This document shows, piece by piece, positions 1-64,000 of a stretch of 64,000 nucleotides of DNA. The DNA is from a virus (taxonomy: Duplodnaviria > Caudoviricetes). Location: the IMG/VR virus record IMGVR_UViG_3300030098_005649; one strand, written 5' to 3'. Under the pieces are notes generated by a model, which saw nothing but the letters and a program-made list of their open reading frames with translations, did not search any database and was not told where the DNA came from. The position numbers were made by a program, and so were the translations under genes. Each line of letters begins with the position of its first letter. Within the stretch, counting starts at the first letter, position 1.

Positions 1-1
1 A

Positions 2-478
2 ATTGGTAGTAGTAATGTGGTTCTTGGTTGTATGAAATTTGATATGAAAGTAATTTATGTATCTACTGATTATGTTTATGAGGGTAAAGATGGAAACTAT
101 ACGGAAGACTCACCAGTAAAACCATTCAACAATTATGGTTGGTCAAAACTTGGTGGTGAAACACCTTGTATGATTTATGATAATTCACTAATACTAAGAA
201 TTTGTATGAATAACAAACCATTTCCACATCCAAAAGCATTAGATGATATGTATAAGAGTTTGATTTGGGATGATGAGGCTGCTGACATTACATTGAAATT
301 GTTAGATGAAAAAGGCATCATAAATGTAGGTGGTGAATCAAGGTCGGTGTATGACTTTGTATCTAAAACACATAAAGAAGACATTGGAAGAATATCACTA
401 TCAGATGTAAGTAATGTAAAGATGGGTACAAACACAACAATGGATTGTAGTAAACTTGAAAGGATATTGAATGATTAA
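2..478 (+). CDS. rfbD: dTDP-4-dehydrorhamnose reductase (RmlD-like SDR), 5'-truncated by window edge
   Basis: Frame open from base 2; VSTDYVY, YGWSK (YxxxK) motifs. Confidence 0.85.
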   Translation: MGSSNVVLGCMKFDMKVIYVSTDYVYEGKDGNYTEDSPVKPFNNYGWSKLGGETPCMIYDNSLILRICMNNKPFPHPKALDDMYKSLIWDDEAADITLKLLDEKGIINVGGESRSVYDFVSKTHKEDIGRISLSDVSNVKMGTNTTMDCSKLERILND

Positions 479-1436
479 TTTATTTGAATTCAATAATTAC
501 AAAATAGACACTAAGAAATTAGACCATTTATTACACGGTTCTGCAGTTAGAAAACTTGAAGAACAGATTTGTGAATATGTTGGTGCAAAATATTGTGCAT
601 CATTCTGTAGTGCATCATTTATAATAGAACTTATGTTTAGTCGTCCTGAGTTTATCAATAATGAGACAAGTCTTGATATTCCAAGTATGATTCCACCTGT
701 CGTTCCGAATGCACTACATCATGCAGGTATGGAAATATACTTGAATGATGATGTTGATTGGGTTGGACATTCTTATGTGTTGTGGGAAGAGTTTGGTGGT
801 GAGAGAAAGATAATAGATTCTGCACAACAAATTGATAGGAATCAATTTTCTGATAATTGTAATGATGATGACTATATGATATTTTCATTGTATCCAACAA
901 AACCATTATCATCATTGGATGGTGGATTAGTTGTATCAAATAATAAAGAGGGTATTGAATTACTAAGTAGTCTTGGATTCTATGGTATGAAACGAGAGAT
1001 AGATTCTTGGTCAAGAGAACCAATTAGGTATGGACACAAAACATATTTACCAACAATACAGGCAGAGTTGGCATTAGAAAACCTAAAATTTTTAGATGAG
1101 AGACACGAAAAGATTGACTACATAAGAAATTATTATAACAAGAATCTTGGGTTGAAAAATACAAGTAGACATCTTTATAGAATACGAGTTGATAATAATC
1201 AAGATGCAATGAAATGGTTCAAGGAACAAGGTATAATTACAGGTGTACATTATAAACCAATTCATCAAATAGAATTATATAATCACTATGAATGGGATTG
1301 GCATCTTAGATACCACAACATACCGAGAGTAAATAATCACGGAGAGACCACATTATCAATTCCATTTCACCATAAATTACAAGACAATGATATAGAATAC
1401 ATAGTCGAAAAGGTACAGGAGTATAAGAATGCTTGA
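471..1436 (+). CDS. DegT/DnrJ/EryC1/StrS family PLP-dependent sugar aminotransferase
   Basis: IIDSAQ and FSLYPTKPLSSLDGG PLP-lysine motif; GVHYKPIH C-terminal motif. Confidence 0.85.
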   Translation: MINLFEFNNYKIDTKKLDHLLHGSAVRKLEEQICEYVGAKYCASFCSASFIIELMFSRPEFINNETSLDIPSMIPPVVPNALHHAGMEIYLNDDVDWVGHSYVLWEEFGGERKIIDSAQQIDRNQFSDNCNDDDYMIFSLYPTKPLSSLDGGLVVSNNKEGIELLSSLGFYGMKREIDSWSREPIRYGHKTYLPTIQAELALENLKFLDERHEKIDYIRNYYNKNLGLKNTSRHLYRIRVDNNQDAMKWFKEQGIITGVHYKPIHQIELYNHYEWDWHLRYHNIPRVNNHGETTLSIPFHHKLQDNDIEYIVEKVQEYKNA

Positions 1437-2568
1437 AGAAATAAAAAGTTTATTCAAGGATGGTGACTATAAAGGTAAGGTGGAGTTTTTAGTATTAGGA
1501 CCTTGGTGTGGTGAGTTTAGTTATGAAACTAATTGGTGGATTCCTGAGTGTAGATTACAAGTAGATAAATATTCAAGTGACGATGATATGAAGATGGTAG
1601 TTGTGGTGGTAGGTGAGTTGGGTAGTCAGCCATTGTATAGAGATTTTTGTGACTACTACATTCCAATACCACATAATTTTGGTGACGAACACGGTAAAGA
1701 GATTAAAATTCCTGAGATGAGAGACACTTGGGCTAGAAGAAGTGATAATAAAAATGTTATGATGGCAGAAATACCTAAACCAATACAAGATTTTTATAAT
1801 CATATTTGTAATAAGTGTGGAGAGTATGGAGAGGTTTACAAATATAGTCCGAGTGAGTACATAAAAGATAAAAGATATATGGAAAGACCTGCAGGTATTA
1901 TTGAATATTATACACCACCACTAAAAGAGTTGAACTTAGTAAAAGATATAATTCAAAATCATATACATAAAAACGAAAGAAAACCCTTGATATCAATATT
2001 TGCAAAACAAAGATATCGACAAGGTAAATTAGACTTTGAGAGTTGGAGTCCAAAACTTTGGGAAGAGTTTATGATAAGACTTGATGAGTTTGGTGTAAGT
2101 ATTCTAAATTTTGTAATAGAAGGTTCTGCAGGATTCTTAGAACTTGATGAAGAAGTGGTAAAAAAATATCCACATATAAATCAAATGGTTGTAAAAAACG
2201 ATGTTCCAGCACCAATGGTAGATTGTATGTCCGAAAAAACAATTTTAGGATATCAAATGGCGGTTCTTGAACTAACAGATATGTCAATTTGGGGTTCAAC
2301 TGGTGCTTGTACTCTAAATTATTTTATGAAGTATAGAAAACCTATGTTTGTTCAACACAATAAAAACGATGTTTGGAGACAACAATTCGAGTGGATGAGA
2401 GATATAACACAAGACTTACATCAGATACATTTTTTTGATAAGTATAAAAGAAATGAGATGGAAAATATTCCTGTAGATGAAATGATAGATGAATTTAGAG
2501 AATGGCTCAAGTCTGATTTCAAGTATGTTTCCAATGAAGAATTTATAAAGAAAGTAGAAAAAGAATGA
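1429..2568 (+). CDS. hypothetical protein in glycan cassette (possibly GT-B-like)
   Basis: 379-aa ORF overlapping both neighbours; context only. Confidence 0.55.
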   Translation: MLEEIKSLFKDGDYKGKVEFLVLGPWCGEFSYETNWWIPECRLQVDKYSSDDDMKMVVVVVGELGSQPLYRDFCDYYIPIPHNFGDEHGKEIKIPEMRDTWARRSDNKNVMMAEIPKPIQDFYNHICNKCGEYGEVYKYSPSEYIKDKRYMERPAGIIEYYTPPLKELNLVKDIIQNHIHKNERKPLISIFAKQRYRQGKLDFESWSPKLWEEFMIRLDEFGVSILNFVIEGSAGFLELDEEVVKKYPHINQMVVKNDVPAPMVDCMSEKTILGYQMAVLELTDMSIWGSTGACTLNYFMKYRKPMFVQHNKNDVWRQQFEWMRDITQDLHQIHFFDKYKRNEMENIPVDEMIDEFREWLKSDFKYVSNEEFIKKVEKE

Positions 2569-2780
2569 GGGATTTACAATCATCACTAAAATCAAAAGGT
2601 GAGTATGTAACACAGATAATTCACTTTGTTGGCGGAGTGAAAAGAACATTTGAGGGTGTATCGACATCCAAAATAAAACAAGGTCAAATGACTAAATTAG
2701 AACTAAAGGATGGTAGGATAGTAATGATAAATGATACAAATGTATTATGTGTAGAAGTATTTTCAGAGGATATGGAATGA
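2565..2780 (+). CDS. small hypothetical protein
   Basis: ATGA overlaps on both sides. Confidence 0.6.
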   Translation: MRDLQSSLKSKGEYVTQIIHFVGGVKRTFEGVSTSKIKQGQMTKLELKDGRIVMINDTNVLCVEVFSEDME

Positions 2781-4075
2781 GTGTAGTAGACAAAATAAAG
2801 AATCTCATTGACGAGATTGAATCAGATAAGAGTGTATTGAGGTACTCGTACAATACCTCAGATATAGTTCCTGGTAAGACTCCAATATACTATTCAGGTC
2901 CTTATTGGGATTCTGATGAGTTGAAGGCTGGTGTTGTTTCATTTTTGACTGGTAAGTGGTTGAGTTCAGGTGAAAATGTATATAAATTTGAAAAGAAATT
3001 CTCAAAAAGATTCAAGTGTGGAAACTCAGTTATGGTCAATAGTGGTAGTTCTGCAAATCTTGTTATGATTGCAGGAATAAAGAAACATTTGAAATGGAAT
3101 GATGGTGATGAGATAATTGTATCACCAGTTGGATTTCCAACTACCATTGCACCTATTGTTCAGAATAATATGACACCAATATTTGTGGACATCGAATTCG
3201 ACACATTGAACTTTGATGTAAAACTAATAGAGAAAAAGATAACAAGTAAAACACGAGGTATATTTTTATCACCAGTATTAGGTAATCCTTGTAATATGGA
3301 TTTCTTGGATTACTTATGTAAGAAATATAACTTGGAATTAATTTTAGATGGGTGTGATTCACTTGGTACATTATGGAATGGTAAATATCTAACAGAAATG
3401 GCAAAAGTATCTTCTTGTTCTTTTTATCCAGCACATCACATTACTTGTGGTGAGGGTGGTATGATTTCATCAACAGATGAGGATTTGATTTCTATGGTGA
3501 GAAGTTTTTCTTGGTGGGGAAGAGATTGTTATTGTGTCGGTAGTGCTAATTTACTTGCTTGTGGAACTTGTGGTAATAGATTTGATAAATGGTTAGAACC
3601 AATGTATGATGGTATAGTAGACCACAAATATATTTTTACCAATATGGGATACAATCTAAAACCATTAGACTTACAAGGTGCACTTGGACTCGAACAATTG
3701 AAGAAGTTTGATTTCATTGAAGAGAAAAGAAGAGAGTCAAGAGAAAGAGTTTCTAAAATATTTGAAGATAATCTTGATATAAAAGTACCAATTCAGTTAG
3801 ACCAAGCCGATACTTCGTGGTTTGGTACACCAATAATTTGTAAGGACAAGGAACAAAAAGATAAGATTGTTAGTCACCTTGAAGAAAATAAAATACAGAC
3901 TCGTAACTATTTTGCGGGTAATATTTTGATACATTCTGGTTACTCACATTTGGATGATTACAAATTATATCCAAATTCAAATGAAGTCTTGGATAGAATA
4001 TTTTTTGTAGGGGCTGCACCACATTACAACGATGATGTGTTTCAGTACATAGAGGATGTAGTGAGAAAAATATGA
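2777..4075 (+). CDS. rfbH: RfbH/DdhC-like CDP-4-keto-6-deoxyglucose 3-dehydrase (DegT fold)
   Basis: SFYPAHHITCGEGG (His instead of Lys), GRDCYC..CGTC Fe-S cysteines, TRNYFAGNI; start at ATGA overlap 2777. Confidence 0.9.
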   Translation: MSVVDKIKNLIDEIESDKSVLRYSYNTSDIVPGKTPIYYSGPYWDSDELKAGVVSFLTGKWLSSGENVYKFEKKFSKRFKCGNSVMVNSGSSANLVMIAGIKKHLKWNDGDEIIVSPVGFPTTIAPIVQNNMTPIFVDIEFDTLNFDVKLIEKKITSKTRGIFLSPVLGNPCNMDFLDYLCKKYNLELILDGCDSLGTLWNGKYLTEMAKVSSCSFYPAHHITCGEGGMISSTDEDLISMVRSFSWWGRDCYCVGSANLLACGTCGNRFDKWLEPMYDGIVDHKYIFTNMGYNLKPLDLQGALGLEQLKKFDFIEEKRRESRERVSKIFEDNLDIKVPIQLDQADTSWFGTPIICKDKEQKDKIVSHLEENKIQTRNYFAGNILIHSGYSHLDDYKLYPNSNEVLDRIFFVGAAPHYNDDVFQYIEDVVRKI

Positions 4076-4920
4076 GTCAGTTAGGAGATAGGAAAGTATC
4101 AATTGTTATTTCACTTTTCTTGAAAACAAGAGCAGTTGTAGGTGGTTCACGAGACAATCCAAATAATAATACTAAATTATTTGATATGTGTCAAAATGTT
4201 ATGAAGTATGCCAATTCGATATCAAATAAAAACATACAAGTGTTCTTGGGAGTAAACTATACAGAGGATTCTGATAAGAAATGTTTAGATTATTTGGAAA
4301 AAGAATCTGATAGAAATCAATTTATCACCTTTGTACGAAGAAATAATAATTTAGGTGGTTGGTCGTATGGATTGTTTGATTATGTATTTAGACAAGAAAG
4401 AGATAATGGATATGATTATTTTATATTCTACGAAGATGACCAGGTTTCAAAGTATGGGTGGGATGAAAATGTAATATCAAATTCGATTATGACAATGGAA
4501 AAGAATAATGAAATAGGATTTTTTGCATCAATTGGAGTGAATAAAAGAGACCCATTCAAAAGAATAGGTACTTGTTCTGCACATAATGGTACAGGAATGT
4601 CTTCAACTAAAATCTTGGGTGAGGTTTGTGATAAGTGGGGACAATTGAATTGGTCAAAAGTTGAGGGTGGATTTATTCACAATGGGTATGGTGATAAAAT
4701 TCAAGTAACAGGATTGACCAGACCACAAATGGTAGAAAGAGCCCTTGAGTTTTTACCACAATATACTGAGGATGTAACTTCATCATACAATAGAAAAGTT
4801 CAAGCCGCATTTAGTGAGGTGGATTTTACTGATAGTATTTGTAAGTTGGGTTATGGAATCTATGAAGAAAAAGGTGGACCAGGTGGTAAGGGAGTTTTAC
4901 ATTGGAGGACAGCAAAATGA
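4072..4920 (+). CDS. putative GT-A fold glycosyltransferase
   Basis: YDYFIFYEDD DxD-like motif; cassette context. Confidence 0.55.
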   Translation: MSQLGDRKVSIVISLFLKTRAVVGGSRDNPNNNTKLFDMCQNVMKYANSISNKNIQVFLGVNYTEDSDKKCLDYLEKESDRNQFITFVRRNNNLGGWSYGLFDYVFRQERDNGYDYFIFYEDDQVSKYGWDENVISNSIMTMEKNNEIGFFASIGVNKRDPFKRIGTCSAHNGTGMSSTKILGEVCDKWGQLNWSKVEGGFIHNGYGDKIQVTGLTRPQMVERALEFLPQYTEDVTSSYNRKVQAAFSEVDFTDSICKLGYGIYEEKGGPGGKGVLHWRTAK

Positions 4921-5657
4921 AAAAAACTATAGTAGTTGGAACAGGAAGATGTGGTACACGAGGGTTTGCAAAAGCCTTTGGTGGAGTTCACGAGTATAAA
5001 ACATTCGAGAGATTTCATCCATTATATGTTAGGATGAACACTGCAGTTCGTAATCCATTTCCAAGATTTGAAGACAGACTTTATAGTTCAAAGTTGATGT
5101 ATCACGACTTAGAACAATTACATCCACATAAAGAATCATTTATGAATGTAGATAATTCTATGACTTGGTTGGTAGATGGAATCTATAAATTCTTTGAGGG
5201 TGATGTGAAGTTTATTTTATTAGTAAGAGATGGTAGAGATTTTGTTACATCAGCCGTAAATAGAGGATGGGCAGAGAGAGTGGAGTTAGACCATTATCCA
5301 TTAGAGGGTGATTTGGTTAGAGACAGATGGGACAATATGTCTTTGATTGGAAAGGCATCTTGGATGTGGAATGAAAGAAATAGAAGGGCACTAAATTATT
5401 TGGCAGAGATACCAGAAGATAGTTGGAAAGTACACAGAATCGAGGATTCAACAGAAGAGAGTTTGAAAGAGTTATCAGTATGGTGTGAACAACCATTAGT
5501 TGATTCCAATCAGATTTTGAAAGGTAATGAGAATACAAACATTGGAAGTGGAAGGTATAATAAGAAAATAGAAAACCACCAAAGATGGAATGAAAAAGAA
5601 AAATTAGACTTTTGGGAATACTCTCAAGAGTTACAGGAGTATTTTGGATATGAGTAA
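4917..5657 (+). CDS. sulfotransferase family protein
   Basis: VGTGRCGT 5'-PSB loop; FILLVRDGRDFVTS 3'-PB motif. Confidence 0.8.
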   Translation: MKKTIVVGTGRCGTRGFAKAFGGVHEYKTFERFHPLYVRMNTAVRNPFPRFEDRLYSSKLMYHDLEQLHPHKESFMNVDNSMTWLVDGIYKFFEGDVKFILLVRDGRDFVTSAVNRGWAERVELDHYPLEGDLVRDRWDNMSLIGKASWMWNERNRRALNYLAEIPEDSWKVHRIEDSTEESLKELSVWCEQPLVDSNQILKGNENTNIGSGRYNKKIENHQRWNEKEKLDFWEYSQELQEYFGYE

Positions 5658-6399
5658 AGTATTATTTGTAATACCCACAACTGCAAGAAGATTGAAGTTG
5701 TTATCTAATGTAGTACAAGAGGTATTGGATAAAAATAAAAACCACGAGTGTGAATTTATTGTGGTAAAAAATGGTAATTTTCCTGAAGATGTATATGATG
5801 AGTTTGAATTACAACCAGAAGTAATCAAAGAAAGGTCAGAACCTGCAGCAAATATTGCAGTGGCAATAAACAAAGGACTTTCATATCAAAGAGATGACCA
5901 CGATTGGGTAGTTATACTTGAGGACGATTTTTTAATACATAAGGAGAATTGGATTGATACTTATATAAAAGTTATGGAGTCAAAAGATAAATGTGGTTGT
6001 ATTGGTTCACGAGTTCACGGAAAACAAAGTAAAATGAGAGTACCAAGTTTACAATTTGAGTCACCTCAATCGTTTGAAGTTTTTTGGACAGATGGGGTAA
6101 ACTTTCTAAGGCCAGAAATTACTTGGGACCATAAATTAGATGAACAATTTTGGGGAAACTCAGAAGTACCAGATTATTGTGTAACACTTATAGACCACGG
6201 TTGGGAAAATTGGTATGTTTATGTTGAACACACTCACGACACAATATCAGAAGAAAAGAAATATGAATATTCAGAAACACATATCAATCAGTTTGCAAAC
6301 AGAGGTAAGTTGTGGACTAAATGGTGTGAGACAGATAATGATAAAATTTTTACTTATGTGATGATGGATTTAGTAGAGGACAGACAATATGCAGAATAA
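5650..6399 (+). CDS. glycosyltransferase family 2-like
   Basis: FVIPT start, AINKGL, VVILEDDF motifs. Confidence 0.7.
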   Translation: MSKVLFVIPTTARRLKLLSNVVQEVLDKNKNHECEFIVVKNGNFPEDVYDEFELQPEVIKERSEPAANIAVAINKGLSYQRDDHDWVVILEDDFLIHKENWIDTYIKVMESKDKCGCIGSRVHGKQSKMRVPSLQFESPQSFEVFWTDGVNFLRPEITWDHKLDEQFWGNSEVPDYCVTLIDHGWENWYVYVEHTHDTISEEKKYEYSETHINQFANRGKLWTKWCETDNDKIFTYVMMDLVEDRQYAE

Positions 6400-7234
6400 A
6401 AATCTTGTATGGTTGAATGGTATAGTACCAACAGACCCTATGATTAGAAGAAAATACGGGTTTGATAACATAGATTGGATTGAGTTATCAAAGTATTATT
6501 GGAGTAAGTATTGTGAGATACACGATGGTATAGATTTATATCATTATGAAAAAGTTGGTCCACCATATACGAATACAAATAAACATAGAGTACCTTGGAC
6601 ACGATGGTTTGACCAAATAAAATTTCTTGAAAGACCAGAGAACTCTCATTACGAAAAAGTGTACTCAGTTGATGCAAGTACATTGATAAATTTGAAAGAA
6701 TGTCCTAATATATTTACACGAACCGAAAGAGAACCCGACAATGACTTTTGGGGTACTCGTGACTTTGCAAATCTTGGGTGGACATATGATGGTATTGTTG
6801 GTTATGAAGACATATGTAATTACAATAATATAAAATATGACCACACGAGATACTTTGCTGCTGGGCATGTCTTGTATGATGTGAAGAAAATGTTACCTAT
6901 GTTGAAAAAATTAGAGAAGTTTTACAACGATAATATGGAAGTAATACTTGAGAAACAAAATCACTCTGTTAGAAAAGGTACAGACCAAGTAGTATTCAAT
7001 TGGTTAGTTCAATCAGAGGGAATCAAATATGACTTATCTTTATTGGATGTTAGGTATCAGGCAACACATTTCAAACGATATGAATGGGATAAGGCAGCAG
7101 ATGGATACTTGAGACAAAATTATATATTATCTATTTCAGGTATGTCAAAGAAAGACGAAAGAGGTATTTTGATGAAAGAGTTACACGAGTTACTACTAAA
7201 TCTTTATCCAGACTATATAGGAGCTGTAAAATGA
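6389..7234 (+). CDS. GT8-like glycosyltransferase
   Basis: YSVDAST, YFAAGHVLY, TDQVVFN match GT8 DxD / NxG / DQ pattern. Confidence 0.6.
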   Translation: MQNKNLVWLNGIVPTDPMIRRKYGFDNIDWIELSKYYWSKYCEIHDGIDLYHYEKVGPPYTNTNKHRVPWTRWFDQIKFLERPENSHYEKVYSVDASTLINLKECPNIFTRTEREPDNDFWGTRDFANLGWTYDGIVGYEDICNYNNIKYDHTRYFAAGHVLYDVKKMLPMLKKLEKFYNDNMEVILEKQNHSVRKGTDQVVFNWLVQSEGIKYDLSLLDVRYQATHFKRYEWDKAADGYLRQNYILSISGMSKKDERGILMKELHELLLNLYPDYIGAVK

Positions 7235-7962
7235 ATGTAGTTTTTATGATTGATATACAAAATGACGATAGGTCAAAAAACACACCTTACAAATTGAGTC
7301 AAGAAGTGTGGAAGGCTTGGATAGAAGATAAACCTGATACAGAATTATTTGTATTGAATGAACCACTATTTGATGACCCAAACATAAGACCTAATTTTTA
7401 CAAAATGTATTTTCCTCAGTTGATGGAGGCTACAGGACAAGAATGGGACAAATGTTTGTATGTAGATTCAGATACAATTCCCTCACCAGACTTACCAAAT
7501 ATATTTGATGTGGTTGGTGATAAATTTGGTGTGGTTAGAAACTTTGGTTCGTGTGAATGGGTAGTGAGGTCAATATTGAATTGGAGAAACAATTTATTTC
7601 CTGAAGAACCAATACTAAATTACTCAAGGTATTTCAATTCTGGTATGATGGTATTTTCAAAACACCATACTGAATTTTTTGAAAAGGCACAAGAATGTTT
7701 TACAGAAAACTTTGCAAAAATTATGGGGTTGGTAAGACTTGGGTGTGGTATAGACCAAACTATGTTGAACTTTTTGACAAGAAAACATAATGTAGATATG
7801 ATGTGGTTACCATATGAATATAATATGCAAGACCTAATAAGATTTGAAGTACCAGAAGATTGGCCAGGATACATATGGCATTTCAATGCCATACCCAATG
7901 ACCCACAAAAACATCATACTAATATATTGATGCAAACAAAGGCAAATTACTTATGGAGATAA
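7231..7962 (+). CDS. glycosyltransferase family 8
   Basis: LYVDSD, YFNSGMMVF, IDQTMLN, LPYEYN, IWHF. Confidence 0.85.
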   Translation: MNVVFMIDIQNDDRSKNTPYKLSQEVWKAWIEDKPDTELFVLNEPLFDDPNIRPNFYKMYFPQLMEATGQEWDKCLYVDSDTIPSPDLPNIFDVVGDKFGVVRNFGSCEWVVRSILNWRNNLFPEEPILNYSRYFNSGMMVFSKHHTEFFEKAQECFTENFAKIMGLVRLGCGIDQTMLNFLTRKHNVDMMWLPYEYNMQDLIRFEVPEDWPGYIWHFNAIPNDPQKHHTNILMQTKANYLWR

Positions 7963-8957
7963 AATATAGATACATTGTAGGTTGTCACATAATGTTTTAT
8001 GAAATTGATATGATAACCGAGTATATAGATTCTCTTGTACAATGGGACTATATAACTAATAAAGAAAATATAACTATAGATTTATTTTATAATATGAGTC
8101 AGTATTTTGAAAAGATGGATACTGATAAAGTAAAGAAACACGAATTTTTAATTAGGTTCAAACGACAAGTTGCGAGACTTGAATCATTAGGATTTCTTGT
8201 TGAGTATGAGGTTTATGATGATGATGAAACACCATACACAATGTCAGACTATCGTAGAGACCTAAATTATAAATCTGTAAACTCACTCAAATATGATTAT
8301 ACGATATGGGGTGAAAGTGATTGTTTACTACCAAAAGAAATGTTACCAACACTTGACCACATAATGGATAACTCACCAGTACCAAGATACATTGTGACAT
8401 TTGCCATAAGAAAGATGTGGGATGATAGTTGGAGAGTATTAGAACATCCAAAGTTTACTGATAGTCCATTTTATGAAATGGCTGACCCAAAAGCACTTAC
8501 AGAAGATTCGTCAATCAGAAATACTATGAGTCTCGAAAGAATGAATGAGATAAATTCAGAGACAGATGGTGATTTATCAGTATACGATTTGAATTTTCCA
8601 AAGTTTGATGGTAGTGGATTGGTAATGACCAATCAATTATTGATGACAGGTTGTAATATACCAAAGTCTGTTTTTATGAATGGTGATGATACTGCATTCT
8701 TGGAGAGTGTGAGATTACATATGGGTAATCAGTATAAACAATATGTTGTGAAGAATATTCTAAAGGTTCATAATAGAAATCATCCAAACAAACGATTTTA
8801 TGTAAAGGGTGAGGACGATACCAAACAATCACATTTCAAAAGACAAACAAATTGGTATAAAGAATTCAATGTGTTATCAAAGGGTAATTTGAATAATTTA
8901 TATCACAATCAAAAGAGGTTTCTAACATATGAAGACTTTAGAAAAACCAAAACATAA
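7953..8957 (+). CDS. putative glycosyltransferase
   Basis: IWGESDC DxD-like site; cassette context. Confidence 0.5.
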   Translation: MEIKYRYIVGCHIMFYEIDMITEYIDSLVQWDYITNKENITIDLFYNMSQYFEKMDTDKVKKHEFLIRFKRQVARLESLGFLVEYEVYDDDETPYTMSDYRRDLNYKSVNSLKYDYTIWGESDCLLPKEMLPTLDHIMDNSPVPRYIVTFAIRKMWDDSWRVLEHPKFTDSPFYEMADPKALTEDSSIRNTMSLERMNEINSETDGDLSVYDLNFPKFDGSGLVMTNQLLMTGCNIPKSVFMNGDDTAFLESVRLHMGNQYKQYVVKNILKVHNRNHPNKRFYVKGEDDTKQSHFKRQTNWYKEFNVLSKGNLNNLYHNQKRFLTYEDFRKTKT

Positions 8958-9921
8958 AGTAGCATTTTTTAGTGAGATGGGATTCACGAGTAAAGTCACT
9001 CGTGAACACGCTAATATGAGAACAGAATTTGCATGGTTTTGTGCACTTGATGCCGACCATTATCCATTATCAGAAGATGTTGGAGAGGGTTGGAATAAAG
9101 ATGGTATGGGTGAATATGATTTTGGAATAGTAATCATACCAAAGAATTACATACCATTCAAAATGGATAACATAAAAAGGATGTGTAAAAAAGTTGGATT
9201 TATGCAAGAAGGTCCAAGTTGGTATTTTCAAGACCTACCATTTGCAGAACAAATTCATATGGTAAATAATATGACTTCTGCAGATTTTATATTTGCACAT
9301 AATGATAGAGATGCAAAATACTATGAAGGTCTTTTAGGTAAACCAACTTTCATAAACCCAACACTTATGATAACAGATTTGTTAGATGACTTGCCACATA
9401 AAGATAAAGACGATAAAGTATTGGTAGGTGGTAATTTTGTCAGATGGTATGGTGGTTGGAATTCTTTTATAGTTGCAAGAGATTTAGGAGTACCAATTTG
9501 GTTACCAAGTATGGGTAAGATGAACGAACAAGAAAAATATTTTGAAGAGGTCAATCATTTACCTTATATGGATTGGTTTGGTTGGATGAAATCAATACGA
9601 GACTTCAAGTACGCAGTTCATTTGAATCCAAATACAATCGGTGGTACATTTTATTTGAATTGTGCGTATTGGGGAATACCTTGTGTTGGAAATAAACATA
9701 CCAATACACAATGGAAATGTTTTCCAGAAACATCAGTAGAACCAGATGACTTATTAGGAGCAAAAAAACTTGTAAAGAAGTTACGAGACAATAAACACTT
9801 CTATAATTCTGTATCAAAACAGGCAAAATATAATTTTAATAAACATTTTGGGGAAGAAGTATATATTTATATAATGAATAGGAGATTCGATGAAATCAAT
9901 AAGTTACATACTACCAAGTAG
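8929..9921 (+). CDS. putative GT-B (GT4-like) glycosyltransferase
   Basis: C-terminal GGTFYLNCAYWGIPCVG resembles GT4 signature region. Confidence 0.6.
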   Translation: MKTLEKPKHKVAFFSEMGFTSKVTREHANMRTEFAWFCALDADHYPLSEDVGEGWNKDGMGEYDFGIVIIPKNYIPFKMDNIKRMCKKVGFMQEGPSWYFQDLPFAEQIHMVNNMTSADFIFAHNDRDAKYYEGLLGKPTFINPTLMITDLLDDLPHKDKDDKVLVGGNFVRWYGGWNSFIVARDLGVPIWLPSMGKMNEQEKYFEEVNHLPYMDWFGWMKSIRDFKYAVHLNPNTIGGTFYLNCAYWGIPCVGNKHTNTQWKCFPETSVEPDDLLGAKKLVKKLRDNKHFYNSVSKQAKYNFNKHFGEEVYIYIMNRRFDEINKLHTTK

Positions 9922-11137
9922 AAATAATCTAAAATATCTAAAACAGGCATACGAAAGTATACGAAAGAACTCTTCACTACCATATGAAATTTGTATCGCG
10001 AGTGATGCAAGTACGGATGGTACGGTTGAATGGGTTCAAAGTATAATGAAAGAAGATGAGAATGTAAAACTTCATATCAATGAAGGTCCTGAGAGACTTG
10101 GACATACTATATTATACGATACACTAATAAATGAATATGCAACAAATGATATTGTTATGATATTTCACGCGGATATGTATCTAACACCCAATTCAGATAA
10201 AGAAATTGATAGACTATTAGAAAAGGGAAAAGTAGTATCATTCACAAGAATAGAACCACCACTACATCCTGATGGGCCAGAGAAAATATTATTAGACTTT
10301 GGTATAGAACCAGAAGAGTTCAAAGAAGAGGAATTATTAAAAACGGTGGAAGATTTACAGACAGGAAGGGATGGAATCAAGTATGGCCCTCTCTTATTGA
10401 ATCACGATAGAACCAATGGTATATTCGCACCTTGGGCTATATATAAAGAGGACTTTCAATCTATCGGTGGACACGACCCACTCTACGCTCCTCAATCAAA
10501 AGAAGACTCTGATATATTCAATCGTTTCAAACTAAATGGTTACGAGTTTATACAAACTTGGAAAGGATTTGTATATCATATGACTTGTAGAGGTTCACGA
10601 TTCAAAGATGGGGCCATACGAAATCCTAGCGGACAAGTTTTTATGAGAAATAGAGAATCGGATGAGTGGTTGAAACAGAATGAAAGAAGTACAAGAAATT
10701 TTGTTCGTAAATGGGGACACTTAGTAAAACACGATGAAAAATTACATCCTATCATTCCACCAAAATATAATGTTGGTTTTGTGGTAGAGAATTGTAACTA
10801 TGAATTTCTAAGAGAATTAGAGCCGTGGTGTGATAACATATATGGTGATTGGGTTGGACATAAAGGTATTTATGTAAACAAATACATTGAGGATGAACAA
10901 CCAAATACTCAGTTTGATTTGAGTAAAAGAATTAGAACACAACATACTAATCCAACAAATAACATCGTGATTAGATTCGATTGTAGTAAAGTTACACAAC
11001 AGAGTTTCGATATAATTGTAAATTTATCAGAGATACTACAAGAAAGTGCAGAGTTAGGTACTATGGAATTAGACATATTCAACTTTGAAATAAAGTCTTT
11101 GAAGACATATGAAAAGGATTTGATTGTATGTCAATAA
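9890..11137 (+). CDS. glycosyltransferase family 2
   Basis: ISYILPSRN, ASDASTDGT, FHADM, GGHDPLY..EDSD. Confidence 0.9.
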   Translation: MKSISYILPSRNNLKYLKQAYESIRKNSSLPYEICIASDASTDGTVEWVQSIMKEDENVKLHINEGPERLGHTILYDTLINEYATNDIVMIFHADMYLTPNSDKEIDRLLEKGKVVSFTRIEPPLHPDGPEKILLDFGIEPEEFKEEELLKTVEDLQTGRDGIKYGPLLLNHDRTNGIFAPWAIYKEDFQSIGGHDPLYAPQSKEDSDIFNRFKLNGYEFIQTWKGFVYHMTCRGSRFKDGAIRNPSGQVFMRNRESDEWLKQNERSTRNFVRKWGHLVKHDEKLHPIIPPKYNVGFVVENCNYEFLRELEPWCDNIYGDWVGHKGIYVNKYIEDEQPNTQFDLSKRIRTQHTNPTNNIVIRFDCSKVTQQSFDIIVNLSEILQESAELGTMELDIFNFEIKSLKTYEKDLIVCQ

Positions 11138-11421
11138 GAAAATCTTATTACAAAGATTATCTATCACTACATAAAAATAGAAAGAATCGTAGACTACATT
11201 TTATAGGTCAATGGGTCACACTATTTGTTGTTAGTTATATGTTTTATAGTGGATTTTATTGGTTACTACCAATCATACCATTTATAATCTATCCATTTGC
11301 TTGGACAGGACATTATTTGTATGAGAAGAACGAACCAGCAGCCTTTCATAATCCAATAAAGGCTAAAATATCAGATTGGATTATGTTTTGGGATATACTA
11401 AAGGGTAAGATAAAGATATGA
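11128..11421 (+). CDS. DUF962/Mpo1-like small membrane protein
   Basis: YLSLH..NRRLHFIG, AWTGHYLYEKNEPAAF motifs. Confidence 0.8.
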   Translation: MSIRKSYYKDYLSLHKNRKNRRLHFIGQWVTLFVVSYMFYSGFYWLLPIIPFIIYPFAWTGHYLYEKNEPAAFHNPIKAKISDWIMFWDILKGKIKI

Positions 11422-11660
11422 CATACTTTTTGATGCACAAATTTGAGTCAAAAGAAAATCTGATGTATAGTAGTAACATATTAGGAGAAGAGAGTTTGGG
11501 TACTTTTTATCCTGAACAAGGATGGGTGGCACTACATAATATGATGAATAACCACGCAGAAATGTTGGAGAACTACATTATACTTGATGAAAAGGGTAAG
11601 AAATATACTATGACAGAGTTTCTTGATGTTGTAGAAAAATTAAAAATAAAAAGGGCTTGA
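11418..11660 (+). CDS. hypothetical protein
   Basis: ATGA overlap with upstream gene. Confidence 0.6.
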   Translation: MTYFLMHKFESKENLMYSSNILGEESLGTFYPEQGWVALHNMMNNHAEMLENYIILDEKGKKYTMTEFLDVVEKLKIKRA

Positions 11661-11685
11661 CTTTATATAATATTATTCGTAACTT
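11657..11685 (+). promoter_or_regulatory. sigma70-type phage early promoter
   Basis: gcTTGACT-17-TAACTT. Confidence 0.7.
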
Positions 11686-11698
11686 ATAGGAGTAAAAA

Positions 11699-11884
11699 AT
11701 GAGTAATAATGATGGTTTTATGAATTACGAAGAACTCGCAGAACGACTTGAAGAAGAGAGTTTCAGTATAAAAACCAACACAAAAAAACATCCAAAGAAA
11801 AAGAAAAAGTCTTGGGTAAAAAGTAAAGGAACGAAAAATGAGAAACCTCAGTATAATAAAAAAGGTAATCGTAAACGGATTTAG
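11699..11884 (+). CDS. small basic hypothetical protein
   Basis: SD aggag upstream; follows promoter. Confidence 0.6.
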   Translation: MSNNDGFMNYEELAERLEEESFSIKTNTKKHPKKKKKSWVKSKGTKNEKPQYNKKGNRKRI

Positions 11885-12443
11885 TTTATCACTACTACTT
11901 CTGATTGGATGTGAATTAGATCCTGTCGGTGGTTATTATGTTTGGGATGAGGACTGCCAATGTGAAGTCCATATATCAGAGTACGAAAAAAACTCTGATT
12001 TTGAAGTTGAACTATTTATTGATGGTAGAGCACCTATTGATGATAATGGGTATTACCATTTGACATTGAGTCGTACAAACTGGCAAACTCTACATAGAAT
12101 GGAAATGACATTGTTATATGATGGAGAACCCGCTCAATATAAAAATTTAGCCTTTCGTTCCAATTTATTTTGGGAGTTAGGTGACACACTTGGATATATA
12201 CATACAATAGGATTGACAGATGATATGGTATATGTTTCTGTTGATACAAGTTATATTATATTACCAGGTGATAATGTTGTACCTACATCAAATCAAAAAT
12301 CTATAACAGATGATGAGGGAGTGACAAGTAATATGTTGGCACCTGTACAAAGTATGGTTGGTGACACTATGAATGTTAGTGTTTATTATAGAGATGGTAA
12401 AGGTGAGGTACAAAGAAAAGAAATCAATTATGTTTTAGAATAG
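11838..12443 (+). CDS. putative lipoprotein
   Basis: Hydrophobic run then LIGC lipobox. Confidence 0.6.
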   Translation: MRNLSIIKKVIVNGFSLSLLLLIGCELDPVGGYYVWDEDCQCEVHISEYEKNSDFEVELFIDGRAPIDDNGYYHLTLSRTNWQTLHRMEMTLLYDGEPAQYKNLAFRSNLFWELGDTLGYIHTIGLTDDMVYVSVDTSYIILPGDNVVPTSNQKSITDDEGVTSNMLAPVQSMVGDTMNVSVYYRDGKGEVQRKEINYVLE

Positions 12444-12453
12444 GAGTCTAATA

Positions 12454-12717
12454 ATGAAGTTTCTACTTGTAGACAAGTATGATAATATAGTGACATCAGT
12501 AAATCTTGCGAGTAATGTTGGAATAAATGGAGCGAAAACTTATTTCAAAGGTGTAAAACTAATGCCTAAAGATGAAGATTTTGATAAGTTATGGCGAGTT
12601 ATGACAGAAGAACAATATGATACGAACTTCAAAAGTAATTTACAAAACAGGCAAAATAAACAATACGAATGGTGGAAAGATGAACCAAAAGGTCCCGATG
12701 ATGGGATAGATTATTAG
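12454..12717 (+). CDS. hypothetical protein
   Basis: SD aggag upstream. Confidence 0.65.
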   Translation: MKFLLVDKYDNIVTSVNLASNVGINGAKTYFKGVKLMPKDEDFDKLWRVMTEEQYDTNFKSNLQNRQNKQYEWWKDEPKGPDDGIDY

Positions 12718-12726
12718 GGTAAAATT

Positions 12727-13056
12727 ATGGCAAATAAAAAGAGTAAGTTGGATACATCAAAGGTCTTGAAAAAAGTTTTAGAGGCACCTGAGGATATCGG
12801 ACAAGACTATTTAGATAAAGAAGAACTAAAAGAACTACTCGATACTATACCAGAACTCGCAGAAGAGTTGAATGATTTGGTGGATGAGATGAGTAGTCTC
12901 GGTAAAGAAATTGTAGAAGATTTTGGTATCGATGAAGATAATGATAACTCTGATGTAATAGTACAAGTACATCAAGATTCACCTATATTGGAAGAAGATG
13001 GGAAAGAAGATAAACATATCAAGTCTGGGAACTCCGAAGAATCCGTTCAGAAGTAA
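12727..13056 (+). CDS. acidic hypothetical protein
   Basis: ORF track; D/E rich. Confidence 0.55.
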   Translation: MANKKSKLDTSKVLKKVLEAPEDIGQDYLDKEELKELLDTIPELAEELNDLVDEMSSLGKEIVEDFGIDEDNDNSDVIVQVHQDSPILEEDGKEDKHIKSGNSEESVQK

Positions 13057-13567
13057 ACCAATACCAAAAGGTAGGATAGAATGGGCAATAGAGAATTCTG
13101 TGTCGATGAAATCTGCTGCTCGATTGTTGGGTGTAAATTATAATACATTCAAAAAGTATGCCAAATTATATGATGTGTTCAATCCAAAACCAGATAGAAG
13201 TGGAATACCCTCGACAGGAAATAGTGGATGGAATGCTGGTGGGGCTAAATTAGAAGATTTATTGGGTGGTAAACATCCAAATTATCCACATTGGAAACTA
13301 CAAGAAAGACTTATCAAAGAGGGATATATAAAACAAGAGTGCAGTAATTGTGGGTATGATGAGGTAAGACCACAAGACTATCAAGGGCCATATTTATTGA
13401 ATTTTCTTGATGGTGATGGAAAGAATCATAAGTTAGAGAACCTATCACTATTATGTTATAATTGTTTCTTTCTAATGAAACCTGCAGGTAAGGTATTATC
13501 CACACCAAAAAATATTGTCCACTTACGAAATAAATTGATGAAGGCTTTTGACGAAGATTCTAATTAG
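12998..13567 (+). CDS. HTH plus HNH-like zinc-finger protein
   Basis: SAARLLGVNYNTFKKYA helix-turn-helix; CSNCG..LNFLDGDGKNHKLENLSLLCYNC (first HNH His replaced by Asn). Confidence 0.65.
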   Translation: MGKKINISSLGTPKNPFRSKPIPKGRIEWAIENSVSMKSAARLLGVNYNTFKKYAKLYDVFNPKPDRSGIPSTGNSGWNAGGAKLEDLLGGKHPNYPHWKLQERLIKEGYIKQECSNCGYDEVRPQDYQGPYLLNFLDGDGKNHKLENLSLLCYNCFFLMKPAGKVLSTPKNIVHLRNKLMKAFDEDSN

Positions 13568-13611
13568 GTTATATTTATATAAGAATACAACAACTTATTT
13601 AGGAGAAAATA

Positions 13612-13899
13612 ATGTCCACACCAACAAATACAGGCGGAATCGTAGGAAGAGGTAGAAGAACTTTTGGAGACCCAGCAGGTGAATTCAATCAAACCGTAAC
13701 AGTAGAAGGAAACTATGAGGCCACAGGTTCTAACGACTTAGGTTGGAGTGCATTGGTGGTCAAGACTGCAGGTAATGCAGTATTACATACACATAATGGT
13801 AGTATCGCAGCTTCAGACCTATCTGCTGGAGTTATCTATCCAATAGGAATAAAAAGAGTTGCAACAACCAATGGTAAGATTATATTACTGAAAAAGTAG
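13612..13899 (+). CDS. small beta-rich protein, possibly virion spike-base-like
   Basis: SD aggag; C-terminal GVIYPIGIKRVATT resembles RCAP_rcc01079-type proteins (recalled, not searched). Confidence 0.4.
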   Translation: MSTPTNTGGIVGRGRRTFGDPAGEFNQTVTVEGNYEATGSNDLGWSALVVKTAGNAVLHTHNGSIAASDLSAGVIYPIGIKRVATTNGKIILLKK

Positions 13900-13909
13900 G
13901 TGAACTAAA

Positions 13910-14851
13910 ATGGTAAAACTAAAAAATTTAATCAACGAAGAAGAAACATTCAAACTCAAGAAAAAAGACGGTGGGAATATTGTTGTATTCAAGAATAAAG
14001 ACAATTATGAAAAGGCCCTAAAGTCTGGTGAGTATATAGACCCAATAAACAAAGGTGATGATTCACTTGGTGGTAAAGATGATGAGAAAGGTTCTACTGC
14101 AACAGCTTCAGACTTCGACATTGATAAAAGATTAGGAAAAGATAAAGAGGATTCGGATGATAGTGATCCTTCATATGGTAAATGGGATGATATGGAAGAC
14201 AGAATGTTTTCTCCAGATGATTTTGATACTTGGTTGGAAGATAGTGATATAAAATTGAGTAAAGACGATGACCAAAAAATTATGGACTTGATGTCTAATT
14301 GGTATGACTTGGATGGTGACTTACAACAAGCAGAAATGGAATTTGAAATGGGTGATGACGAAGATGGAGATGCAGAATATCAAATGGATATGATAAAGGA
14401 TGAGTTAGATATTACCAAGGCAGATATTAGAAGAATAATGATGAAGTATAAGGACGATGCAGAAAAAGAGAAGGACTCAGATGATGGTATGTCTATGAGT
14501 TCAGAAGAAGGTATCAAGAATGACTTAGACCAACTCAGAGATAAAATCAAGGTACGAGGAGATAAACAAATTCGTAATGGTGAGGTCTTTAGACAACTGG
14601 CACAAGATGTTGAGGACGAATATGGAGAAGAGGCTGGTATAAAGAGTGTTGAGGATTTACGATATATATCTTACGATATAGCCAGTCAAGGTATAGAAAA
14701 CACGGAAGAGATGTTGAAAAAAGTACTTGATAATTTGGAATTAGAGTTACAAAGATATAATTCTGATATATTCCAATCGGTACCAGGTCGTGACCCAAAA
14801 GAAAGTTATCGGACAATAAAAGAACAATTCAATCGAATAAAGAGGAAATAA
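13910..14851 (+). CDS. highly acidic hypothetical protein, candidate capsid-internal protein
   Basis: N-terminal MVKLKNLINEE; extreme D/E content. Confidence 0.5.
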   Translation: MVKLKNLINEEETFKLKKKDGGNIVVFKNKDNYEKALKSGEYIDPINKGDDSLGGKDDEKGSTATASDFDIDKRLGKDKEDSDDSDPSYGKWDDMEDRMFSPDDFDTWLEDSDIKLSKDDDQKIMDLMSNWYDLDGDLQQAEMEFEMGDDEDGDAEYQMDMIKDELDITKADIRRIMMKYKDDAEKEKDSDDGMSMSSEEGIKNDLDQLRDKIKVRGDKQIRNGEVFRQLAQDVEDEYGEEAGIKSVEDLRYISYDIASQGIENTEEMLKKVLDNLELELQRYNSDIFQSVPGRDPKESYRTIKEQFNRIKRK

Positions 14852-14852
14852 A

Positions 14853-15083
14853 ATGGCACTAATAGATTCAATCAAAGGAAGAGAAGTACCTAAACCCAAT
14901 AAAGGACCACAAGGTAATATTCCACTAAATTCACCAAATGGTGCAGGAATCAACCAAGTTCCACTTTCATCAAGAATCATAGGTGGGGCAAAAGATGTCG
15001 TTCCAATGGGTAGTCCAATAGGAAGACATAAAGAATCTCCTGTTTCTATTGTAAAGAAATCACCATTGGCAGGAGTGAAATAA
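14853..15083 (+). CDS. Pro/Gly-rich hypothetical protein
   Basis: TAAAATG coupling on both sides. Confidence 0.6.
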   Translation: MALIDSIKGREVPKPNKGPQGNIPLNSPNGAGINQVPLSSRIIGGAKDVVPMGSPIGRHKESPVSIVKKSPLAGVK

Positions 15084-15084
15084 A

Positions 15085-15366
15085 ATGAATCAAGCTGATA
15101 GAAAAGAGTTTGACCTTATTCACGAAAAGATAGACACCATAAAAAAGAGTATAGATGATATGAAACACGATATGTCTATGGCTCACGGAAAGACAGACGC
15201 AGGTCTATCATTCCTAAAAGAAAACCTATTCAATCCACACGAAGGATTATGGGCAGAAACCAAACAGAATACCCAATTCAGACAGAACTCTCAGAAATGG
15301 AGAGGAGTTATAGGAGTTGGTTTCGTAGGTCTTGTAATAGACAAAGTTTGGAAGTTATTTCAGTAG
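15085..15366 (+). CDS. coiled-coil protein with C-terminal TM helix (XhlA/holin-like)
   Basis: N-terminal heptads; WRGVIGVGFVGLVI C-terminal hydrophobic segment. Confidence 0.45.
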   Translation: MNQADRKEFDLIHEKIDTIKKSIDDMKHDMSMAHGKTDAGLSFLKENLFNPHEGLWAETKQNTQFRQNSQKWRGVIGVGFVGLVIDKVWKLFQ

Positions 15367-15412
15367 AAAAAATCTATTCTACAATCACAACAACATATTT
15401 ATAATCGAAGAT

Positions 15413-15460
15413 TAAATACGCCTATCGAGGTGGTTATCGGAACGAGTAAATACGCCTATC
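15413..15460 (+). repeat. 14-bp direct repeat TAAATACGCCTATC x2 in leader
   Basis: Copies at 15413-15426 and 15447-15460. Confidence 0.9.
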
Positions 15461-15519
15461 ACCACATCTCACGATAGGACGAAATCAAAGATTTCTCCAA
15501 AAGACGAAAGGAGTTCCAT

Positions 15520-16203
15520 ATGGATTCAAATGATAATAGGAATTGGGCGGGTGGTCGATTCCGTGATAACAATGATAAGTTTGACCCGAATAAATTTTAT
15601 ATGATGAGAGGACACACCTTGAGAACCGTGTTGAATTGCATCGAGGAGTTGAAGCGTGGAGTAGATAGAAAGGTTACGGGTAAGGATGATGGCAAGGATG
15701 ATGTGATAAATCGTGATAGAAGTAGGTGGACGGAAAAGGATTATGAGAGTGTGAATTATTTCTTCAATGCCTTGATAGTCGAGATAATAGACTTGATGGA
15801 AAACCCAATCAACTCCTATAGTGAGGATGAATTGCGTTGGATATATTCAAGGAAAAGAAGGGCTCAAAATCTATTCAAGGATGAAATGGATGATGCATTG
15901 AATAAGAAGAAATCCTTAGATGATATACGAGAGAAAATCCTCGGAATATCACCAAAGGAGGGCAATCAAATACTATCGGACTTCGAGAAACTTCAAGAGT
16001 GGTTGAATCAATTGGGACGAGAAATCATCCAAGACAATAAGGCCAAGGAAGAGGCTCGTAAGAATAAAAACAATTCAAAAAATAAAAATACCAAGAAAGA
16101 AAAACTCAAACCCAAACCCATCGAGGAAGATGAGTTTATTGACTTTTTATTGGATATGGGTGTGGTGCCGAGTCGTGATGAGGGCGGTACGGATGATGAA
16201 TAG
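15520..16203 (+). CDS. hypothetical protein
   Basis: Strong SD aaaggag. Confidence 0.7.
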   Translation: MDSNDNRNWAGGRFRDNNDKFDPNKFYMMRGHTLRTVLNCIEELKRGVDRKVTGKDDGKDDVINRDRSRWTEKDYESVNYFFNALIVEIIDLMENPINSYSEDELRWIYSRKRRAQNLFKDEMDDALNKKKSLDDIREKILGISPKEGNQILSDFEKLQEWLNQLGREIIQDNKAKEEARKNKNNSKNKNTKKEKLKPKPIEEDEFIDFLLDMGVVPSRDEGGTDDE

Positions 16204-16723
16204 ATTGAGGAATATTTCTATCGGTATATTTATTGTATATGAACGAGTGGGAAGCCTTGTTTATAATTTTTTGTGTCGTGGTCGTGATAAAGTGTTTTCA
16301 CTATATACGAACACACAAGTAACGACAAGTCCAAAGAATAAACGATTTAGGCCACACGATATTGAGGATTCAATAATGGATGATGAGGAATTGAATGAGA
16401 TACCTGCCAGTTCCTTTCATCACCAAGTCACAACATATGAGGAAGATTTTATGGAAGAAAATTACCAAGAGGAGATTGTGTATAATAAGGACTACAATCA
16501 GGTGATGATAAAGAGTTATGGGAATAAGATTTATATCATATGTAAGGAATCAAAGGAACAACAAGTTATAGAGCGTATGAGTACTCCTACTTGTATATTA
16601 TCAGAGTATAAGGAATGGAGTTCTGAGAGAGGAATGGAAAAGCGTAGTCTATTGGTTTTTCAGGTAATGGATGAGATAGATGAGATGGAAGGGAATACGG
16701 AACTATGGGACTTGAAGAACTAA
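16193..16723 (+). CDS. hypothetical protein
   Basis: Start moved to ATG overlapping upstream gene end. Confidence 0.55.
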   Translation: MMNRLRNISIGIFIVYERVGSLVYNFLCRGRDKVFSLYTNTQVTTSPKNKRFRPHDIEDSIMDDEELNEIPASSFHHQVTTYEEDFMEENYQEEIVYNKDYNQVMIKSYGNKIYIICKESKEQQVIERMSTPTCILSEYKEWSSERGMEKRSLLVFQVMDEIDEMEGNTELWDLKN

Positions 16724-16992
16724 ACTACTTGATAAACTCTGATACTGAGAATACAAGTAAGTTATCAAAGAAAATAAAAGAGATAAAAAAGATTATACAA
16801 AGACCTGAAATGGTGTATGGACACGGACTCGTCCCGCGAAAAGAGTATGATAAACTTGACCAAAAGGTCAAGGATTTACAACAAGAATTACTAAAAATAA
16901 AAGACCATTTGAACCTATTATCCAATACAGATAGGTTGAATCTTCGTTCCAATGGTCGAGAGAATAAACACGATAACGATAACACACCTTAG
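16705..16992 (+). CDS. hypothetical coiled-coil protein
   Basis: ORF track. Confidence 0.55.
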   Translation: MGLEELNYLINSDTENTSKLSKKIKEIKKIIQRPEMVYGHGLVPRKEYDKLDQKVKDLQQELLKIKDHLNLLSNTDRLNLRSNGRENKHDNDNTP

Positions 16993-17082
16993 TTTATATT
17001 ACACATAATAACCCATTTTTACCCACTTTATATACTTTACCCCAAGATTCACACTCATATCTTGGGTGTCACATTATCAAAT

Positions 17083-17111
17083 ATAATACATCCATCTCGC
17101 CCGAATGTCAA
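17083..17111 (-). promoter_or_regulatory. antisense copy of early promoter family
   Basis: Minus strand aaaatgcTTGACA-17-TATTAT with extended -10 TG. Confidence 0.75.
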
Positions 17112-17175
17112 GCATTTTCTGAGAACTTTTTCACACTTTTTTAAGTAATAAAGTAAAAAAAAATGAAAAAAACGC

Positions 17176-17205
17176 TTGACATATATGGTGTTTTATTCGT
17201 ATATT
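17176..17205 (+). promoter_or_regulatory. sigma70-type early promoter
   Basis: gcTTGACA-18-TATATT with upstream A-tract. Confidence 0.8.
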
Positions 17206-17228
17206 ATACTATAACAAAAGGAGATATA

Positions 17229-17408
17229 ATGAACAACTTAGACAATCAAACCACAAGACCCAAGACAGGCGTGATAAGACAGATGAAGGTTATCAAGGGT
17301 AACCAACTCATATCTTATCTTATGTATCAGTTCGACTACACTCGTAAACAGGCTGAGTTTATGGAATCAAGGATGCCTGGTGGGTTTGAAGTACAGGTTA
17401 TCTATTAA
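17229..17408 (+). CDS. small early hypothetical protein
   Basis: SD aaggag, directly behind promoter. Confidence 0.65.
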   Translation: MNNLDNQTTRPKTGVIRQMKVIKGNQLISYLMYQFDYTRKQAEFMESRMPGGFEVQVIY

Positions 17409-17426
17409 TTTTTTTACAAAAAGTGC

Positions 17427-17456
17427 TTGACTTATATACTATATTATGTGTATATT
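17427..17456 (+). promoter_or_regulatory. sigma70-type early promoter
   Basis: aaaagtgcTTGACT-18-TATATT. Confidence 0.8.
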
Positions 17457-17482
17457 AGGGTATGATAAACAAGGAATATAAT

Positions 17483-17788
17483 ATGAATTTAGTTACCGAA
17501 GATAAAGTAGTCCTCAAGAGTGTGGGCTGTGTATTCGATAGAAAACAAGGTATTACCTATCCTATAATGACGGATGACACGATTGATTGGGATGGTGGTG
17601 TTGATGTGATGGTCACGGATTGTGAGTGGTTTAGAGCCCTTTCTCCGAAAGATTTCACCATAGTAGAAAAGTATTTTACTGACGAGGAATTAGATATACG
17701 GGCTATGATGGATAACAATTACTTGGAAACCTATTGTGAGGAGAATCCTGACTTCGTAGATGGGTTTGATAATTGGGATACTTTCTAA
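17483..17788 (+). CDS. early hypothetical protein
   Basis: SD aagga; behind promoter. Confidence 0.65.
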   Translation: MNLVTEDKVVLKSVGCVFDRKQGITYPIMTDDTIDWDGGVDVMVTDCEWFRALSPKDFTIVEKYFTDEELDIRAMMDNNYLETYCEENPDFVDGFDNWDTF

Positions 17789-17797
17789 AAAAAGTGC

Positions 17798-17826
17798 TTG
17801 ACTTTATCATTTATTCTTCGTATATT
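17798..17826 (+). promoter_or_regulatory. sigma70-type early promoter driving ORF-less transcript
   Basis: aaaagtgcTTGACT-17-TATATT. Confidence 0.8.
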
Positions 17827-17832
17827 AAGATA

Positions 17833-18077
17833 TGATATAAAGATATAAAATAAAGAATTTGTTGGCTCAGTTCACGAAAGAGGAGTAGGGATTGAGTGGT
17901 GTGAGAACCTTAAAATGAAAGTCTACGGACAACTCGGAATACCCTTGAACTCGCGAATAGAGAGGGGAACCAGTCCAACACCTAAAATTTGATTGGTTAG
18001 TTAGGTTAGAAGAGTGTGGTTTTACCTCCTTTACCACACCACAAATAGGGGAGTCGATTTGGCTTCCCTATTTTTTT
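17833..18077 (+). ncRNA. candidate ~245-nt structured non-coding RNA
   Basis: Bounded by promoter and intrinsic terminator; several stems; longest ORF 25 aa. Confidence 0.55.
18043..18077 (+). terminator. intrinsic terminator
   Basis: AAATAGGGGAGTC/GGCTTCCCTATTT stem then T-tract. Confidence 0.85.
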
Positions 18078-18138
18078 GCCCCTCATACTGACATATTGTC
18101 ATACCAACTCCCCATAAAACAAGGCGTACCCTTATCCT

Positions 18139-18168
18139 AATATAACAATAAAAACATATACGGGTCAA
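18139..18168 (-). promoter_or_regulatory. antisense copy of early promoter family, convergent on candidate ncRNA
   Basis: Minus strand aataatgcTTGACC-18-TATATT. Confidence 0.8.
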
Positions 18169-18322
18169 GCATTATTTTCAAAAATCGTAAATTATTTTGT
18201 GGGTCGGGTAGACAATCCAAGCGGTACTTATGACAATATGACATATACACGAGTTTGGTACGATATTTGATATGGGCGGTATACTTACAAAAAAATATTT
18301 ACCGAACTCTCTACTTATTAGT

Positions 18323-18496
18323 ATGAAGGTAAATCACAACTACTACTATCTATTACAACAGGCTCACCACATAGAGGAGATGTATAACCACTATATGGTA
18401 CACAACAACAAGCCATATTGGTACGAAGAGGACTATCAGCACTTCTTTATCGACCTATGGGTGTACGAGGAGTACCTAAACCTACCAAGTGCCTGA
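18323..18496 (+). CDS. Tyr/His/Glu-rich small ORF (uncertain)
   Basis: ATG 18323; no clear SD. Confidence 0.35.
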   Translation: MKVNHNYYYLLQQAHHIEEMYNHYMVHNNKPYWYEEDYQHFFIDLWVYEEYLNLPSA

Positions 18497-18831
18497 GTAT
18501 GACATAATGACCTACCCCCATAGCTTTATCGTGAACTCGTAAAGGTATGACATAATGACACGGCTCGGACTCGTTTTCATATCGAGCACAATTTTTTTAC
18601 CTATAGCTTTATTACTTTTTTCGTATCACTTCGTGATATATTTTTTATCGAATGTAACTTGTGGTATCCATCGCAGATGGTCAATTGTGTTCATCATCAA
18701 ATATCGAAACTTTTGCTCGTTTTGTGTAGTATAATCTTATATCACATAATATTTATTATTGTATCAATCGTGTGTTCTCACGAGACTTCTCGACATTACA
18801 TATTAGGTTTCTTATCATATAAGGAAACGAA

Positions 18832-19176
18832 GTGGAAACGAATTTTATTCAAGAATTGGTAAATGAATACTCTTGGCTATTCTTTACTGGCATACTATTA
18901 TTATTGTTCAACAATACTATCTCTGAGGCAGTAGATGGTATTATGTTGTTCTTAGGTAACGACTACAACGAGGACGATGTTGTTGAGGTTGATGGTAGTC
19001 CTGGTCGTATCATACGAGTAGGGATATGGAAAACAGTATTCTTCATATACCACATAATAGATGGTAAGATTGTTGGCGGTTCTAAACTCGTGGTACAGAA
19101 CTCTAAACTAAAGGACTTGAAGATAGAGAAACCCTTACCTAACTTGGATTTATCTAAATATCAGAAACCAAAGTAA
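18832..19176 (+). CDS. truncated MscS-like protein (TM plus middle beta domain)
   Basis: LGNDYNEDDVVEVDGSPGRIIRVGIWKT..VVQNSKL matches MscS beta-domain pattern. Confidence 0.6.
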   Translation: METNFIQELVNEYSWLFFTGILLLLFNNTISEAVDGIMLFLGNDYNEDDVVEVDGSPGRIIRVGIWKTVFFIYHIIDGKIVGGSKLVVQNSKLKDLKIEKPLPNLDLSKYQKPK

Positions 19177-19479
19177 ATGAGATTTATTCACAATATATTA
19201 TTTTATGACCTATCTAATCTATTCAGTATTACTACTAATCGTACACGCATTCTAAGGTGGTTGAACTCTCGACCATCACTCAGATACCGAATCAAACAAT
19301 ATAATAAGAAACATTAGAATCTAACACATTTCTAACAAAATACCTTAGTTTTTAAAATCACTATTTCATATTTATCATTGGAACCCGAATCGGATTCTAT
19401 AGTGAGAGCAACTCATTGTAGAAAAGGATAAAACACCTGCGGTGGTCGGTCATACTATCAAACTAAATAGGAGAATACA

Positions 19480-19818
19480 ATGATAAAGGCAATATTGTGT
19501 TTATTACTTGTGGGCTCCTTGACGGCCCGTAATTACGAGTTTGGTGCTCGTAAAAGTCAAGAACCAATACCTGTGAAGGACTTTCGTTTGGAATACCACG
19601 ACATTCCTGATGGAGTAACTAATCTCATAGGTAAGGTTGTAGCAGTGTTTGACATAGACGAACACGGTAATGTATTAGACGCATATGTTCAAGATACCTT
19701 CAACATCCAACTAAATCACATAATCGTAGATAAACTAAAACAAACCAAATACCAACCAGCCATACAAAATGGAAGACCTGTGCGAGTAAGGATGACACTC
19801 CCTATCGTTTTCAAATAA
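19480..19818 (+). CDS. secreted TonB C-terminal domain protein
   Basis: Signal peptide (LTA|R) then GKVVAVFDIDEHGNV..YQPAIQNGRPVRVRMTLPIVF; no Pro-rich linker. Confidence 0.8.
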   Translation: MIKAILCLLLVGSLTARNYEFGARKSQEPIPVKDFRLEYHDIPDGVTNLIGKVVAVFDIDEHGNVLDAYVQDTFNIQLNHIIVDKLKQTKYQPAIQNGRPVRVRMTLPIVFK

Positions 19819-19831
19819 ACCATTTTTCAAA

Positions 19832-19852
19832 GAGGGGGGCTATGTCCCCCCT
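19832..19852 (+). terminator. GC-rich hairpin after TonB-like gene
   Basis: GAGGGGG/CCCCCTC stem; poor U-tract. Confidence 0.45.
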
Positions 19853-19900
19853 CGGCGTATTTAACACGAAATAAAATCTTAACTTTTTTTAAAATAATGC

Positions 19901-19929
19901 TTGACCCGTATTGTTTTTCTTTGTATATT
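19901..19929 (+). promoter_or_regulatory. sigma70-type early promoter
   Basis: aatgcTTGACC-17-TATATT. Confidence 0.8.
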
Positions 19930-19973
19930 AGGGTATGATAAATAACCAAATAATAAAGAAAAGGAATAACATT

Positions 19974-20273
19974 ATGGGAATCGTATCTAACTATAAACCA
20001 CTTACTATGAACTCTTTTAGATTTGTACTTCGTACACCTAAAGGTAAAACTTTCAGCTTTACAGACCATCTGTGTTTAGATGATAAATCTAAGTCTTGGT
20101 ACATTACTAAGGTAATGAAGAAATACTTCGATTTGACTAATGGTATGGAAGTCGTTAGAGTATCTAAAGACATTAGTGGCTTGGGTCGTAGATTCAAACA
20201 AGTATACTCTGAGTCAAAGGGTTGGATGGAAGGAGACTTGACCAAAGTCAATCCATATCTTTCTTCAAAATAA
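19974..20273 (+). CDS. early hypothetical protein
   Basis: SD aaagga; behind promoter. Confidence 0.7.
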   Translation: MGIVSNYKPLTMNSFRFVLRTPKGKTFSFTDHLCLDDKSKSWYITKVMKKYFDLTNGMEVVRVSKDISGLGRRFKQVYSESKGWMEGDLTKVNPYLSSK

Positions 20274-20286
20274 TTGAAGAAAGTGC

Positions 20287-20316
20287 TTGACTTGTATAGT
20301 ATTTTATTAGTATATT
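20287..20316 (+). promoter_or_regulatory. sigma70-type early promoter
   Basis: aaagtgcTTGACT-18-TATATT. Confidence 0.8.
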
Positions 20317-20342
20317 TAGGTATAATAAAAAGGAAATAAATA

Positions 20343-20714
20343 ATGAAAAATAAAATGAATTATAAAAATCAAATGAATGTCCTAATGGACGGAATCAGAA
20401 AATCTTACGCTGATTGGAATGGTAATCCTGTTGATTCTAAAGATGAAGTTAGACTCAATATGATTGAGAGATTCAACTCTACTATCCGTATTGACAATGG
20501 TCGTAAATTCGACAAGATTGTAACTGGTACTTCTGTTTGGGGATTTGTCGCTAAGGACGATGGAATGTTCAAAAACATGCCTATGAAAAAAGGTGATGTG
20601 TTCAAACCCGCTGGTTGGAGAGCTCCCGCTAAACATAAAAGAGGAACTATCTTTACTGACGATTTGATGGACGCTAACTTCTATAGTTGGACAGGCCCAA
20701 ATTATTTGAAATAA
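20343..20714 (+). CDS. conserved early protein of large marine myophages
   Basis: RKFDKIV..VWGFV..GDVFKPAGWRAPAK motif recalled from T4-like marine phages; high-expression codons. Confidence 0.6.
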   Translation: MKNKMNYKNQMNVLMDGIRKSYADWNGNPVDSKDEVRLNMIERFNSTIRIDNGRKFDKIVTGTSVWGFVAKDDGMFKNMPMKKGDVFKPAGWRAPAKHKRGTIFTDDLMDANFYSWTGPNYLK

Positions 20715-20728
20715 ATTGAAAATAGTGC

Positions 20729-20758
20729 TTGACTTGTATGGTGTTTTATTCGTATATT
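20729..20758 (+). promoter_or_regulatory. sigma70-type early promoter
   Basis: atagtgcTTGACT-18-TATATT. Confidence 0.8.
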
Positions 20759-20795
20759 ACACCATACTAAATAACTAAAAAATAAAGGATTTGAA

Positions 20796-20939
20796 ATGAA
20801 AGAAATATTTGAAGACATCAAAAAAGATATGGACGATTTTTTCGAGGAAATAGACGCAATCATCGCTGGAGAAAAAACTATGAGTGATGAGGAATGTGAG
20901 TATTGGGAAATGAAGGCGGAGTTACATAATGAACGATAG
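20796..20939 (+). CDS. 47-aa acidic early protein (not in ORF track)
   Basis: SD aaagga; behind promoter. Confidence 0.6.
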   Translation: MKEIFEDIKKDMDDFFEEIDAIIAGEKTMSDEECEYWEMKAELHNER

Positions 20940-21040
20940 ACAACTAAATTTATTTCATAACCTAAATCATCCTGTGGAAGATGATGGAACTACAGTTGAT
21001 GATTTGTTAGATAACTTGTTCAATAGAAAAAGGAGTATAA

Positions 21041-21343
21041 ATGTTCGAGACTAATTTCAAATCAAGTCATATGATAACCGTAGACGAACCAGGTACTACA
21101 AGAGAAATGACTTTCTTGGGTATGTTGAGTAATACAGGTTGTCTTAGGATGAAAGATATAAACATAAACGAAATAAGAAACTTATCAGTTGTTTGGCATT
21201 ATGATGGTGACGATGTAATGATAGATGAGATTTATGATACTGATAGTGGTGAAGTGTATTGGGTAGACCACGAAGAAAATTGGTCTGAGTATGATGAAGT
21301 TTTATTATGTAGTTTACTAATGAGTGGAGACTTAGAATGTTAG
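21041..21343 (+). CDS. acidic hypothetical protein
   Basis: SD aaggag. Confidence 0.65.
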   Translation: MFETNFKSSHMITVDEPGTTREMTFLGMLSNTGCLRMKDININEIRNLSVVWHYDGDDVMIDEIYDTDSGEVYWVDHEENWSEYDEVLLCSLLMSGDLEC

Positions 21344-21448
21344 AAATAATTATAGGAATATTAGTATGTTCTCAATTTATAATGTGGGCATACTTTCAAA
21401 CTGAGATAAATATTCTCACTAACAAAATGGAAACAAAGGAGGCTATTC

Positions 21449-21634
21449 GTGACTTTGAAAAAAATCTTAGAAATGTTAGAATCGATTGAGGGTCAATTAG
21501 ATGATGCCTATTATAACTTACCTGAGTACGATGCAAATTCAGATGGAAAAAGTTATATTGATGGTGCACGATGTGATATTTATTATTTGAAAGAACAAGT
21601 ACAAAATAGGATAGATGTAGATGGAGACAACTAA
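21449..21634 (+). CDS. hypothetical protein
   Basis: GTG start with aaggagg SD. Confidence 0.6.
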   Translation: MTLKKILEMLESIEGQLDDAYYNLPEYDANSDGKSYIDGARCDIYYLKEQVQNRIDVDGDN

Positions 21635-21863
21635 AAATAAAAAACAGAAGACCATATTGGATTGTGAACTATTAGGTTTACATTTGGAAAGGGTGGAACA
21701 GAAGTTTCACGAAATGGGTATACCAGAAGAAGATTTTGTAACCAACCGACTCGAAGATGAATTGGAAGTAATGGAATGGTTTGTAACTATGATGATGACC
21801 GAAGGTGGTGGTATGATAAAACAAATACAAGAAAGAACTAAGTGGGAGTTGGCACGAGCATGA
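21621..21863 (+). CDS. hypothetical protein
   Basis: Overlap coupling. Confidence 0.6.
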   Translation: METTKNKKQKTILDCELLGLHLERVEQKFHEMGIPEEDFVTNRLEDELEVMEWFVTMMMTEGGGMIKQIQERTKWELARA

Positions 21864-22327
21864 CAAAATATTTATTAGATATAGATGTATTATCCGAAGT
21901 AAACCAATACACAAAACATATACAAGGTACAGGTGATGCTGGTATTGATTTGTATTTTCCTCATAGTGTGAGGATAGGTGCTGGAGATACATTACTGATT
22001 GACTTTGAGATTCGTACAAGAATGAAACATATACTTGACCCAAAGACTTTAGAGATGGAAGAGTGTAGTTATATGTTAGTACCAAGAAGTAGTATATGGA
22101 GAACTCCATTACGACAATCAAATGGAGTTGGTATAATTGATAGTGGTTATCGTGGACACATTATGGTTCCTGTAGATAATATGAGTAATCAATCTTACGA
22201 GGTAAAACGAGGAGAGAGATTATTTCAGATTGTATCTCCAACACTTGGAGAGACTATGGTTCAGTTTACTAAATTGACTACTGATACCAAGAGAGGAACA
22301 GGTGGATTTGGGAGTACTGGCAAATGA
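21860..22327 (+). CDS. dut: trimeric dUTPase
   Basis: DAGIDL, PRSS, GIIDSGYRG, RLFQIV, RGTGGFGSTG (motifs 1-5). Confidence 0.95.
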   Translation: MTKYLLDIDVLSEVNQYTKHIQGTGDAGIDLYFPHSVRIGAGDTLLIDFEIRTRMKHILDPKTLEMEECSYMLVPRSSIWRTPLRQSNGVGIIDSGYRGHIMVPVDNMSNQSYEVKRGERLFQIVSPTLGETMVQFTKLTTDTKRGTGGFGSTGK

Positions 22328-22515
22328 GTGAAATGGCAAAACGAGGTACATACTTCGAGATAAAACAACTTGAGAAAAGAGTTGAGAAACTTGAAAAGAT
22401 ATTAGAAAAGTTTATGGAACAATGGGGGCCTGATGTTCAACAGAAAAGAGCTGAACGAGATGCCAGATGGGATGAGATGGTAAGAGTACTACAGATTCAA
22501 GAAAGTAAAAAGTAA
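22324..22515 (+). CDS. small coiled-coil protein
   Basis: ATGA overlap. Confidence 0.6.
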   Translation: MSEMAKRGTYFEIKQLEKRVEKLEKILEKFMEQWGPDVQQKRAERDARWDEMVRVLQIQESKK

Positions 22516-22838
22516 TGAAACATAAGTTATTAGGAATCTTCGTATTTATATTTCTTGCACATTGTATAAATTTATACATTGAAAAGAAACCAGAACCTGA
22601 GAGAAAAACATATGAAATCAAAGATGAGATTACAGGCAAGACACATATCTTTTATAAAAAGCCAAATCTAAAAAAGAATGTGATGTTTTATTGTTTGAAT
22701 GATGAGGAACATAAGGTTATATGGATAGATTGGCATCCTAATCAAACGCCTGAATATACCTATCAAGTTGATTCTTATGACAATTATTCTCAAAAAACTT
22801 GGTGGGAACAACATTATGGATATAGGATAGCACCTTGA
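22515..22838 (+). CDS. membrane-anchored hypothetical protein
   Basis: N-terminal hydrophobic segment; TAATG coupling. Confidence 0.6.
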   Translation: MKHKLLGIFVFIFLAHCINLYIEKKPEPERKTYEIKDEITGKTHIFYKKPNLKKNVMFYCLNDEEHKVIWIDWHPNQTPEYTYQVDSYDNYSQKTWWEQHYGYRIAP

Positions 22839-22953
22839 ATATAATAATTTGGATTAGAAATATGTGGCAAAGATATATAGAATGGAGAATCGTAAAACAA
22901 TCTGAAAAGTTTGCGAAAGAATTACAAGATAAAAAATACAAACCAAGAAAACC

Positions 22954-23160
22954 TTGGGATGTAGGGATATGGAAATGAAACAAATAAGACATAGTAAATT
23001 ACCAATCACCTTGATATCGGATGACCATTTGACAACGGACTTTCTAAAGGCGATTCAAATACAAATGAACGAATACAGTTGGGATGATTGGATTGATGAG
23101 AATGGTAATTGGTTTACATTTTGGAATAAACCAAACCCTAAACAATTGGAGTTATTTTGA
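22954..23160 (+). CDS. hypothetical protein
   Basis: ORF track; start uncertain. Confidence 0.5.
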   Translation: MGCRDMEMKQIRHSKLPITLISDDHLTTDFLKAIQIQMNEYSWDDWIDENGNWFTFWNKPNPKQLELF

Positions 23161-23411
23161 AAATTACATTAGCACAAAGACATTTATTCAATGAGTCAAA
23201 ACCAATTGTACAAATACTTGGAAGTGAAGATATGGTACAATGGGATGAGTGTGATTTGAGTGAGTGTCCACCATATAGATTACCAGGTAGTATGACAGCA
23301 CACGGTAAGTTTCCAACATACAATTATGATGAACTACCAGAAACCTTTACTGATACAAATGGTAATGAACATAAGGTAGAAGATATAATTGCATATAGGA
23401 GTTCAATATGA
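23157..23411 (+). CDS. hypothetical protein
   Basis: TTGA overlap. Confidence 0.55.
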   Translation: MKITLAQRHLFNESKPIVQILGSEDMVQWDECDLSECPPYRLPGSMTAHGKFPTYNYDELPETFTDTNGNEHKVEDIIAYRSSI

Positions 23412-23484
23412 TTTGGGCATTGATGGGTCTGATTATTACTCTACTTGTATCAATGATTTACCTAATGATATCTCAAGATTGATT

Positions 23485-23931
23485 ATGAATAAAAGAGCAG
23501 AAAATATAAAAAAACTAAATACTAAAATGTTTGGAGAGAGACTTGAGAAACTACTTGAGTTGATTCTCAAAACAACAACTTATAAAGATGATAATGCAAA
23601 TTTATTTCATACACATCAGATACTAACAGAAAACTGGTTAGATAGATTGAATAGTGGTTGGATGGATTTGGCAAGTGAACGAGTAGAGATGATGAAACAG
23701 GCTAATAATATATGGGCTGTTAGAAAGAAGATAGAATCAGGTGAAGTACAAGAAGATGAAAATGGTCTGTTAGAAATGGAAACAAGAAACTTTATAAATA
23801 ACAATGAAAAAATAAATGCAATAAAACATTACAGGAAATCGATGAGAGAAGTATATGGTAAAGAAGTTTCTCTCAAAGAAGCAAAAGAGTATGTTGATGC
23901 AGTACATACAATAATTAGACAAGGAAAGTAA
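23485..23931 (+). CDS. protein with ribosomal protein bL12 (L7/L12) C-terminal-like domain
   Basis: EKINAIKHYR..SLKEAKEYVD matches bL12 CTD KIxxIKxxR..LKEAKxxVE. Confidence 0.6.
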   Translation: MNKRAENIKKLNTKMFGERLEKLLELILKTTTYKDDNANLFHTHQILTENWLDRLNSGWMDLASERVEMMKQANNIWAVRKKIESGEVQEDENGLLEMETRNFINNNEKINAIKHYRKSMREVYGKEVSLKEAKEYVDAVHTIIRQGK

Positions 23932-23943
23932 GGTTATAATAAT

Positions 23944-24192
23944 ATGAGGAAGAGAATGGCTAAGAAATTACCAAAGAAGAAATGTCAGCATTGTGGGAAG
24001 TTTACAACCACTCCATACAAGGTAACTAAAGTACCAGGTTTTCGTATGGCAATGGATGTACCCAATTATGTAAAACAAGATAAGGGTAGAAAGAACCCAC
24101 GAGCTGAAAGGTTCAATGGTGTTGTGGAAAAACATTATTGTAATACAGAATGTTATATGGATTCAGTAGATGCAAACATTTCTCCCGTATAA
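23944..24192 (+). CDS. small Cys-containing (zinc-finger-like) protein
   Basis: CQHC..YCNTEC. Confidence 0.55.
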   Translation: MRKRMAKKLPKKKCQHCGKFTTTPYKVTKVPGFRMAMDVPNYVKQDKGRKNPRAERFNGVVEKHYCNTECYMDSVDANISPV

Positions 24193-24643
24193 ATCATTTG
24201 AAGAATCTGCAAAAGTATTAGATTGGCGTAGACTCGGTAAACAAAGAGTCGAGGGAATGCAAATCATAAATGCGATTGAACAGAAACCTCGTAAGGATGG
24301 TAAACCATATAAGGGTTGGTTGAATCATCCTGCGACAGTTATGTGGAGACCGCATGTTGATTTGTTGAAACACTATACCAATATAATAATACAAGAGTGG
24401 ATTGATAGAGGATACAACAATAATATGAAGTTCTATGATGTGAAGTGGCCAATTGACTTACCAGAGTGGTTAGGTTACGAACCATTTCATTCATCACATA
24501 GAGCTAACTTACTTCGTAAAGATAGAGAATACTATTCACAATTCAAGTGGAAAGAAAATTCAGAAGACCCGTATGTATGGAGAGATGTTGAGAAGAAGTG
24601 GTACAGGCAATATGTGGGTACAGGTGAAAGGGTATACTTCTGA
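24170..24643 (+). CDS. pyrimidine-dimer DNA glycosylase (DenV/MSMEG_6728 family)
   Basis: MQTFLPY..LDWRRLGKQRVE..NHPATVMW..SHRANLLRKD. Confidence 0.85.
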   Translation: MQTFLPYKSFEESAKVLDWRRLGKQRVEGMQIINAIEQKPRKDGKPYKGWLNHPATVMWRPHVDLLKHYTNIIIQEWIDRGYNNNMKFYDVKWPIDLPEWLGYEPFHSSHRANLLRKDREYYSQFKWKENSEDPYVWRDVEKKWYRQYVGTGERVYF

Positions 24644-24644
24644 G

Positions 24645-25547
24645 ATGAAAGGGTGGATATTTTCTACACAAAGTAATCCATCATACGAGACTACACGATT
24701 GATAGAATGCTTTGAAAGTGAAGGCATTGATGCATATATGGTACATCCTAACGAGGTTGATATCTTTGTTAGTAGAGAAAACAGAAAATCGGTACAGGTA
24801 GCAAACGAGTACGCATCAATACCTGATTTTGTAATACCACGAGTGGGAAGCTCAACTACATATTACCAGAAGGCAGTCTTCAGGCATTTGGAAAGAATGG
24901 GTGTTATGTTTATCAATGGTAGTGATTCCATAGATAATGTAAAGGATAAATTATATACGATGCAGATACTCGCACAGAATAATATTCCACACCCAAAAAC
25001 TATGTTAGTTAGGAATCCAATAAATCCAACATATGTAGAGAAGAACATTGGGTTTCCTATCGTGGTAAAATCACTAAGTGGTACACACGGAAAGGGAGTA
25101 TATCTTGCAGAGAATAAGAGAAACTTTATCCAACTTGTAGATATGATGGAACAGATAAATGATAGATTCAATATTATACTACAAGAATATGTTTCTGATT
25201 CTCACGGAAAAGATATTAGGATAGTGGTTGTTGGTGGTAAGGTAGTTGGTGGTATGAAAAGAGAATCTAATGATGGAGATTTTAGAGCAAACATTACACG
25301 AGGTGGTGGGGCAAAACCAATAGAGATAGATGAACAAATGGAATATCTTGCATTAGAAACTACTAACTTGTTGGGATTAGATATTAGTGGAGTTGATTTA
25401 CTTTATGATAATGGTGGATATAAGATATGTGAAATAAACTCATCACCAGGATTTCAAGGTATGGAAAAATATACTGACATAAAAGTTGCTGAACAGATAG
25501 TTAATTATATAAAGATAAAACTTGGATATACCAATGGGAATCATTAG
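24645..25547 (+). CDS. rimK: RimK family alpha-L-glutamate ligase (ATP-grasp)
   Basis: VIPRVG, DKL, VVKSLSGTHGKGV, DIRIVVVGG, FRANITRGG, GVDLL, EINSSPGF. Confidence 0.9.
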   Translation: MKGWIFSTQSNPSYETTRLIECFESEGIDAYMVHPNEVDIFVSRENRKSVQVANEYASIPDFVIPRVGSSTTYYQKAVFRHLERMGVMFINGSDSIDNVKDKLYTMQILAQNNIPHPKTMLVRNPINPTYVEKNIGFPIVVKSLSGTHGKGVYLAENKRNFIQLVDMMEQINDRFNIILQEYVSDSHGKDIRIVVVGGKVVGGMKRESNDGDFRANITRGGGAKPIEIDEQMEYLALETTNLLGLDISGVDLLYDNGGYKICEINSSPGFQGMEKYTDIKVAEQIVNYIKIKLGYTNGNH

Positions 25548-25646
25548 AGATTTTATAGAGATGTTGAAGAAGATAATTTTTTTATATCAATACAAACGAC
25601 ATCTGAAGAAGAGAATAGAGAAGAATAATTTTGGTCGTAGGGAAGA

Positions 25647-26297
25647 ATGGTAATGGATATAGCATCGTTAGCTGGTCATCTTGCATTTGGGTTGATAGCC
25701 TTTTCTTTTTTAGTAAAGGATATTTTATGGTTGAGAGTAGTATCAATACTTGCAAGTTTATTTTCAGTATTTTATAATTACACAATACCAGAAACTCCAA
25801 TGTGGTTAGCAATCAATTGGAACATAGTTTTTGTTCTTGTAAACATATATCATATTGCGGTAATTATATATGAGAAACGACCAATAAAGATGCAACCAAA
25901 AGATAAAGAACTATATGAAACTATGTTCAAGGACTTGAGTCCTGTAGAGTATCTAAAGATAAGTAAAGTTGCAGAGTGGAAAAAGTATAAGTCTGGTCAA
26001 TCACTAATAGTACAAGGAATGCCTGTTGATGATTTGATATTGATTTATAATGGTACGGTAAATGTAATCGTGGATGGAGAAGGAGTTGCAAATCTAAAGG
26101 ATGGCCAGTTCGTAGGTGAGATGTCATTCCTTACAGAGAAACCTGCGACCGCTACTTGTAAGGTAGAACACGATACTGAATGTTTAGTGTGGAAACAACC
26201 AGAGTTCAAAGAACTACTGAAAAGAAATCCATCACTATACTACACGATACAAAGTTTATTGAGTAACCAACTGGTGGGTTATAGTACAATAAAGTGA
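25647..26297 (+). CDS. Popeye-like membrane protein with cNMP-binding domain
   Basis: N-terminal TMs (DILWLR..WNIVFVLVN) then LILIYNGTV..GQFVGEMSFLT..ATATC cyclic nucleotide-binding fold. Confidence 0.8.
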   Translation: MVMDIASLAGHLAFGLIAFSFLVKDILWLRVVSILASLFSVFYNYTIPETPMWLAINWNIVFVLVNIYHIAVIIYEKRPIKMQPKDKELYETMFKDLSPVEYLKISKVAEWKKYKSGQSLIVQGMPVDDLILIYNGTVNVIVDGEGVANLKDGQFVGEMSFLTEKPATATCKVEHDTECLVWKQPEFKELLKRNPSLYYTIQSLLSNQLVGYSTIK

Positions 26298-26536
26298 TAG
26301 ATAAATTAGGTCATTACATTTGGTTGAGAATAAATAAAGACCAAGAAGTTTTGAAACAAACAAAACCAATGCATATGAGTGGATTGTATGTATCACCAAA
26401 ACATATACAAAAGTATATAGAGGATTTTGTTACATATGGATTTGATTATCAAGGTGAAGATGTAACAAATATAGATGACATAGATTTTGAACCTATTCCA
26501 AAGTATTGGGATGAAAGTGATGGAAAATTACAATGA
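26294..26536 (+). CDS. hypothetical protein
   Basis: GTGA overlap. Confidence 0.55.
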   Translation: MIDKLGHYIWLRINKDQEVLKQTKPMHMSGLYVSPKHIQKYIEDFVTYGFDYQGEDVTNIDDIDFEPIPKYWDESDGKLQ

Positions 26537-27141
26537 GTGATTTTGTACAAGTAAAGAATTTTATTACTGATGATGAATGTAATGATTTGATAAAATTTTA
26601 TGATACATATTTTAGTGTACAACATCATACAAATCAGCATACTGATGTATTCAATAACAAGTCATTTCAATATGAAGTTATTGCAAACCAATATCAGAAA
26701 AGTTATGCCAGATATTTGATGGATAGAATTAGATGGGGAATAGTAAATGAACTCCGAAAGTTTTATAAGGATGATAGATTTATTTATAATGATTATTGTG
26801 ATTTAGTTAGATGGAAAGTTGGTGAAGGATTGAATTGGCATGCAGATGCAAATTACTATCCATCAGGAGAACCTAACTATGTTAGTTATCGTACATATGG
26901 TTCTGTTACTTATTTGAATGATGATTACGAGGGTGGTGAATTTGAATTTATGAATGAAAAGTATGGTAAGATAAAACCAGAAAAAGGTATGATGATAGCA
27001 TTTCCAGCCGATTTGGATTGGGTACATAGAGTAAATACGGTAACTAAAGGTGATAGGTATACTATGGCAAGTTGGTATACAGATGATAAGAGTCATTGGA
27101 ATTATGTAAATGAAGGTTGGAGTGGTACAATAGGAGTATAA
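26533..27141 (+). CDS. 2OG-Fe(II) oxygenase (prolyl-4-hydroxylase-like)
   Basis: WHAD, YLNDDYEGGEF, HRV..KGDRY. Confidence 0.9.
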   Translation: MSDFVQVKNFITDDECNDLIKFYDTYFSVQHHTNQHTDVFNNKSFQYEVIANQYQKSYARYLMDRIRWGIVNELRKFYKDDRFIYNDYCDLVRWKVGEGLNWHADANYYPSGEPNYVSYRTYGSVTYLNDDYEGGEFEFMNEKYGKIKPEKGMMIAFPADLDWVHRVNTVTKGDRYTMASWYTDDKSHWNYVNEGWSGTIGV

Positions 27142-27148
27142 AAAATAT

Positions 27149-27221
27149 GGGGCTGTAGCTCAGTTGGGAGAGCGCTTCACTTGCACTGAAGAGGTCGCAG
27201 GTTCGATTCCTGTCAGCTCCA
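27149..27221 (+). tRNA. trnA: tRNA-Ala(UGC)
   Basis: GGGGCTG/CAGCTCC acceptor with G3:U70, anticodon arm CTTCA-CTTGCAC-TGAAG, GGTTCGATTCC; CCA not encoded. Confidence 0.97.
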
Positions 27222-27226
27222 CATAT

Positions 27227-27297
27227 GTCGTGGTGACCGAAGAGATAGGTGGCGGACTGCAAATCCGTTTATGTGAGTGCGAATCTCACCCACGACT
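27227..27297 (+). tRNA. trnC: tRNA-Cys(GCA)
   Basis: GTCGTGG/CCACGAC acceptor, U73, GCGGA-CTGCAAA-TCCGT; T-loop TGCGAAT non-canonical. Confidence 0.88.
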
Positions 27298-27309
27298 CAA
27301 GGAAAAGTT

Positions 27310-28530
27310 ATGATACAATTCAAGAATAAAATAGAAGTGAAATGGAATCACTCGATGATGGATAATAAACCATTCCACGATGAAGTCTCAAAACCATTTG
27401 TAGAAGTAACTGGTGATTTTGAAACGAGTTACAATATAAGGTTTGAGTCTGATGGTGAATTGTTACATAGCACAATCATACAAAATAATATGTGGGTTGA
27501 TGTCAATCTATGTTATCCCAAAGATGTAGATATTTGGATTACAGAAGCATTTTCTGGTATAGAGAAACACTACAAACTTGAACTCACTAAGGATAGTAAA
27601 GTATTATGTTACTTCAATTCTAATGCAATGGGAGATGCCATAGCTTGGGTAAACACTATCCAAAAGTGGGTTGAAGAAAAGGGATGTCAAGTAGATATCT
27701 TTGCTACTGAATTTATTTGTTCGTTGTTCAAGAACGGAAAAAATGAGATAAAAAATGTAGTAAGTGAAAGGGATGTTTGGGGTGGACCTGAACGAAAGGA
27801 TAGATGGGAAAAATATGATTTTATATTTGGAGTTGGTCAATACGAAGATAATAAATGGTTAGTCGAAAATAAAAGAAGGCCTGAAAACCCACATCCACGA
27901 GAGATAACTTTACAAGAAGTACCAAGTAGTATATTAGGAATAGAAACTAATTTTGATAGACCAGAAATAAATCCAAGTTGGATAAAAGAACCAACAATAG
28001 ATGGAGACTATGTTTGTATTGCAACACACTCTACCTTACAGGCAAAGTATTGGAATAAAATTGGTGGTTGGGATTATGTCGTACCTTATCTAAATCTAAA
28101 AGGATATAAAGTAGTAAGTATATCTTTAGAGTCTGGTATTTATTGTGGTAACAAAACTCCAAAGACAGATATAAATAAAACAGGTTACATACCAATATCA
28201 GATAGAGTAAACGACCTACATCATTGTAAATTTTTTATTGGATTACCATCTGGATTATCTTGGTTGGCTTGGGCACTAAATAAACCTGTACTTATGGTTG
28301 GTAATTATTCTAAACCATATTCTGAATTTCAAGATAATGTTGTTAGAGTATATAAGGAAGGCCCATATACTGGAATATATAATGATACATCTATAGACAT
28401 ACAAAACAAAGAATGGAATTATAATCCTTATATAGAATGTAAAGACTTATCAGATTGGAATGATATTGAGACCATAGATACTCAAGATGTTTTTGATGGA
28501 ATTGATAAGTTGATTGATATTTATTTATAA
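27310..28530 (+). CDS. autotransporter heptosyltransferase (TibC/Aah)-like GT-B enzyme, Cys-less variant
   Basis: MGDAIAW, CIATHSTLQAKYWN, FIGLPSGLSWLAWAL. Confidence 0.75.
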   Translation: MIQFKNKIEVKWNHSMMDNKPFHDEVSKPFVEVTGDFETSYNIRFESDGELLHSTIIQNNMWVDVNLCYPKDVDIWITEAFSGIEKHYKLELTKDSKVLCYFNSNAMGDAIAWVNTIQKWVEEKGCQVDIFATEFICSLFKNGKNEIKNVVSERDVWGGPERKDRWEKYDFIFGVGQYEDNKWLVENKRRPENPHPREITLQEVPSSILGIETNFDRPEINPSWIKEPTIDGDYVCIATHSTLQAKYWNKIGGWDYVVPYLNLKGYKVVSISLESGIYCGNKTPKTDINKTGYIPISDRVNDLHHCKFFIGLPSGLSWLAWALNKPVLMVGNYSKPYSEFQDNVVRVYKEGPYTGIYNDTSIDIQNKEWNYNPYIECKDLSDWNDIETIDTQDVFDGIDKLIDIYL

Positions 28531-28567
28531 CTCGAAATTGTACTCCCGTACAAACAGGAAATAAATT

Positions 28568-28861
28568 ATGGCTAAAAAATGGCTGCATGTCTTCAAACAT
28601 ACAACAGATGAATGGTCGGATTTTTACGGCGGTGGTGGTGGTTTGCCAAGAGCATCTGATTTTGTAAATATAGATGAAGATAAGTTTTCACAATGGATTG
28701 TGGATGTCACAAATGAAAAACTATTATCAACCGAGTATGGTGATGGTTGGACACTTGATGACTATGAAGTGGCCGAACATACAGATGGACATTGGAAAGG
28801 TATGTGGGAAATTCAAGTAAAGAGAATTACACATCCTGATAGTGGCTCATTAGGAATATAG
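28568..28861 (+). CDS. acidic Trp-rich hypothetical protein
   Basis: SD agga. Confidence 0.6.
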   Translation: MAKKWLHVFKHTTDEWSDFYGGGGGLPRASDFVNIDEDKFSQWIVDVTNEKLLSTEYGDGWTLDDYEVAEHTDGHWKGMWEIQVKRITHPDSGSLGI

Positions 28862-28894
28862 TATATAATTTATTTCCCAATAGGGAGACATACA

Positions 28895-29101
28895 ATGACA
28901 AAATCTAATTACTTTTCTGATAAAAAGAAATCTTTCGATGATACATTATTTAGTATATCTAATCTAATGAAAAGATTTCAGGTTGATATCTCAAGAAAAG
29001 ATATAGATAAAAACTATCTATTGAATCGGCTAACTTATTGGATAGAAACTCTTGAGAATTTGAGACACGAAGTGATGATGTCTAAAAGTGATGAAAAATA
29101 A
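28895..29101 (+). CDS. hypothetical protein
   Basis: SD ggag. Confidence 0.6.
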   Translation: MTKSNYFSDKKKSFDDTLFSISNLMKRFQVDISRKDIDKNYLLNRLTYWIETLENLRHEVMMSKSDEK

Positions 29102-29121
29102 AGTCTTTCATAATTATATGT

Positions 29122-29346
29122 ATGGAAGACAAAGTTATAGGAATCGTTGAGAAGAATACACGAGAACAAATAAGAGTCACACGAAAGAACTATCGTGGAT
29201 ATGAATTCATTGATGTTCGTGTATATTGGAAAGACGAGACAACACAAGAGTGGAAACCGAGTAGTAAAGGTATTTCACTATCCCCAAAAACAATACCTCA
29301 GATAGTAGAGCACATCATAACAGGTGCAGAAGAACTCGGATTGTAA
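29122..29346 (+). CDS. PC4/YdbC-like ssDNA-binding protein
   Basis: IRV..YRGYEFIDVRVYW..WKPSSKGISL. Confidence 0.85.
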   Translation: MEDKVIGIVEKNTREQIRVTRKNYRGYEFIDVRVYWKDETTQEWKPSSKGISLSPKTIPQIVEHIITGAEELGL

Positions 29347-29491
29347 CATTCTGAACACTGTATCAATTTGTTATAACAATCTGAGACACATTTATCTCCC
29401 ACACCTAAAGTAAATTATACCCAACAAATTTTATTTTATTACTATACATAGAGTTATAGAGAATCTCCAAAATTGTGGTACAGTTTTTGTA
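29342..29491 (+). promoter_or_regulatory. sigma54-like regulatory region of pilin cassette
   Basis: TGGTAC-N5-TTGTA (29476-29491); TGT-N10-ACA (29342-29357); IHF consensus TATCAATTTGTTA (29361-29373); palindrome TTGTTATAACAA (29368-29379). Confidence 0.5.
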
Positions 29492-29540
29492 CTATATAAG
29501 TATAAATAATACTTGTTGAACAACTAATATGGAGATAATA

Positions 29541-30179
29541 ATGTTCAAAAACATAATGAAAAAACTGAAGAGTAGGAGAGGAAACTCACTTGCTGAATTC
29601 GCAGTTACAACCGCTATGATGGCTACATTAGCCACAACTGCAGCTCCCAAGTTTGGGCAAATTGGTGCAGGTGCAAAAGAGAAAAAGACTATCGCTAATA
29701 TCGATAAAATTGTAACGGTTGCTAATAATTTTTATAACCAAACATTATCCGAAGAGGGTAAGGGAAGATTTCCTGGACAATCTAAATACGACCAACCAGT
29801 TGGTGGTGTTTCATTATCTGAAGGACAACTTACTGATGAAGCCTTAGAGATATATGTTGAAACTATTCTTGATGCTAAAGACAATTACGAATCAGACTTA
29901 GGTGAGTTTGTTTATGTATTTTCAACTGCATCTGATGACGATGATGCCTTACAAGGTAATTGGATGAATGATGAAACATCTGTAGCATTTGATGTAGATG
30001 GTGCATTAGATTTCAAATCAGACTTTGGTAACAATGGTATATCATCCCCATTTCAGGATGGTTCATATGCATACTTGGTAATACCAGGTAGTGGTTCAGG
30101 TACAGATGCTCAAGCACCTGCACTTATCGTAATAGATACTGAGAACCCTGCAGAACTAAATAAAACTTTAGTACCATAA
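29541..30179 (+). CDS. type IV pilin-like protein 1 (candidate major pilin), atypical Asn at +1
   Basis: KSRRG|NSLAEFAVTTAMMATLATTAAPKF class III signal with E5; SD ggag. Confidence 0.8.
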   Translation: MFKNIMKKLKSRRGNSLAEFAVTTAMMATLATTAAPKFGQIGAGAKEKKTIANIDKIVTVANNFYNQTLSEEGKGRFPGQSKYDQPVGGVSLSEGQLTDEALEIYVETILDAKDNYESDLGEFVYVFSTASDDDDALQGNWMNDETSVAFDVDGALDFKSDFGNNGISSPFQDGSYAYLVIPGSGSGTDAQAPALIVIDTENPAELNKTLVP

Positions 30180-30190
30180 ATAAAAAAACA

Positions 30191-30207
30191 GAACGAAAGA
30201 CTCGTTC
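30191..30207 (+). other. intercistronic hairpin between pilin 1 and pilin 2
   Basis: GAACGA-AAGAC-TCGTTC. Confidence 0.55.
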
Positions 30208-30221
30208 AGAAAGAGAACAAA

Positions 30222-30671
30222 ATGAAGAAACTAAAAAACAAAAACGGATTCACTCTTATTGAGTTGATAATGGTTATGATAATATTAGGAGTATTATCAG
30301 CAGTTGCCATACCGAGATACTTGGATACCATCGAAAAGGCAGAAGAAGCTGCTGAAGATGCAGTTATAAGTAATATCGGTGTCGCTCTTGACAACTATGC
30401 TATCCATAAGTTGGTAGATAGTGGTAGAGGAATATGGCCAGACAATCCATTTGATGCACTAAAAGACAAACCACAAACTTATACTACTGACGGTACAAAT
30501 GCCGACACAGATAATGAGTGGACATTTGTAGATGGTGACCCAGCATACATTACCCATCAAAGGTCTGATAACACCAGATGGAAGTGGGAGTATGATGCAG
30601 GAATAAACACAGGAACAGATTCAGATACTACTGGTACATTAGGCAGTAGAGAAAGTCTGTCAAGTGAATAA
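30222..30671 (+). CDS. type IV pilin-like protein 2
   Basis: KNKNG|FTLIELIMVMIILGVLSAVAIPRY. Confidence 0.95.
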   Translation: MKKLKNKNGFTLIELIMVMIILGVLSAVAIPRYLDTIEKAEEAAEDAVISNIGVALDNYAIHKLVDSGRGIWPDNPFDALKDKPQTYTTDGTNADTDNEWTFVDGDPAYITHQRSDNTRWKWEYDAGINTGTDSDTTGTLGSRESLSSE

Positions 30672-31134
30672 TAAGAACGGGTTTACTTTAGTGGAACTCA
30701 TTATGGTGATGGTAATTGTGGGAATACTCGCAGCAGTATCTATACCACGATTTGCTGATATTGTAAGACAATCCGAGGCCGCAGCAGAACAAGGAATCCT
30801 TGTGAATTTAGTCGCGGCCTTAGATACTTATAGTCAAGAACAATTCATTGAAGAGGGTGTGGTTAGTTGGCCAGACAATCCATTTGATGCCTTGAATAAA
30901 GTACCACCATCATATGATAAAACACAATCTACTTTGATGACTCAGATGAAAGATAGTGATTGGATTTATACAGGTCAGGCAAGTAATGATTATAAAAATT
31001 CAATCGTACACAGACGAAAAGAAGATAGTTTAGCAATTTGGACTTATGATAAAACAACAGGTGAGATAGGATATTCCAATCCACCTTACAAACCAAATCA
31101 AGTCGTATACAGACCTGATTTACAAGGACAATAA
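30664..31134 (+). CDS. type IV pilin-like protein 3
   Basis: KNG|FTLVELIMVMVIVGILAAVSIPRF. Confidence 0.95.
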   Translation: MNNKNGFTLVELIMVMVIVGILAAVSIPRFADIVRQSEAAAEQGILVNLVAALDTYSQEQFIEEGVVSWPDNPFDALNKVPPSYDKTQSTLMTQMKDSDWIYTGQASNDYKNSIVHRRKEDSLAIWTYDKTTGEIGYSNPPYKPNQVVYRPDLQGQ

Positions 31135-31141
31135 AAATCGA

Positions 31142-31585
31142 ATGAAAAAACTACTGAAAGAAAAAATGAATGAAGGTTTTTCGTTGGTAGAATTAGTAAT
31201 GGTTATGGTCATCTTAGGAATATTATCTGCAGTTGCAGTACCTAAGATGTCCGCCGTTCTAAACAGAGCAACTGTTAGAGCTGAAAAGGCAGTGGTAGAC
31301 CAAGTATGGGCAGGTGCCGAACAATATGCTGGTGACAAACTTTTAGAAGTAGGAACAGAATCTTGGCCTTATAATCCTCTATCAACTTTTGGTAGAACTC
31401 GTAATATGAATATAAATTTAGTATTAGGTATACCTGACGAGGATGACGAATGGCAGTATAACATCGAAAGTGATGGTGAGGGTAGAGTATATCATTTTAG
31501 AATTGATGATGAGATATGGTATTACACATATGATTCTACAACATTTCAATTAGCAGAAGAACCAGTGAGGTATATAGCACAATAA
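31142..31585 (+). CDS. type IV pilin-like protein 4
   Basis: NEG|FSLVELVMVMVILGILSAVAVPKM. Confidence 0.95.
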   Translation: MKKLLKEKMNEGFSLVELVMVMVILGILSAVAVPKMSAVLNRATVRAEKAVVDQVWAGAEQYAGDKLLEVGTESWPYNPLSTFGRTRNMNINLVLGIPDEDDEWQYNIESDGEGRVYHFRIDDEIWYYTYDSTTFQLAEEPVRYIAQ

Positions 31586-32010
31586 TGGATGATAAAATAA
31601 AAGAACTACTATTATACTTTGGTATATTTGGATGTATAATGTTTGTATTACTAAGACCAGATCCAGATGAAATACCAAAAGTAAAACCACCATCAATGGA
31701 ATACTTTGATGAAACACCAATTGTTGCTTGGAGAGCATATGATAGAAAAGGTGGACCTTGTATAAAGGTTAGGTACAAGGTACAACGAGATAAAACAAGA
31801 TTGTATATGTTTGCTGAAAATGGAAAGTTGGTACATCAAACACCATTAGCATTAGATAGATTCAAAGATGGTAGAGAAAGAACAGAAACATATGTTTGGA
31901 AACTTTACAGAACTGAATGGACATCTGATATAAATCCTGGATACTACACAATCGTAGTTGGAACAGACCACGACAAAAGAGGCATAGGTACAGAGATAGA
32001 AGTATTATGA
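31585..32010 (+). CDS. membrane-anchored protein with FlgD/Ig-like beta domain
   Basis: N-terminal TM; beta pattern ending YVWK..PGYYTIVV; TAATG coupling to pilin 4. Confidence 0.5.
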   Translation: MDDKIKELLLYFGIFGCIMFVLLRPDPDEIPKVKPPSMEYFDETPIVAWRAYDRKGGPCIKVRYKVQRDKTRLYMFAENGKLVHQTPLALDRFKDGRERTETYVWKLYRTEWTSDINPGYYTIVVGTDHDKRGIGTEIEVL

Positions 32011-32594
32011 AGTACCTAGCACTTTTATTATTACTAAGTGTTACATATTCTCAAGATATCCAACAAGTATCGGAAACAAAAAGAAGTAGTGTATACGGAC
32101 AAGATTGTGATGATACGGAATATAGAAATTCCAATGGTACACCCAATTGGAAAAACTATGGACAATGGTTATCCGAATGTGATTCAATCCAAACAGTAAC
32201 CTTAGATATAGAATTTGCCGAAAGACGAAAGAAACAACAAAGAGAACAAGCCATACAAGATAGTATTGAATTATCAGAAGTAGAAGATATAGATTTTGAT
32301 TTAGATGCTATGTGGGAAAATACAGTATGGGAAGAAATACAAGATGTCACTACGGTGTATGCAGAAGTAGAACAAATAACTGCAGTTGCTGGTGTTCGTG
32401 GAGCTGAAGCAGAAGATGAAGCATTAGCTCTTTTATATTATAGAAAATCAATGAAAGGATTATCAGAATTAGACCTACAAAAAGCCTTGGGTAAACTTAT
32501 AATAAAAAGAGGCAACCTTTCTGATGATGACCCACAGGCTATAAAAATAGATTCTTACATAAAACAAATAAAATCGAAGTTAGAGAAAGTATAA
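32007..32594 (+). CDS. secreted protein with TAVAGVRG motif
   Basis: Signal peptide TYS|Q; ATGA coupling. Confidence 0.55.
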   Translation: MKYLALLLLLSVTYSQDIQQVSETKRSSVYGQDCDDTEYRNSNGTPNWKNYGQWLSECDSIQTVTLDIEFAERRKKQQREQAIQDSIELSEVEDIDFDLDAMWENTVWEEIQDVTTVYAEVEQITAVAGVRGAEAEDEALALLYYRKSMKGLSELDLQKALGKLIIKRGNLSDDDPQAIKIDSYIKQIKSKLEKV

Positions 32595-32624
32595 TACTAT
32601 TTATAAAAAAGAAAAATAATATAT

Positions 32625-33131
32625 ATGCCTCTAAGTCGTTGGACAAGTAAACATAGAACTACTCTTGGTCGTAAAAGAAAAGATGACCCACAGAATAAAA
32701 GTTATAGAACACCACCCAAGCCAGAATCTTATTACACGAGTACAAAAGGTCAATGTCGTTGGTGTGGTAATGTAATTACAAAGGAAGATGGTACAATCAA
32801 TATGAGGAAAAGTTGGCACGAACAATGTGTTGATGAGTATATGATTATTTACCATACACGAGAAGCACGAAAGCATGTTTACAAAAGAGATAAGGGTGAA
32901 TGTAATTATTGTGGAAAAAATTGTGGTAGACGAAGATGGGACTTAGACCATATCAGACCTTTATGGGAACAAAAAGGAGTAAAGGAAAAAGATTTGGATT
33001 GGAGTTATTGGGCATTAGATAACTTACAAACATTATGTAGAAAATGTCATAAAGAAAAAACAAAGACAGATACTGCAAATGCAAGAAAATCTAAAAAAGT
33101 TATTTACAAAAGAATAGAGAAGTTCAAATGA
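32625..33131 (+). CDS. HNH endonuclease
   Basis: CNYCG..DLDHIRPL..NLQTLCRKCHKEKT. Confidence 0.9.
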   Translation: MPLSRWTSKHRTTLGRKRKDDPQNKSYRTPPKPESYYTSTKGQCRWCGNVITKEDGTINMRKSWHEQCVDEYMIIYHTREARKHVYKRDKGECNYCGKNCGRRRWDLDHIRPLWEQKGVKEKDLDWSYWALDNLQTLCRKCHKEKTKTDTANARKSKKVIYKRIEKFK

Positions 33132-33718
33132 TACAAATGAATAAATGGGCTATACGAGGTTCTATACATACTGGTTATCAAGAAAGTATGTTAGGAATAA
33201 TGAAGTGGATAAAAGATAATTCACCAAATAAAATTATACAACTTGGTACAGGTAGTGGAGTCATCACATTCCTTATGGCACAATATTTATATGATACAAA
33301 CCCAAATGGTAAAATAAAAGCTTATGATTGGTGGGATGATTCAAGTGATGGGTTTCATATTTTTAGTATGGATGATTTTGAATTTTCATATCGTAATCAA
33401 CCAAAAGAATTACAGAACATAATCGAATATGAAAAGTTGGATTATAGAAAATGGTTGGATAATCCTGATACTGATTGGGATATGATTTATTTAGATTTGA
33501 ATAATGATGGTGAGAAGATTGAAAAAATATATGATGTGCTAAAAGATAAAGTACTTGATGAGGGTAAGGTGATATTTTTTGAAGGTGGTACGGATGGTAG
33601 ATTCAATAAAGAAGCGTATAAAGGTAGAAAGAAATTTTCTGAAATGAAAGACATACCATATAAAGTATATAGTGTGGGAATAAAAAGTTTCGGAGTAATA
33701 AGTAGGGAGTTCATATAA
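33128..33718 (+). CDS. class I SAM-dependent methyltransferase-like protein
   Basis: IIQLGTGSG, WDMIYLD. Confidence 0.65.
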   Translation: MIQMNKWAIRGSIHTGYQESMLGIMKWIKDNSPNKIIQLGTGSGVITFLMAQYLYDTNPNGKIKAYDWWDDSSDGFHIFSMDDFEFSYRNQPKELQNIIEYEKLDYRKWLDNPDTDWDMIYLDLNNDGEKIEKIYDVLKDKVLDEGKVIFFEGGTDGRFNKEAYKGRKKFSEMKDIPYKVYSVGIKSFGVISREFI

Positions 33719-33951
33719 TGAAAGAACCAGTATTGAGGAGAGTTCCACCAGGTGATAAATGGATGGACTATAATGACCAAAATGAAGAAGTATTTCCATC
33801 ACTAACTGATGGACTACAATATGTTTTTGAAACACAAGGTCAAACAGAATTCCATATTGATGCAAGAGCTGGTGTTGTTTTTGTGGTCAAACCTGACCCA
33901 CCAAAAGCTCCACCACCACCAAAAACATTTTCTTTGTATGGTGACGAATAG
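33718..33951 (+). CDS. hypothetical protein
   Basis: TAATG coupling. Confidence 0.6.
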   Translation: MKEPVLRRVPPGDKWMDYNDQNEEVFPSLTDGLQYVFETQGQTEFHIDARAGVVFVVKPDPPKAPPPPKTFSLYGDE

Positions 33952-34235
33952 TGAGTAGGGATAAAGAAACGGAACAGTGGAAATACTTTAGTAAACTTAT
34001 GGATGATTACAAGTCTGGTAAACGAGGAGTTCAACCAGGTCATCCAAAAGAAATAGAAGATGCAATAAAAACATTTTTAGATGCAGCTAATATGATTAGA
34101 GAATTTCCTGAGATTGATACTATACCACCAGAGTATGTTGAGAACTTATTCAAAGTACTAACCAAGTATCCTGAATATAATAGGCTAACATTAGAATTGG
34201 TAGATATTTTGAATAAAGGTCAAAATAATGCTTGA
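33951..34235 (+). CDS. hypothetical protein
   Basis: Coupled GTG start. Confidence 0.55.
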   Translation: MSRDKETEQWKYFSKLMDDYKSGKRGVQPGHPKEIEDAIKTFLDAANMIREFPEIDTIPPEYVENLFKVLTKYPEYNRLTLELVDILNKGQNNA

Positions 34236-34260
34236 CCCGTATTGCTTTTTTTCGTAAGTT
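34232..34260 (+). promoter_or_regulatory. sigma70-type early promoter
   Basis: aatgcTTGACC-17-TAAGTT. Confidence 0.7.
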
Positions 34261-34269
34261 TAAGGATTA

Positions 34270-34494
34270 ATGTTATCAAGAGAGTTTTTATTAGAACGAG
34301 GTTATTGTTGTGGTCACGGATGTCTTATGTGTCCGTATGAACCAAAACATATAAAGAATAATACAGATGTTGCACAACATTGTAAGTTATGTGAAAAGAA
34401 TAAAGAAATAGCAGGTGGTTATGTCATCTGTTTTGATTGTTTATTTGAGTTAGACATCAATCATAAAAATTACAAAAAATATAAAAAAAAGTGA
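34270..34494 (+). CDS. DUF5522-like Cys-rich small protein
   Basis: LLERGYCCGHGCLMCPY. Confidence 0.8.
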   Translation: MLSREFLLERGYCCGHGCLMCPYEPKHIKNNTDVAQHCKLCEKNKEIAGGYVICFDCLFELDINHKNYKKYKKK

Positions 34495-34503
34495 AAATAG
34501 TGC

Positions 34504-34532
34504 TTGACCCGTATTGCTTTTCTTTGTATATT
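34504..34532 (+). promoter_or_regulatory. sigma70-type early promoter
   Basis: atagtgcTTGACC-17-TATATT. Confidence 0.8.
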
Positions 34533-34558
34533 TAGGTATGAAAAATAAAGGAAAAATA

Positions 34559-36676
34559 ATGAACTTCGAGACAAAATTCAACCCTAATAGACTCAGAGAA
34601 TTATATTCTGCTGGTTCTAAAAAAGATAAGGTTGGACAAAACTTTTGGTTGTCTGATGAGTGGGATAGTCGTAGGACTTCTTTCTTTGATAATGACGATG
34701 AAGATTTTGTCAAACCTAAAGTAGATGTTATGAAACTTTCTTCTATGAAGAAGGCAGTTAGTAACTTCGTTTCTATTGTAACTCAAGACCCAACAATCAA
34801 AGTAAAATTCAACTCTGGTAAAGATTCTTATACTGATGGTAAAGTTGTAGTTATCTCATCAAATACTGATGATAAAATTTTCAACCCAACTGTTGGTTTG
34901 GCTCTTCACGAGGGTTCACATTGTAAACTAACTGATTTTGAGTATGTAAAAGATTTCTTATTTTCAATTCCACAAGAGTACATCAATCGTGCTAAAGAAT
35001 TTGGAATTGATGATTATGTAGTAAAGACTCACCTAAAAAATATCTTGAATTATGTTGAGGATAGAAGAATTGACTACTATGTTTTCAAGACTTCACCTGG
35101 TTACAAGGCATACTATCATTCAATGTATGACAAGTATTTCAACTCTAAAATTGTTGATAAGGCACTTGACTCTTCTGAGTATACTGATGAGACTTGGGAG
35201 TCTTATGAGTTTAGACTTATCAATCTTACTAATAAGAATACTCAGTTAGATGCATTGAAAGGACTTCGTGAGATTTACAATCTTATTGATTTCAAAAATA
35301 TTGGTAGACTAAAATCTACTGAAGATGCTGGTAAAATTGCATACAAGATTTATGACATCATCCTAAATAATCTTCAACCACTTACTACAGAAGAAGATTC
35401 AGATGGTTCTGAGAATGGTGATGGAGATGACTCACAAGAGGGTACTCCACAACCATCTAACGGAAATGAAGATGGAATGAGTGATGGTAATTTTGACTTG
35501 AATGATGGACAAGAATCTAATGGTGGTAACCAAAGTACTTTCCAACCATCTAACGAACTTTCTGATAGACAAAAGAAACAATTAGAAAACGCTGTAAAGA
35601 AACAAAAGAAATTTCAAGATGGTGAAATCACTAAAAAGAAAGTTTCTAAGGCTACTCAAAATGAACTAACGGCAGTTGAAGAATCGGGCGCTGAAATGGT
35701 TGATGTTACTGAGTATCATTCAACAGATTGGAATGGTAAAAAATACTACCCTAAAGTTCTTGTTTATAGAAATCTTACTGAATCTCTAATGGACTCAGAT
35801 ATGGTTAGTATAATTGATTCTTATTGGTACAAGAATAGAGATAGACAAGACTACTACAGAAATACAGATGAGAATTATGTAACTGAGGGTATCAGACTTG
35901 GTACTATCTTAGGTAAGAAATTACAAGTTAGAAATGATTCTCGTACTACTAAGTGGACAAGACTTGATAGTGGTAGAATCGATAAGAGATTGATTGCAGA
36001 ACTTGGTTTTGGTAATGATAGAGTTTTCCAAACTTCTTATACTGAATCTTACTCAGATGCTATCATTCACATCTCAGTAGATGCGAGTGGTTCAATGGGT
36101 GGTGAAAAGTGGACTAAAACAATGACTTCTGTTGTGGCTATTACTAAGGCGGCTTCAATGATTCAAGGATTGGATGTGGTTGTTTCTTTTCGTTCAACTC
36201 AAAATACTTCAGGTAGATATGGTAGAAATGGTATGTATGTACCAATGATTCTTATTGGATATGATTCAAGAAAAGATAAATTCAACAAAGTAAAAAGATA
36301 CTTCAACTACATCAGACCAGGTGGTACTACACCAGAAGGTTTATGTTTTGAGGCGATTATGAAAGAAATTGACGCTACTACTAATGATAGAGATTCTTTC
36401 TTTCTAAATCTTTCAGATGGAATGCCAATGTTCAATGGTCAAAATATTGACTACAATGGTGAACAGGCTTTGAATCATACTCGTAAAATGGTAAAAGTAC
36501 TTCGTGAAAGAGGTATCAAAGTTATGAGTTACTTTATTGGAGATAGATACGATTATAGTGGAGATAGAGTTATGAGTAATTTCAAAACAATGTATGGTAA
36601 TGACTCACAATTTATTGATACCACAAATGTTACTTCTTTAGCTAGAACAATGAACAAAAGATTCCTACAGAAGTAA
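34559..36676 (+). CDS. vWA-domain protein with N-terminal HExxH domain (MoxR partner, CobT-like)
   Basis: LALHEGSH; NYVEDRRID; acidic linker; VDASGSMG MIDAS; GGTTPE; LSDG. Confidence 0.85.
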   Translation: MNFETKFNPNRLRELYSAGSKKDKVGQNFWLSDEWDSRRTSFFDNDDEDFVKPKVDVMKLSSMKKAVSNFVSIVTQDPTIKVKFNSGKDSYTDGKVVVISSNTDDKIFNPTVGLALHEGSHCKLTDFEYVKDFLFSIPQEYINRAKEFGIDDYVVKTHLKNILNYVEDRRIDYYVFKTSPGYKAYYHSMYDKYFNSKIVDKALDSSEYTDETWESYEFRLINLTNKNTQLDALKGLREIYNLIDFKNIGRLKSTEDAGKIAYKIYDIILNNLQPLTTEEDSDGSENGDGDDSQEGTPQPSNGNEDGMSDGNFDLNDGQESNGGNQSTFQPSNELSDRQKKQLENAVKKQKKFQDGEITKKKVSKATQNELTAVEESGAEMVDVTEYHSTDWNGKKYYPKVLVYRNLTESLMDSDMVSIIDSYWYKNRDRQDYYRNTDENYVTEGIRLGTILGKKLQVRNDSRTTKWTRLDSGRIDKRLIAELGFGNDRVFQTSYTESYSDAIIHISVDASGSMGGEKWTKTMTSVVAITKAASMIQGLDVVVSFRSTQNTSGRYGRNGMYVPMILIGYDSRKDKFNKVKRYFNYIRPGGTTPEGLCFEAIMKEIDATTNDRDSFFLNLSDGMPMFNGQNIDYNGEQALNHTRKMVKVLRERGIKVMSYFIGDRYDYSGDRVMSNFKTMYGNDSQFIDTTNVTSLARTMNKRFLQK

Positions 36677-36855
36677 TGATATTCAAATGGTTACATAATA
36701 GAAAGTATAAAGACCAACCGATGTGTCCTTGTGGGTGGAGAATGATTCCATCCACTCGGAAACACTTTGAACAATATTGGATTTGTAAATTTGTCGAATG
36801 TACTTGGGAAGCATTTACCAATGAAACTTATAGGGTAAAATTTTGGAAATCGTAA
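36676..36855 (+). CDS. 59-aa zinc-ribbon-like protein (not in ORF track)
   Basis: TAATG coupling; CPCG..CKFVEC. Confidence 0.55.
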   Translation: MIFKWLHNRKYKDQPMCPCGWRMIPSTRKHFEQYWICKFVECTWEAFTNETYRVKFWKS

Positions 36856-36873
36856 AAAAAATAAAAAAAGTGC

Positions 36874-36903
36874 TTGACCCGTATAGGTTTTTTACCTTAT
36901 ATT
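36874..36903 (+). promoter_or_regulatory. sigma70-type early promoter
   Basis: aaaagtgcTTGACC-18-TATATT. Confidence 0.8.
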
Positions 36904-37020
36904 ATGGTATGAATTTTAGGAGAAATATTATGAATTGGAAACTAATCGGTTATAGAATCGCAGAATTTCTAACTTGTTTATTGATGTTTGGAACATTTTA
37001 CTTTTGGATGGTATTAGTAA

Positions 37021-37488
37021 ATGTATAAACATTTGAATTTGAAACCTGTCAAACTTATGACACTTAGAGAAAAGAGAACTGCTCAACTTGAAGTAATTCT
37101 CAAGGACGAAGTTTATCTACCAAAAGATAATAGTTTTCGTCCATTCGTGGATGATATGTATTTCGCACTACAGAGTGAAAACAGAACCATCACACCTAAG
37201 ATGGACGATGCAATTACTGGTATCGTACAACGATATGCAAAACATTTGAAGAACACTACTGATTCAGACTTCATAGAAAAAAGAGATAAGTTAGTTGCAA
37301 AGGTTGATAAGGTTATTGACCTACTAACTAAATGTGATTATAGTCCTGAATATGAGGGTGGTAAATTAGAAATGTTAGTTTCATTTAGAAAACAGGCCAG
37401 TAGAAATGGTTATCTCTCAAAGAAACAAAAATTAGTATTGAATAAATTTTACCAACAATTTCTGAAAAAAGTTGAAAAAAGTGCTTGA
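37021..37488 (+). CDS. hypothetical protein
   Basis: Overlap coupling. Confidence 0.65.
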   Translation: MYKHLNLKPVKLMTLREKRTAQLEVILKDEVYLPKDNSFRPFVDDMYFALQSENRTITPKMDDAITGIVQRYAKHLKNTTDSDFIEKRDKLVAKVDKVIDLLTKCDYSPEYEGGKLEMLVSFRKQASRNGYLSKKQKLVLNKFYQQFLKKVEKSA

Positions 37489-37514
37489 CTTGTATAGGCT
37501 TTTATCAGTATATT
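37485..37514 (+). promoter_or_regulatory. sigma70-type early promoter
   Basis: aaaagtgcTTGACT-18-TATATT. Confidence 0.8.
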
Positions 37515-37559
37515 AGGGTATCGAAAATGACAAAAAAACAAACAAAAGGAAATAAAGTT

Positions 37560-38729
37560 ATGAACAAAACAATCGTAAAAATTGAAAAGAGTGGAAATCG
37601 TTTCAATGCATTTGATGCAAATGGAAACAAATTCACTTCTCAAATTATCACTTCAACTCGTAAGTCGGCTTACGAAAACAATATGGCTCTTGAACAGAGA
37701 GAGGGTAAAGGTGGTCGTGTATATTGGTGGAAAGTCCCTATGAGTGAATTCGAGTCTACTATGGCTCCTGTAATTGATACATCAGTTATCGATGTTCCTA
37801 CAGAACACGCTGAAGTGTTGAACTTCATCCATTCTTCTTATGACCTCAAACCTAAAGGTTTGGTAATGAAAGAACTCAAGTGGAAATACTTGGTTCGTTC
37901 GGCAGTTCGTGGTAAAAATATTTTGATGACAGGTCCCGCTGGATGTGGTAAAACAATGGCGGCTAAGTCACTTGTAAATTCACTTGACCGACCTGACTTC
38001 TACTTCAACTTAGGTGCGACTCAAGACCCAAGGTCTTCACTAATTGGTAATACTCACTTCGATAAGAAGAAGGGTACTTACTTTTCTGAGGCACTTTTCG
38101 TCAAGGCGATTCAGACTCCAAACGCTGTGATTCTTCTTGATGAGTTATCAAGGGCTCATCCAGATGCTTGGAATATTCTAATGACCGTTCTTGACCAAGG
38201 TCAAAGATACCTTAGACTTGACGAGTCTACTACTCAAGAAACTATACCTGTCGCAGAGGGTGTTACTTTCGTCGCGACCGCTAACATTGGTAATGAGTAT
38301 ACTTCTACAAGAGTTATGGATAAGGCACTTATGGATAGGTTCATCACTATTGAGATGGATGTTCTTGGACAAGAAGAAGAATTTGGTTTACTTCAGTATA
38401 TGTTCCCGCATGTTGATGATACTTTACTACAATCTGTTTCTGAGATTTCTTCAGTAACTCGTACTGAGTCAATGTCAGAGGCTGGTAAATTATCAAATGG
38501 AGTATCTACAAGAACTTCTGTTGAGTTGGCTGGACTACTCTTTGATGGGTTCACACTTGATGAGGCTGCTGAAGTTACTATCTATCCACAATACTCTGAT
38601 GATGGTGGTGTAGAGTCTGAAAGAACCTATATCAGACAATTAGTTCAGAAGTATGTAAATGATGGAACTGATGAAGACTTATTCAACTCAGAAGAGATTG
38701 AAGAAGAAAATTCAGATGTGAGAATGTAG
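37560..38729 (+). CDS. MoxR/CbbQ-NirQ/CobS family AAA+ ATPase
   Basis: GPAGCGKT Walker A, ILLDELSRA Walker B, ATAN, ALMDRF; SD aaagga. Confidence 0.92.
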   Translation: MNKTIVKIEKSGNRFNAFDANGNKFTSQIITSTRKSAYENNMALEQREGKGGRVYWWKVPMSEFESTMAPVIDTSVIDVPTEHAEVLNFIHSSYDLKPKGLVMKELKWKYLVRSAVRGKNILMTGPAGCGKTMAAKSLVNSLDRPDFYFNLGATQDPRSSLIGNTHFDKKKGTYFSEALFVKAIQTPNAVILLDELSRAHPDAWNILMTVLDQGQRYLRLDESTTQETIPVAEGVTFVATANIGNEYTSTRVMDKALMDRFITIEMDVLGQEEEFGLLQYMFPHVDDTLLQSVSEISSVTRTESMSEAGKLSNGVSTRTSVELAGLLFDGFTLDEAAEVTIYPQYSDDGGVESERTYIRQLVQKYVNDGTDEDLFNSEEIEEENSDVRM

Positions 38730-38782
38730 TCTCACATCTTTGGGTGGGGTGGTTTTCATTCCTTTTTCCGCCCCACCTTTTT
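38715..38782 (+). terminator. tandem hairpins / intrinsic terminator after AAA gene
   Basis: GATGTGAGA/TCTCACATC then GGTGGGGTGG/CCGCCCCACC plus TTTTT. Confidence 0.8.
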
Positions 38783-38827
38783 GTCAAAGGAATGAAAAAA
38801 CTTTTATAATATAATAACGGAGAAACA

Positions 38828-39121
38828 ATGGAAAAGTCGAAATACTCAGCATATGATAATTATCTTCTTATGGCTGATAAAACGAATAAAGTAAAATTAG
38901 GTTATCATTATTTTTTGGATTATCAAGAGACATTGAAAATTTTATCAATAATTTCTAATACCTCAAATAATTTTTCTACCTATTTATATAATGGGAGTGA
39001 TTATAAAAAAATAGTCACATCAGCCGAGGCCAGTAAGGCAATTCAATCTAACGAAATGAATTCTACTCAAGGACTCGATATTATGAAACGAGTTGCAACA
39101 CAGCATGGTTTGAGATTTTAG
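38828..39121 (+). CDS. hypothetical protein
   Basis: SD ggag. Confidence 0.65.
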   Translation: MEKSKYSAYDNYLLMADKTNKVKLGYHYFLDYQETLKILSIISNTSNNFSTYLYNGSDYKKIVTSAEASKAIQSNEMNSTQGLDIMKRVATQHGLRF

Positions 39122-39145
39122 TTGTAACCGAACTGGAGAAGTATA

Positions 39146-39340
39146 ATGAAATCAATACTAACAGGAATACTCTCACTTTTTATTTTCTTTGGAGCAGTTC
39201 CACAAGTAAATGCTATGGATATGAATATGGCAGGAATGGAAGAAATCAAGAAGAAGAAAAAAAGTAAGAAAAAGAAAATTGGTAAAAAAGGTAAGAAAAC
39301 TAAAAAAGGTTTCTTTTCAAAAATCTTTGGAAGTAAGTAA
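39146..39340 (+). CDS. small secreted Lys-rich peptide
   Basis: Signal peptide VNA|M; poly-Lys tail; SD ggag. Confidence 0.7.
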   Translation: MKSILTGILSLFIFFGAVPQVNAMDMNMAGMEEIKKKKKSKKKKIGKKGKKTKKGFFSKIFGSK

Positions 39341-39657
39341 TGAATAATCCCTTTACTAAATTTGTTAGTTGGACTATAGAAAAAGGTGCATTAGACCATT
39401 GGACGGCATATCATATTGCTGCTGGTTTGTTTATTGCAAAGGTGGCTCAATGGTTAGGTGCTAGTGATTTATGGGCAGTTCTATGGGTTCTGATTATCGG
39501 AATAGCTTGGGAAATTTTTGAATACATAATCGAAGGAACTGAAGAGACTTATGGTACTGTTGAGAAGTGGGCTTGGAATACTGCATCAGATATTGTTGTG
39601 GAAGTGGGAGCTGCTTGGTGGATGGTATTACCAGTTGCAGAAAAAGTTCTAAATTAG
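39340..39657 (+). CDS. small multi-TM membrane protein
   Basis: DHWTAYH..WEIFE..DI pattern; hydrophobic helices. Confidence 0.7.
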   Translation: MNNPFTKFVSWTIEKGALDHWTAYHIAAGLFIAKVAQWLGASDLWAVLWVLIIGIAWEIFEYIIEGTEETYGTVEKWAWNTASDIVVEVGAAWWMVLPVAEKVLN

Positions 39658-39666
39658 GAGAAAGTT

Positions 39667-40164
39667 GTGGGTAAAAGACCAGCATCATTTGAGTATAATG
39701 GTACGCTCGTAAAAGTTTTAGATGGAGATACAATCGATTGTTATATCGACTTGGGTTTCGATTTGAAAATAAAAAAACGAATTAGATATATGGGTATAGA
39801 TACTTGGGAAAGTAGAACTCGTGATAAAGAAGAAAAAGTCAAAGGACTCGCAGCTAAAGCTCGTAATAAAGAGTTATTAGAGGCTGGTGTTTTCAAGATT
39901 GTTTCTTATGGAACAGGTAAATTTGGTAGGGTACTTGGAGAAATCTTTGTAGACCCATCAGTAGTTGGTCACGAAGTTTCTGAAAATGTCGATAGAAATA
40001 AAGACGGGTTAGTGAGTATCAATGACATACTTATAGAAGAGGGACATGCCTACGATTACCACGGTGGTAAGAAGAAAGATTTCAAGGCAGAGGCCAAGAA
40101 AGAAATTGAGGCAGAGAAGAAAGGAAAGTCGGCAGACTTAGTAGACAAACCCTCAGAGGAATAA
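39667..40164 (+). CDS. thermonuclease (SNase-like) family protein
   Basis: VLDGDTID, IRYMGIDTWE, GKFGRVLG, NDILIEEGHA. Confidence 0.9.
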   Translation: MGKRPASFEYNGTLVKVLDGDTIDCYIDLGFDLKIKKRIRYMGIDTWESRTRDKEEKVKGLAAKARNKELLEAGVFKIVSYGTGKFGRVLGEIFVDPSVVGHEVSENVDRNKDGLVSINDILIEEGHAYDYHGGKKKDFKAEAKKEIEAEKKGKSADLVDKPSEE

Positions 40165-40168
40165 TAAT

Positions 40169-40420
40169 TTGGAAAATCAGTTACAAGAATTACTAACAAT
40201 CACTATGGAAGAATGTGGAGAGTTGATACAAGCTTGTAGTAAAGCTATAAGATGTGATGACTACCATATGAATGAAAAACTCATTGAAGAGATTGGTGAT
40301 GTTATGTGTATGATTGAATTATTACAGGAATATGATTTAGTCTCTTATCAAGAAATAGATGAGAGAGTAATAGAGAAACGAAACAAACTAAAGAAATGGA
40401 GTAATTTACTAAATGGATAA
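40169..40420 (+). CDS. MazG-like NTP pyrophosphohydrolase
   Basis: EECGELIQA..EEIGDV. Confidence 0.85.
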   Translation: MENQLQELLTITMEECGELIQACSKAIRCDDYHMNEKLIEEIGDVMCMIELLQEYDLVSYQEIDERVIEKRNKLKKWSNLLNG

Positions 40421-40563
40421 AGTATCACATTTGCTAAAAGGCGACAAGAGGTTGGAAACTGAAACATATGACCAATTCAAAATAAGGCGTAAGGCTGAAA
40501 AAATGTTGGTCAAACAATATCTAAAAGGTAGACCAGTACAGGCTACTAAAAAGGATAATTGAG

Positions 40564-40809
40564 ATGATAAAATATTTTACGGCAGGTTGGTGTGGGCCTT
40601 GTCAGGTATTCAAACCAGTAATGGAACAATTGAAATCAGAGGGTCACCCAATTCAGATATTAGATGTTGATGCAAATCAACAAGAAGCACAACAATATGG
40701 AGTTCGTTCTGTACCAACTTGTGTAGTGTTGGATTCTAATAACAATATAAAAGAAACATTAGTTGGTGTACAGACTAAGGAAAGGGTATTGGAATCACTA
40801 AATGGCTAG
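40564..40809 (+). CDS. trxA: thioredoxin
   Basis: WCGPC, VRSVPT. Confidence 0.93.
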   Translation: MIKYFTAGWCGPCQVFKPVMEQLKSEGHPIQILDVDANQQEAQQYGVRSVPTCVVLDSNNNIKETLVGVQTKERVLESLNG

Positions 40810-40945
40810 AGCAAAAGGTATTATAGATACACGACCACAAAAGAAACGAAAGAAGACTCGTCAAGGAAATGGTCGTGGAACTAAATTCAGTACTCGGAAT
40901 TCAAAACGATTCAAGAAAAAATATAGAGGTCAAGGTAAATGTTAG
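40802..40945 (+). CDS. 47-aa highly basic protein (not in ORF track)
   Basis: MARAKG..KKYRGQGKC; overlaps trx stop. Confidence 0.6.
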   Translation: MARAKGIIDTRPQKKRKKTRQGNGRGTKFSTRNSKRFKKKYRGQGKC

Positions 40946-41074
40946 ATTTTATTGCACAAATAATTGTATTCAATTGGATACCACTTTCACTAATGGTAAT
41001 TGGATGTTGGATATTTTTGGAATTTGTAAAGTACGAACATAAAAGATTGAATAATAAATAAAATAAAATAGGTT

Positions 41075-41395
41075 ATGATAGCAGAATATTTTTTGATGGG
41101 TGTTCTCGCACCATCATTTTTAAATTTGGTTCATTTGGTAATGAATCTTTACATAGTTGTAGCAAGAGGTAACATACTTAGTTTAGGATTTAGTGGAATA
41201 AGTTTTCTAACCAAATCAATTGGTATGATATTCTTTACTTGGTTAGGTATAGAAATAATTGGATTAGATTATAGAATCTATGTTCCGATACTTACATTCG
41301 TTTGGTTCTTTTCTCATCTATGTGAAGCATTTGTGATACAACATTATATGGAAAAAAATGTACCGAAGTGGTTACAAGATTTACAAATAAAATAG
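41075..41395 (+). CDS. membrane protein
   Basis: Several hydrophobic helices. Confidence 0.65.
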   Translation: MIAEYFLMGVLAPSFLNLVHLVMNLYIVVARGNILSLGFSGISFLTKSIGMIFFTWLGIEIIGLDYRIYVPILTFVWFFSHLCEAFVIQHYMEKNVPKWLQDLQIK

Positions 41396-41907
41396 GAGAA
41401 AGTTATGGTAGAAGTATTAACAATAGGTGGAACTGTTGTATTTGCTTTTTATTTAGTATACGCTTTATATTATAATGAATATAAAGATTTTTTTGAATAA
41501 GGATAAACTGATGAAAGAAGTATTAGAATGTTATAAAATTATAGTACCTTATGCAACTGAAACAACATCAGTAACAGCAAAATATTATTGTTGGGAATTA
41601 GATTATGAGGTATAAATTAATTACAGATTATACAACAATTGATGGTACATTGTATAGTGGTGACTTAGTTACTGAAGAAGTTAGTAACACAAAAGATGAA
41701 TCTAAAATTAGGGTAAAGGATGCTATGGGTCGTATATGGTTTGTACCTAAAAAAATTTTGAAGGTTTTTAAGATTTGACATATATTTATATAATGAAAGA
41801 CAATATGACATACGCACAAAAGTGGTATAGATATTGTATAATAATAATTGTATCGCTCACAGGAGGATACAAGTTTGGCTAAAAGTAAACAACATAGGAG
41901 AAAACAA

Positions 41908-42381
41908 ATGACTAAAGTAGTTGTCCGCAATCCATTCCCTATAATCGATAGGGATTCCTTTTTAACACCTTTTGATAAAATGTTTGATGAACTCGTTCAA
42001 CATTCATTTCCTGAAATCAACAAACAAGTTGGAGTCAATCCATTTCAAGGTACTGCATATCCAAAGGTCAATGTATATGAATACGATGACAAAGTTGGTG
42101 TAATTGCAGAGATTCCTGGTCTTGATAAGAAAGACTTGAATGTAGAAGTTGAAGATGGTAAACTAACTATCTCAGGTGACAAACATAGTGTACCTGAAGA
42201 TACTGGTGCAAAAGTAATTCGTAGAGAACTCAAACAATCCTCGTTCAGGCGTTCTTTCGAGTTAGGTGAGTTATTGGATGGTGATAACATCTCTGCTAAC
42301 TTCAAAGACGGTATTCTATCCGTTGAGATTCCTAAAATAGAACCAACTCTTCCAAAGAAGAATGTGGTTAAAATCTCATAA
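41908..42381 (+). CDS. small heat-shock protein Hsp20
   Basis: YPKVNV, AEIPGLDK, RRELKQSSFRRSF, ANFKDGILSVEIPK; SD aggag. Confidence 0.95.
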   Translation: MTKVVVRNPFPIIDRDSFLTPFDKMFDELVQHSFPEINKQVGVNPFQGTAYPKVNVYEYDDKVGVIAEIPGLDKKDLNVEVEDGKLTISGDKHSVPEDTGAKVIRRELKQSSFRRSFELGELLDGDNISANFKDGILSVEIPKIEPTLPKKNVVKIS

Positions 42382-42570
42382 TTGAATAACCGAGTTATAA
42401 ATGTCCACGATACTCTGTATCTTATCAAAGGTAAAATGTTAGTACAGAATGTCGATGACAAAGGTGCAGAGTATTGGAAGGACAAATGGGCCGTAGACTC
42501 GGTCCTCAGAAGTGGTGATATGTACTACTTCTGTAATAAAATTATCGATGCAGAATTTTCAGACTCATAA
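42382..42570 (+). CDS. hypothetical protein
   Basis: Adjacent TTG start. Confidence 0.55.
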   Translation: MNNRVINVHDTLYLIKGKMLVQNVDDKGAEYWKDKWAVDSVLRSGDMYYFCNKIIDAEFSDS

Positions 42571-42615
42571 ATAATTTTTTACTATTTATTACTACTAAAT
42601 AACATAAGGTAAACT

Positions 42616-42825
42616 ATGAAAAATAAAGATTTGATTTTGAATAGAATCGGACAAATACAGATTTCTATTGACAGAACAAAACAAGGGATACAGAGTGCAT
42701 CGATATCCCCAAACGAAGCCATTAAGAATTTGGAACGAGCTCTTGATGTAATGGAACAATTAGAAAACCTAATTGAAATACAAGAGGACTCCACAATATC
42801 TGCTTTTGGTTCTGATGTATTATAG
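42616..42825 (+). CDS. hypothetical protein
   Basis: SD aaggt. Confidence 0.6.
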   Translation: MKNKDLILNRIGQIQISIDRTKQGIQSASISPNEAIKNLERALDVMEQLENLIEIQEDSTISAFGSDVL

Positions 42826-42834
42826 GAGAATCAA

Positions 42835-43770
42835 TTGGGTAATGAAAAACTATTTCCATACTTAGTAGGACTTTCCGCACTTATGGTTGCTGGTTCAGCA
42901 GCTTTTTATTCAGTATACGGACTTTCAAAATTATTTAGTGGTGCAACTTTTGCCGTAATTGTTATGGCAGGTTCATTGGAATTTGCTAAGTTAGTAACTG
43001 CATCATTCCTATATAGATTTTGGGATAAGATAAATATTGTTATGAGAAACTATATGTTAGTTGGTGTGGTAACATTAGTAATTATAACGAGTGCTGGTAT
43101 CTTTGGATTTCTATCTAATGCATATCAAGGTGCAACAATTGGATTCCAAAAAGAATCTACCAAGTTATTAGCATTAGAGGAACGACTCGATAATTTACAA
43201 GAAGAGAAAAGGTCACTAAAAGATGATTTAGAATTTCAACTTAGTGAACTACCTGATAACTATCGTACTGCAAAAAGAAAACTTCGTGCTGATTATAATC
43301 CACAAATACAAGAAGTAAATCAAGAGGTATTGGAGATAAAAGAACAGATATCAAATTTAGAATTGAAATTGATTGATACAGGTATTGATGTAGGACCTGC
43401 AATTTATTTGGCAAAGATATTCGATACCGATGTAGATACTGTGGTGAAGTATTTTATATTTGTTCTTATCTTTGTGTTTGACCCAATGGCGGTTGTATTA
43501 GTTATCGCATATAATGTAGCGCTTACCAATCGATTATATCAAAATTCGGGGCCCAGAAAAACAGAAAAAGAGAAAACTTGGAGTGTTTATGGTGAGGGAT
43601 TTTTGAGTTCACTAAAAGGTAAAATATTCAAAAAAGACGAACCTGTAACTTACGAAGAAAAATCGAAAAAGTCAAGCAAAAAAATCGAAAAAATAAAAAA
43701 AGATATTATTGAAGAAGAAAAGAAACCACATAAATTTGGGAGAGATGCTCGTAAACCATCACCTAATTAG
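42835..43770 (+). CDS. multi-TM coiled-coil membrane protein
   Basis: Three N-terminal TMs, coiled coil, IFVFDPMAVVL C-terminal TM. Confidence 0.7.
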   Translation: MGNEKLFPYLVGLSALMVAGSAAFYSVYGLSKLFSGATFAVIVMAGSLEFAKLVTASFLYRFWDKINIVMRNYMLVGVVTLVIITSAGIFGFLSNAYQGATIGFQKESTKLLALEERLDNLQEEKRSLKDDLEFQLSELPDNYRTAKRKLRADYNPQIQEVNQEVLEIKEQISNLELKLIDTGIDVGPAIYLAKIFDTDVDTVVKYFIFVLIFVFDPMAVVLVIAYNVALTNRLYQNSGPRKTEKEKTWSVYGEGFLSSLKGKIFKKDEPVTYEEKSKKSSKKIEKIKKDIIEEEKKPHKFGRDARKPSPN

Positions 43771-43772
43771 TT

Positions 43773-46700
43773 ATGAAAATAAATTTAGTTACATCATTTT
43801 ATAATAACTCACAATACTTTGACGAGATTAGTAAATCTGTAGAAGAGGCCATAAAGTTATATCCAAATACAGAATGGGTAGTTACTGATGATTTTGACAA
43901 AAGTGATATTGGGATAACTCTAAAAAAATATCAAATAACAAACTACCATACAAAAGTTATAACACAAAATTACAAACAAGAACTATATTGGAATCCACAT
44001 AAATTTTGTGATGGTGATATTATAGTTGGTTTGGATGCAGATGATGTTTTGATGCCTGATGCATTATGGTATATAAATCATATCTATACAAGATTTCCTG
44101 ATGTCCATAACTTACACTTCTCTACTAAATTCTACAAGGATAGTTTTGAATGGAATAACTATCATAATACATCTATGGTAGATTATAAAGATTATGAAAG
44201 TTTTGTTGAATATCATAAAGACTATGAACTAAATAAATCAATTGCTGGTGGACCTTTTAGAGATAAAGAACCACGAGTTGGATATGTTTGGGGTGGGTTG
44301 AGATGTTATAAAAATCCTGGTAAAGACTTTGATTTCCTAAAATATTTTCCACAAGAAATAAAAGACTATGGTAAACACGAAGACTTTGTAAAGTTATCTG
44401 TATTACAAACTCTTGGTAAATCACTTTATGTAAACAGACCAATTTATAAATTACGAAGACACGATAAACAAACTACAGGAAATTATGTTTGGGAAAATAA
44501 TGAGAATTACGATGATAATAAATTTTCTGTAATTAGAGATAATGCACCTAAACCTAAATATGGATTTGAAAAGGGATTGACATTATGTGATTCGATTACT
44601 AATTCACTTGTGGTGTTAGAAGAATTTGATAATATAAATGTAGTTGCATTGAAGAATTTTCCAGATGATTTTGATACTATGGAATCACTTAGATGTACTT
44701 ATCCTGATTTGGTATTTGAAACATATGTAAAAAAAGATACAGACCTCGTAGTCTTTAGAGTAAATAATATTGATGATTATGCAAATGTAAAATTTGAAAT
44801 AGATGATTTGAAAGATGATTATAGTATAATAGTATTTTGTGAAGATGAAAATTTTACTCACGAAACTTGTGATGAGGGTGAAGAAAAACTCACCCATATA
44901 AAAATGGTAAAATCTCATTTTGAAAAATGTTTATGGACTACATACCTTTACAAATATTATTGGATAATGTCTGTAAAAGAATCTAAAAAATATAATTTCA
45001 ATGTTAGATTGGAAACAAGTTTTATAGGTACAACAGGATATAATAATCACGCAAGAGACCATTTTACAAAAGTAGACGAAAGAGTACCAGTAAAGATTGG
45101 TAACTTTACTATCGGTAAGGGTTGGAAAGGTATGAGTAACGACCCACATAAAAGTGAACCTTATATGACAAATCAAATATCTACGATGTTAGACCAACAA
45201 TACTTGTGGAATAAAGATAAACAACTCATAAAAGAACCAATGTATCAAGATAGACATTTACAAGATGGTAGATGGGATAAGAATGAAGATGAAGTTTACA
45301 TTGTTTTGAATGAGGCAAATCATCATTTATTTTATCAAGACCATCCAAATAATATTCCTAAAATTGCATTCAATGTTTGGGAAACTACAAGATATGAAGA
45401 TAGTTTTTTCAAGAAACTTTTAGAGTTTGACCAACTATGGTTACCAAGTGAGTGGGCAAAACAATGTGTTATAGAACAAGGATATCCTGAAGACAAGGTA
45501 CAAATTGTAACTGAGGGAGTTGATGGTCAAACATTCTATCCAAAGAAAGTTGAAGAAAGTGATAGATTCAAATTTATTATTTTTGGTAGATGGGATTATA
45601 GAAAATGTACCAAAGAACTTATACAAACATTTCTAAATACTTTTGGTATGGATGAAAAAGTAGATTTGATTGTATCAGTAGACAATCCTTTTTCTATTGA
45701 TGGATTGGAATCTACAGAAGAAAGACTAAAACATTTTGGTTTAGAGGATGACCGAATAAAAGTATTACATTTTCCGAGTAGAGAAGAATATATAAATTAC
45801 ATACAACAAGGAAATGTATTTTTATCTTGTGCAAGAAGTGAGGGTTGGAACTTACCATTGATAGAGGCACTTGCTTGTGGTACTCCATCAATTTGTAGTA
45901 ATTGGGGTGCACAATTACAATTTGCAAAAGACTATGCACACTTAGTTGATATTATAGATGAAAGACCAGCAGTTGAGGGTGAAGAAACTTTCAACTATAA
46001 AGCACCTGGTAATTATTGTGAACCAGACTTTGACCACTTAGGTAAAGTTATGAGAGATGTCTATGAAAATTATACAGAGTATAAAGAAAAGGCTATACAC
46101 GATTCTGTATTATTGAGAAATGAATTTCAATGGAAAAGAGTTGCTAATAAATCATTAGATGTTATGAAAAATTTGATAAATACATTTGACTCTAATATGT
46201 TCAAGGTTGAGTTGAGTAAGAATGAAGATAACCTTGATAAGATAGAATATAGTTTTGGTACTGAATTGAATGATGTTGTTGTATCGATAAAAGACTCATC
46301 AACTAATCTAACAATATATCATTGTAAGTATGATAAGGTAGATTCTAATGTAACTTATTGGGTTGTACCAAATTCATATGTAGATTTTGAAGAAATAAAA
46401 ATGGATTTTGAAATTGAAGTTTATTCAAATGGTGAACTTTATACTTCTAAAAAAATTGGATATGGTTCTGATAAACAACACAGATATTTTCATAATTCAC
46501 CAACAGATAATAATTGGTATAATTTTTATGAAATGAATCATATGAAAATTTATGAAAAAGAATTATTTGTAAATGATGAAAGTGTTGTGATTGATGTTGG
46601 TGGTAGTTGTGGAGTTTTTACAGATTATGTTTTGAACAAAGGTGCAACTCAAGTATTTTGTTTTGAACCAGTACCAGATACATACGAAGACTTATTGAAA

Positions 46701-47765
46701 ACTTTTGAAGACGAACCGAATGTTACAATAATAAATGAGGCGGTAACTACTCACGATTACAAGGTGGATATAAACATACCAAGAAGTGCAACATCAGTAT
46801 CTACAATAGAATTAGATGATGCAAAACATCACGAGTCAGTTGATAATTTGAGTCAAAACTTTTTTGATGACTATGAAACTATTACGGTTGATGGTTGTAA
46901 TTTTGATGAGTATTTGAAAAAATTTAGAAATGTGGATGTTGTAAAATTTGATGTTGAGGGACACGAGTATTCTATTTTTGAAAATTTATCAGATGAGAAT
47001 ATACAAAAAGTAAATCAATGGGTAATAGAATGGCACTTCAATTATGATGGTGGTAAGATTGATAAAATTTATTATAGACTAAAAGAACTTGGTTATGATG
47101 TAAAACTAAATCAAACATCATCAACTGAAGATGGTTATCTAAATAATAGTTCTGGTATTTTATTTGCAAAAAAATATAAAGAGAAAAAAGAAAAAGTGAT
47201 TGTTGATTTTATAGATGGATGTAAAGTAGAAATATTAGATGGTGACTCAAAAGATGATTACCTAATTCATTTTATTGACAAAGATAATAAAGTACCAACC
47301 GAAAAAATAAGAATGAAAACTAATCATTGGTACAAACCTGGCCGTCACTATTTTGTAAATTGGAGAGTTGTAGTTTATAGAAATAAAGAATTGATACATA
47401 CTGAAGATTTAGATTTGAATGGAAAAAATGTAACTATACAATTTGATTCAAAGTCACTTGGAGATACTATCGCGTGGTTTCCGTATGTGGAAGAGTTTAG
47501 AAAAAAACATAAATGTAATGTCTATGTTTCTACATTCAAAAACTTTCTGTTTCAGAACAATTATAAAAATATTAATTATTTAGAACCAGGACAATATGGT
47601 GATAATACTTATGCAAGTTATCATATTGGTTGGTACAAAAATGATAAAGGTGAAATAGACCTTGCAAGAAATAAACAAGATTTTAGAAAAATTCCTTTAC
47701 AAAAATCAGCAACTGAAATATTAGGTTTAGATTTTGTAGAGATAAAACCAAAGGTAAAATTATGA
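43773..47765 (+). CDS. multidomain GT2 + GT4 + FkbM methyltransferase + N-lobe of heptosyltransferase
   Basis: LDADD; SCARSEGWNLPLIEALACG; IDVGGSCG..FEP..KFDVEGHE; C-terminal SLGDTIAWFPY..IPLQ..ILGL. Confidence 0.85.
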   Translation: MKINLVTSFYNNSQYFDEISKSVEEAIKLYPNTEWVVTDDFDKSDIGITLKKYQITNYHTKVITQNYKQELYWNPHKFCDGDIIVGLDADDVLMPDALWYINHIYTRFPDVHNLHFSTKFYKDSFEWNNYHNTSMVDYKDYESFVEYHKDYELNKSIAGGPFRDKEPRVGYVWGGLRCYKNPGKDFDFLKYFPQEIKDYGKHEDFVKLSVLQTLGKSLYVNRPIYKLRRHDKQTTGNYVWENNENYDDNKFSVIRDNAPKPKYGFEKGLTLCDSITNSLVVLEEFDNINVVALKNFPDDFDTMESLRCTYPDLVFETYVKKDTDLVVFRVNNIDDYANVKFEIDDLKDDYSIIVFCEDENFTHETCDEGEEKLTHIKMVKSHFEKCLWTTYLYKYYWIMSVKESKKYNFNVRLETSFIGTTGYNNHARDHFTKVDERVPVKIGNFTIGKGWKGMSNDPHKSEPYMTNQISTMLDQQYLWNKDKQLIKEPMYQDRHLQDGRWDKNEDEVYIVLNEANHHLFYQDHPNNIPKIAFNVWETTRYEDSFFKKLLEFDQLWLPSEWAKQCVIEQGYPEDKVQIVTEGVDGQTFYPKKVEESDRFKFIIFGRWDYRKCTKELIQTFLNTFGMDEKVDLIVSVDNPFSIDGLESTEERLKHFGLEDDRIKVLHFPSREEYINYIQQGNVFLSCARSEGWNLPLIEALACGTPSICSNWGAQLQFAKDYAHLVDIIDERPAVEGEETFNYKAPGNYCEPDFDHLGKVMRDVYENYTEYKEKAIHDSVLLRNEFQWKRVANKSLDVMKNLINTFDSNMFKVELSKNEDNLDKIEYSFGTELNDVVVSIKDSSTNLTIYHCKYDKVDSNVTYWVVPNSYVDFEEIKMDFEIEVYSNGELYTSKKIGYGSDKQHRYFHNSPTDNNWYNFYEMNHMKIYEKELFVNDESVVIDVGGSCGVFTDYVLNKGATQVFCFEPVPDTYEDLLKTFEDEPNVTIINEAVTTHDYKVDINIPRSATSVSTIELDDAKHHESVDNLSQNFFDDYETITVDGCNFDEYLKKFRNVDVVKFDVEGHEYSIFENLSDENIQKVNQWVIEWHFNYDGGKIDKIYYRLKELGYDVKLNQTSSTEDGYLNNSSGILFAKKYKEKKEKVIVDFIDGCKVEILDGDSKDDYLIHFIDKDNKVPTEKIRMKTNHWYKPGRHYFVNWRVVVYRNKELIHTEDLDLNGKNVTIQFDSKSLGDTIAWFPYVEEFRKKHKCNVYVSTFKNFLFQNNYKNINYLEPGQYGDNTYASYHIGWYKNDKGEIDLARNKQDFRKIPLQKSATEILGLDFVEIKPKVKL

Positions 47766-48139
47766 AAGTAGAAATTCCAAATGGTGATTTAGTAGATAAA
47801 ATTACTATACTAAAAATAAAACAACTCAATGTTATGAATGAAGAAAAATTACAGAACATCAAATTAGAATATCAAACTCTAAAACCATTATTGGAAGAAA
47901 TAGGTATGAGTGAAAATGATAGATTATTTACAGACTTGTTAGATGTAAATGAAAAGTTGTGGAGAATAGAAGACGACCTTAGAGTGTTGGAAAAAGATAA
48001 AGAATTTGGTAATACATTTGTAAATTTAGCAAGAGCAGTATATTTTACAAATGATGAAAGAGCCGAAATCAAAAAGAAGATAAATCTGAAAACAGGATCT
48101 AAACTTGTTGAAGAAAAGGATTATGTCGAGTACAAATAA
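47762..48139 (+). CDS. DUF6165-like helical protein
   Basis: GDLVDKITILKIK..NEKLWRIED..ARAVY..NDERAEIKKKIN..SKLVEEKDY. Confidence 0.75.
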   Translation: MKVEIPNGDLVDKITILKIKQLNVMNEEKLQNIKLEYQTLKPLLEEIGMSENDRLFTDLLDVNEKLWRIEDDLRVLEKDKEFGNTFVNLARAVYFTNDERAEIKKKINLKTGSKLVEEKDYVEYK

Positions 48140-51100
48140 AAAATATGTTACTTTAGCAATCCATTCTACTGCACAGGCAAAGTATTGGAATAGGGAAGAT
48201 GGATGGCAAACAGTTGTTGATTTTATGATTGACAAAGGTTATGAGGTTCATCAAGTAGATTGGGATAGTGGTGAGTATATGGGTAATCATCCACCTAAAG
48301 GAATTGTTGATAAGACTCATCTACCCTTACCAGAAACTGCACAGATAATAAAAGATAGTGAGTGTTTCATTGGTATTAGTTCAGGACTTTCTTGGTTGGC
48401 TTGGTCATTGGATGTTCCTGTTGTTATGGTTAGTGGATTTACAGACCCAAATTTTGAAATGGATTGTGGTAGAGTATTCAATGAGAATGTATGTAATTCT
48501 TGTTTTAGGGATGAGGAGTTTGATGCTGGTGATTGGAATTGGTGTCCACGACATAAAGATACTGATAGAATGTTTGAGTGTTCTAAAGAGATTCATCCAT
48601 ATGAAGTGTTGAATGAAATTAGTAAAATATTATTTCCAAAAAGTAAAGGTGTAGATTCTTGTAAAGTTATATGTACTTGGATGGGTGGTGATAGACAAAG
48701 ACGAGATGGACTAAAAAATAGTGGATACAGATATGATTGGCCAGACCACGGTCAGTATTGGGAGAAAGATAAAATTTTTGATTCATTCAAAGAGATTATG
48801 ACATTGGAACATTCAATTGATGGTGGTAGAAAATATGATACGATAATTGTAAACTCATATTCAGAAAATACTGAGATGTACAAGTATCTAAATTATATAA
48901 ATGGTGTTGAGACAAAGAATGGTAAATTTAGAGTATTGAATTTATTAGACAACGAAGGTAAGAATTACAAATCATTCAATGATGCATATAAATATTTTAG
49001 AGATGATTATGATTGGTGGATGTTTACACCAGATGATTATGTTTATTTATCTAATGGTTGGTATCAAGCCACTATAGATAAATTTGAAGAAAAAGAAAAT
49101 ACCGCTGTAGTTTCTTTATTGGGTAATGGTCAAGAGTGGAAAGGGTATTGGGATTTACATACTACACATTCTCACGATGGTGCTATTTTATCCAATACAT
49201 TTTACTTAGATAAATTGTTAGAATGGTTTGGTGGAACTTTTCCATATGCATCTGGTGATGTACATACCGACCATATGGATATGTCGCATGTTGTCGTGGG
49301 TGAGATACCATTCACCAATACATTTCAAAAGTATGGTTATAAGGTTGTGTCTTTTAGTGATACACACGATACTCAATACTTACCAGATGATAAGGTAGAA
49401 GAGAAACAAGATGAACTACCACCTGAAGTAAAATGGCCACTAACACATAATGGTAAAATATACTCCATACCATATTGGAATTGGAAAGAAGAAAAATATG
49501 ATAAGACTAATTTAGAACTTGAAGATAAATTCAACAATGATGTTTTTATAGTTACGGGTTATCCAAAAGGTGAAGAACGAATAAACTATATGATAGAAAC
49601 TATAAAACAACTAAAGAAAACTGGTAAAGAAATATATGTTGCATCACATTGTCCAATACCAATAGAGATTCAAGAAATGATTGATGGTTCTATATACGAT
49701 AAAAGAAATGAGTTGATTGACCAAGAAAGAGTTTTAGGTGGATACACAATATATGACAGACGATATGGTTCTTATTATGCAGTGTATTGGACTACTGGAT
49801 ATAACGATAGACACGACCAATGGGCATCTGTAAAAATACCAATACCACTTGGTAGACATCAAGTTGTATGTATGTCAAATATCCATAACGGATTGGCACT
49901 CGCAAGAGAGTTGGGTAAAGATTTGGCATACATTATAGAATCTGATATAAAGTTAGACGATAGAGATTTAGGTCAGTTTGATTGGATGAAAGACCAAATG
50001 AGACTACAAGGTAAAAGTGGGTATGTACAATCTTTTACAGACCAAAAATTTCCTGGTGGTAGGAAAGAAGGAATTTGGGGAATTGGTATGGAGTGGGCTG
50101 TAGTTGAACCAAGTTTGTTTCTTGATAAAGTAGATTGGGCATTTGGTGTTGATGAGTACTTTGAAAAGGCACATAAAAATGGACTACCATCTGCATATCT
50201 CGAAGAAGTATTTTTACATTACCTAAAAGATGATTTAGATAAATTTATATTTGATGTTATACCAGAAGATACTGATAAGTGTATTTCAAAAGTTTTACCA
50301 AACACAATATTGAATCAACAGATTGATATGAAAGAAGACCCACGATTAGGTGCTGTTATATGTAGGTCTGAAGCTGACCACAATGTAGTTGGTGACCCTT
50401 ACTTTTGGTTTATAAATTTTGGTACTGCAGAATATGAATTCCAAACAATCTATACTATCAATGATGAAATTATTTATACAGAAGATTGGATAAGTAAACA
50501 AAGTAGAACTCAAGTACCGAGATTACTTTACACATATTGTTTACGACTAAAAGTACCTAACGAAAACGAAATACATAAAGTACAACTTGTAGGTAAGGAT
50601 GGAAAAGTTGTAGTGGAAAGACAATATGATTCTGAAAATTTTATTCACCTAAATGGTGCCTGTACAATCAATTGTAAAGTGGACGCACTTCAATCACTAC
50701 ATTTGACATATGAGGGACACGATGAATATATGGCAATATGTGATGATGGTGGTGTGAGACATTGTACCTTTCATACTATACACTCAAGAGGTGGTTCAAA
50801 TGATAGATGGTATAAAGAACACAAGTTCTTATATGAGAATAATCTTGAGACAATAGAGTGTGATGACTTTATAGACTTTAGTCCACACGAAGGTATATGG
50901 ATAAAGAAAATTTATAGAGATAACAAACATAAAAATATAAAGGCAATACAAGATAATAAAATTTTTCAAAGATGTTTGTTGAGTAATAATCCATCTTTAC
51001 CAGATAAATTTATTATTGATATTGATGATGTTGAGATACAAGAAAATACATTTGTAAAAATAGATGAAAAAGATATTGATAAATTCTTAGATATATATCG

Positions 51101-51239
51101 TAAAAATAAATACCATCAACAACCACATACCATTATAGTGACTTCCGAAAACGAAAAATTAGACATAGAAATATTGAGTGGATATGAGTGGTTGGTAATT
51201 GAGAGTGATGGTTACTATGCTCACATAGGAAAAAAATAA
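48123..51239 (+). CDS. C-lobe of TibC/Aah-like heptosyltransferase fused to further GT-like domains
   Basis: HSTAQAKYWN, FIGISSGLSWLAW, CNSC..WCP..FEC iron-finger cysteines; later TPDDY and ESD DxD-like sites. Confidence 0.8.
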   Translation: MSSTNKKYVTLAIHSTAQAKYWNREDGWQTVVDFMIDKGYEVHQVDWDSGEYMGNHPPKGIVDKTHLPLPETAQIIKDSECFIGISSGLSWLAWSLDVPVVMVSGFTDPNFEMDCGRVFNENVCNSCFRDEEFDAGDWNWCPRHKDTDRMFECSKEIHPYEVLNEISKILFPKSKGVDSCKVICTWMGGDRQRRDGLKNSGYRYDWPDHGQYWEKDKIFDSFKEIMTLEHSIDGGRKYDTIIVNSYSENTEMYKYLNYINGVETKNGKFRVLNLLDNEGKNYKSFNDAYKYFRDDYDWWMFTPDDYVYLSNGWYQATIDKFEEKENTAVVSLLGNGQEWKGYWDLHTTHSHDGAILSNTFYLDKLLEWFGGTFPYASGDVHTDHMDMSHVVVGEIPFTNTFQKYGYKVVSFSDTHDTQYLPDDKVEEKQDELPPEVKWPLTHNGKIYSIPYWNWKEEKYDKTNLELEDKFNNDVFIVTGYPKGEERINYMIETIKQLKKTGKEIYVASHCPIPIEIQEMIDGSIYDKRNELIDQERVLGGYTIYDRRYGSYYAVYWTTGYNDRHDQWASVKIPIPLGRHQVVCMSNIHNGLALARELGKDLAYIIESDIKLDDRDLGQFDWMKDQMRLQGKSGYVQSFTDQKFPGGRKEGIWGIGMEWAVVEPSLFLDKVDWAFGVDEYFEKAHKNGLPSAYLEEVFLHYLKDDLDKFIFDVIPEDTDKCISKVLPNTILNQQIDMKEDPRLGAVICRSEADHNVVGDPYFWFINFGTAEYEFQTIYTINDEIIYTEDWISKQSRTQVPRLLYTYCLRLKVPNENEIHKVQLVGKDGKVVVERQYDSENFIHLNGACTINCKVDALQSLHLTYEGHDEYMAICDDGGVRHCTFHTIHSRGGSNDRWYKEHKFLYENNLETIECDDFIDFSPHEGIWIKKIYRDNKHKNIKAIQDNKIFQRCLLSNNPSLPDKFIIDIDDVEIQENTFVKIDEKDIDKFLDIYRKNKYHQQPHTIIVTSENEKLDIEILSGYEWLVIESDGYYAHIGKK

Positions 51240-51332
51240 TAAAAAACGATATATACTTTGTAAAAATCCAAGATATATATCTTATTTATTATCAGAAAAG
51301 GAAATGTTACTAAATCAAAAACGGAGAGTTCT

Positions 51333-52088
51333 ATGTCTGATAAAATCCAAAAACAACAAGAGTGTAAAAACAAACGACAAGCTCTAACTCAAATCAAAAG
51401 ATTAAAGTTAGACGAGTCTTTGGAGTTTCGTGGTAATAACCAAAAATTGTTTTATGAGGAAATTACCAAAAATGATATTACTTTTTCAATAGGCCCAGCA
51501 GGATGTGGTAAAACATATATTGCATCATATTATGCATTGACTGCACTGGCAACCAAAAAAGTAGATAGTATCATTATTACCAAACCTCTTGTGGAACTTG
51601 GTGGTGAAAAACTTGGTTTCTTACCTGGTGATATTGACGAAAAGACAGAACCTTTTATGATGTCAATCTATTATAATATGGAACAGATTATCGGTAAACA
51701 AAGGTTAGATGTTTTGAGACAAACAGGTGTGATTCAAGTAATACCATTTGCATATATGAGAGGTTTGACCTTGGCTAATAAACTTGTAATATTAGATGAG
51801 GCCCAAAATGCCACACCACTACAATTGAAAGCATTTCTAACGAGAATTGGAATGGGTTCAAAGTATGTGATAACTGGTGATTTGGAACAAACCGATATTA
51901 TAAAAGAAAATGGTCTCGAAGATTCTATCAAGAGATTCATTGGATTAGATGGTGTGGGATTCTCTCGATTCACTTTAGAAGATGTGACACGACACCCAAT
52001 CGTACAAGGTTTACTCTCAAGATACAAACCAACTTGGGTATTACCTAACACATCTGCTGAAATCACATTATCAAGATACTTGGCATAA
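51333..52088 (+). CDS. phoH: PhoH-like ATPase
   Basis: GPAGCGKT, LGFLPGD, AYMRG, DEAQN, TGDLEQ, RHPIV. Confidence 0.95.
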   Translation: MSDKIQKQQECKNKRQALTQIKRLKLDESLEFRGNNQKLFYEEITKNDITFSIGPAGCGKTYIASYYALTALATKKVDSIIITKPLVELGGEKLGFLPGDIDEKTEPFMMSIYYNMEQIIGKQRLDVLRQTGVIQVIPFAYMRGLTLANKLVILDEAQNATPLQLKAFLTRIGMGSKYVITGDLEQTDIIKENGLEDSIKRFIGLDGVGFSRFTLEDVTRHPIVQGLLSRYKPTWVLPNTSAEITLSRYLA

Positions 52089-52170
52089 AAAAGATAAAGA
52101 AAAAATCGATTTTCAGAATTTACATACATATATATAAATGTAAGAAGTTTTGAAAAACATTTTCAAATAT

Positions 52171-52244
52171 AAAATAGAGGCTCACACGATTTTTAGTTTC
52201 CACTTCGTTCCAAACTTAAAAAACAAGATGAGCCTTTATTTTTT
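52171..52244 (+). other. long imperfect stem-loop with U-tract
   Basis: AAAATAGAGGCTCA/TGAGCCTTTATTTT outer stem; TTTTTAGTTT/AAACTTAAAAA inner stem. Confidence 0.7.
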
Positions 52245-52259
52245 AATCCATTTAGATAA

Positions 52260-52787
52260 ATGAATAAATATGCAATACAATCTTTTCCTGGTGAAGTTAC
52301 ATATGGGAAATACAGAAACTCATATTGGTATGGTTTGTATAGTATTGATAATCCAATCTATAAATGGGTAATTCAAAGAATCAAAAAAGAAACACCACAT
52401 CAAGATATATTTGACATATGTGTATCAGGTGGTATCTTAGAAGATTGGTTTACTTGGGATGTTGATTTATTTTTATTTGGCCCTTATGAACCTAAAAAAA
52501 TAAGAGAATCACTTGACACAATGGTTCGTATAGGATTTGAAGAACATCTTTATATTGATGCTGTATGGCAAGAAAAACCTTGGCCTATAGATAATCCTGA
52601 TAAATGGGAAATGGAATGCTATTCGTATGAGTTGAGTAATGAATGGTCACGAGATGGTAACTATAGAGATTTGAGTGATAGAGAATTAGTAGATGGATTG
52701 TACAGAAGAGTTACGAAATTTCCTTTCAATAAACATATAAGAAATCACGAAAAAGGTTATAGATATAAAAAACCAATATTTTTATAA
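52260..52787 (+). CDS. putative nucleotidyltransferase-fold protein
   Basis: VSGGI..WDVDLFL (hG[GS]..DhD). Confidence 0.5.
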   Translation: MNKYAIQSFPGEVTYGKYRNSYWYGLYSIDNPIYKWVIQRIKKETPHQDIFDICVSGGILEDWFTWDVDLFLFGPYEPKKIRESLDTMVRIGFEEHLYIDAVWQEKPWPIDNPDKWEMECYSYELSNEWSRDGNYRDLSDRELVDGLYRRVTKFPFNKHIRNHEKGYRYKKPIFL

Positions 52788-52795
52788 AATAATGC

Positions 52796-52825
52796 TTGAC
52801 TTATATACAAATTTCTTTGTATATT
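52796..52825 (+). promoter_or_regulatory. sigma70-type early promoter
   Basis: aatgcTTGACT-18-TATATT. Confidence 0.8.
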
Positions 52826-52831
52826 TATAAT

Positions 52832-53338
52832 ATGAAAAACACAGTTATATTTGATTTAGATGGTACTCTTGCTAACATTGATGTTAGAAGAGACAAGTCA
52901 CTAAAACCTAATGGTAAATTAGATTGGGATATATTTGCTTCTCCAACATCTGTTATGGATTGGGACACACCCAACAAACCAGTTGTGAAGATGGCACAAT
53001 TGTTTCACAATGATGGTTTTAGAATTGTTATCTTTAGTGGTAGGAATGATAGGTCGTTTCACGCTACACGAGATTGGTTGAAAATACACAATGTACCATT
53101 TGATTTATTAGTTATGAGACCTGATAAGTTCAAGGACGATTCGTGGCCTGTTGCTGATGGTAACCCTGCCACATTCGATATGAGATTTATGCCCGATGAG
53201 ATTCTCAAGAAAAAGATGTTAGATACTTTTGTAGATATTGATGATGTATTTCTTGTGGTAGATGACAGAGACAAAGTTGTCAAGATGTGGAGAGACTTAG
53301 GACTAAATACCTTTCAAGTAGCACCAGGTGATTTCTAA
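52832..53338 (+). CDS. HAD phosphatase, T4 polynucleotide kinase 3'-phosphatase-like
   Basis: FDLDGTL, FSGR, VDDR..MWRDLGL. Confidence 0.85.
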   Translation: MKNTVIFDLDGTLANIDVRRDKSLKPNGKLDWDIFASPTSVMDWDTPNKPVVKMAQLFHNDGFRIVIFSGRNDRSFHATRDWLKIHNVPFDLLVMRPDKFKDDSWPVADGNPATFDMRFMPDEILKKKMLDTFVDIDDVFLVVDDRDKVVKMWRDLGLNTFQVAPGDF

Positions 53339-53860
53339 ATGAAGTGTATTTCTTGTGATAGTATGGTGGATGACCACCGATTACATCTTGGATACAATGA
53401 GTGTATAGAATGTTCTGATGAAGAGAAATATTCTGCACACCAAGTGTATCCACATAAAACAGGTGGATATGTACAACCAGTAAAGTCTGATACTAAGAAG
53501 AATTTACAGAGAATGGATAGACGAAGTACTGGTGGTGGTCGTACTGCCAAAGGTATTTTCTCAGACCAAAGTTGGGATAGGTGGTTGAAAAATTATGAAG
53601 AACAAAAAAACAATCCTAAACCAAAAAGAAAAATAATATGGAAAGCACCTGTAGTACACTATTTATCAGAAGAGGAGCGTACAAAGTTAGTACAATCCTA
53701 TTATGATAATAATGGTTATCAACCAACTTTGGATTATTGTATGGAGTTATATAGACAAGACAAAATCTCATTCACTATGAAAACTGAACTTGCCAATATG
53801 GTGACTCAACAACAGATGTTACCAAAAAGATTGAGAAAATGGGTAAGAAAAATAAAATAA
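53339..53860 (+). CDS. zinc-finger hypothetical protein
   Basis: CISC..CIEC N-terminus. Confidence 0.65.
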   Translation: MKCISCDSMVDDHRLHLGYNECIECSDEEKYSAHQVYPHKTGGYVQPVKSDTKKNLQRMDRRSTGGGRTAKGIFSDQSWDRWLKNYEEQKNNPKPKRKIIWKAPVVHYLSEEERTKLVQSYYDNNGYQPTLDYCMELYRQDKISFTMKTELANMVTQQQMLPKRLRKWVRKIK

Positions 53861-53873
53861 ATGAAAAAAGTGC

Positions 53874-53902
53874 TTGACCCGTGTTGTTTTTCTTCGTATA
53901 TT
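53874..53902 (+). promoter_or_regulatory. sigma70-type early promoter
   Basis: aaaagtgcTTGACC-17-TATATT. Confidence 0.8.
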
Positions 53903-53926
53903 AGAGTAAATTAATTAGGAGATATT

Positions 53927-54370
53927 ATGTCAAAAGAAAAGGAAACATTTGAAAAGAATGGTGGATACTTCATTGATGGAGTAGCCTATATGGATTGTAA
54001 AATCACAGGTGAACCTGTACCAAATGTCGCAACAGATATCAAGTCTGTTATTGGTAGTAGGGCACTAAATGGTATTATGGCCAAACAATTTCCTGTAACA
54101 GAAAAACCAAAATACAAACCTACAGGTAGACCAGCAGGATGGCATTGGATGGCAGAGTTTGTTGATAAAGATGGTAATGTTTTTCATAAGGGTAAAGAAC
54201 AACCTAAGTTGAAAGGTACACTTCCACCTACAAAGGTTGAACCTAAAAAGAAAAAGACTAAAAGAAGAACCAAACAACAAATTCTTCTTGATAGACAAAA
54301 AGAGAAAAAGGCGGCTTTGAGGAAGGCAGTACAAAAACAAAAAGATTTTATAAACAAACATACAGGTTAG
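53927..54370 (+). CDS. basic hypothetical protein
   Basis: SD aggag; behind promoter. Confidence 0.7.
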   Translation: MSKEKETFEKNGGYFIDGVAYMDCKITGEPVPNVATDIKSVIGSRALNGIMAKQFPVTEKPKYKPTGRPAGWHWMAEFVDKDGNVFHKGKEQPKLKGTLPPTKVEPKKKKTKRRTKQQILLDRQKEKKAALRKAVQKQKDFINKHTG

Positions 54371-54372
54371 TA

Positions 54373-54555
54373 ATGACAAAGAAAGAATGGTTAGAAGAAC
54401 AGATTATGTGTGATGAGTGGGGAAGACCACCATCATTAGCTGATGTTCCACTTACAATAATGACAAGAAAAGATGCTCTCATCAAACAAGGTGGGGACAC
54501 TAAATCAATAAACGAACTATGGGAGAAAAGTAAAAATGTCAAAAAAGAAAAGTAA
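54373..54555 (+). CDS. hypothetical protein
   Basis: TAATG coupling. Confidence 0.55.
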   Translation: MTKKEWLEEQIMCDEWGRPPSLADVPLTIMTRKDALIKQGGDTKSINELWEKSKNVKKEK

Positions 54556-54656
54556 GAAAGAAGAGTTTTGGGGTGGATACAAACAATTCACTTTGAAAGA
54601 TGGTACTAAGTTTTTAGCTCGTGACGAACACGATGCAGAACTATACAGGAGTAAAG

Positions 54657-55283
54657 TTGAAACCAGTAATTGATTGTCATAAAAATCACAATCCATTAAT
54701 AAAAAAGAAACTACGGGAGGTGTCAGTTGAAGAGGGATTGGCTATCGCAACGGAATTATTTCAGATACATAACGAAAGAAAAGACGGTATTGGGTTGGCA
54801 GCTAATCAAGTGGGAATTGATGCACAAGTGGCCATTGTCAATGTTCGTGAACCTTTGGTACTCATCAATCCGAAGATTGTATCAAAGGAAACTCCGATTA
54901 CTTATTATGAAGGTTGTTTATCTTATCCTGGCAAAGGAATATCCACACAAAGGTATAGGGACATAGTAGTTTCTACTGCACAAGAAGAGAGTCAATGGTA
55001 CTTTAGTGGTGCTGAAGAAAACTCAGAAGGTAAGAGTGGTTGGGACAAGGGTAATATGCAACAAGACCAAGAGAATAGAATATTGGAATCTGTTTGTGTA
55101 CAACACGAAATAGACCACTTGAATGGTATAACAATTCACGATAGAAGAATTGACAACACTATTAGAATTGAGAAAAAACCAGGTCGTAATGAAAAGGTAA
55201 CAATTCAAAAAGGAAATGAAACTCAAATAATGAAATATAAAAAAATACAAAAGTTTTTGGATGATGGTTGGACTATGGTATGA
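54657..55283 (+). CDS. def: peptide deformylase
   Basis: GIGLAANQVG, EGCLS, QHEIDHLNG; TTG start after aggag. Confidence 0.95.
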   Translation: MKPVIDCHKNHNPLIKKKLREVSVEEGLAIATELFQIHNERKDGIGLAANQVGIDAQVAIVNVREPLVLINPKIVSKETPITYYEGCLSYPGKGISTQRYRDIVVSTAQEESQWYFSGAEENSEGKSGWDKGNMQQDQENRILESVCVQHEIDHLNGITIHDRRIDNTIRIEKKPGRNEKVTIQKGNETQIMKYKKIQKFLDDGWTMV

Positions 55284-55459
55284 AATCAAAAATAGACCAC
55301 ATAATAATTGACCTAATATTGGAACACTATAATCTGTTATCACTAAAAGGTAAAAAAGAAATACTAACCGCAGAAGAATTTATGACCATAGTCGAAGTTG
55401 CAGAACATAAATATTGGAAAAAAATAATGTCAGCTGAAAACATAGTAGGAGAATCCTAA
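55280..55459 (+). CDS. hypothetical protein
   Basis: ATGA overlap. Confidence 0.55.
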   Translation: MKSKIDHIIIDLILEHYNLLSLKGKKEILTAEEFMTIVEVAEHKYWKKIMSAENIVGES

Positions 55460-55845
55460 TGAAAAAAATAAATCTATCTTTACTACATCTACTAATAGTA
55501 ATTGTTACTTTTATGTTTACTTTTGCAAAAGGACAAGACAGTTATAGTAGAAGATACGAAACACCAATTCTATTATCGGAACACAATCAATCTACAGACC
55601 GACCTGAAATTATAGCATATCAGTTAGTACCAGGTAGAGATAATTATTGTCATTTTGAAATTCAAATCGTAGAGGGTTTTGGTTGGAATGATATACCAGA
55701 TTATCAACGAGAAGAAACAAAAGAAATTATTATAGATAGAATTGTATTTGAAGAAATAAATCCTTGGGCTGTAAATGATATGTTTTACATAGACGAGAAA
55801 CCATATTATTTACTTCGTATACCATTTCAAGGATGGGAGTGGTAA
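55459..55845 (+). CDS. secreted hypothetical protein
   Basis: Signal peptide AKG|Q. Confidence 0.6.
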   Translation: MKKINLSLLHLLIVIVTFMFTFAKGQDSYSRRYETPILLSEHNQSTDRPEIIAYQLVPGRDNYCHFEIQIVEGFGWNDIPDYQREETKEIIIDRIVFEEINPWAVNDMFYIDEKPYYLLRIPFQGWEW

Positions 55846-55846
55846 G

Positions 55847-56161
55847 ATGCAAAGAATAGACCATATAGCAATTCAAGTTGATAATGTAAAGGAATCTGTT
55901 GCTTGGTATATGGACAATTATGATTGTATGATTATATATTGTGATGATACTTGGGCTATGTTACAATGGGATAATATAAAATTAGCACTTGTGGTTGATG
56001 ATGAACATCCATTTCACATTGCTTTTGAAACTGAAGACTTGGGACCATTGGGTGGTGTATTACATCGTGATGGTAGTATCAGTAGATATATTGATGACCC
56101 AAGTGGTAATAAAATTGAACTAATAAAATATCCAATAAAGGTGAATGATGAAAAAAGATAA
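55847..56161 (+). CDS. VOC/glyoxalase family protein
   Basis: IDHIAIQV, HIAF, DPSGNKIELI. Confidence 0.88.
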   Translation: MQRIDHIAIQVDNVKESVAWYMDNYDCMIIYCDDTWAMLQWDNIKLALVVDDEHPFHIAFETEDLGPLGGVLHRDGSISRYIDDPSGNKIELIKYPIKVNDEKR

Positions 56162-56420
56162 TGAAAGAAAGATACTAAGATTACTTAGAAATATGGAAGA
56201 AACAACTGATAAAATTTTTGAAGTACTACATAGAATTGAACTAAAATTTATAGATGATGATATAGAAAAAAATTCTAAAAAATGGGAAAAAGATAAAAAT
56301 AATATTTATGAGAGTCCAGATAATGGACACACTATTTATAAAAGGAAGTCTGGAGAAGACAAAAGATATTTAATAAATGATGAGGGAATGTACCCTTGGC
56401 ATAAAAATGGAGAGGAGTAA
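56145..56420 (+). CDS. hypothetical protein
   Basis: YESPDNGHTIYKR motif; overlap coupling. Confidence 0.6.
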   Translation: MMKKDNERKILRLLRNMEETTDKIFEVLHRIELKFIDDDIEKNSKKWEKDKNNIYESPDNGHTIYKRKSGEDKRYLINDEGMYPWHKNGEE

Positions 56421-56772
56421 GTTATGGGTAGACCAAAGAAAACTACTACTAAAAGAAAGTATACTCGTAGAAAAAATATAGTTGGAAACTTTAGAGGTTC
56501 TGAAGATATTTTTATGACAAAAGTTAGAGATGGGTTACTTGAATTTTTGAAGTCACCATTTACTGGTGTGTAAAATGAATTTTATAATTTTTTTTGTGGT
56601 TAGTTTAGTAGTAATATGGGGTATTTTAGAATACTTCGGAGTAGGAGAATAAAATGGATATTGAGACTTTAAATTATCTTGGATATGGAGAGGTGATGGA
56701 AATATCATTATGGATAACAATTATGTATGTTGGTAAAGGTTTTATTGATGAGTTTTTCAATAGGAGACTAAA

Positions 56773-57363
56773 GTGATTTTAGATAGTTTGTTAGCAGGTG
56801 TAATGTTATTCAGTTCATTTGCTGCTCGTACACCAAATGTACAACCAAATCCTGATGACTACGAAGTTAGTATTGGAATAAGTAAAGATAACTTTTATTT
56901 CAACCGACAATGGGAAAGAGAACTTGGAGAGTTTTATATAGACGATTTGTTTTGGGTAAAAATTGACAATGGTATATACTTCAAACCAGAGTATATGAAT
57001 AAAGAAAGTCAAGGTGTAAGATATCTAAAGATTGACTCAAGACGAAGTTGGAAAGGACTTTCTTTTGGATTCACAAGTCGTAATAGTGACGAGAATGTGT
57101 TCAGTAAAAACTTTGAAACATTCGTATCATTTGGTGGTAGTACGAAGAAAAAGTATTGGGATAAAGTAGATGTTGAATTTTCATTTGATGGATATTTTCC
57201 ACCAAGTCAAGATGATGGTAGAGACACTTTTGAGTTTGAAAACAAATTCAAAACATCATATCCATTGACAGAAAAAATACGATTATATAATACTGGTGAG
57301 ATTTCCAAACTACAAGGTAAAGAATTTTATAAAGCTAAAATTGGTATTGAGGTAACATTATAA
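56773..57363 (+). CDS. putative outer-membrane beta-barrel protein
   Basis: Signal peptide SFAA|R; alternating aromatic beta strands; ends KAKIGIEVTL. Confidence 0.5.
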   Translation: MILDSLLAGVMLFSSFAARTPNVQPNPDDYEVSIGISKDNFYFNRQWERELGEFYIDDLFWVKIDNGIYFKPEYMNKESQGVRYLKIDSRRSWKGLSFGFTSRNSDENVFSKNFETFVSFGGSTKKKYWDKVDVEFSFDGYFPPSQDDGRDTFEFENKFKTSYPLTEKIRLYNTGEISKLQGKEFYKAKIGIEVTL

Positions 57364-57633
57364 TGATTAGAAACTTGCCAGATGATGAAAAAGTTCAATA
57401 CATTATAATCGGTATATGTATCGGTGTAGGGTTAGGATATATGATTGCAATGTGGTTAGTTTCGTTGGAGATGTATGGGTAGATTAGGAGATTGGGATAA
57501 GGTCGAGAGAAAAAAACGACCTATAAAATTTACAAAACAAGATGAGTTTTGGGAATACTTTAAAATGTTTATATATATTTTATTGGCAGGAGTTTATTGT
57601 TACTATTTATTTGTATAGAAATATAAAGGTTAT

Positions 57634-58839
57634 ATGAAAGAAAATCTTACATTTGACGATATAAATATCGTACCAAAATATTCAGAGTTGAAATCGCGAC
57701 AAGATGTAGACCTAAATACAAACTTTACAAAGAAAACAACTCTACATAGAACACCAATAGTTGCAGCACCAATGGATACTATTTGTGAATATAAAATGGC
57801 AGACCAATTATTAGACCAAGGTAGTGTTGGTGTTTTACATAGATTTCGTAGTATTGAAAAACAAGCATTGGATATGAAGAGACTTTGGAATCGATGGGAT
57901 AGTTGGTACAATATAGGTGATCCTGATGAAGATAGAACAGACCATCATAGAATCTTTGATGAATGGTATAAAGGTGTATATCATTGGAACTCACCACCCA
58001 CCAAATCCGATTACGAGGATTTACACGAATTACTTTGGTTTGCAGATGAGGCTCAAAGAGATGAAGACTTTTGGTCTACGAGACCTTTATGTGCAGCAGT
58101 TGGTGTAACTGGTGACTATATGGAGAGAGCTCAAGAATTAGTAAACAATGGTTGTAATGTACTACTTATAGATGTGGCCCACGGTCATCATCAATTAGTC
58201 AAAGAAGCCATTAGGAGAATAAAAAATGAAACAAATGTGGAAGTGGTCGCGGGAAGTATCGCCACTAAAAGAGCCGCGGTTGATCTTATTGAGTGGGGAG
58301 CGGACGCTCTTAGAGTTGGTATCGGAAATGGATCTCTCTGCGAGACGAGAATCAGGACTGGTGTCGGAGTACCTCAAGTTAGTGCTCTTATTGATGTTTG
58401 TTCCGTTGCTGACAATCATAGTATTCCTGTCATCGCTGATGGTGGTATTCGGTATGTGGGTGATGTGGCTAAGTCATTGGGTCTTGGAGCCTCTTCGGTT
58501 ATGGTGGGTTCGTTATTCTCAGGAACGAAAGAAACACCAGGTGAAATTATAAAACAAGGAGAATGGCCAAATGAAAGACTTTACAAGAAATATAGAGGAA
58601 GTGCCTCACTTGATAGTAAGTTGGACAGAGGAGAATCTAATAATGTTGAAGGAAACTCTAAAATCATTGAATACAAAGGTAAGGTCATCCGTATCATATC
58701 TGATATTCGTGATGGTCTTCGCTCAGCTTTTTCATATGTTGGCGCGAGTGATGTATTGGATTTTCAATCGAAATGTGAATTCGTCAGAGTCACATCAAAC
58801 GGAACAATCGAAGCAAAACCACACTTATTATCGAGATGA
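57634..58839 (+). CDS. IMPDH/GMP reductase family enzyme without CBS domains (likely GMP reductase)
   Basis: [23 protein letters not shown] catalytic Cys, IADGGI, KYRGSAS; no Arg-Tyr flap dyad. Confidence 0.9.
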
Positions 58840-59216
58840 AAGAGATACTGATAAAATCACTTTCATCTAACAAATTAGTTTGGTCTATACTATTTCAATG
58901 TCTTGGTGCGATATGTGCATTCTTTCAATTACAGGCACATTATGTTTGGCCTAAATATAAATTTTTATCAAGTCAGATATTTGTAATTGGTACAAGTCTG
59001 ATTATAGCACCATTGTTTTGGTATGCTACAAAATGGTCGTTTGAACATTTTGGATTTTTTTGGAATATGAGATTGATAGGTTTTGGTATAGGTACTTTGA
59101 TATTTGGTATTATGACTTGGACATTGATTGGTGAAATACCTACACTAAAAACAATAGTAAGTTTATTATTAGCAGTAGCTATTATTTTGATTCAAATAAC
59201 AAATGTAGTGGAGTAA
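58836..59216 (+). CDS. four-TM membrane protein
   Basis: Hydrophobic helices; ATGA overlap. Confidence 0.65.
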   Translation: MKEILIKSLSSNKLVWSILFQCLGAICAFFQLQAHYVWPKYKFLSSQIFVIGTSLIIAPLFWYATKWSFEHFGFFWNMRLIGFGIGTLIFGIMTWTLIGEIPTLKTIVSLLLAVAIILIQITNVVE

Positions 59217-59217
59217 A

Positions 59218-59730
59218 ATGAGTTATAAAGATTACATAAAAGAAGTAAAAGACTTCCCTATTGAGGGAGTAAATTTCAAAGACATATCACCATTGTTGGC
59301 AGACGAAGACACATTTAGGTCATCACTTGTTGATATGGGTAAACAAGTTAGGTTACCTAATTATTGGATGGGTATTGATTCTCGTGGATATTTGTTTGCT
59401 TCAGGTTTAGCAACTTACTTTGGTGGTGGTGTGGTATGTGCAAGAAAAGAAGGAAAGACACCAGGTGACTTTGTAAAGAAAACATACGATTTAGAATATG
59501 GAAGTGCCACAATAGAAATACAACCTTGGAGTGGCCCAATAGGTATGAATGAAGTTGTAATTGTTGATGATGTATTGGCAACTGGTGGAACACTAAAGGC
59601 AGTAAATGAGTTGGCAGAAACTGCTGGATATAATGTGGTTGGTAATTTAGTTTTAGTTGATTTACAATTTGTACCACGAGTAGAAAATTTTGATTTATCA
59701 GTTAGGAGTGTTGTAAAATATAAGGGGTAA
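59218..59730 (+). CDS. apt: adenine phosphoribosyltransferase
   Basis: DFPIEGVNFKDISPLL, GIDSRG, ARKEGK, YDLEYG, VIVDDVLATGGT. Confidence 0.95.
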   Translation: MSYKDYIKEVKDFPIEGVNFKDISPLLADEDTFRSSLVDMGKQVRLPNYWMGIDSRGYLFASGLATYFGGGVVCARKEGKTPGDFVKKTYDLEYGSATIEIQPWSGPIGMNEVVIVDDVLATGGTLKAVNELAETAGYNVVGNLVLVDLQFVPRVENFDLSVRSVVKYKG

Positions 59731-59732
59731 TA

Positions 59733-59936
59733 ATGGCAAACATTAGTAAAGGTCGTGATGCAAAACACGGATTTGAAGAACACAATATATTACAAAAAGA
59801 AAAAATGGACAAAAAAAGATATAAAGAGGCTGGTAAAGGAGACAAGTGGAGAGGTGGTTGGAATCAAACATATGCCGACAATTGGGATAAAATTTTTGGT
59901 AAAAAGAAAACTAAAGAGGAAAATGAAAATGAGTAA
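59733..59936 (+). CDS. small basic hypothetical protein
   Basis: GKGDKWR..YADNWDKIF. Confidence 0.6.
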   Translation: MANISKGRDAKHGFEEHNILQKEKMDKKRYKEAGKGDKWRGGWNQTYADNWDKIFGKKKTKEENENE

Positions 59937-60115
59937 TTTAGAAAGTTGGGGTGCATTTTTAGCACTTATGTTTTTAGTTTGGTCTACTGATATAGTAGAT
60001 TGGTTAGCAGATAAAATAGAAGAGAGGTTCAAGAAATGATAGAAGTACCATTTTATATATTGTTTTGTCTTGTATTCTATAATCTAACAAAGGAATTAGA
60101 GAGAGATATTTTCAA

Positions 60116-60709
60116 ATGAACATACTATTAGTTTCTGCATTAGAGATGGAGACAGACAATAAATTAGATAGTTATTTACCACATAATCTGATACATACAG
60201 GAGTTGGTAAAATAAATGCAACATACCATCTAACAAGAAGATTGTTGGTGGACAGAGCAATAAATTATGAAGCCAGAATAAATATTGTTATAAATTATGG
60301 AACTGCTGGTTCGAGAAAATATGTAAAAGGTAGTCTTGTAGATTGTACCAAATTTATACAACGAGATATGAATGTAACTCCACTTGGATTTGAATTGGGT
60401 CAAACTCCATTTGAAGAAGAACCACATATTATTGAATGTTACCACAATGAGGATTTCAATCCAATAGGTCAAAATACAACTTGTGGTAGTGGTGATAATT
60501 TTTCTATAGATGAAAGTGATTGGGACAAATGGGATGTTGTTGATATGGAGGCATATTCTTTGGCAAAGGTATGTCGTAATTTTGAAGTACCATTTATCTC
60601 ATTCAAATATATTACTGATGGAGCAGATGATGAGGCGGATTCTGATTGGGAAACAAATGTAAAGAATGGTGTGGAGATATTCAAAGAAGAAATCTTAGGA
60701 GAGTTATAA
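60116..60709 (+). CDS. MTA/SAH nucleosidase-like (PNP_UDP_1 family)
   Basis: TGVGKINA, NYGTAGS, SGDNF, VDMEAYS, FKYITDGAD. Confidence 0.88.
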   Translation: MNILLVSALEMETDNKLDSYLPHNLIHTGVGKINATYHLTRRLLVDRAINYEARINIVINYGTAGSRKYVKGSLVDCTKFIQRDMNVTPLGFELGQTPFEEEPHIIECYHNEDFNPIGQNTTCGSGDNFSIDESDWDKWDVVDMEAYSLAKVCRNFEVPFISFKYITDGADDEADSDWETNVKNGVEIFKEEILGEL

Positions 60710-61138
60710 TGAAATTACCAATACATATAGTAGAAAGAATGGTAAAAGAAAATCCAGATGATAAAGAGTTGGGTCGTAAAGTACGATATTACATAAATTG
60801 GCTAAGGAATGTCGAGAGTAATGGAAACTCAAAATAAAAAAGTATTACTAAATATATTTGTATGGTTGATATTTCTTCCTGGTTTTTCTATTTTATCTTG
60901 GTATGGACTAATTAAATTCGTACTTTTCTTGTTTTCTTAGATAGTTACTATAATAAAACGAGGATAATTATGACACCAAGTCAAGTAGAATTAGTAATTG
61001 AAGAATTACAACAGGCATATGATGATAAAGATTGGGATGCCGTTATTCGTGTATTAGAAATGATACAACAATTTGAAGAGGATGATGGAAATTCTTATTG
61101 GATAAATGAGGATGGTCATCCCGAAATAGATTAGATAT

Positions 61139-61541
61139 GGGGGTGCTTGGTATCGACTGGTATTGTTTGATATAAAGTGCAACAGAGATTGAGTATGTCT
61201 CGTTACAAAAGACTCACAATCCAAATTGGCGAATTATCGCTAGAAGGGTTGGACATTGATTGGCATTTGGCTGAGTATGATTACTCAGTTGAGTTACCAA
61301 TCGGTAATGACCAACCAACTTACGCATACGCTGCATAAGTTACTGAGTTGTCTAACACTCGGTCATAAAATAAGTTAGACACCAACTCGTGTGATAGAGT
61401 ATAAATTTCATCAGTTAGACCATTCTGAGTAAAATGGGATATGGTGGTTTGTTGATTTCTACCGATTTGAAATCTTACTAAGTTGTGAATGACTTTGTAT
61501 TGAAAATAAACAGGACGCGGGTTCGACTCCCGCCACCTCCA
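61139..61541 (+). ncRNA. ssrA: tmRNA (transfer-messenger RNA)
   Basis: GGGGGTG/CACCTCC-A acceptor with G3:U70; GGTATCGAC 5' motif; GCGGG-TTCGACT-CCCGC T-arm; pk1 at ~61186-61216; tag frame 61228-61338 ending YAYAA*. Confidence 0.96.
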
Positions 61542-61603
61542 CAAAAATTCGATTTTTAGTTTTTTAGATGATATTTATAACTAATAACGAGAGGAACGAA
61601 ACT

Positions 61604-62116
61604 ATGAGATTGAGACATAAATTTGGTTTTATGTTTTCATTCACTTTAGTAGTGAATCTTATCTTGACTAAATATTTTTTGGTCGAGATAACTGATAATT
61701 ACAAAATGACTATTGAGAAGTTGGTTGTTCATAACAGACAACTCAATGAAAAAATTGAAGAGATAGAAAGCATAGGTTTACAGGTAACTGTAACTATGTA
61801 TGAACCAGTTCCGTATCAAACTGATTCTACACCGAACATTCTCGCGGATGGTACGCGCATAAGGACTCAAAAAGCTTCAGAGTATCGGTTTATAGCGGTT
61901 AGTAGAAATCTTTTGAAACGGTGGGGTGGACCTCTCGATTATGGTGACTTTGTTATATTGAGAAATACTCAAAGCCATAAAGACGGATTGTATCAAGTAA
62001 GAGATACAATGAATCCAAGATGGGTAAATCGTATAGACATTTTGGAGACACCTGGCACGCCACCATACCGATTAGTAGGAGAAATACTCATTGCAGATAT
62101 GGAAAAGAATACATAA
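61604..62116 (+). CDS. membrane-anchored 3D-domain (MltA-like lytic transglycosylase) protein
   Basis: TM, coiled coil, VTVTMY..TD..ADG..IAVS..VRDT..RIDIL. Confidence 0.8.
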   Translation: MRLRHKFGFMFSFTLVVNLILTKYFLVEITDNYKMTIEKLVVHNRQLNEKIEEIESIGLQVTVTMYEPVPYQTDSTPNILADGTRIRTQKASEYRFIAVSRNLLKRWGGPLDYGDFVILRNTQSHKDGLYQVRDTMNPRWVNRIDILETPGTPPYRLVGEILIADMEKNT

Positions 62117-62142
62117 TAAAAAATAAATAAAATAGGTTACGA

Positions 62143-63660
62143 ATGAAAAAACCCTTTTACGAAAGGTCAAATATTACGGATGAGAACAATCCGATAAACA
62201 TCACTTATGATGAGTTATTACATAAATCAAATACTGATATAGATACTTGGATTGATGAACTCCGTGATTATGTTATCACTCAATGGGACGATAATGGCCA
62301 ACCTCCTGTCATTGGACAAGACGAAGACACAATAATAAAGAATTGGAAAAAGTTATTCGGATATGATGTAGATTCATTTTTCGATGAAGAAAATTTAGTT
62401 GTAAAAAACTTCAATAAATTTGCAAGTGGTGTAAACCAATTCTTTCCTACAATGTTGAAGACAAAGATTAGTAGTGGTGTAAGTAGTGAGGGTGCCACTT
62501 CTATATACGACCACTTCAAAGAAGATTATTTACGAGACCATTTTAGAAAAGCTATGTTGAGAGGATTGTTCAAAGACTCTATGTATAGTTTTGGTAAATC
62601 TGTTATACGAGATGAGATGGGAATGACCATCGAAGAATTTTTTGTACACTATAATAACAACGAGAAAAAAGGTATTACTATTTTACAGATGAGAGACAAG
62701 GATGAAAATAGTGATGAGAAATATCTTATACTTACGGCTGATGAATTGAAAGGTTATATAGATAGTGGACATATTGTTGAACAAAACTTACGAACAATAG
62801 ACAATGATATAGAAAGTTTCTACGAACTAAAAAACGGAGAGAAAAGATACTATCATTATTGGGTAAGGTTATACAATAGAAAACAAAGAATATTTCCAAC
62901 TGCACTACAAATATTCAGATTGGGATTAGGACAACCTGCAGTAAACTTCCCACCATTGACTGCTAAATTTTTATACGAACACTTTACAAAACACATTGAA
63001 GGTGATGAGACATTATATGTTTATGACCCATCAAGTGGTTGGGGTGGTCGTATTCTTGGAGCTATGTCATCACAACGGAACTTACATTATATTGGTACAG
63101 ACCCAAATCCTGATACAACTGGTAGATATGAAATTGTTGCAAATTACTACAACAATAAATGTTTTGAACCAAATCCATTTTGGGGAAAAGCCAAACCTAA
63201 CACATTTGAATTATTTACCGATGGTAGTGAAGAGATTGGAGACAATCCAAGTTTCCAAAAGTATGAGGGTAAGTTAGATTTTGTATTTACTTCACCACCA
63301 TACTTCAATAGGGAACAATACTCACAAGACGAAAACCAAAGTTTCAAGAAGTTCGGTGCTTACGAAGATTGGAGAGACCACTTTTTGAAACCAACATTGA
63401 CTACTGCTTTTAGTTATCTAAAAAACAACAGATACATTTGTTGGAATATTGCAGATATAAAAGTAGGTAGTGACACATACATTCCACTCGAACAAGACTC
63501 TATAGATGTAATAGAAAGTTTGGGTGGTGAATACATTGGAACATACAAGATGTTGATGACTCGTATGATTGGTATTGATGCCAGTTCTGTGAAGAACTCA
63601 GTAAAGGTTGATGACCAACATTTCAAGTTTGAACCTATTTTAGTTTTTTACAAAAAATAG
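62143..63660 (+). CDS. amino (N4-C/N6-A) DNA methyltransferase
   Basis: YDPSSGWGGR motif I; FTSPPYF motif IV. Confidence 0.85.
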   Translation: MKKPFYERSNITDENNPINITYDELLHKSNTDIDTWIDELRDYVITQWDDNGQPPVIGQDEDTIIKNWKKLFGYDVDSFFDEENLVVKNFNKFASGVNQFFPTMLKTKISSGVSSEGATSIYDHFKEDYLRDHFRKAMLRGLFKDSMYSFGKSVIRDEMGMTIEEFFVHYNNNEKKGITILQMRDKDENSDEKYLILTADELKGYIDSGHIVEQNLRTIDNDIESFYELKNGEKRYYHYWVRLYNRKQRIFPTALQIFRLGLGQPAVNFPPLTAKFLYEHFTKHIEGDETLYVYDPSSGWGGRILGAMSSQRNLHYIGTDPNPDTTGRYEIVANYYNNKCFEPNPFWGKAKPNTFELFTDGSEEIGDNPSFQKYEGKLDFVFTSPPYFNREQYSQDENQSFKKFGAYEDWRDHFLKPTLTTAFSYLKNNRYICWNIADIKVGSDTYIPLEQDSIDVIESLGGEYIGTYKMLMTRMIGIDASSVKNSVKVDDQHFKFEPILVFYKK

Positions 63661-63661
63661 C

Positions 63662-63691
63662 TTGACTTGTATGGGAATTTATTAGTAATTT
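63662..63691 (+). promoter_or_regulatory. sigma70-type early promoter
   Basis: atagcTTGACT-18-TAATTT. Confidence 0.7.
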
Positions 63692-63703
63692 ATAAGGAGA
63701 AAT

Positions 63704-64000
63704 ATGAATACATTGAAAGATTTAGAATACCTTTTGGGTACTGATATATTTTTTGACTTAGATGTTTTTATAGACGCTTACACAACACAATCAAGACTTC
63801 GTAGAGAAAAGTCAAATATAAATGATTTCTTGAACGAAATTGAAGAGGAGTTTGGTGGTGAGAAAAATCTACAGATTAAAGACTATGTTAGAAATAATAA
63901 ACTACAGATTGATATGGACTTAGTAACATCAACCGAAGTTGTGAATAATACACAAGATGTTGTTGATGGTTGGAGTAGATTCGATATGGTTCTTTCTTTT
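63704..64000 (+). CDS. hypothetical protein, 3'-truncated by window edge
   Basis: SD aaggag; frame open to end. Confidence 0.7.
   Translation, partial: MNTLKDLEYLLGTDIFFDLDVFIDAYTTQSRLRREKSNINDFLNEIEEEFGGEKNLQIKDYVRNNKLQIDMDLVTSTEVVNNTQDVVDGWSRFDMVLSF

Follow-up and report, generated by a model that had tools for sequence, protein, structure and literature searches.

A probable structured RNA family of marine phages with an invariant Shine-Dalgarno-like loop and, in one lineage, a copy of the 16S rRNA tail

Small RNAs that act by base pairing through an anti-Shine-Dalgarno (anti-SD) or C-rich loop seed are known in several bacterial groups. Examples are the csRNAs of streptococci, RsaE of staphylococci and RoxS of Bacillus, and Yfr1 of cyanobacteria. 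Another class of relevant molecules is that of orphan structured RNA motifs, which were found in phages and marine metagenomes and include the Breaker-lab collections, GOLLD, ROOL and IMES. Phage T4 produces small stable RNAs, species 1 and 2 (rnaC and rnaD), which are encoded in the tRNA cluster and processed from it. Finally, SD and anti-SD sequences are known to sequester each other within mRNAs, both in RNA thermometers and in type I toxin mRNAs such as aapA1 of H. pylori (PMC6733600).

Here, we report on a unit at positions 17833-18077 of a phage sequence of 64 kb, which we call the window (33% G+C; all ORFs of at least 150 aa lie on the plus strand). This unit very probably represents a real family of structured non-coding RNAs. 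The original prediction described a promoter and a strong terminator on both sides of a region with no credible ORF, a long-range stem closing a multi-hairpin domain, and a hairpin displaying an anti-SD loop that matches the 3′ end of 16S rRNA. All of these components are present. Homologues were found in five further lineages, so that the lineage of the window is called A and the others B to F. The elements of the locus are as follows.

17789..17827, plus strand: promoter of a repeated family, with the -35 element TTGACT at 17798-17803, the -10 element TATATT at 17821-17826 and a conserved AAAGTGC upstream
17833..17859, plus strand: AU-rich 5′ leader of the short form; long-form strains have the 5′ domain here
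17860..17980, plus strand: RNA core, a multi-helix junction of helices P1-P6 defined by RNAalifold and pair counts
17860-17864/17976-17980, plus strand: P1, the TGTTGG/CCAACA stem that closes the core
17865-17875/17888-17897, plus strand: P2, helix of the core
17876..17887, plus strand: SD-like apical loop of P2, the 12-nt GAAAGAGGAGUA, identical in all six lineages
17898-17900/17907-17909, plus strand: P3, helix of the core
17901..17920, plus strand: invariant P3 loop GUGAGA, the 3′ strand of P3 (which covaries in lineage C) and the joiner UUAAAAUGAAA
17921-17923/17928-17930, plus strand: P4, helix of the core
17932-17937/17970-17974, plus strand: P5, helix of the core
17942-17946/17962-17966, plus strand: P6, helix of the core
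17980..18006, plus strand: HP1, a weak hairpin specific to lineage A
18014..18039, plus strand: HP2, the anti-SD hairpin of lineage A, with the stem GUGUGGU/ACCACAC and the loop UUUACCUCCUUU (18021-18032)
18043..18077, plus strand: intrinsic terminator with a 13-bp stem (18043-18073), a 5-nt loop and U7
18139..18170, minus strand: convergent promoter of the same family, specific to lineage A, with a polymorphic -10 element (TATATT or TAAATT)

The locus is similar to those of csRNA, RsaE and Yfr1 in that an independent small transcript is predicted, and in that an unpaired, pyrimidine-rich, SD-complementary motif is placed beside an intrinsic terminator. At the level of sequence it is a short ORF-less unit with its own promoter and terminator, and the seed is displayed in single-stranded form. 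However, conservation of the seed among homologues was not found. In the bacterial families the seed is the most conserved part, whereas here the exact seed appears in one lineage only and what is conserved is a distinct junction of 120 nt whose loop is SD-like and not anti-SD. Searches with the csRNA, RsaE, RoxS and Yfr1 families of Rfam gave no match at E-values up to 10. The orphan motifs resemble this RNA in their phage or marine origin, their own transcription signals, a covarying multi-helix fold and modular optional domains. Unlike GOLLD and ROOL, the RNA described here is much smaller, and it possesses an invariant SD-like loop and, in its long forms, a start-stop mini-ORF at the 5′ side. 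It resembles T4 species 1 and 2 as a non-coding RNA of T4-type phages, which also carry tRNA genes, but has its own promoter and is located ~9 kb from the tRNA pair of the phage. As in aapA1-type elements, SD-like and anti-SD-like sequences reside in one transcript and are able to pair and hide each other. Those elements control a downstream ORF, whereas no conserved ORF follows here; moreover, ~140 nt separate the two hairpin loops that hold the motifs, and most lineages lack the anti-SD partner. The conserved fold closed by P1 is aptamer-like, as in riboswitches, but the RNA has no 5′ UTR position with a conserved link to an expression platform.

Orphan structured RNAs in phages as such are already known, and it is the family and its architecture that are new. 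The comparison with Rfam that had been proposed for this locus yielded no family, either for the unit in the window or for the other lineages. At the gathering threshold, Rfam 15 (4227 models) detected only a tmRNA and two tRNAs elsewhere in the window, and in E-value scans of the window region and of six contigs with the RNA (L016, L045, L061, L065, L071 and L075) no match fell below E = 0.01. The sole match at E = 0.01, to a group I intron on the minus strand, depends on the promoter sequence and lacks any exon context, and it was rejected. No description of this RNA was found in the literature.

The source of the window is an abundant marine phage population. In the assembly collection, 101 blocks list the exact protein of a neighbouring gene, and many of these blocks are from Tara Oceans. 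The T4-type Gp23 capsid protein of a related phage that also has the RNA (E = 5e-76) shows that at least part of the phage group is T4-like. The tRNA pair, tRNA-Ala(TGC) and tRNA-Cys(GCA), is located at 27149-27298 of the window. A one-piece tmRNA with the tag GNDQPTYAYAA is encoded at 61139-61544; one-piece tmRNAs are rare among marine phages according to a paper on marine OM43 and SAR11 myophages (PMC9004378). The product of the gene at 19480-19818 is small and secreted and has a TonB C-terminal domain (a weak Pfam match on contigs), which points to a Gram-negative host. Two gene segments upstream of the RNA are hypervariable among near-identical strains, with 22% (17163-17408) and 12% (16130-16723) polymorphic sites against 1-5% nearby, which suggests that alleles in this gene region are replaced by recombination. 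On the other side, in the ~750 nt that follow the terminator (18078-18831), gene callers predict no gene. This stretch contains the palindrome TGACATATTGTCA (18089-18103), three GTATGACA(T/A)AATGAC boxes (at 18228, 18497 and 18545) and a G+C-rich segment (18409-18588, 45%). In the metatranscriptome X18, contigs of 34x depth cover 18203-18353 and 18416-18566, the upstream gene being at ~4x.

The RNA region differs from its surroundings in composition and in polymorphism. Its G+C content is 44-47% against the window mean of 33%, which places it in the top 1% of 180-nt windows. Among 18 natural variants, only two of the 186 sites of segment 17855-18040 are variable. This is the lowest polymorphism of the neighbourhood, compared with 16 of 193 sites in the next intergenic stretch and 15 of 306 in the upstream gene. 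Six natural SNPs are known in the RNA, and all of them are at unpaired positions or preserve a pair: C>U at 17981 in HP1 keeps the pair as U.G, and G>A at 18062 converts a U.G pair of the terminator into U-A. Near-identical marine variants (at least 99% identity) also have the element. Relatives found through the upstream gene at 28-61% protein identity (L007-9 and L017-44) lack the RNA and have different genes at its location.

Signals for transcription are found on both sides of the RNA. The promoter, TTGACT-17-TATATT at 17798-17826, matches the consensus at 10 of 12 positions and lies in a longer motif, AAAGTGCTTGAC..N17..GTATATT, of which the window has 13 plus-strand copies. For twelve of these, an ORF of 39 aa or more follows at a distance of no more than 37 nt, and the copy of the RNA gene is the sole exception. 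Transcription would start near 17833. In all other lineages, too, a same-strand promoter is located directly upstream of the RNA copy. At the other end, the 48-nt stretch that ends in the T-run of the terminator has a folding energy of -17.4 kcal/mol, and the 64 kb contain only one other strong intrinsic terminator on the plus strand. It was overlooked by a consensus terminator scanner, which lengthens the stem into the T-run. A minus-strand promoter at 18170 faces this terminator. It is one of three promoter-like sites on the minus strand (18139-18170, 43647-43677 and 17083-17111), none of which has an ORF nearby; the copies at 18170 and 43677 fit the family motif, and that at 17111 is only a near-consensus TTGACA-17-TATTAT. 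In eight RNA-library runs, the contigs over the unit are of low depth (2-5x) and unstranded. Some of these bridge the promoter (17600-17919) and are contiguous with the upstream gene, and one extends 25 nt beyond the terminator. An abundant discrete RNA was not seen in the eight runs, although such low-depth, unstranded contigs cannot exclude one.

Homologues of the RNA came to light mainly through protein and profile searches. A blastn search of the phage collection found nothing, and exact-pattern scans of viral contigs with the hairpin and the core returned only one chance match in a coding region. An exhaustive phmmer search with the spurious 51-aa translation of the RNA gave two 'proteins' at 60-66% identity, which proved to be divergent copies of the RNA, and two pattern scans together with a profile search added lineages D, E and F. 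The five further lineages are all marine and show ~60-80% identity: B (L059-64), C (L065-70), D (L071), E (L075) and F (L135). They sit in related phages that have other small genes of the region in common, in shuffled order. Some of the six lineages are recombinants of one another, as in the case of D, which combines an A-like core with a B-like flank. In lineage C (L065:531-1895), the RNA comes directly after a series of genes whose proteins have prepilin-type N-terminal methylation motifs (PF07963), and a peptide deformylase gene is found ~2.8 kb further on. The covariance model of the family, R1, has an effective sequence number of 1.24. It detects exactly one copy per phage record, and its scores on full-length copies, 146-170 bits, all belong to its own build sequences or near-copies of them. 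Among 55 pattern matches in genome_contigs, which were considered as possible bacterial copies, all fail this model (best E = 0.06).

Strains and lineages also differ in a 5′ domain of ~170 nt. In lineage A it occurs in the long-form strains L016, L045 and L046 (3 of the 18 DNA contigs) and in one metatranscriptome contig (X27). It occupies L045:2842-3013 and L016:640-815, joins the rest of the RNA at ~17853 and corresponds to 17833-17853 in the window. Lineages B, D and F possess the domain, and C and E lack it. Its helices covary, and the full long-form alignment has 56 pairs, 23 of which are compensatory. At the 5′ end of the long form there is an SD sequence with a mini-ORF made of a start codon, one codon and a stop codon (L045:2860-2870, with equivalents in L061, L071 and L135). 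The mini-ORF reads ATG AAT TGA in A, B and F and ATG AAC TAA in D, and the surrounding leader differs.

The fold of the core is supported mainly by comparative analysis. The long-range TGTTGG/CCAACA stem of the original prediction corresponds to P1. Its probability in single-sequence folding is 0.2-0.43, and the 5′ part alone folds with z = -0.48, unlike the 3′ module (17980-18077), for which z = -3.79 (0 of 200 shuffles). P1 is backed by covariation over the six lineages, with a U-A to A-U swap in lineage C. RNAalifold was run on independent MAFFT alignments, called A6 (six sequences) and A9 (seven sequences, including lineage F). In A6, 14 of 31 pairs are compensatory, compared with 6.9 ± 1.8 in shuffles and 3-5 in slid controls, and 95.2% of the cells are paired, compared with 79.3% in shuffles; 0 of 500 shuffles reach either value. 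In A9, 13 of 26 pairs are compensatory and 96.7% of cells are paired against 77.5% in shuffles. The same alignment has 35 compensatory cells against 12.2, and its covariation score is 0.604 against 0.07-0.18 in slid controls. None of the five pair-count measures was reached by any of 500 shuffles. In P2 and P6 most positions change and the pairs are kept, while P1, P3 and P4 show one clean swap each. The P2 loop GAAAGAGGAGUA stays identical while its flanking helix varies at 5 of 10 pairs. The joiner UUAAAAUGAAA is single-stranded and mostly invariant, and contains an AUG at 17915 (GUG in long-form strains). Further strands that are invariant in the six lineages are CAACUC and CAG.CCA. Covariation among homologues, one of the checks proposed at the outset, is seen in the core at 17860-17980 and in the 5′ domain, and the anti-SD loop is not conserved.

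In lineage A, the anti-SD hairpin HP2 (7-bp stem and 12-nt loop UUUACCUCCUUU) is present in both the MFE and the centroid structure, and its loop bases are unpaired in the ensemble with values of 0.56-0.92. As predicted, the loop matches the end of 16S rRNA: ACCTCCTT agrees over 8 nt without mismatch with the 3′ end of the E. coli rrsH 16S, and ACCUCCUU of the same loop matches the 3′ end of E. coli 16S rRNA. The ninth base, T, fits the ...CCUCCUUU tails of 16S rRNA in many other bacteria. ACCTCCTTT occurs once in the window. HP2 and the terminator are missing in four of the five other lineages (B, C, D and F). There is no CCUCC 3′ of the core in B, C and D, and F has only CACCUC at the 3′ strand of P1. 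Lineage E has a hairpin that resembles HP2, with the U-rich loop UUUUACUUCUUAUUU and no CCUCC. A and E have in common a block of 14 out of 16 nt, GUGGUUUUACYUCYUU, in which E has U where A has C, and these C-to-U differences face G of the P2 loop. In the MFE fold of lineage E, the hairpin stem prefers another partner. The 3′ flanks are diverse. In C, the core is followed at once by the promoter of the next gene (28/41 to the family consensus, P = 0); those of B and D are unrelated; and F has a different hairpin. A block in B and D was considered as a conserved 3′ anti-SD element and rejected, as it resembles a weak promoter of the next cassette (19/41, P ~0.1); HP2 of lineage A has no similarity to the promoter (P = 0.74). 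HP2 carries no SNP across the 18 variants, its 26 nt being too short to be informative at this divergence. Judged from the lineages compared, the exact anti-SD loop is a feature of one lineage and appears to be an accessory, not part of the conserved core.

The unit could in principle be a small protein gene, on the plus strand with an ORF of 51 or 25 aa (ATG at 17915) or on the minus strand with an ORF of 56 aa (18037-17867), which we regard as very improbable. Indeed, gene callers predict the 51-aa ORF in long-form strains and the plus frame in several lineages (P0001, P0002, P0006 and P0007), and in A, D, E and F no stop codon interrupts this frame across the core. However, its start codon is not conserved, being TAG in D and not present in the window, and the apparent 'RBS + TTG' of the 51-aa ORF is E4, a covarying hairpin of the 5′ domain. 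Values of pN/pS in the frame are 0.55-1.63, thus around 1, with other frames no different, and variable columns are distributed evenly over the codon positions (17/19/18). What looks like synonymous wobble (GGG/GGT/GGA and ATT/ATC/ATA) falls in the 3′ strand of P2 and covaries with 'non-synonymous' changes in the opposite 5′ strand. No peptide after the AUG at 17915 is conserved among the lineages. The view that the unit holds no credible ORF is therefore upheld. For the minus-strand ORF, which is antisense to the core, all four natural SNPs are synonymous (P = 0.013) and a family promoter is present upstream on that strand. This ORF was nevertheless rejected: it has no RBS or SD and antisense-typical codon usage (-0.30 bits per codon), gene finders never predict it, a library of 5.8 billion predicted proteins does not contain its product, and the promoter has the other orientation in every other lineage. 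The synonymous SNPs were judged a coincidence. A type I toxin-antitoxin system was also considered and rejected, since neither strand has a hydrophobic ORF and the convergent promoter is limited to lineage A. Still harder to credit is that the unit is evolutionary debris, that is, a decayed cassette or a captured fragment such as one of 16S rRNA, transcribed and functionless. The hypervariable region, the presence or absence of the 5′ domain among strains, the foreign-looking G+C content and a few 8-10-mers in common with E. coli 16S would fit this idea, but compensatory evolution in six lineages and the lowest core polymorphism of the neighbourhood are against it. A decayed paralogue of the upstream gene is rejected by the family HMM, which scores ~1 bit. 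A mini-16S origin was rejected as well, since the matches of AGGGGAACC, TGGCTCAG and ACTGAGACAC to E. coli 16S are not colinear and are near chance. The AGGGGAACC match in the 3′-terminal region of E. coli 16S is to what we take to be the h45 loop. The 8-mers in common with rrsH are scattered (positions 20, 975, 713, 1513, 950, 1534 and 850), the k-mer enrichment of the short form has P = 0.14, and the SSU rRNA model has no match to the RNA.

Several further explanations take the unit as a functional RNA and differ in what the loops do. The original prediction proposed a phage small RNA whose anti-SD loop blocks AGGAGG sites of the host in trans or titrates a factor that binds the 16S tail. 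Of this proposal, a non-coding structured RNA gene is retained, while the masking of ribosome-binding sites is unlikely. The loop is an exact, mostly unpaired copy of 8-9 nt of the 16S tail and adjoins a strong terminator, as in many base-pairing small RNAs. The full AGGAGG is rare on the plus strand of the phage (three sites), so that the phage could partly escape. The lack of SNPs in HP2 fits as well, within the uninformative length noted above. However, the exact loop is confined to one lineage, and a general role in masking is unsupported because the anti-SD hairpin and the terminator are not conserved. Moreover, 65 AGGAG sites are present on the coding (plus) strand of the phage itself, which a general mask would also strike; the longest exact reverse-complement match in the window is 12 nt, at chance level, which leaves only generic SD complementarity; and the eight RNA-library runs show no abundant discrete transcript. 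Quite unlikely, too, is a riboswitch-like cis element, in which the core would sense a ligand or factor and the hairpin and terminator would control read-through into downstream sequence. The architecture is the typical one, with a P1-closed junction, invariant loops and joiners and then a terminator. By inspection, another possible partner of the HP2 loop is the 5′ arm of the terminator (CUCCUUUA/UAGGGGAG), and one RNA-library contig crosses the terminator. Against this, the next gene of lineage C has a promoter of its own directly behind the core, the first ~750 nt downstream in the window contain no called gene, the supposed expression platforms are unrelated between lineages and no Rfam riboswitch matches. 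In a ribosome decoy, a rather unlikely reading, the SD-like loop and the AUG joiner would bind the anti-SD tail of 16S on free 30S subunits, gated by HP2 in A and E. The identity of GAAAGAGGAGUA in six lineages despite the changes in its flanking helix, its resemblance to the usual AGGAG ribosome-binding sites of the phage, the conserved AUG/GUG 29 nt downstream of it, the SD and mini-ORF kept in the long forms of A, B, D and F, and the translation-related tmRNA and tRNAs of the phage are all consistent with this. It is, however, purely inferential: the purine-rich loop might just as well make a tertiary contact or bind a protein, the 29-nt spacing between SD and AUG is unlike an initiation site, and no conserved peptide follows. 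The broader form of this idea, which we hold to be rather improbable also, is a new class of ribosome-targeting phage RNA, where the SD-like loop would dock on the 16S tail as a decoy or recruiter, HP2 would be a lid in some lineages, and the optional 5′ domain, which includes the start-stop mini-ORF, would adjust loading.

The explanation that we favour, and consider likely as a whole, is that of a plus-strand non-coding RNA gene belonging to a structured family, which is present once per genome in related marine phages, at least one of them T4-like. Its product would be a stand-alone folded RNA with the SD-like P2 loop as its working surface, for which the 16S 3′ tail, a protein or another RNA may be the partner. 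In lineage A, the anti-SD loop would most plausibly pair with the P2 loop in cis and form a loop-loop 'lid' of 7 bp, a reading of HP2 that is put forward tentatively, as a possibility that the sequences allow. Pairing with AGAGGAG near 17879 had been mentioned from the beginning. The partner is indeed the invariant P2 loop, and the duplex AGAGGAG/CUCCUUU has 7 bp and -9.2 kcal/mol, but its energy is no better than that of shuffled flanks (P = 0.45). Since the P2 loop is invariant, covariation carries no information on this kissing pair. The C/U differences between A and E lie opposite G, and an intramolecular contact, or simply a stabilising 3′ hairpin, is for this reason favoured over a general mask of ribosome-binding sites, which the RNA probably is not. 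HP2 together with the terminator would also give a stable 3′ end.

Few structured non-coding RNAs are known from lytic phages, most of them without an explanation, and the RNA described here comes from a population that is widespread in ocean metagenomes. It is compact, with ~120 nt or up to ~300 nt including the 5′ domain, and its fold is well supported by compensatory evolution. Its most constrained element resembles a ribosome-binding site, and in one lineage the RNA has gained a copy of the 16S tail that could pair with this loop. The SD-like loop and the 16S-tail copy give a testable handle on a phage RNA that may engage the translation machinery or regulate itself. In addition, the presence or absence of the structured 5′ domain among strains provides a natural deletion series for tests of function.

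Follow-up and report, generated by a model that had tools for sequence, protein, structure and literature searches.

The gene of interest is a 112-aa ORF that lies exactly at 19480–19818 on the + strand of the window, as we call the whole 64-kb stretch of phage DNA that was analyzed, and because an in-frame TAG stands four codons 5′ of its ATG, a longer N-terminus is impossible. The window has ~33% GC, is coded almost wholly on one strand and is rich in small ORFs; it also contains glycosyltransferases, two tRNAs and a tmRNA, all of which are expected in a large phage. Its nearest record is a 109-kb IMG/VR contig (G001) in which the copy of the gene is 96% identical, and the core genes of the lineage are closest to those of Microcystis phage Mel-JY01 and LR756508, a 484-kb uncultured phage. 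The positions of the features at the locus, and of several features elsewhere that are discussed below, are collected in Table 1.

Table 1. Features of the TonB_C locus (window coordinates) and features on other records (their own coordinates).
Feature	Position	Strand	Basis or remark
Upstream neighbor, 114-aa small membrane protein (cluster c16)	18832..19176	+	Upstream neighbor in 4 distinct loci
Direct repeat CTAAC-N6-CTAAC, candidate regulator-binding site	19321..19336	+	Gene-specific
-10-like box CATATTTATC	19367..19376	+	TATTTAT invariant in aligned relatives (alignment A3)
Conserved 5′ leader, predicted long-range helix around AAGGATAAAACAC	19379..19454	+	Alignment, RNAalifold
Shine-Dalgarno AGGAG	19469..19473	+	6 nt before ATG
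Signal peptide spanning residues 1-16; signal peptidase I predicted to cleave after L-T-A	19480..19527	+	Family-wide pattern
Short mature N-terminal tail (residues 17-25)	19528..19554	+	pLDDT 63-78; outside the TonB-aligned part
Complete TonB C-terminal-domain fold (residues 26-112) and stop codon	19555..19818	+	Pfam, model, structure matches, hhalign
GC-rich hairpin, 8-bp stem, 3′ of stop codon	19832..19853	+	-17.7 kcal/mol, z -2.0
tmRNA gene	61139-61542		Rfam 84.9 bits; ARAGORN tag reading GNDQPTYAYAA
TonB-dependent receptor in G001 (L068)	G001:C1 about 90800-94126		Directly downstream of ribonucleotide-reductase-like gene
Cellular secreted TonB_C proteins, examples	L169 4115-4459 (114 aa); L170 3904-4335 and 4396-4836; L055 5674-6093		

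Residues 50–112 of the protein match the Pfam family TonB_C (PF03544) with a score of 33.4 bits relative to a cut-off of 24.6, and its orthologs score 32–50 bits. The match begins at profile position 15 and spans positions 15–78, leaving the canonical N-terminal Y-P segment unmatched. This segment is structurally present in the phage family, but the counterpart of the Y-P motif in it is Y-x-[DE], lacking Pro, and the clade has in place of the Y-P segment a conserved stretch of its own, P-x-P-I-x-P-F-x-L-x-Y-x-[DE]; the equivalent of E. coli Q160 varies. TonB-type matches in NCBIfam were all sub-threshold, and we found no PHROGs family for the 112-aa protein at E values up to 1.

An AlphaFold2 monomer model based on an 18-sequence alignment had a mean pLDDT of 88.9 (66 without the alignment), and TonB C-terminal domains were ranked first among its PDB matches by both Foldseek and VIA-align. 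The top match, 6i97_D, was P. aeruginosa TonB in complex with FoxA (Z 11.2, rmsd 1.7 Å, 84 residues), with model residues 26–112 superposed on P. aeruginosa TonB 251–337; E. coli TonB 150–231 was matched with a Z of 9.3, and further structural matches were to FusB and to TonB from the BtuB, FhuA and TbpA complexes. The 11 TonB-family chains, whose fold is a three-stranded sheet against helices, had Z scores of 8.2–11.2. A TolA-like domain was also considered and rejected, the best TolA match being weaker than those to TonB at a Z of no more than 6.4. In addition, hhalign paired G51, F57, G63, Y91 and P93 of the phage protein with G174, F180, G186, Y215 and P217 of E. coli TonB, respectively. 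The structural match and the hhalign pairing together lead to the conclusion that the mature protein corresponds to one complete TonB C-terminal domain. Its end is equivalent to E. coli residue 231, which closes the strand that pairs with the TonB box.

The N-terminus of the window copy is M-I-K, followed by a 13-residue uncharged run ending L-T-A and then by R. The 68 family members that were compared follow a similar pattern: 1–3 residues that include Lys or Arg precede an uncharged run with a median length of 13 residues (range 9–16) that is devoid of His in every case. The last residue of the run is Ala in 57 members and Ser in eight, with Leu or Val at -3, and the residue that follows it is Gln in 51 and Asn in nine. 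Judged by the run length and the -3/-1 rules, the N-terminus is probably a short Sec-type signal peptide with the signal peptidase I pattern, and we predict that it is cleaved. A lipoprotein reading was rejected in that there is no usable lipobox and the typical end of the run in the family, A followed by Q, is that of a signal peptidase I site; some members do have a Cys at residue 6–7, which is too early for a lipobox and is unconserved. The proposed distinctness of the protein from the Cor and Llp lipoproteins is thus upheld.

The membrane anchor of TonB is ~20 residues long and has an S-x-x-x-H motif. We found neither that motif nor a TonB-type anchor in any of the 68 members, the run being too short, and we found no Pro-rich spacer, as the ~9 residues that separate the fold from the predicted cut are not rich in Pro. 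Similarly, no match to MotA_ExbB or ExbD was found in five fragmentary phage records (51–68% complete). The original prediction had described a signal peptide, a short linker and a TonB_C domain, with neither membrane anchor nor Pro-rich spacer, and in this it agrees with the ORF, the Pfam match, the AlphaFold model and the family-wide run, the cleavage itself being a prediction. Lacking an anchor, a Pro-rich rod and motor genes, such a protein could not transduce energy.

The gene also has its own regulatory region. The CTAAC-N6-CTAAC repeat upstream of it is the sole copy in the window, the single exact copy in G001 lies upstream of the orthologous gene, and with one mismatch or fewer the repeat is present in 24 of 46 distinct ortholog upstream regions, relative to 0.04 expected per 250 nt. 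It is missing ahead of other genes in both the window and G001, and a role as a regulon-wide signal was therefore rejected. The repeat has an 11-nt period that resembles a response-regulator site (ortholog upstream regions in L002–L053). In the orthologs a TATATTTA-like box begins 13–40 nt (mode 30) 3′ of the repeat. The early-promoter consensus of the neighboring small genes, TTGACn-N17/18-TATATT, was not found before the TonB_C gene, and the next promoter of the early type downstream begins at 19901. In one sub-clade, which includes the window, a leader of ~100 nt is conserved (its counterparts include L007 4890–5003, L026 414–523 and L045 4826–4943); seven ortholog leaders had 75% column identity, and RNAalifold predicted 18 pairs, four of them with compensatory changes. 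The only Rfam match to the leader was to freshwater-2, below threshold (17.5 bits, E 2.1). The leader may be a cis-regulatory RNA. Nearly all orthologs have (T)AGGAGA or GGAGA, a strong Shine-Dalgarno sequence, 5–8 nt before the start codon. Beyond the stop codon, the GC-rich hairpin is possibly the end of the transcript, although the terminator scan did not call it because it has no U-run.

The genes that precede the TonB_C gene vary among relatives, with at least six upstream arrangements (the last gene of a pilin cluster, c10, c16, c4, c96 or a divergent gene) and spacers of 53–377 nt. The neighbor in the window, c16, matches the MscS beta-domain with a score that is below threshold (17 bits relative to 20.2), and relatives again have it next to either the TonB_C gene or the pilin cluster. 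That cluster consists of three or four type IV pilin-like genes followed by c8 (~141 aa) and c2 (~200 aa), which are conserved exported or anchored proteins, and it is often immediately upstream of the TonB_C gene (L002, L004, L005, L018–L025, L037 and L046); in nine of 44 distinct loci the TonB_C gene directly follows its last gene, with spacers of 53–140 nt. That the Shine-Dalgarno motif, the TATATTTA-like box and the repeat travel with the gene despite such varied neighbors indicates that it behaves as a self-contained, cassette-like and separately regulated unit.

How widespread is this small, secreted form of TonB_C? A pattern scan of IMG/VR identified 53 loci with it, giving 52 full-length ORFs and 44 distinct proteins; the homologs belong to related marine phages, have 33–51% identity and are all in loci of 31–38% GC. 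An exhaustive phmmer search gave 1414 matches of two kinds, proteins of 103–135 aa that align end to end, signal peptide included, with 36–55% identity, and secreted proteins with 3–7 tandem TonB_C repeats. The top-scoring relatives overall are of the tandem-repeat kind (P0002, P0003, P0005/P0152 from Pelagicoccus, P0006 and P0008/P0153), an architecture that is hard to reconcile with energy transduction. In the ESM Atlas, 28 of the 30 nearest clusters have TonB_C, the top three rows (the only ones for which taxa are shown) are recorded as 100% viral, and the cluster members come from marine metagenomes, Tara fractions below 0.22 µm among them. Across the phages the family is under purifying but fairly relaxed selection, with a median pairwise dN/dS of 0.34 (range 0.04–0.68). 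We found no DNA match to the gene among cultured and deposited phages, and their sole protein match was set aside as its architecture differs, being a multi-domain protein of 381 aa that is encoded on an unverified fecal contig of 6.8 kb. Nor did we find a phage-encoded soluble TonB domain described in the literature.

The signals that bear on the host of these phages conflict. Sigma-70-type early promoters are present in the window (11 on the + strand and one on the - strand), and SD-like motifs precede 42 of its 101 ORFs; such promoters and frequent SD motifs are untypical of Bacteroidota and oppose a host in that phylum. On the other hand, a scan of genome contigs for the TonB_C motif gave three Bacteroidota MAG matches, all to the last 27 residues, and Gln is found at +1 after the predicted signal cut in the TonB_C family, in a receptor encoded by the phages (L066–L071) and in c2. 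Gln at +1 (the “Q-rule”) has been described for Bacteroidetes signal peptides (PMC5837995), and these two observations favor such a host.

Among genomes from the phylum of one Bacteroidota MAG, 228 of 301 match the family profile (best E 5e-18), in the domain only. Several of these genomes encode secreted single-domain TonB_C proteins of 114–146 aa, some in tandem pairs, and the genes adjoin ECF sigma/anti-sigma genes or sit between chemoreceptor genes. The tandem pairs, whose proteins are 143–163 aa, are at L170 3904–4836, L171 (G194:C1 about 2304415–2305272) and G274:C21 40341–41220, and one pair is located between two methyl-accepting chemotaxis genes and cheW. These cellular proteins share with the phage protein the combination of a signal peptide and one TonB_C domain, and one of them is 35% identical to it over 66 residues; however, they match Pfam positions 2–79, Y-P included, with 55–82 bits, whereas the match of the phage clade covers positions 15–78 with 33 bits. 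Since cells themselves have secreted TonB_C proteins, the architecture alone is no sign of sabotage, and the existence of single and tandem cellular forms means that the fold may have periplasmic roles of another sort.

The receptor just mentioned is a TonB-dependent receptor of the phage's own. In each of the five records that bear TonB_C and reach a completeness of 50% or more, exactly one short TonB_C gene is accompanied by one Plug-domain ORF (915–950 aa). Behind a signal peptide, the receptor comprises CarbopepD_reg_2, Plug and barrel domains, and a highly conserved A-L-E-V-L-A-S lies before the Plug domain at the site where a TonB box is expected. It was found in 325 IMG/VR viral stretches (including L081–L160), as opposed to the 53 TonB_C loci, and its copies are 76–99% identical across contigs versus 33–55% for those of TonB_C. 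We found no regulatory motif common to the two genes, which are 8–71 kb apart, and neither gene is present in Mel-JY01 or LR756508, the two nearest complete outgroup phages. An obligate pairing of the two was not upheld, in that the receptor is encoded without TonB_C on a 130-kb contig that is 71% complete.

What might a phage do with a TonB C-terminal domain alone? Cor of T1, phi80 and N15, and Llp of T5, are outer-membrane lipoproteins that effect superinfection exclusion via FhuA. The likeness to them is that they too are small phage envelope proteins that inactivate a TonB-dependent receptor from within, although for the phage TonB_C that outcome is a proposal; and while Cor and Llp each bind one receptor, the phage protein, which has no lipobox, would act on the TonB box that receptors share. 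With the energy-transducing TonB proteins (E. coli TonB, P. aeruginosa TonB1 and FusB) it has the C-terminal fold and core residues in common, at 15–18% identity to the E. coli and P. aeruginosa domains. The periplasmic TonB engineered in E. coli by Howard, Herrmann, Stratilo and Braun (2001; cited in PMC9841981) is reported to be likewise an anchorless C-terminal part behind a cleavable signal peptide, and in its mature form the phage protein corresponds to residues 150–231 of E. coli TonB. It differs from the engineered fragments in being natural and phage-encoded, in that its effect is only predicted, and in having neither the YP motif nor the last short strand. The inhibition by periplasmic TonB domains on which the original prediction drew is corroborated for TBDT iron import in E. 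coli by PMC9841981, according to which the overexpressed TonB periplasmic domain inhibited that import (Howard et al., 2001).

It is because its anatomy matches that of this artificial domain that we rank first a role for the phage protein as an energy-uncoupled TonB-box binder that competes with host TonB, and that either excludes TonB-dependent phages and bacteriocins or re-allocates TonB; we put this forward tentatively, as a reading with somewhat less than an even chance of being right. In such a scheme, Sec would export the protein to the periplasm of the infected cell, where removal of the signal peptide would leave ~96 residues, essentially a bare TonB C-terminal domain. Having no anchor and no link to ExbB-ExbD, this domain would occupy TonB boxes without delivering force and, if abundant, could outcompete the scarce host TonB and so uncouple the transporters. 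Both TonB-dependent uptake and the TonB-dependent entry of competing phages and bacteriocins would then be blocked or re-balanced. The presence of a receptor in the same lineage makes indiscriminate jamming awkward, as the phage's own receptor would also be disabled, and by the same token it gives some content to the variant in which TonB is rerouted.

Several other readings were weighed. One, which we regard as unlikely, is that the protein derives from the cellular secreted class and binds some other periplasmic ligand, such as an envelope protein, the pilus machinery, peptidoglycan or an imported substrate. The loss of the canonical YP segment is consistent with such a role, as are the varied contexts of the single and tandem cellular proteins and the adjacency, in nine of 44 loci, to the pilin cluster, with other neighbors being small membrane or exported proteins. 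There is precedent in FusB, a TonB homolog that binds a protein substrate with its C-terminal domain (PDB 9hi3; PMC13253070). Against these considerations, the fold in its entirety matches that of TonB bound to a transporter and the core TonB residues are retained, while the pilin adjacency is just one of at least six arrangements, with spacers of 53–140 nt and a separate upstream motif.

Alternatively, the protein could serve the phage receptor specifically, binding its TonB box or its CarboxypepD_reg-like domain so as to silence it, stabilize it while it is assembled or time its activity, with host transporters left alone. The joint presence of the two genes in all five of the more complete records and their joint absence from both outgroup phages would accord with this, as would the architecture of the receptor itself, in which the signal peptide, CarbopepD_reg_2 domain, candidate TonB box and Plug are all in place. 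Yet the genes are far apart and have no regulatory motif in common, the receptor is much the more widely distributed and can occur in a largely complete contig that is devoid of TonB_C, and the unequal conservation of the two gives no sign of tight co-evolution, all of which makes a dedicated partnership rather unlikely. Finally, if the N-terminus were uncleaved the protein would be a minimal anchored TonB that couples to host ExbB-ExbD and energizes, for instance, the phage receptor. The AlphaFold model does show residues 2–20 as a helix, and the phage does carry a receptor that needs energy. However, the anatomy led us to reject an uncleaved anchor: the run is short, it has neither His nor S-x-x-x-H in any of the 68 members and it ends in a -3/-1 cleavage pattern, and with ~9 residues to the globular domain and no Pro-rich region such a protein could not span the periplasm. 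We consider an anchored form very improbable.

The TonB-box binder can also be imagined in combination with the receptor, as a two-part takeover of import in which the phage installs its own receptor while a selective TonB_C, flooding the periplasm, caps the TonB boxes of the host and spares that of the phage, with a regulator of host or phage origin that acts on the CTAAC repeat serving as the switch. We think this improbable. If true, however, the scarce TonB of the host would be funneled to the phage importer, and rival TonB-dependent phages and bacteriocins would be excluded.

The bacteria that dominate the turnover of marine organic matter take in nutrients mainly through TonB-dependent transporters, which are also common receptors for phages and bacteriocins. 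Were the phage protein a natural dominant-negative TonB domain, it would provide a ready probe of the interaction between TonB and the TonB box and a scaffold for its inhibitors. That interaction has already been pursued as an antibiotic target (PMC9841981). Our finding also draws attention to an unstudied cellular class of secreted TonB_C proteins. Lastly, if these phages do encode such a dominant-negative protein, it would represent a new class of receptor silencing by phages, one directed not at a single receptor but at the energy-coupling step that receptors share.

Follow-up and report, generated by a model that had tools for sequence, protein, structure and literature searches.

The stretch of DNA analyzed here, referred to as the window (64,000 nucleotides), harbors a cassette of six open reading frames, all located on the + strand, and the boundaries read from the letters in an earlier note (29541-32594) were recovered (Table 1). 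The first four genes, P1 to P4, encode the four tandem class III prepilins claimed in that note, with the processing motifs G/NSLAE in P1, G/FTLIE in P2, G/FTLVE in P3 and G/FSLVE in P4. All four possess a basic leader, a glycine at position -1, a hydrophobic helix and a glutamate at +5, and a proline at +22 was found in each of them. The pilin genes are followed by what had been described as a TM-Ig-like gene and a secreted gene, which agrees with the transmembrane helix and Ig/Fn3-like domain modeled for O5 and with the signal-peptide-like N-terminus of O6. The junctions are tight, with overlaps of 8 nt between P2 and P3, 1 nt between P4 and O5, and 4 nt between O5 and O6. In related phage loci the order of the six genes is constant, whereas the flanks are variable. 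The hairpin that had been noticed downstream of P1 exists (-6.6 kcal/mol, z -3.2), but it is small and lacks a U-tract on the + strand. Most relatives have a hairpin at this position, differing in sequence and strength, and the RNA contig X1 (29565-31522) reads through it. A GT9-like glycosyltransferase is encoded upstream, but shows no synteny with the cassette in relatives; therefore a link to dedicated pilin glycosylation is unsupported.

Table 1. Features of the pilin cassette and its upstream region.
Feature	Position	Strand	Characteristics
Upstream activator-site-like region	29343..29379	+	GTAACA half-site at 29343-29348; palindrome TTGTTATAACAA at 29368-29379
Sigma54-type -24/-12 promoter-like element	29476..29505	+	TGGTAC-N5-TTGTA, followed by conserved TATATAAG box
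P1, divergent type IV prepilin, 212 aa	29541..30179	+	Leader MFKNIMKKLKSRRG, mature N-terminus NSLAEF...
Small P1-P2 intergenic hairpin	30191..30207	+	6-bp stem, U-tract absent
P2, prepilin G/FTLIE, 149 aa	30222..30671	+	PF07963 and TIGR02532 above cutoff
P3, prepilin G/FTLVE, 156 aa	30664..31134	+	GTG start inside the end of P2; PF07963 and TIGR02532
P4, prepilin G/FSLVE, 147 aa	31142..31585	+	PF07963 and TIGR02532; phage-specific branch
O5, bitopic protein, 141 aa	31585..32010	+	N-terminal TM helix and Ig/Fn3-like beta-sandwich (AF2 model)
O6, signal-peptide protein, 195 aa	32007..32594	+	C-terminal half host-derived

The prepilins P2 to P4 are recognized by general prepilin models, scoring 27.4-34.7 bits against PF07963 (cutoff 21.2) and 27.6-33.2 bits against TIGR02532 (cutoff 16.3), and match PHROG 3433 ('pilin') across the N-terminal helix. 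Within their family Gly(-1) and Glu(+5) are invariant. Cleavage after Gly(-1) (and N-methylation) by a prepilin peptidase and assembly into a filament are predicted, the evidence being indirect: the mature N-terminus of P1 is identical to that of the host's own subunit, and the host cluster includes an A24 peptidase. In a phylogenetic tree, which the earlier note had proposed for identifying donor and host, phage P2 and P3 group with different paralog groups of SAR406 bacteria. P2 nests within the host P2-like group and shares 61-65% identity with the final gene of the SAR406 pilin arrays, and P3 is 50-54% identical to a separate host paralog subfamily. P4 forms a clade that contains phage sequences only (support 100/100) and has a long branch.

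P1 is more divergent. Its start at ATG 29541 is confirmed, because a GGAG motif is located 6 nt upstream and the homologs begin at the same position. By itself, P1 matched no Pfam or NCBIfam model, including PF07963 and TIGR02532. The P1 family comprises 297 clusters at 50% identity, in which Gly(-1) and Glu(+5) are invariant and a proline occupies position +22, and its profile matches solved pilins with an E-value of 5e-6. The AF2 model (pLDDT 72.7) displays a lollipop-shaped pilin fold, consisting of a 58-residue helix (residues 15-72) and a four-stranded beta-sheet. A Foldseek search of this model against the PDB gave nothing significant; pilins were recovered only by an aligner independent of Foldseek (VIA-align, 48,161 PDB representatives), where 13 of the 14 top matches were type IV pilins or pseudopilins with modest Z-scores of 4.5-5.8. 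P1 is likely the major-type subunit. Compared with the host P1-like genes, residues 1-22 of the mature protein are identical, whereas the overall identity to the host copy is 42% and the differences are located in the central and C-terminal globular part. A complex prediction for mature phage P1 and the mature host P1-like protein gave a score of 0.00, which is uninformative either way.

The two accessory proteins matched no Pfam, PHROG or NCBIfam family. In the model of O5 (pLDDT 69.7) a transmembrane helix precedes a seven-stranded Ig/Fn3-like domain, whose fold matches are generic beta-sandwiches only. With O5 as query, no homolog was found in five host genomes, and the phage lineages L010 and L013 kept the pilins but gave no match to O5. 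In O6, residues 86-182 share 48-55% identity with a signal-peptide protein of 152 aa from three host genomes, in two of which this protein is encoded on the contig of the pilus cluster.

The window derives from a T4-like, presumably virulent myovirus. A 126-kb relative carrying the cassette (G002) encodes the capsid protein Gp23 (PF07068, 251 bits), which shares 52-54% identity with its counterparts in Flavobacterium phage immuto and Microcystis phage Mel-JY01. Gp23 is not encoded within the 64-kb window itself, and no Terminase_6C was detected among the five fragments examined (G001-G005). All genes of the window are located on one strand, and they include T4-like accessory genes such as those for PhoH, PNK, PDF, CobS/T and a 2OG-Fe(II) oxygenase, as well as tRNAs and a tmRNA. 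The cassette is 98% identical between the window and an IMG/VR viral contig, and 14 viral contigs carry it. P1 to P4 and O5 were also present on one 2.7-kb MAG contig (L022). Neither at the DNA nor at the protein level was the cassette found in 50,697 deposited phage genomes, none of which matches it beyond the helix. The statement that PilB, PilC, PilD, PilQ and PilT are lacking holds for the examined open reading frames of the window. The search for pilus machinery was extended to the five related viral contigs, and no T2SSE, T2SSF, Peptidase_A24 or Secretin was found in them; a pair of these contigs jointly covers about 170 kb around the cassette. Flanks of bacterial chromosome with a full pil system, which would have refuted the reading of the earlier note, do not surround the cassette in the window and were encountered only at separate host loci.

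Full-length cellular relatives of the cassette proteins were found only in genomes of SAR406/Marinimicrobia (Fidelibacterota), a globally abundant, uncultured phylum of the ocean. These bacteria possess tandem arrays of about 10-20 pilin paralogs belonging to two families, one of which has an unusual N, A, Q or S residue at position +1. Arrays on two long contigs (583 kb and 220 kb; GC 0.33-0.35) contain a P1-like gene together with 8-17 P2-like genes, and are adjoined in both cases by genes for an A24 peptidase and a PilB/MshE-type ATPase, and both families are present in all five host genomes. In the one host cluster that was fully annotated (G007), the set is complete and resembles the MSHA-type type IVa system with its MshE ATPase, ExeA-like AAA protein and secretin: it comprises a T2SSE ATPase with an MshEN domain, AAA_22/PilM, PilO, PilC, the A24 peptidase and a secretin. 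It differs from MSHA in its 10-20 tandem paralogs of two families and in its own sigma54 activator, and none of the MSHA-type assembly parts occurs in the phage. Judged by homology, GC content and promoter likeness, a SAR406/Marinimicrobia bacterium is the probable host of the phage. The tmRNA was considered as a further host marker, but the phage tag (GNDQPTYAYAA) differs from those of the hosts (ADYGYMAAA, ADYGYSAAA) and therefore gives no support to this assignment; a Bacteroidota-like reading of the phage tag was dropped.

The likeness to the host locus extends to the region upstream of P1. The element in the window keeps the GG and the GG-N10 spacing of sigma54-type promoters, with a GT instead of the canonical GC as -12 dinucleotide. 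The motif of the window lacks significance when taken alone (16 of 100 shuffles); its weight rests on conservation and position. It is conserved across diverged phage loci in which the surrounding intergenic DNA is variable, and occurs as a single copy upstream of P1 in seven phage loci that span the region. Two further phage lineages have variants of the motif, and 97 of 118 loci lack it. The host P1-like genes have this architecture upstream as well, with a canonical TGGCAC-N5-TTGCT in gene 1 and a phage-like TTGTT in gene 2. GTAACA/TGTTAC half-sites accompany each of the 12 promoters examined in phages and hosts (1-4 copies versus 0.11-0.25 expected); they are located upstream, mostly at about -100 to -125, and in the window at a distance of about 100-130 nt from the -24 box. 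In the hosts, the corresponding position is taken by a dyad, TGTAACA-N3-TGTTACA. Sites about 80-150 nt upstream, combined with RpoN and an enhancer-binding protein in the hosts, correspond to what is expected for sigma54 activation: RpoN was detected in four of the five host genomes, and a Sigma54_activat+HTH_8 protein is encoded within the host pilus cluster. RpoN and true sigma54 activators are absent from the phage records. At the level of sequence, the phage retains the host's sigma54-type promoter together with the upstream GTAACA/TGTTAC sites, and a sigma54-dependent expression of the cassette is predicted.

Two other readings of this region were considered. An exact T4-type late box, TATAAATA, is located at 29501-29508, and a phage late promoter at this position is possible, but not favored: the box has 19 matches in the window versus 12 expected, only six of them on the + strand. 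Furthermore, the box is unconserved, and relatives read TATATAGGTA instead. The upstream element is also no general phage promoter, since its full pattern occurs only here and a partial look-alike is located at 41823.

All six genes are under purifying selection, with dN/dS values between 0.05 and 0.38 (P1 0.10-0.15, P2 0.05-0.09, P3 0.10-0.19, P4 0.08-0.28, O5 0.14-0.25 and O6 0.24-0.38). The cassette was detected in 18 RNA runs, which come from 14 studies. In four metatranscriptomes of four studies, RNA contigs cover 29521-32323 while the 5-kb flanks are nearly empty, and the contigs start 30-90 nt downstream of the sigma54-type element. The cassette is apparently highly transcribed, as judged by contigs assembled from runs that were picked for holding it and from which strand, level and start cannot be read.

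As the phage has no assembly genes and the operon is distinct from its flanks in metatranscriptomes, the host machine most likely builds or re-surfaces a pilus with viral subunits. The earlier suggestion that the phage supplies pilins to a machine it does not encode is thereby supported by several independent lines: the Gp23 context, the absent machinery, the SAR406 system, the identical N-termini, the shared promoter, the selection and the RNA contigs. Among the outcomes proposed at that time, replacement of the host subunits fits best; the conservation of a full set of intact, Glu(+5)-bearing subunits makes poisoning and re-tipping of the pilus less fitting. The block of subunits was probably captured from an MSHA-like locus of the host, and would be assembled by the host machine into a filament with an altered surface. 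The cassette would contribute one major-like pilin of the P1 type, three pilins of the P2, P3 and P4 types, a phage-specific, membrane-anchored Ig-like protein and a partly host-derived exported protein. In the infected cell it would be driven by the host-type sigma54 promoter, which needs the RpoN of the host, and the activator would probably be the enhancer-binding protein of the host pilus cluster. The prepilins would enter the inner membrane and be cut by the host prepilin peptidase after Gly(-1), and the ATPase, platform and secretin of the host would polymerize the viral subunits. The resulting filament would be wholly or partly viral, keeping the host assembly interface but exposing a different surface. 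For the phage, this would most likely be advantageous in that the receptor surface is changed and rival phages binding to pili are excluded, while the filament still works.

A possible, though considerably less probable, explanation is that the genes serve maintenance. The function of the host filament in adhesion, positioning or uptake would be kept after host shut-off, and masking would not be the purpose. The model for such a role is psbA of cyanophages, which keeps photosynthesis going. The window is rich in classic auxiliary genes of marine phages (PhoH, PDF, CobS/T), a complete set of subunit types is kept, and the RNA signal is strong relative to the flanks, all of which would fit this explanation. 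However, a pure copy is expected to be closer to the host gene, whereas the phage copies share only 42-64% identity with the host genes sampled and diverge in the globular part, and P4 and O5 are phage-specific. This counter-argument is weak, because host diversity is undersampled. It is rather unlikely that infection by the virulent T4-like phage leads the SAR406 host to form an appendage specified by the phage, which serves transmission and not defense. Such an appendage would consist of the viral subunits with O5 and O6 and would be switched on via the surface-sensing circuit of host sigma54 and its activator, so that infected cells are tethered to particles or neighboring hosts and progeny are released where hosts are dense.

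A dominant-negative effect, in which the viral prepilins block or shorten the filament and thus remove the receptor or keep progeny from adhering to the pili of lysing cells, is improbable. Phage proteins that switch off type IV pili do exist, namely Tip and PfsE (PMC12426801), and some virulent phages carry PilA-like genes in truncated form (PMC12952977). However, the four proteins encoded here are full-length, with Glu(+5), Pro(+22) and the C-terminal strands intact, both host subunit families are kept, and purifying selection acts over the whole length, whereas a single subunit would suffice for poisoning.

Even less probable is a role outside a filament, with the class III signal serving membrane insertion only, for example in envelope remodeling, lysis timing or a T2SS-like piston that exports O6. 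The envelope proteins O5 and O6 are co-transcribed with the pilins, and the N-terminal helices score best against GspG, the major pseudopilin of T2SS. This identification was rejected, as scores against the GspG equivalog (TIGR01710) were 32-44 bits over the N-terminal helix only; the value of 43.8 bits is far below the cutoff of 88.85. Furthermore, the nearest relatives are pilins from the arrays of a pilus cluster that encodes an MshE-type ATPase, and pilins are kept in the two lineages without a match to O5. Finally, it is very improbable that the window belongs to a bacterial chromosome or represents a mis-binned island close to a pil system of its own: relatives of the cassette do occur in bacterial MAGs, including the short contig L022, but the near-identical IMG/VR contig, the 14 viral contigs, one of them with a T4 capsid gene, the single-strand gene order, the T4-like accessory genes and the lack of pil machinery in the five viral records argue against it.

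The assembly of viral pilins by a host machine is a known concept with experimental precedents, to which the cassette adds a case on the scale of an operon. P-FimU proteins are FimU-like minor pilins of F10-like prophages in Pseudomonas aeruginosa, which are incorporated by the host machine and alter the pilus surface so that pilus-binding phages are blocked (PMC12952977). In the haloarchaeal pleolipovirus provirus SNJ2, two tandem host-acquired pilins, PilA1 and PilA2, form pili that are the receptor for another virus and foster biofilm formation as well as motility (PMC12426801). PilA-like genes have also been noted in prophages of Xylella and in four virulent-phage groups, as single genes that are truncated in some cases (PMC12952977). 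The cassette resembles P-FimU and the SNJ2 pilins in that the virus encodes homologs of host pilins but no assembly machinery. However, P-FimU is a single minor (tip) pilin of temperate phages with a cultured host, whereas the cassette is a six-gene operon of a T4-like phage in an uncultured phylum and combines a major-like pilin with three further subunits, two accessory envelope proteins and the retained sigma54 promoter of the host. The SNJ2 system is archaeal and temperate and consists of two genes, whereas the cassette belongs to a T4-like phage of a bacterial host and has more genes. In the literature no report of pilins in SAR406 phages was found, nor was a cultured phage system that ties phages of this phylum to pili.

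The concept of viral pilins assembled by a host machine is thus widened from single genes in temperate viruses and proviruses to a whole operon in a presumably virulent marine phage. The cassette also provides a testable link between an abundant lineage of T4-like phages and SAR406. The presence of the sigma54 promoter and its activator sites in a T4-like genome suggests that the phage taps a signaling circuit of its host. On the host side, the presence of 10-20 pilin paralogs per array may reflect an arms race over the filament.

The cassette comprises four tandem genes with class III signal peptides (P1-P4), followed by a TM-Ig-like gene (O5) and a gene of secreted type (O6); all six ORFs seen in the earlier note were recovered. 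They are embedded in an AT-rich window (GC about 0.32) with nearly all long ORFs on the + strand. The P1 start codon is preceded by GGAG 6 nt upstream, and thousands of homologs begin there too. P2-P4 pass the curated thresholds of both PF07963 and TIGR02532, and their N-terminal helix matches PHROG 3433 'pilin', but they fall far below all equivalog models (GspG, 32-44 bits versus 88.85). This indicates that they are generic type IV filament subunits without specific orthology. P1 has no match in Pfam, PHROG or NCBIfam. Its family is restricted (297 clusters at 50% identity in an exhaustive search) and shows invariant G(-1) and E(+5), Pro at +22, a basic leader, and N, A, Q or S at +1. The family profile matches the solved pilins Geobacter PilA-N (E 5e-6), PilA and MshA. 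The AlphaFold model of P1 (pLDDT 72.7) consists of a 58-residue helix and a four-stranded sheet. Foldseek returned nothing significant for this model; in a Foldseek-independent search of 48,161 PDB representatives, pilins or pseudopilins took 13 of the 14 top places, with modest scores (Z 4.5-5.8). On these grounds P1-P4 are all class III signal-peptide proteins, and the modelled fold of P1 is that of a pilin. O5 is modelled as a TM helix followed by an Ig/Fn3-like sandwich with generic fold matches only, and the N-terminus of O6, as read from the sequence, resembles a signal peptide. The hairpin described after P1 was confirmed; it is small (-6.6 kcal/mol) and has no U-tract; most relatives also have a hairpin between P1 and P2.

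Features of the window and pilin arrays of SAR406/Fidelibacterota
Feature	Position	Strand	Remarks
tRNA-Ala(tgc), tRNA-Cys(gca)	27149-27298	+	side by side, just upstream of GT9-like gene
GT9-like glycosyltransferase	27277-28530	+	1 kb upstream of cassette
Exact TATAAATA box	29501		not conserved in relatives
Cassette	29541-32594	+	six ORFs, tightly packed
P1	from ATG 29541	+	212 aa
P2	after P1	+	149 aa
P3	after P2	+	156 aa, GTG start, 8-nt overlap with P2
P4	after P3	+	147 aa
O5	after P4	+	141 aa, 1-nt overlap with P4
O6	after O5	+	195 aa, 4-nt overlap with O5
HNH endonuclease	32625-33131	+	directly 3' of cassette in window and G001
CobT/CobS-like pair, PhoH, polynucleotide kinase, peptide deformylase	34514-38729, 51333-55283	+	typical marine T4-like accessory set
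Promoter look-alike	41823-41842	+	TGGTATAGATATTGTATAAT, just upstream of ORF 41848-42381
Fused glycosyltransferase/methyltransferase	43773-47765	+	1,330 aa
tmRNA	61139-61542	+	one-piece, predicted tag GNDQPTYAYAA
Host pilin arrays	L026 1-10500; L028 4900-10500; L111 9655-17325		10-20 paralogs, two families

Relatives of P2 with 78-99% identity are located on 14 viral contigs. In the nearest record, a 109-kb IMG/VR contig (G001), the cassette is 98% identical to that of the window. On contigs spanning the region the order P1-P2-P3-P4-O5-O6 is constant and the flanks differ. On a 126-kb contig (G002) the cassette co-occurs with a gene for a T4-type Gp23 capsid protein (251 bits). Among cultured phages, Flavobacterium phage immuto and Microcystis phage Mel-JY01 have the nearest relatives of this capsid (52-54%), followed by Rhodothermus phage RM378. 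Besides the accessory set, tRNAs and tmRNA, the window encodes a 2OG-Fe(II) oxygenase. The lack of assembly machinery reported for the window extends to the related viral contigs G001-G005, where no pilus ATPase, platform, peptidase or secretin was found: T2SSF, Peptidase_A24 and Secretin gave no match, and T2SSE gave only a 13-16-bit match to a CobS-type AAA+ protein. G001 reaches about 72 kb upstream and G002 about 95 kb downstream of the cassette, and jointly they span roughly the whole expected genome. The cassette is absent from deposited phage genomes; marine metagenomes contain thousands of close relatives of P1, and likewise of P2. Two phage lineages (L010 and L013), with P1 only about 55% identical to that of the window, keep P1-P4 and O6 and yielded no O5 match, thus O5 appears dispensable to the pilin role. 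A 2.7-kb contig from a bacterial MAG (L022) contains P1-P4 and O5 (40-75% identity); it probably belongs to another phage lineage and was mis-binned. The HNH endonuclease gene is not beside the cassette in most relatives and may have inserted as a mobile element at the border of a variable region. The GT9-like gene does not adjoin the cassette in related phage loci, so a dedicated role in pilin glycosylation lacks support from synteny.

The P2-P4 family alignment was also used to scan one genome per prokaryotic species. Full-length relatives (61-75% identity) occurred only in genomes of Marinimicrobia/Neomarinimicrobiota (phylum Fidelibacterota, FCB group) or in marine MAGs with the same locus; the remaining prokaryotic matches were to the N-terminal helix alone. 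Two of the matches in these likely hosts sit on long contigs (583 kb and 220 kb). Both loci are tandem arrays (GC 0.33-0.35), one with three P1-like and about 17 P2/P3/P4-like genes, the other with two and about eight. In all five host genomes examined, genes for an A24 peptidase as well as a PilB-type ATPase are present, and on both long contigs they are found about 4 kb upstream of the array. The annotated, MSHA-like host cluster (G007) comprises, in order, a response regulator, A24 peptidase, T2SSE ATPase with MshEN, Sigma54_activat+HTH_8 activator, PilC, two P1-like, eight P2-like and four further minor-pilin-like genes, a large protein, AAA_22/PilM, PilO and secretin. Mature residues 1-22 of P1 are identical between every phage copy and the host's first P1-like gene; overall identity is 42%, and the central globular part is barely alignable. 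The phylogeny against bacterial pilins that the earlier note proposed for finding the donor or host placed phage P2 and P3 with host paralog subfamilies. In this maximum-likelihood tree P3 groups with one subfamily and P2 falls inside another, in an unresolved polytomy, which indicates that at least two paralog types are older than the capture. P4 forms a phage-only clade on a long branch (100/100 support). The C-terminal half of O6 shares 48-55% identity with a signal-peptide protein of the hosts, whose gene is on the pilus-cluster contig in two genomes out of three; the host genomes gave no match to O5. In the putative hosts the tmRNA tags (ADYGYMAAA, ADYGYSAAA) are unlike that of the phage, thus the tmRNA gives the host assignment no support.

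Alignment of diverged phage loci upstream of P1 revealed one conserved block, TTTGGTACA-N5-TTGTA-N-TATATAGGTA, in variable surroundings. The corresponding element is the canonical sigma54 promoter TTGGCAC-N5-TTGCT-ATATAAG before one host P1-like gene and TTGGCAC-N5-TTGTT-ATATATAGG before the other. Seven phage loci spanning the region have a single copy of a degenerate form upstream of P1, with variants in two further lineages, and host P1-like genes are likewise preceded by it; it is absent from 97 of 118 loci. The window motif, with GT as its -12 dinucleotide, is without statistical significance when taken alone. Each of the 12 promoters examined is preceded by GTAACA/TGTTAC half-sites, and in both phage and host these are mostly placed about 100-125 nt 5' of the motif. 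RpoN is encoded in four of five host genomes, and the hosts have true activators as well; the phage records contain neither. We read the region upstream of P1 as a putative host sigma54 promoter that was retained. The look-alike within the window may be a second sigma54-type start or a chance occurrence. The first P1-like gene of G007 is equipped with both a canonical sigma54 promoter and a strong terminator (-22 kcal/mol).

Pairwise comparison of the window with four diverged phage loci gave dN/dS values of 0.05-0.38 for all six genes, at dS of about 0.7-2.9. Marine RNA data contain the cassette in 18 runs (14 studies). Four runs from four studies were chosen because the cassette occurs in them; their RNA contigs, which give neither strand nor level, were placed on positions 24000-38000 and tile 29521-32323, and a contig of 1,958 nt with 4 mismatches spans P1-P4. 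On either side the 5-kb flanks are nearly empty, which argues against uniform DNA carry-over, as this would have covered them too.

The best reading is that the host's MSHA-like machine would process the host-derived subunits and assemble them into a filament with the host's assembly interface and a viral surface. For such lent subunits replacement, poisoning and re-tipping of the pilus had been proposed; the subunit sets are intact and complete, which favors replacement and argues against poisoning. As the globular, presumably exposed parts have diverged and P4 and O5 are phage-specific, our analysis points rather to a remodelled receptor that excludes competitors, as has been demonstrated with P-FimU (PMC12952977). 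A maintenance function, comparable to that of other auxiliary genes, competes seriously with this reading. Assembly of virus-encoded pilins by host machinery has been demonstrated for SNJ2 (PMC12426801) and P-FimU (PMC12952977), and PilA-like genes in virulent phages are listed as untested (PMC12952977). Beyond these precedents, the new aspects are that a whole operon is involved, that a T4-like marine phage is paired with a probable SAR406 host, that the sigma54 regulatory region was putatively retained, and that an RNA signal is seen in situ. On the host side, the large SAR406 arrays suggest subunit switching or heteropolymeric filaments.

Follow-up and report, generated by a model that had tools for sequence, protein, structure and literature searches.

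The tags encoded by tmRNAs are usually treated as short, interchangeable degrons. The locus analysed here, a predicted tmRNA gene in a 64,000-nt stretch of phage DNA (IMG/VR record IMGVR_UViG_3300030098_005649, referred to below as the window), raises the question of whether a phage tmRNA may encode a tag of 36 codons and, if so, whether the additional residues are maintained as a peptide, as an RNA structure, or as both.

Identification of the tmRNA gene

ARAGORN identified a one-piece tmRNA of 404 nt on the + strand (61139–61542), and the alignment to tmRNA databases suggested in the initial annotation of this locus returned a match to the Rfam tmRNA model RF00023 with a score of 84.9 bits (gathering score: 47), covering the full length of the model (positions 1–374). 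The region 61139–61542 is a genuine one-piece tmRNA. Its tRNA-like domain includes the acceptor stem, with the 5' strand GGGGGUG (61139–61145) and the 3' strand CACCUCC followed by the discriminator A (61534–61541), and the T-arm (61517–61533), which comprises GCGGG, the loop UUCGACU, and CCCGC. G3 (61141) is placed opposite U 61538, which corresponds to the G3:U70 pair recognised by AlaRS. The DNA following the discriminator A reads CA-A, hence the CCA end is only partly encoded. Helix P2 is formed by the 5' strand 61157–61183 and the 3' strand 61482–61513, while pk2 (61343–61380) is formed by pairing of 61343–61348 with 61357–61362 and of 61350–61356 with 61374–61380.

Relatives of this tmRNA were gathered from IMG/VR by two degenerate patterns, representing the tag end and the IDWHLAE stretch, followed by a profile search, which yielded 59 full-length sequences (52 unique), nearly all from marine samples and located on viral contigs. 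Comparison of 47–52 unique relatives revealed covariation in the acceptor stem, P2, T-arm, pk1, pk2 and helix 5. In P2 several pairs are changed on both sides (e.g. CG/UA, AU/UA/GC and AU/GC, according to the RNAalifold analysis of 47 unique relatives), the T-arm covaries between GC, AU, UA and CG, and pk2 is paired in 50–52 of the 52 relatives, with double changes CG/UA, AU/GC and UA/CG. Since the acceptor stem, P2, the T-arm and pk2 all covary, the whole RNA evolves as a working tmRNA. The region of pk3 and pk4 is variable among the relatives and is poorly aligned by Rfam. A scan for promoters and terminators around the gene identified nothing above the background.

The window is AT-rich (~33% G+C), with nearly all genes on the + strand. 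The nearest record (G001), a viral contig of 109 kb from IMG/VR, carries the same tmRNA except for one CAT-to-CAC change, synonymous in the 36-codon frame. Because a large terminase is encoded in two related records (125 and 165 kb) and the contexts are viral, the tmRNA is a gene of a large phage, whose genome, as extrapolated from the completeness estimates, should span roughly 180–210 kb. The inspected gene contexts are phage-like, with runs of small co-directional genes. A gene for a protein of 182 residues (61568–62116) recurs in 39 loci of the tmRNA family, mostly directly downstream of the tmRNA; it could not be assigned to any family, and no tie to tagging was found. Peptide deformylase is encoded in all 5 related phage records and also in the window (54621–55283). 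As regards the host, the photosystem genes psbA and psbD were found in none of the five related records, and an IMPDH-like protein, whose neighbours in the Atlas are viral or Pseudomonadota clusters, was uninformative. The nearest isolate, the Microcystis phage Mel-JY01, lacks a tmRNA; two of its proteins exhibit 40–55% identity.

The blastn search with the tmRNA against 50,697 deposited phage records returned no match. Among 5.8 billion predicted proteins, the tag frame is represented by 246 ORFs reported by gene callers, all of them from ocean metagenomes (Tara, ENA, JGI and unnamed NCBI records) and none from a named organism. Judging from the sequence collections, large marine phages widely carry members of this tmRNA family. 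The tmRNA body is covered by metatranscriptome contigs from four studies, which carry variants known in the family (e.g. T-to-C at 61266, which is synonymous, and A-to-T at 61253, which replaces Asp with Val and also occurs in relatives); in two runs the contigs span the tmRNA body without the upstream flank. These RNA-library contigs, from which neither ends nor strand can be read and in which DNA carry-over is possible, suggest that the tmRNA is expressed. A second candidate for a long tag is the tmRNA of phage LR756508 (484 kb), for which a pattern scan identified no relatives. A 538-residue protein from a database cluster (P0130) turned out to be an unrelated, low-complexity sequence.

The pk1 element and the resume codon

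Both stems of pk1 (61185–61216) covary. Stem 1 (61185–61189 with 61197–61201) occurs as GAGAT/GTCTC, GAGTT/GACTC, AGGTT/GACCT and GGGTT/GACCC, while stem 2 (61190–61194 with 61212–61216) occurs as TGAGT/ACTCA, TGAAC/GTTCA, TAGGT/ACCTA, TGGGT/ACCCA and TGAGC/GCTCA, with all five of its pairs formed in 47 of 47 relatives. A rival pairing of stem 2 with a distal UACUCA, present in the Rfam alignment, displays no covariation. The end of pk1 is followed by a single-stranded spacer of 11 nt (61217–61227), with A at position -4, and by the resume codon GGC (Gly, 61228–61230), which is identified by its conservation and by its distance from pk1. The spacer has 11–13 nt in all 47 relatives, and its length of 11 nt in the window matches the distance between pk1 and the resume codon in E. 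coli. The initial annotation had placed the end of pk1 at 61216 and the resume codon at 61228, 11 nt further on; these assignments, together with the coordinates and letters of the tmRNA, were confirmed on the sequence.

Of the 47 relatives, 42 have GGC as the resume codon, 2 have GGT and 3 have a codon for Asp; both Gly and Asp are known resume residues, and the resume codon of E. coli is located at positions 90–92 of its tmRNA (PMC1168896). In one relative (L155) an in-frame TGA is present two codons upstream of the Gly codon. The comparison of the relatives supports resumption of translation at GGC 61228, give or take about one codon.

Composition and conservation of the tag

The frame that opens at GGC 61228 and extends over 36 codons to the UAA at 61336–61338 (61228–61338) was reproduced with the peptide originally reported for it, and was found to be open in all 52 unique relatives, extending over no fewer than 38 codons before the stop. 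The tag encoded in the window contains neither Lys nor Arg. Counted from the conserved Gly codon, the tags comprise 34–42 residues, and all differences in length correspond to whole codons. It is highly probable, as far as comparative sequence analysis can indicate, that the 36-codon frame is the real frame of the tag.

Three parts can be distinguished in the encoded peptide. The N-terminal module (codons 1–19, 61228–61284), delineated by its conservation and pN/pS, contains the core SLxGLxIDWHLA, which is usually followed by EYD. Positions L5, L8, I10, D11, W12, H13, L14 and A15 are invariant in the family, and G1, S4, G7, E16 and Y17 are nearly so; the invariant residues are encoded by various synonymous codons (four for Leu5, three each for Ile10, Leu14 and Ala15, and two each for Leu8 and His13). 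The linker (codons 20–28, 61285–61311), which provides the 3' arm of the hairpin described below, is variable: in the relatives it has 21–48 nt (7–16 residues) and occurs in more than 20 peptide versions that differ by whole codons. The C-terminal end, QPTYAYAA (61312–61335), is degron-like and nearly invariant in the family, with the variants PSYAYAA, TYAAA and SYAYA. The initial annotation had described ~25 acidic and aromatic residues inserted ahead of a canonical-looking end. The near-invariant QP(T/S)YAYAA bears out the latter, and the insertion is indeed acidic and aromatic in its strongly conserved part of ~20 residues at the start of the tag; the rest of it is the variable linker.

The substitution pattern in the family follows this reading frame. 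Variability at the first, second and third codon position amounts to 0.51, 0.37 and 0.85, respectively, and the pooled pN/pS is 0.39 in the frame of the tag versus 1.46 and 1.27 in the other two frames, a value reached by none of the 300 column shuffles. For codons 5–18, all of which lie upstream of the start predicted by ARAGORN, pN/pS drops to 0.12 versus 2.9 and 1.1 in the other frames, and none of the 500 column shuffles reaches this value. These comparisons support the prediction that the N-terminal module is under purifying selection as a peptide. The hairpin could explain a part of the nucleotide conservation of the module, with transitions at third positions being often tolerated as G-U pairs, and selection at the levels of RNA and peptide is not fully separable here. 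In particular, the conservation of codons 1–4 is not assignable to the peptide alone, because these codons also form a hairpin.

An RNA hairpin within the coding region

The inserted coding RNA is a strongly selected hairpin, which was absent from the initial annotation as a feature in its own right. The region 61217–61342 folds with an energy of -46.5 kcal/mol (z = -6.4; none of 200 shuffled sequences was as stable), and the corresponding region is structured in all 47 unique relatives, with a median z of -4.9 and every z below -2. Three elements can be recognized in the fold of the window. The first is a hairpin of six pairs (UGGCGA/UCGCUA, 61227–61242), which encloses the resume codon; it is paired in 49–52 of the 52 relatives and exhibits one compensatory double change, CG to UA, in two of them. 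Location of the resume codon within a six-pair hairpin is unusual for a tmRNA and could in principle hinder resumption. The second element is a long irregular hairpin (61247–61316), closed by GGUUGG (61247–61252) and CCAACC (61311–61316), pairs that are kept in 42–52 of the 52 relatives. The third is helix 5 (61317–61341), formed by AACUUA (61317–61322) and UAAGUU (61336–61341); its 3' strand includes the stop codon, and two of its pairs covary (AU/GC and AU/UA/UG). Of the three small hairpins initially proposed for this segment, GCGA/TCGC is thus upheld as the conserved stem around the resume codon, CTGAGTA/TACTCAG forms the tip of the long hairpin predicted in the window and is kept in a part of the family (30–48 of 51), and TTACC/GGTAA is absent from the minimum-energy fold and not conserved among the relatives.

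Shuffling of the linker alone weakens the fold (z < -2) in 43 of the 47 relatives. In the variable middle of the tag, selection appears to favour pairing with the conserved coding sequence of the 5' arm. We infer that the encoded peptide constrains the 5' arm, while the 3' arm, i.e. the loosely constrained linker, evolves to keep the pairing. The hairpin would probably allow a message that is three times as long as normal to remain compact in the space from pk1 to helix 5.

Alternative explanations

Several other interpretations of the long frame were considered. ARAGORN calls the internal GGT (61303) as the start of the tag, in which case the tag would comprise 11 residues and the preceding 75 nt would be a purely structural insertion; the last 11 residues do resemble a normal tag, and the region ahead of them, which Rfam aligns as an insertion, is strongly structured. 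The initial annotation had named resumption at this GGT as an outcome that would disprove the long tag, but the relatives contradict it: the codon specifies Gly in just 25 of 47, being replaced by V, N, S, T, A, L or Q in the others, and the starts called by ARAGORN fall at non-homologous positions in different relatives. Moreover, the covarying pk1 precedes GGT by 75 nt and GGC by 11–13 nt, the rival pairing with the distal UACUCA does not covary, and the frame upstream of GGT, with its pN/pS of 0.12, accepts indels of whole codons and contains no stop in the 52 unique sequences. We therefore regard the short tag as very unlikely. That the frame represents an ordinary small gene with its own start, overlapping with the tmRNA, is hardly credible. 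Such a gene might be suspected from an in-frame ATG at 61195, from a GTG-started ORF listed at 61177, and from the 246 gene-caller predictions in metagenomes, which have lengths of 47–88 residues. However, the ATG of the window is located inside pk1 and is not conserved, the conservation of amino acids begins at the Gly codon with none upstream of it, and 19 of the 47 relatives have no in-frame ATG, GTG or TTG between the upstream stop and the Gly codon; an ordinary gene that is translated from a separate start codon is thereby ruled out.

The remaining two interpretations accept that the 36 codons are translated. The peptide could be a mere passenger of an RNA selected as a hairpin, for compaction, for protection from nucleases, or for contacts with SmpB or the ribosome, as might be argued from the high stability of the ORF RNA in every member of the family, from the selection of the linker for pairing, and from the tag having neither a predicted fold nor a known motif. 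Pairing alone, however, should constrain both arms and all codon positions equally, whereas the 5' arm is nearly invariant as a peptide with drifting third positions, the 3' arm is free in both sequence and length, and the pN/pS of 0.12 applies to the frame of the tag and not to the other two; this interpretation appears improbable to us. It is also rather unlikely that the long tag is simply the ordinary tag of a host lineage, with the phage carrying a copy of its host's gene. Hosts are generally regarded as the source of phage tmRNAs (PMC9004378), and our scan of cellular genomes, which covered one genome per species for 185,579 bacterial and archaeal species, relied on one exact pattern of the tag end. 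This single pattern (P-T-Y-A-Y-A-A-stop) gave five matches, none of them in a tmRNA, and thus lent no support to a host with the same tag, an outcome that the initial annotation had regarded as damaging to its proposal. In addition, all 246 ORF calls come from ocean metagenomes without a named organism, each inspected context is phage-like, and 87 other tmRNAs from viral contigs included neither a short-tag nor a cellular relative. With these alternatives weighed, we consider it likely that the locus encodes a functional one-piece phage tmRNA with a long, selected tag.

Possible function of the tag

The canonical parts of the functional long-tag tmRNA favoured here suggest a conventional course of action. 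The tmRNA would be excised from its transcript and provided with the CCA end, charged with alanine by the AlaRS of the host via G3:U70, and delivered to stalled ribosomes by SmpB, presumably that of the host. Resumption at GGC 61228 and reading up to the UAA at 61336 would extend the rescued chains by Ala and 36 residues, and the QP[T/S]YAYAA end should then act as a C-terminal degron of the ClpX/ClpA type, by comparison with the known ssrA tags (PMC3985003). SmpB was detected in none of the 5 related viral records (G001 and four others). The initial annotation had reported that smpB is missing from the window, and G001, in which none was found either, covers the region of the window according to the mapping by tmRNA position, under the assumption of colinearity. 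The same 5 phage records revealed neither a protein of the SspB family nor Lon; one of the five has a gene of the ClpP family, which is ambiguous between ClpP and a head-maturation protease.

Searches with the tag peptide itself provided little guidance as to its partners. The comparison with Pfam revealed nothing at E <= 10, and the only resemblance found in the PDB, to the motif DGLDIDWE of GH18 chitinases (E = 1.4), was taken as a chance match. The AlphaFold2 model of the tag, calculated with 38 aligned relatives, displayed no secondary structure (pLDDT 62) and was uninformative.

In the ssrA tag of E. coli and Caulobacter the upstream part binds the adaptor SspB, and ClpX is bound by the Ala-Ala at the C-terminus (PMC3985003). 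The N-terminal module might, in analogy to the SspB-binding part of the tag in E. coli, be a second recognition site for an adaptor, a protease or a phage factor, a suggestion that we make tentatively. The bipartite tag is used here as a working analogy, i.e. the phage tag may work likewise, and we do not claim that it belongs to this type; the phage module has 20 residues as opposed to 7, and SspB is missing from all 5 related phage records. The initial annotation had proposed an adaptor- or protease-binding or decoy module that would reroute rescued chains; an added module for binding an adaptor or protease is a reasonable idea, compatible with purifying selection on the peptide, and we would give it the same guarded reception, next to other roles of the peptide or a role chiefly at the level of RNA. 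A more specific and rather doubtful reading is that the N-terminal module is a phage-specific address label, with the phage tmRNA outcompeting or supplementing that of the host during infection. The partner of such a label could be, again speculatively, a phage factor, a particular protease or adaptor of the host, or a sink that spares the rescued chains from degradation. If the label exists, which we find somewhat unlikely, the same nucleotides would be doubly coded, specifying both the peptide and the 5' arm of the hairpin that the 3' arm follows.

Comparison with known tmRNAs and significance

The phage tmRNA shares with the canonical SsrA RNA (RF00023, E. coli) the tRNA-like domain with G3:U70, P2, a pk1 placed ~11 nt upstream of the resume codon, a helix 5 that contains the stop codon, pk2, and a tag that ends with aromatic-Ala-(Tyr)-Ala-Ala. 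It differs in the length of the tag (34–42 residues versus ~10), in the location of the resume codon inside a hairpin, in the presence of ~75 additional coding nucleotides in a long hairpin, and in being carried by a phage in which no smpB was found. The tags of Mycoplasma have a length of ~27 residues. The tags of Mollicutes are also much longer than the usual 10 residues, but they exhibit no sequence similarity to the phage tag, which is longer, is borne by a phage, and keeps the Ala-Ala end, in contrast to Mycoplasma, where the tag ends with AFA in cells that lack ClpXP. The Mycoplasma tags have been called 'unusual' and are degraded by Lon (PMC8403727), and the extra length of the Mollicutes tags carries information for recognition by the protease (PMC8403727; Gur and Sauer 2008, cited in PMC3985003). 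A survey from 2005 reported mRNA-like domains of 48 to 126 nt (PMC1168896).

tmRNAs have been described in the mycobacteriophage Bxz1 group and in Bacillus phage G (PMC4131195), in huge phages (PMC7162821), and, in a two-piece form, in the OM43 phage Melnitz (PMC9004378). Like the family presented here, these are complete ssrA genes of large, lytic-type phages, mostly without SmpB; unlike in this family, their tags are ordinary or were not analysed, and no conserved long tag was described (PMC4131195, PMC7162821, PMC9004378). The marine long-tag family is of one-piece organization, a form which is rare among isolates of marine phages (PMC9004378).

No paper containing the motif of the long tag was found in the literature. 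As far as can be told, a conserved tag of 34–42 residues that includes an additional module under selection and has a hairpin built into its RNA has not been described before, and no conserved tmRNA tag of greater length is known to us. On the practical side, the annotation by ARAGORN mis-sets the tag in this family, at positions that are non-homologous across its members. From the perspective of molecular evolution, the locus offers a clean natural example of constraints on peptide and RNA structure that overlap within ~110 nt: in a family of phage tmRNAs common in ocean metagenomes, purifying selection appears to keep an extra peptide of 20 residues, around which an RNA hairpin is built. Should the module bind a partner, this would be the first known virus to change the fate of the rescued protein in ribosome rescue, and the module would provide a new portable tag for targeting or degradation. 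Should the module be an address label, the virus would reprogram the output of ribosome rescue.

Tag resemblance, 3' end and other viral tmRNAs

The segment LEGLDIDWH of the window tmRNA tag (61246-61269, + strand) is similar to the active-site motif DGLDIDWE of GH18 chitinases (1wno and 1w9p in the PDB; E = 1.4), a likeness that is probably coincidental. The discriminator A is followed in the DNA by CAAAA rather than CCA (61541-61545, + strand), and the 3' CCA of the tmRNA must therefore be completed post-transcriptionally. A further 87 loci on viral contigs (L003-L089) share the 30-nt 3' end of this tmRNA, its T-arm/acceptor sequence. Two-piece tmRNAs are numerous among them, and for several loci (e.g. 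L008 and L041) ARAGORN calls unusually long tags of 21-23 residues.

Two window proteins have their best database relative in LR756508, an uncultured phage of 484 kb, which encodes a tmRNA of its own (72 bits; LR756508.1:92434-92880, corresponding to 1501-1944, + strand, of locus L164), for which a pattern scan identified no relatives. The 8-residue tag assigned to it by ARAGORN looks wrong: starting at the 5' end, a second frame runs without interruption as far as a stop that follows ...KPAAV and, if read from a GGC codon, would yield a candidate acidic tag of 36 residues.

Genomic neighborhood

A nucleotide-salvage cluster (57634-60709, + strand) lies just upstream of the window tmRNA and comprises a gene resembling IMP dehydrogenase/GMP reductase (339 bits), another for a phosphoribosyltransferase and a third that is nucleoside phosphorylase-like. 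The IMP dehydrogenase-like gene is also found close to the tmRNA in 12 family loci, as well as in LR756508. On the other side, a gene (61568-62116, + strand) whose 182-residue product carries a hydrophobic N-terminal segment has counterparts in 39 family loci, most commonly directly 3' of the tmRNA. This protein matched no Pfam family, its sole match being PHROG 21574 (unknown function), and nothing was found that connects it to tagging.

A ClpP-family peptidase (Pfam, 116 bits) is encoded by one of the five related viral records only, the 109-kb contig G001 (79453-79947; 1498-2127, - strand, of locus L161), at a position that our mapping places ~14 kb ahead of the window start, where its neighbors are methylase and nucleotide-modification genes. 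Its role is ambiguous, because its score falls short of the curated cut-off for true ClpP as well as of that for the ClpP-related head-maturation protease.

Phage genes for tRNA-Ala(TGC) and tRNA-Cys(GCA) adjoin each other in the window with a gap of 5 nt (27149-27298, + strand). A peptide deformylase gene (54621-55283, + strand; PF01327, 90 bits) is located 6 kb upstream of the tmRNA, and the enzyme is encoded in all five related records as well, which gives this phage lineage two accessory functions related to translation.
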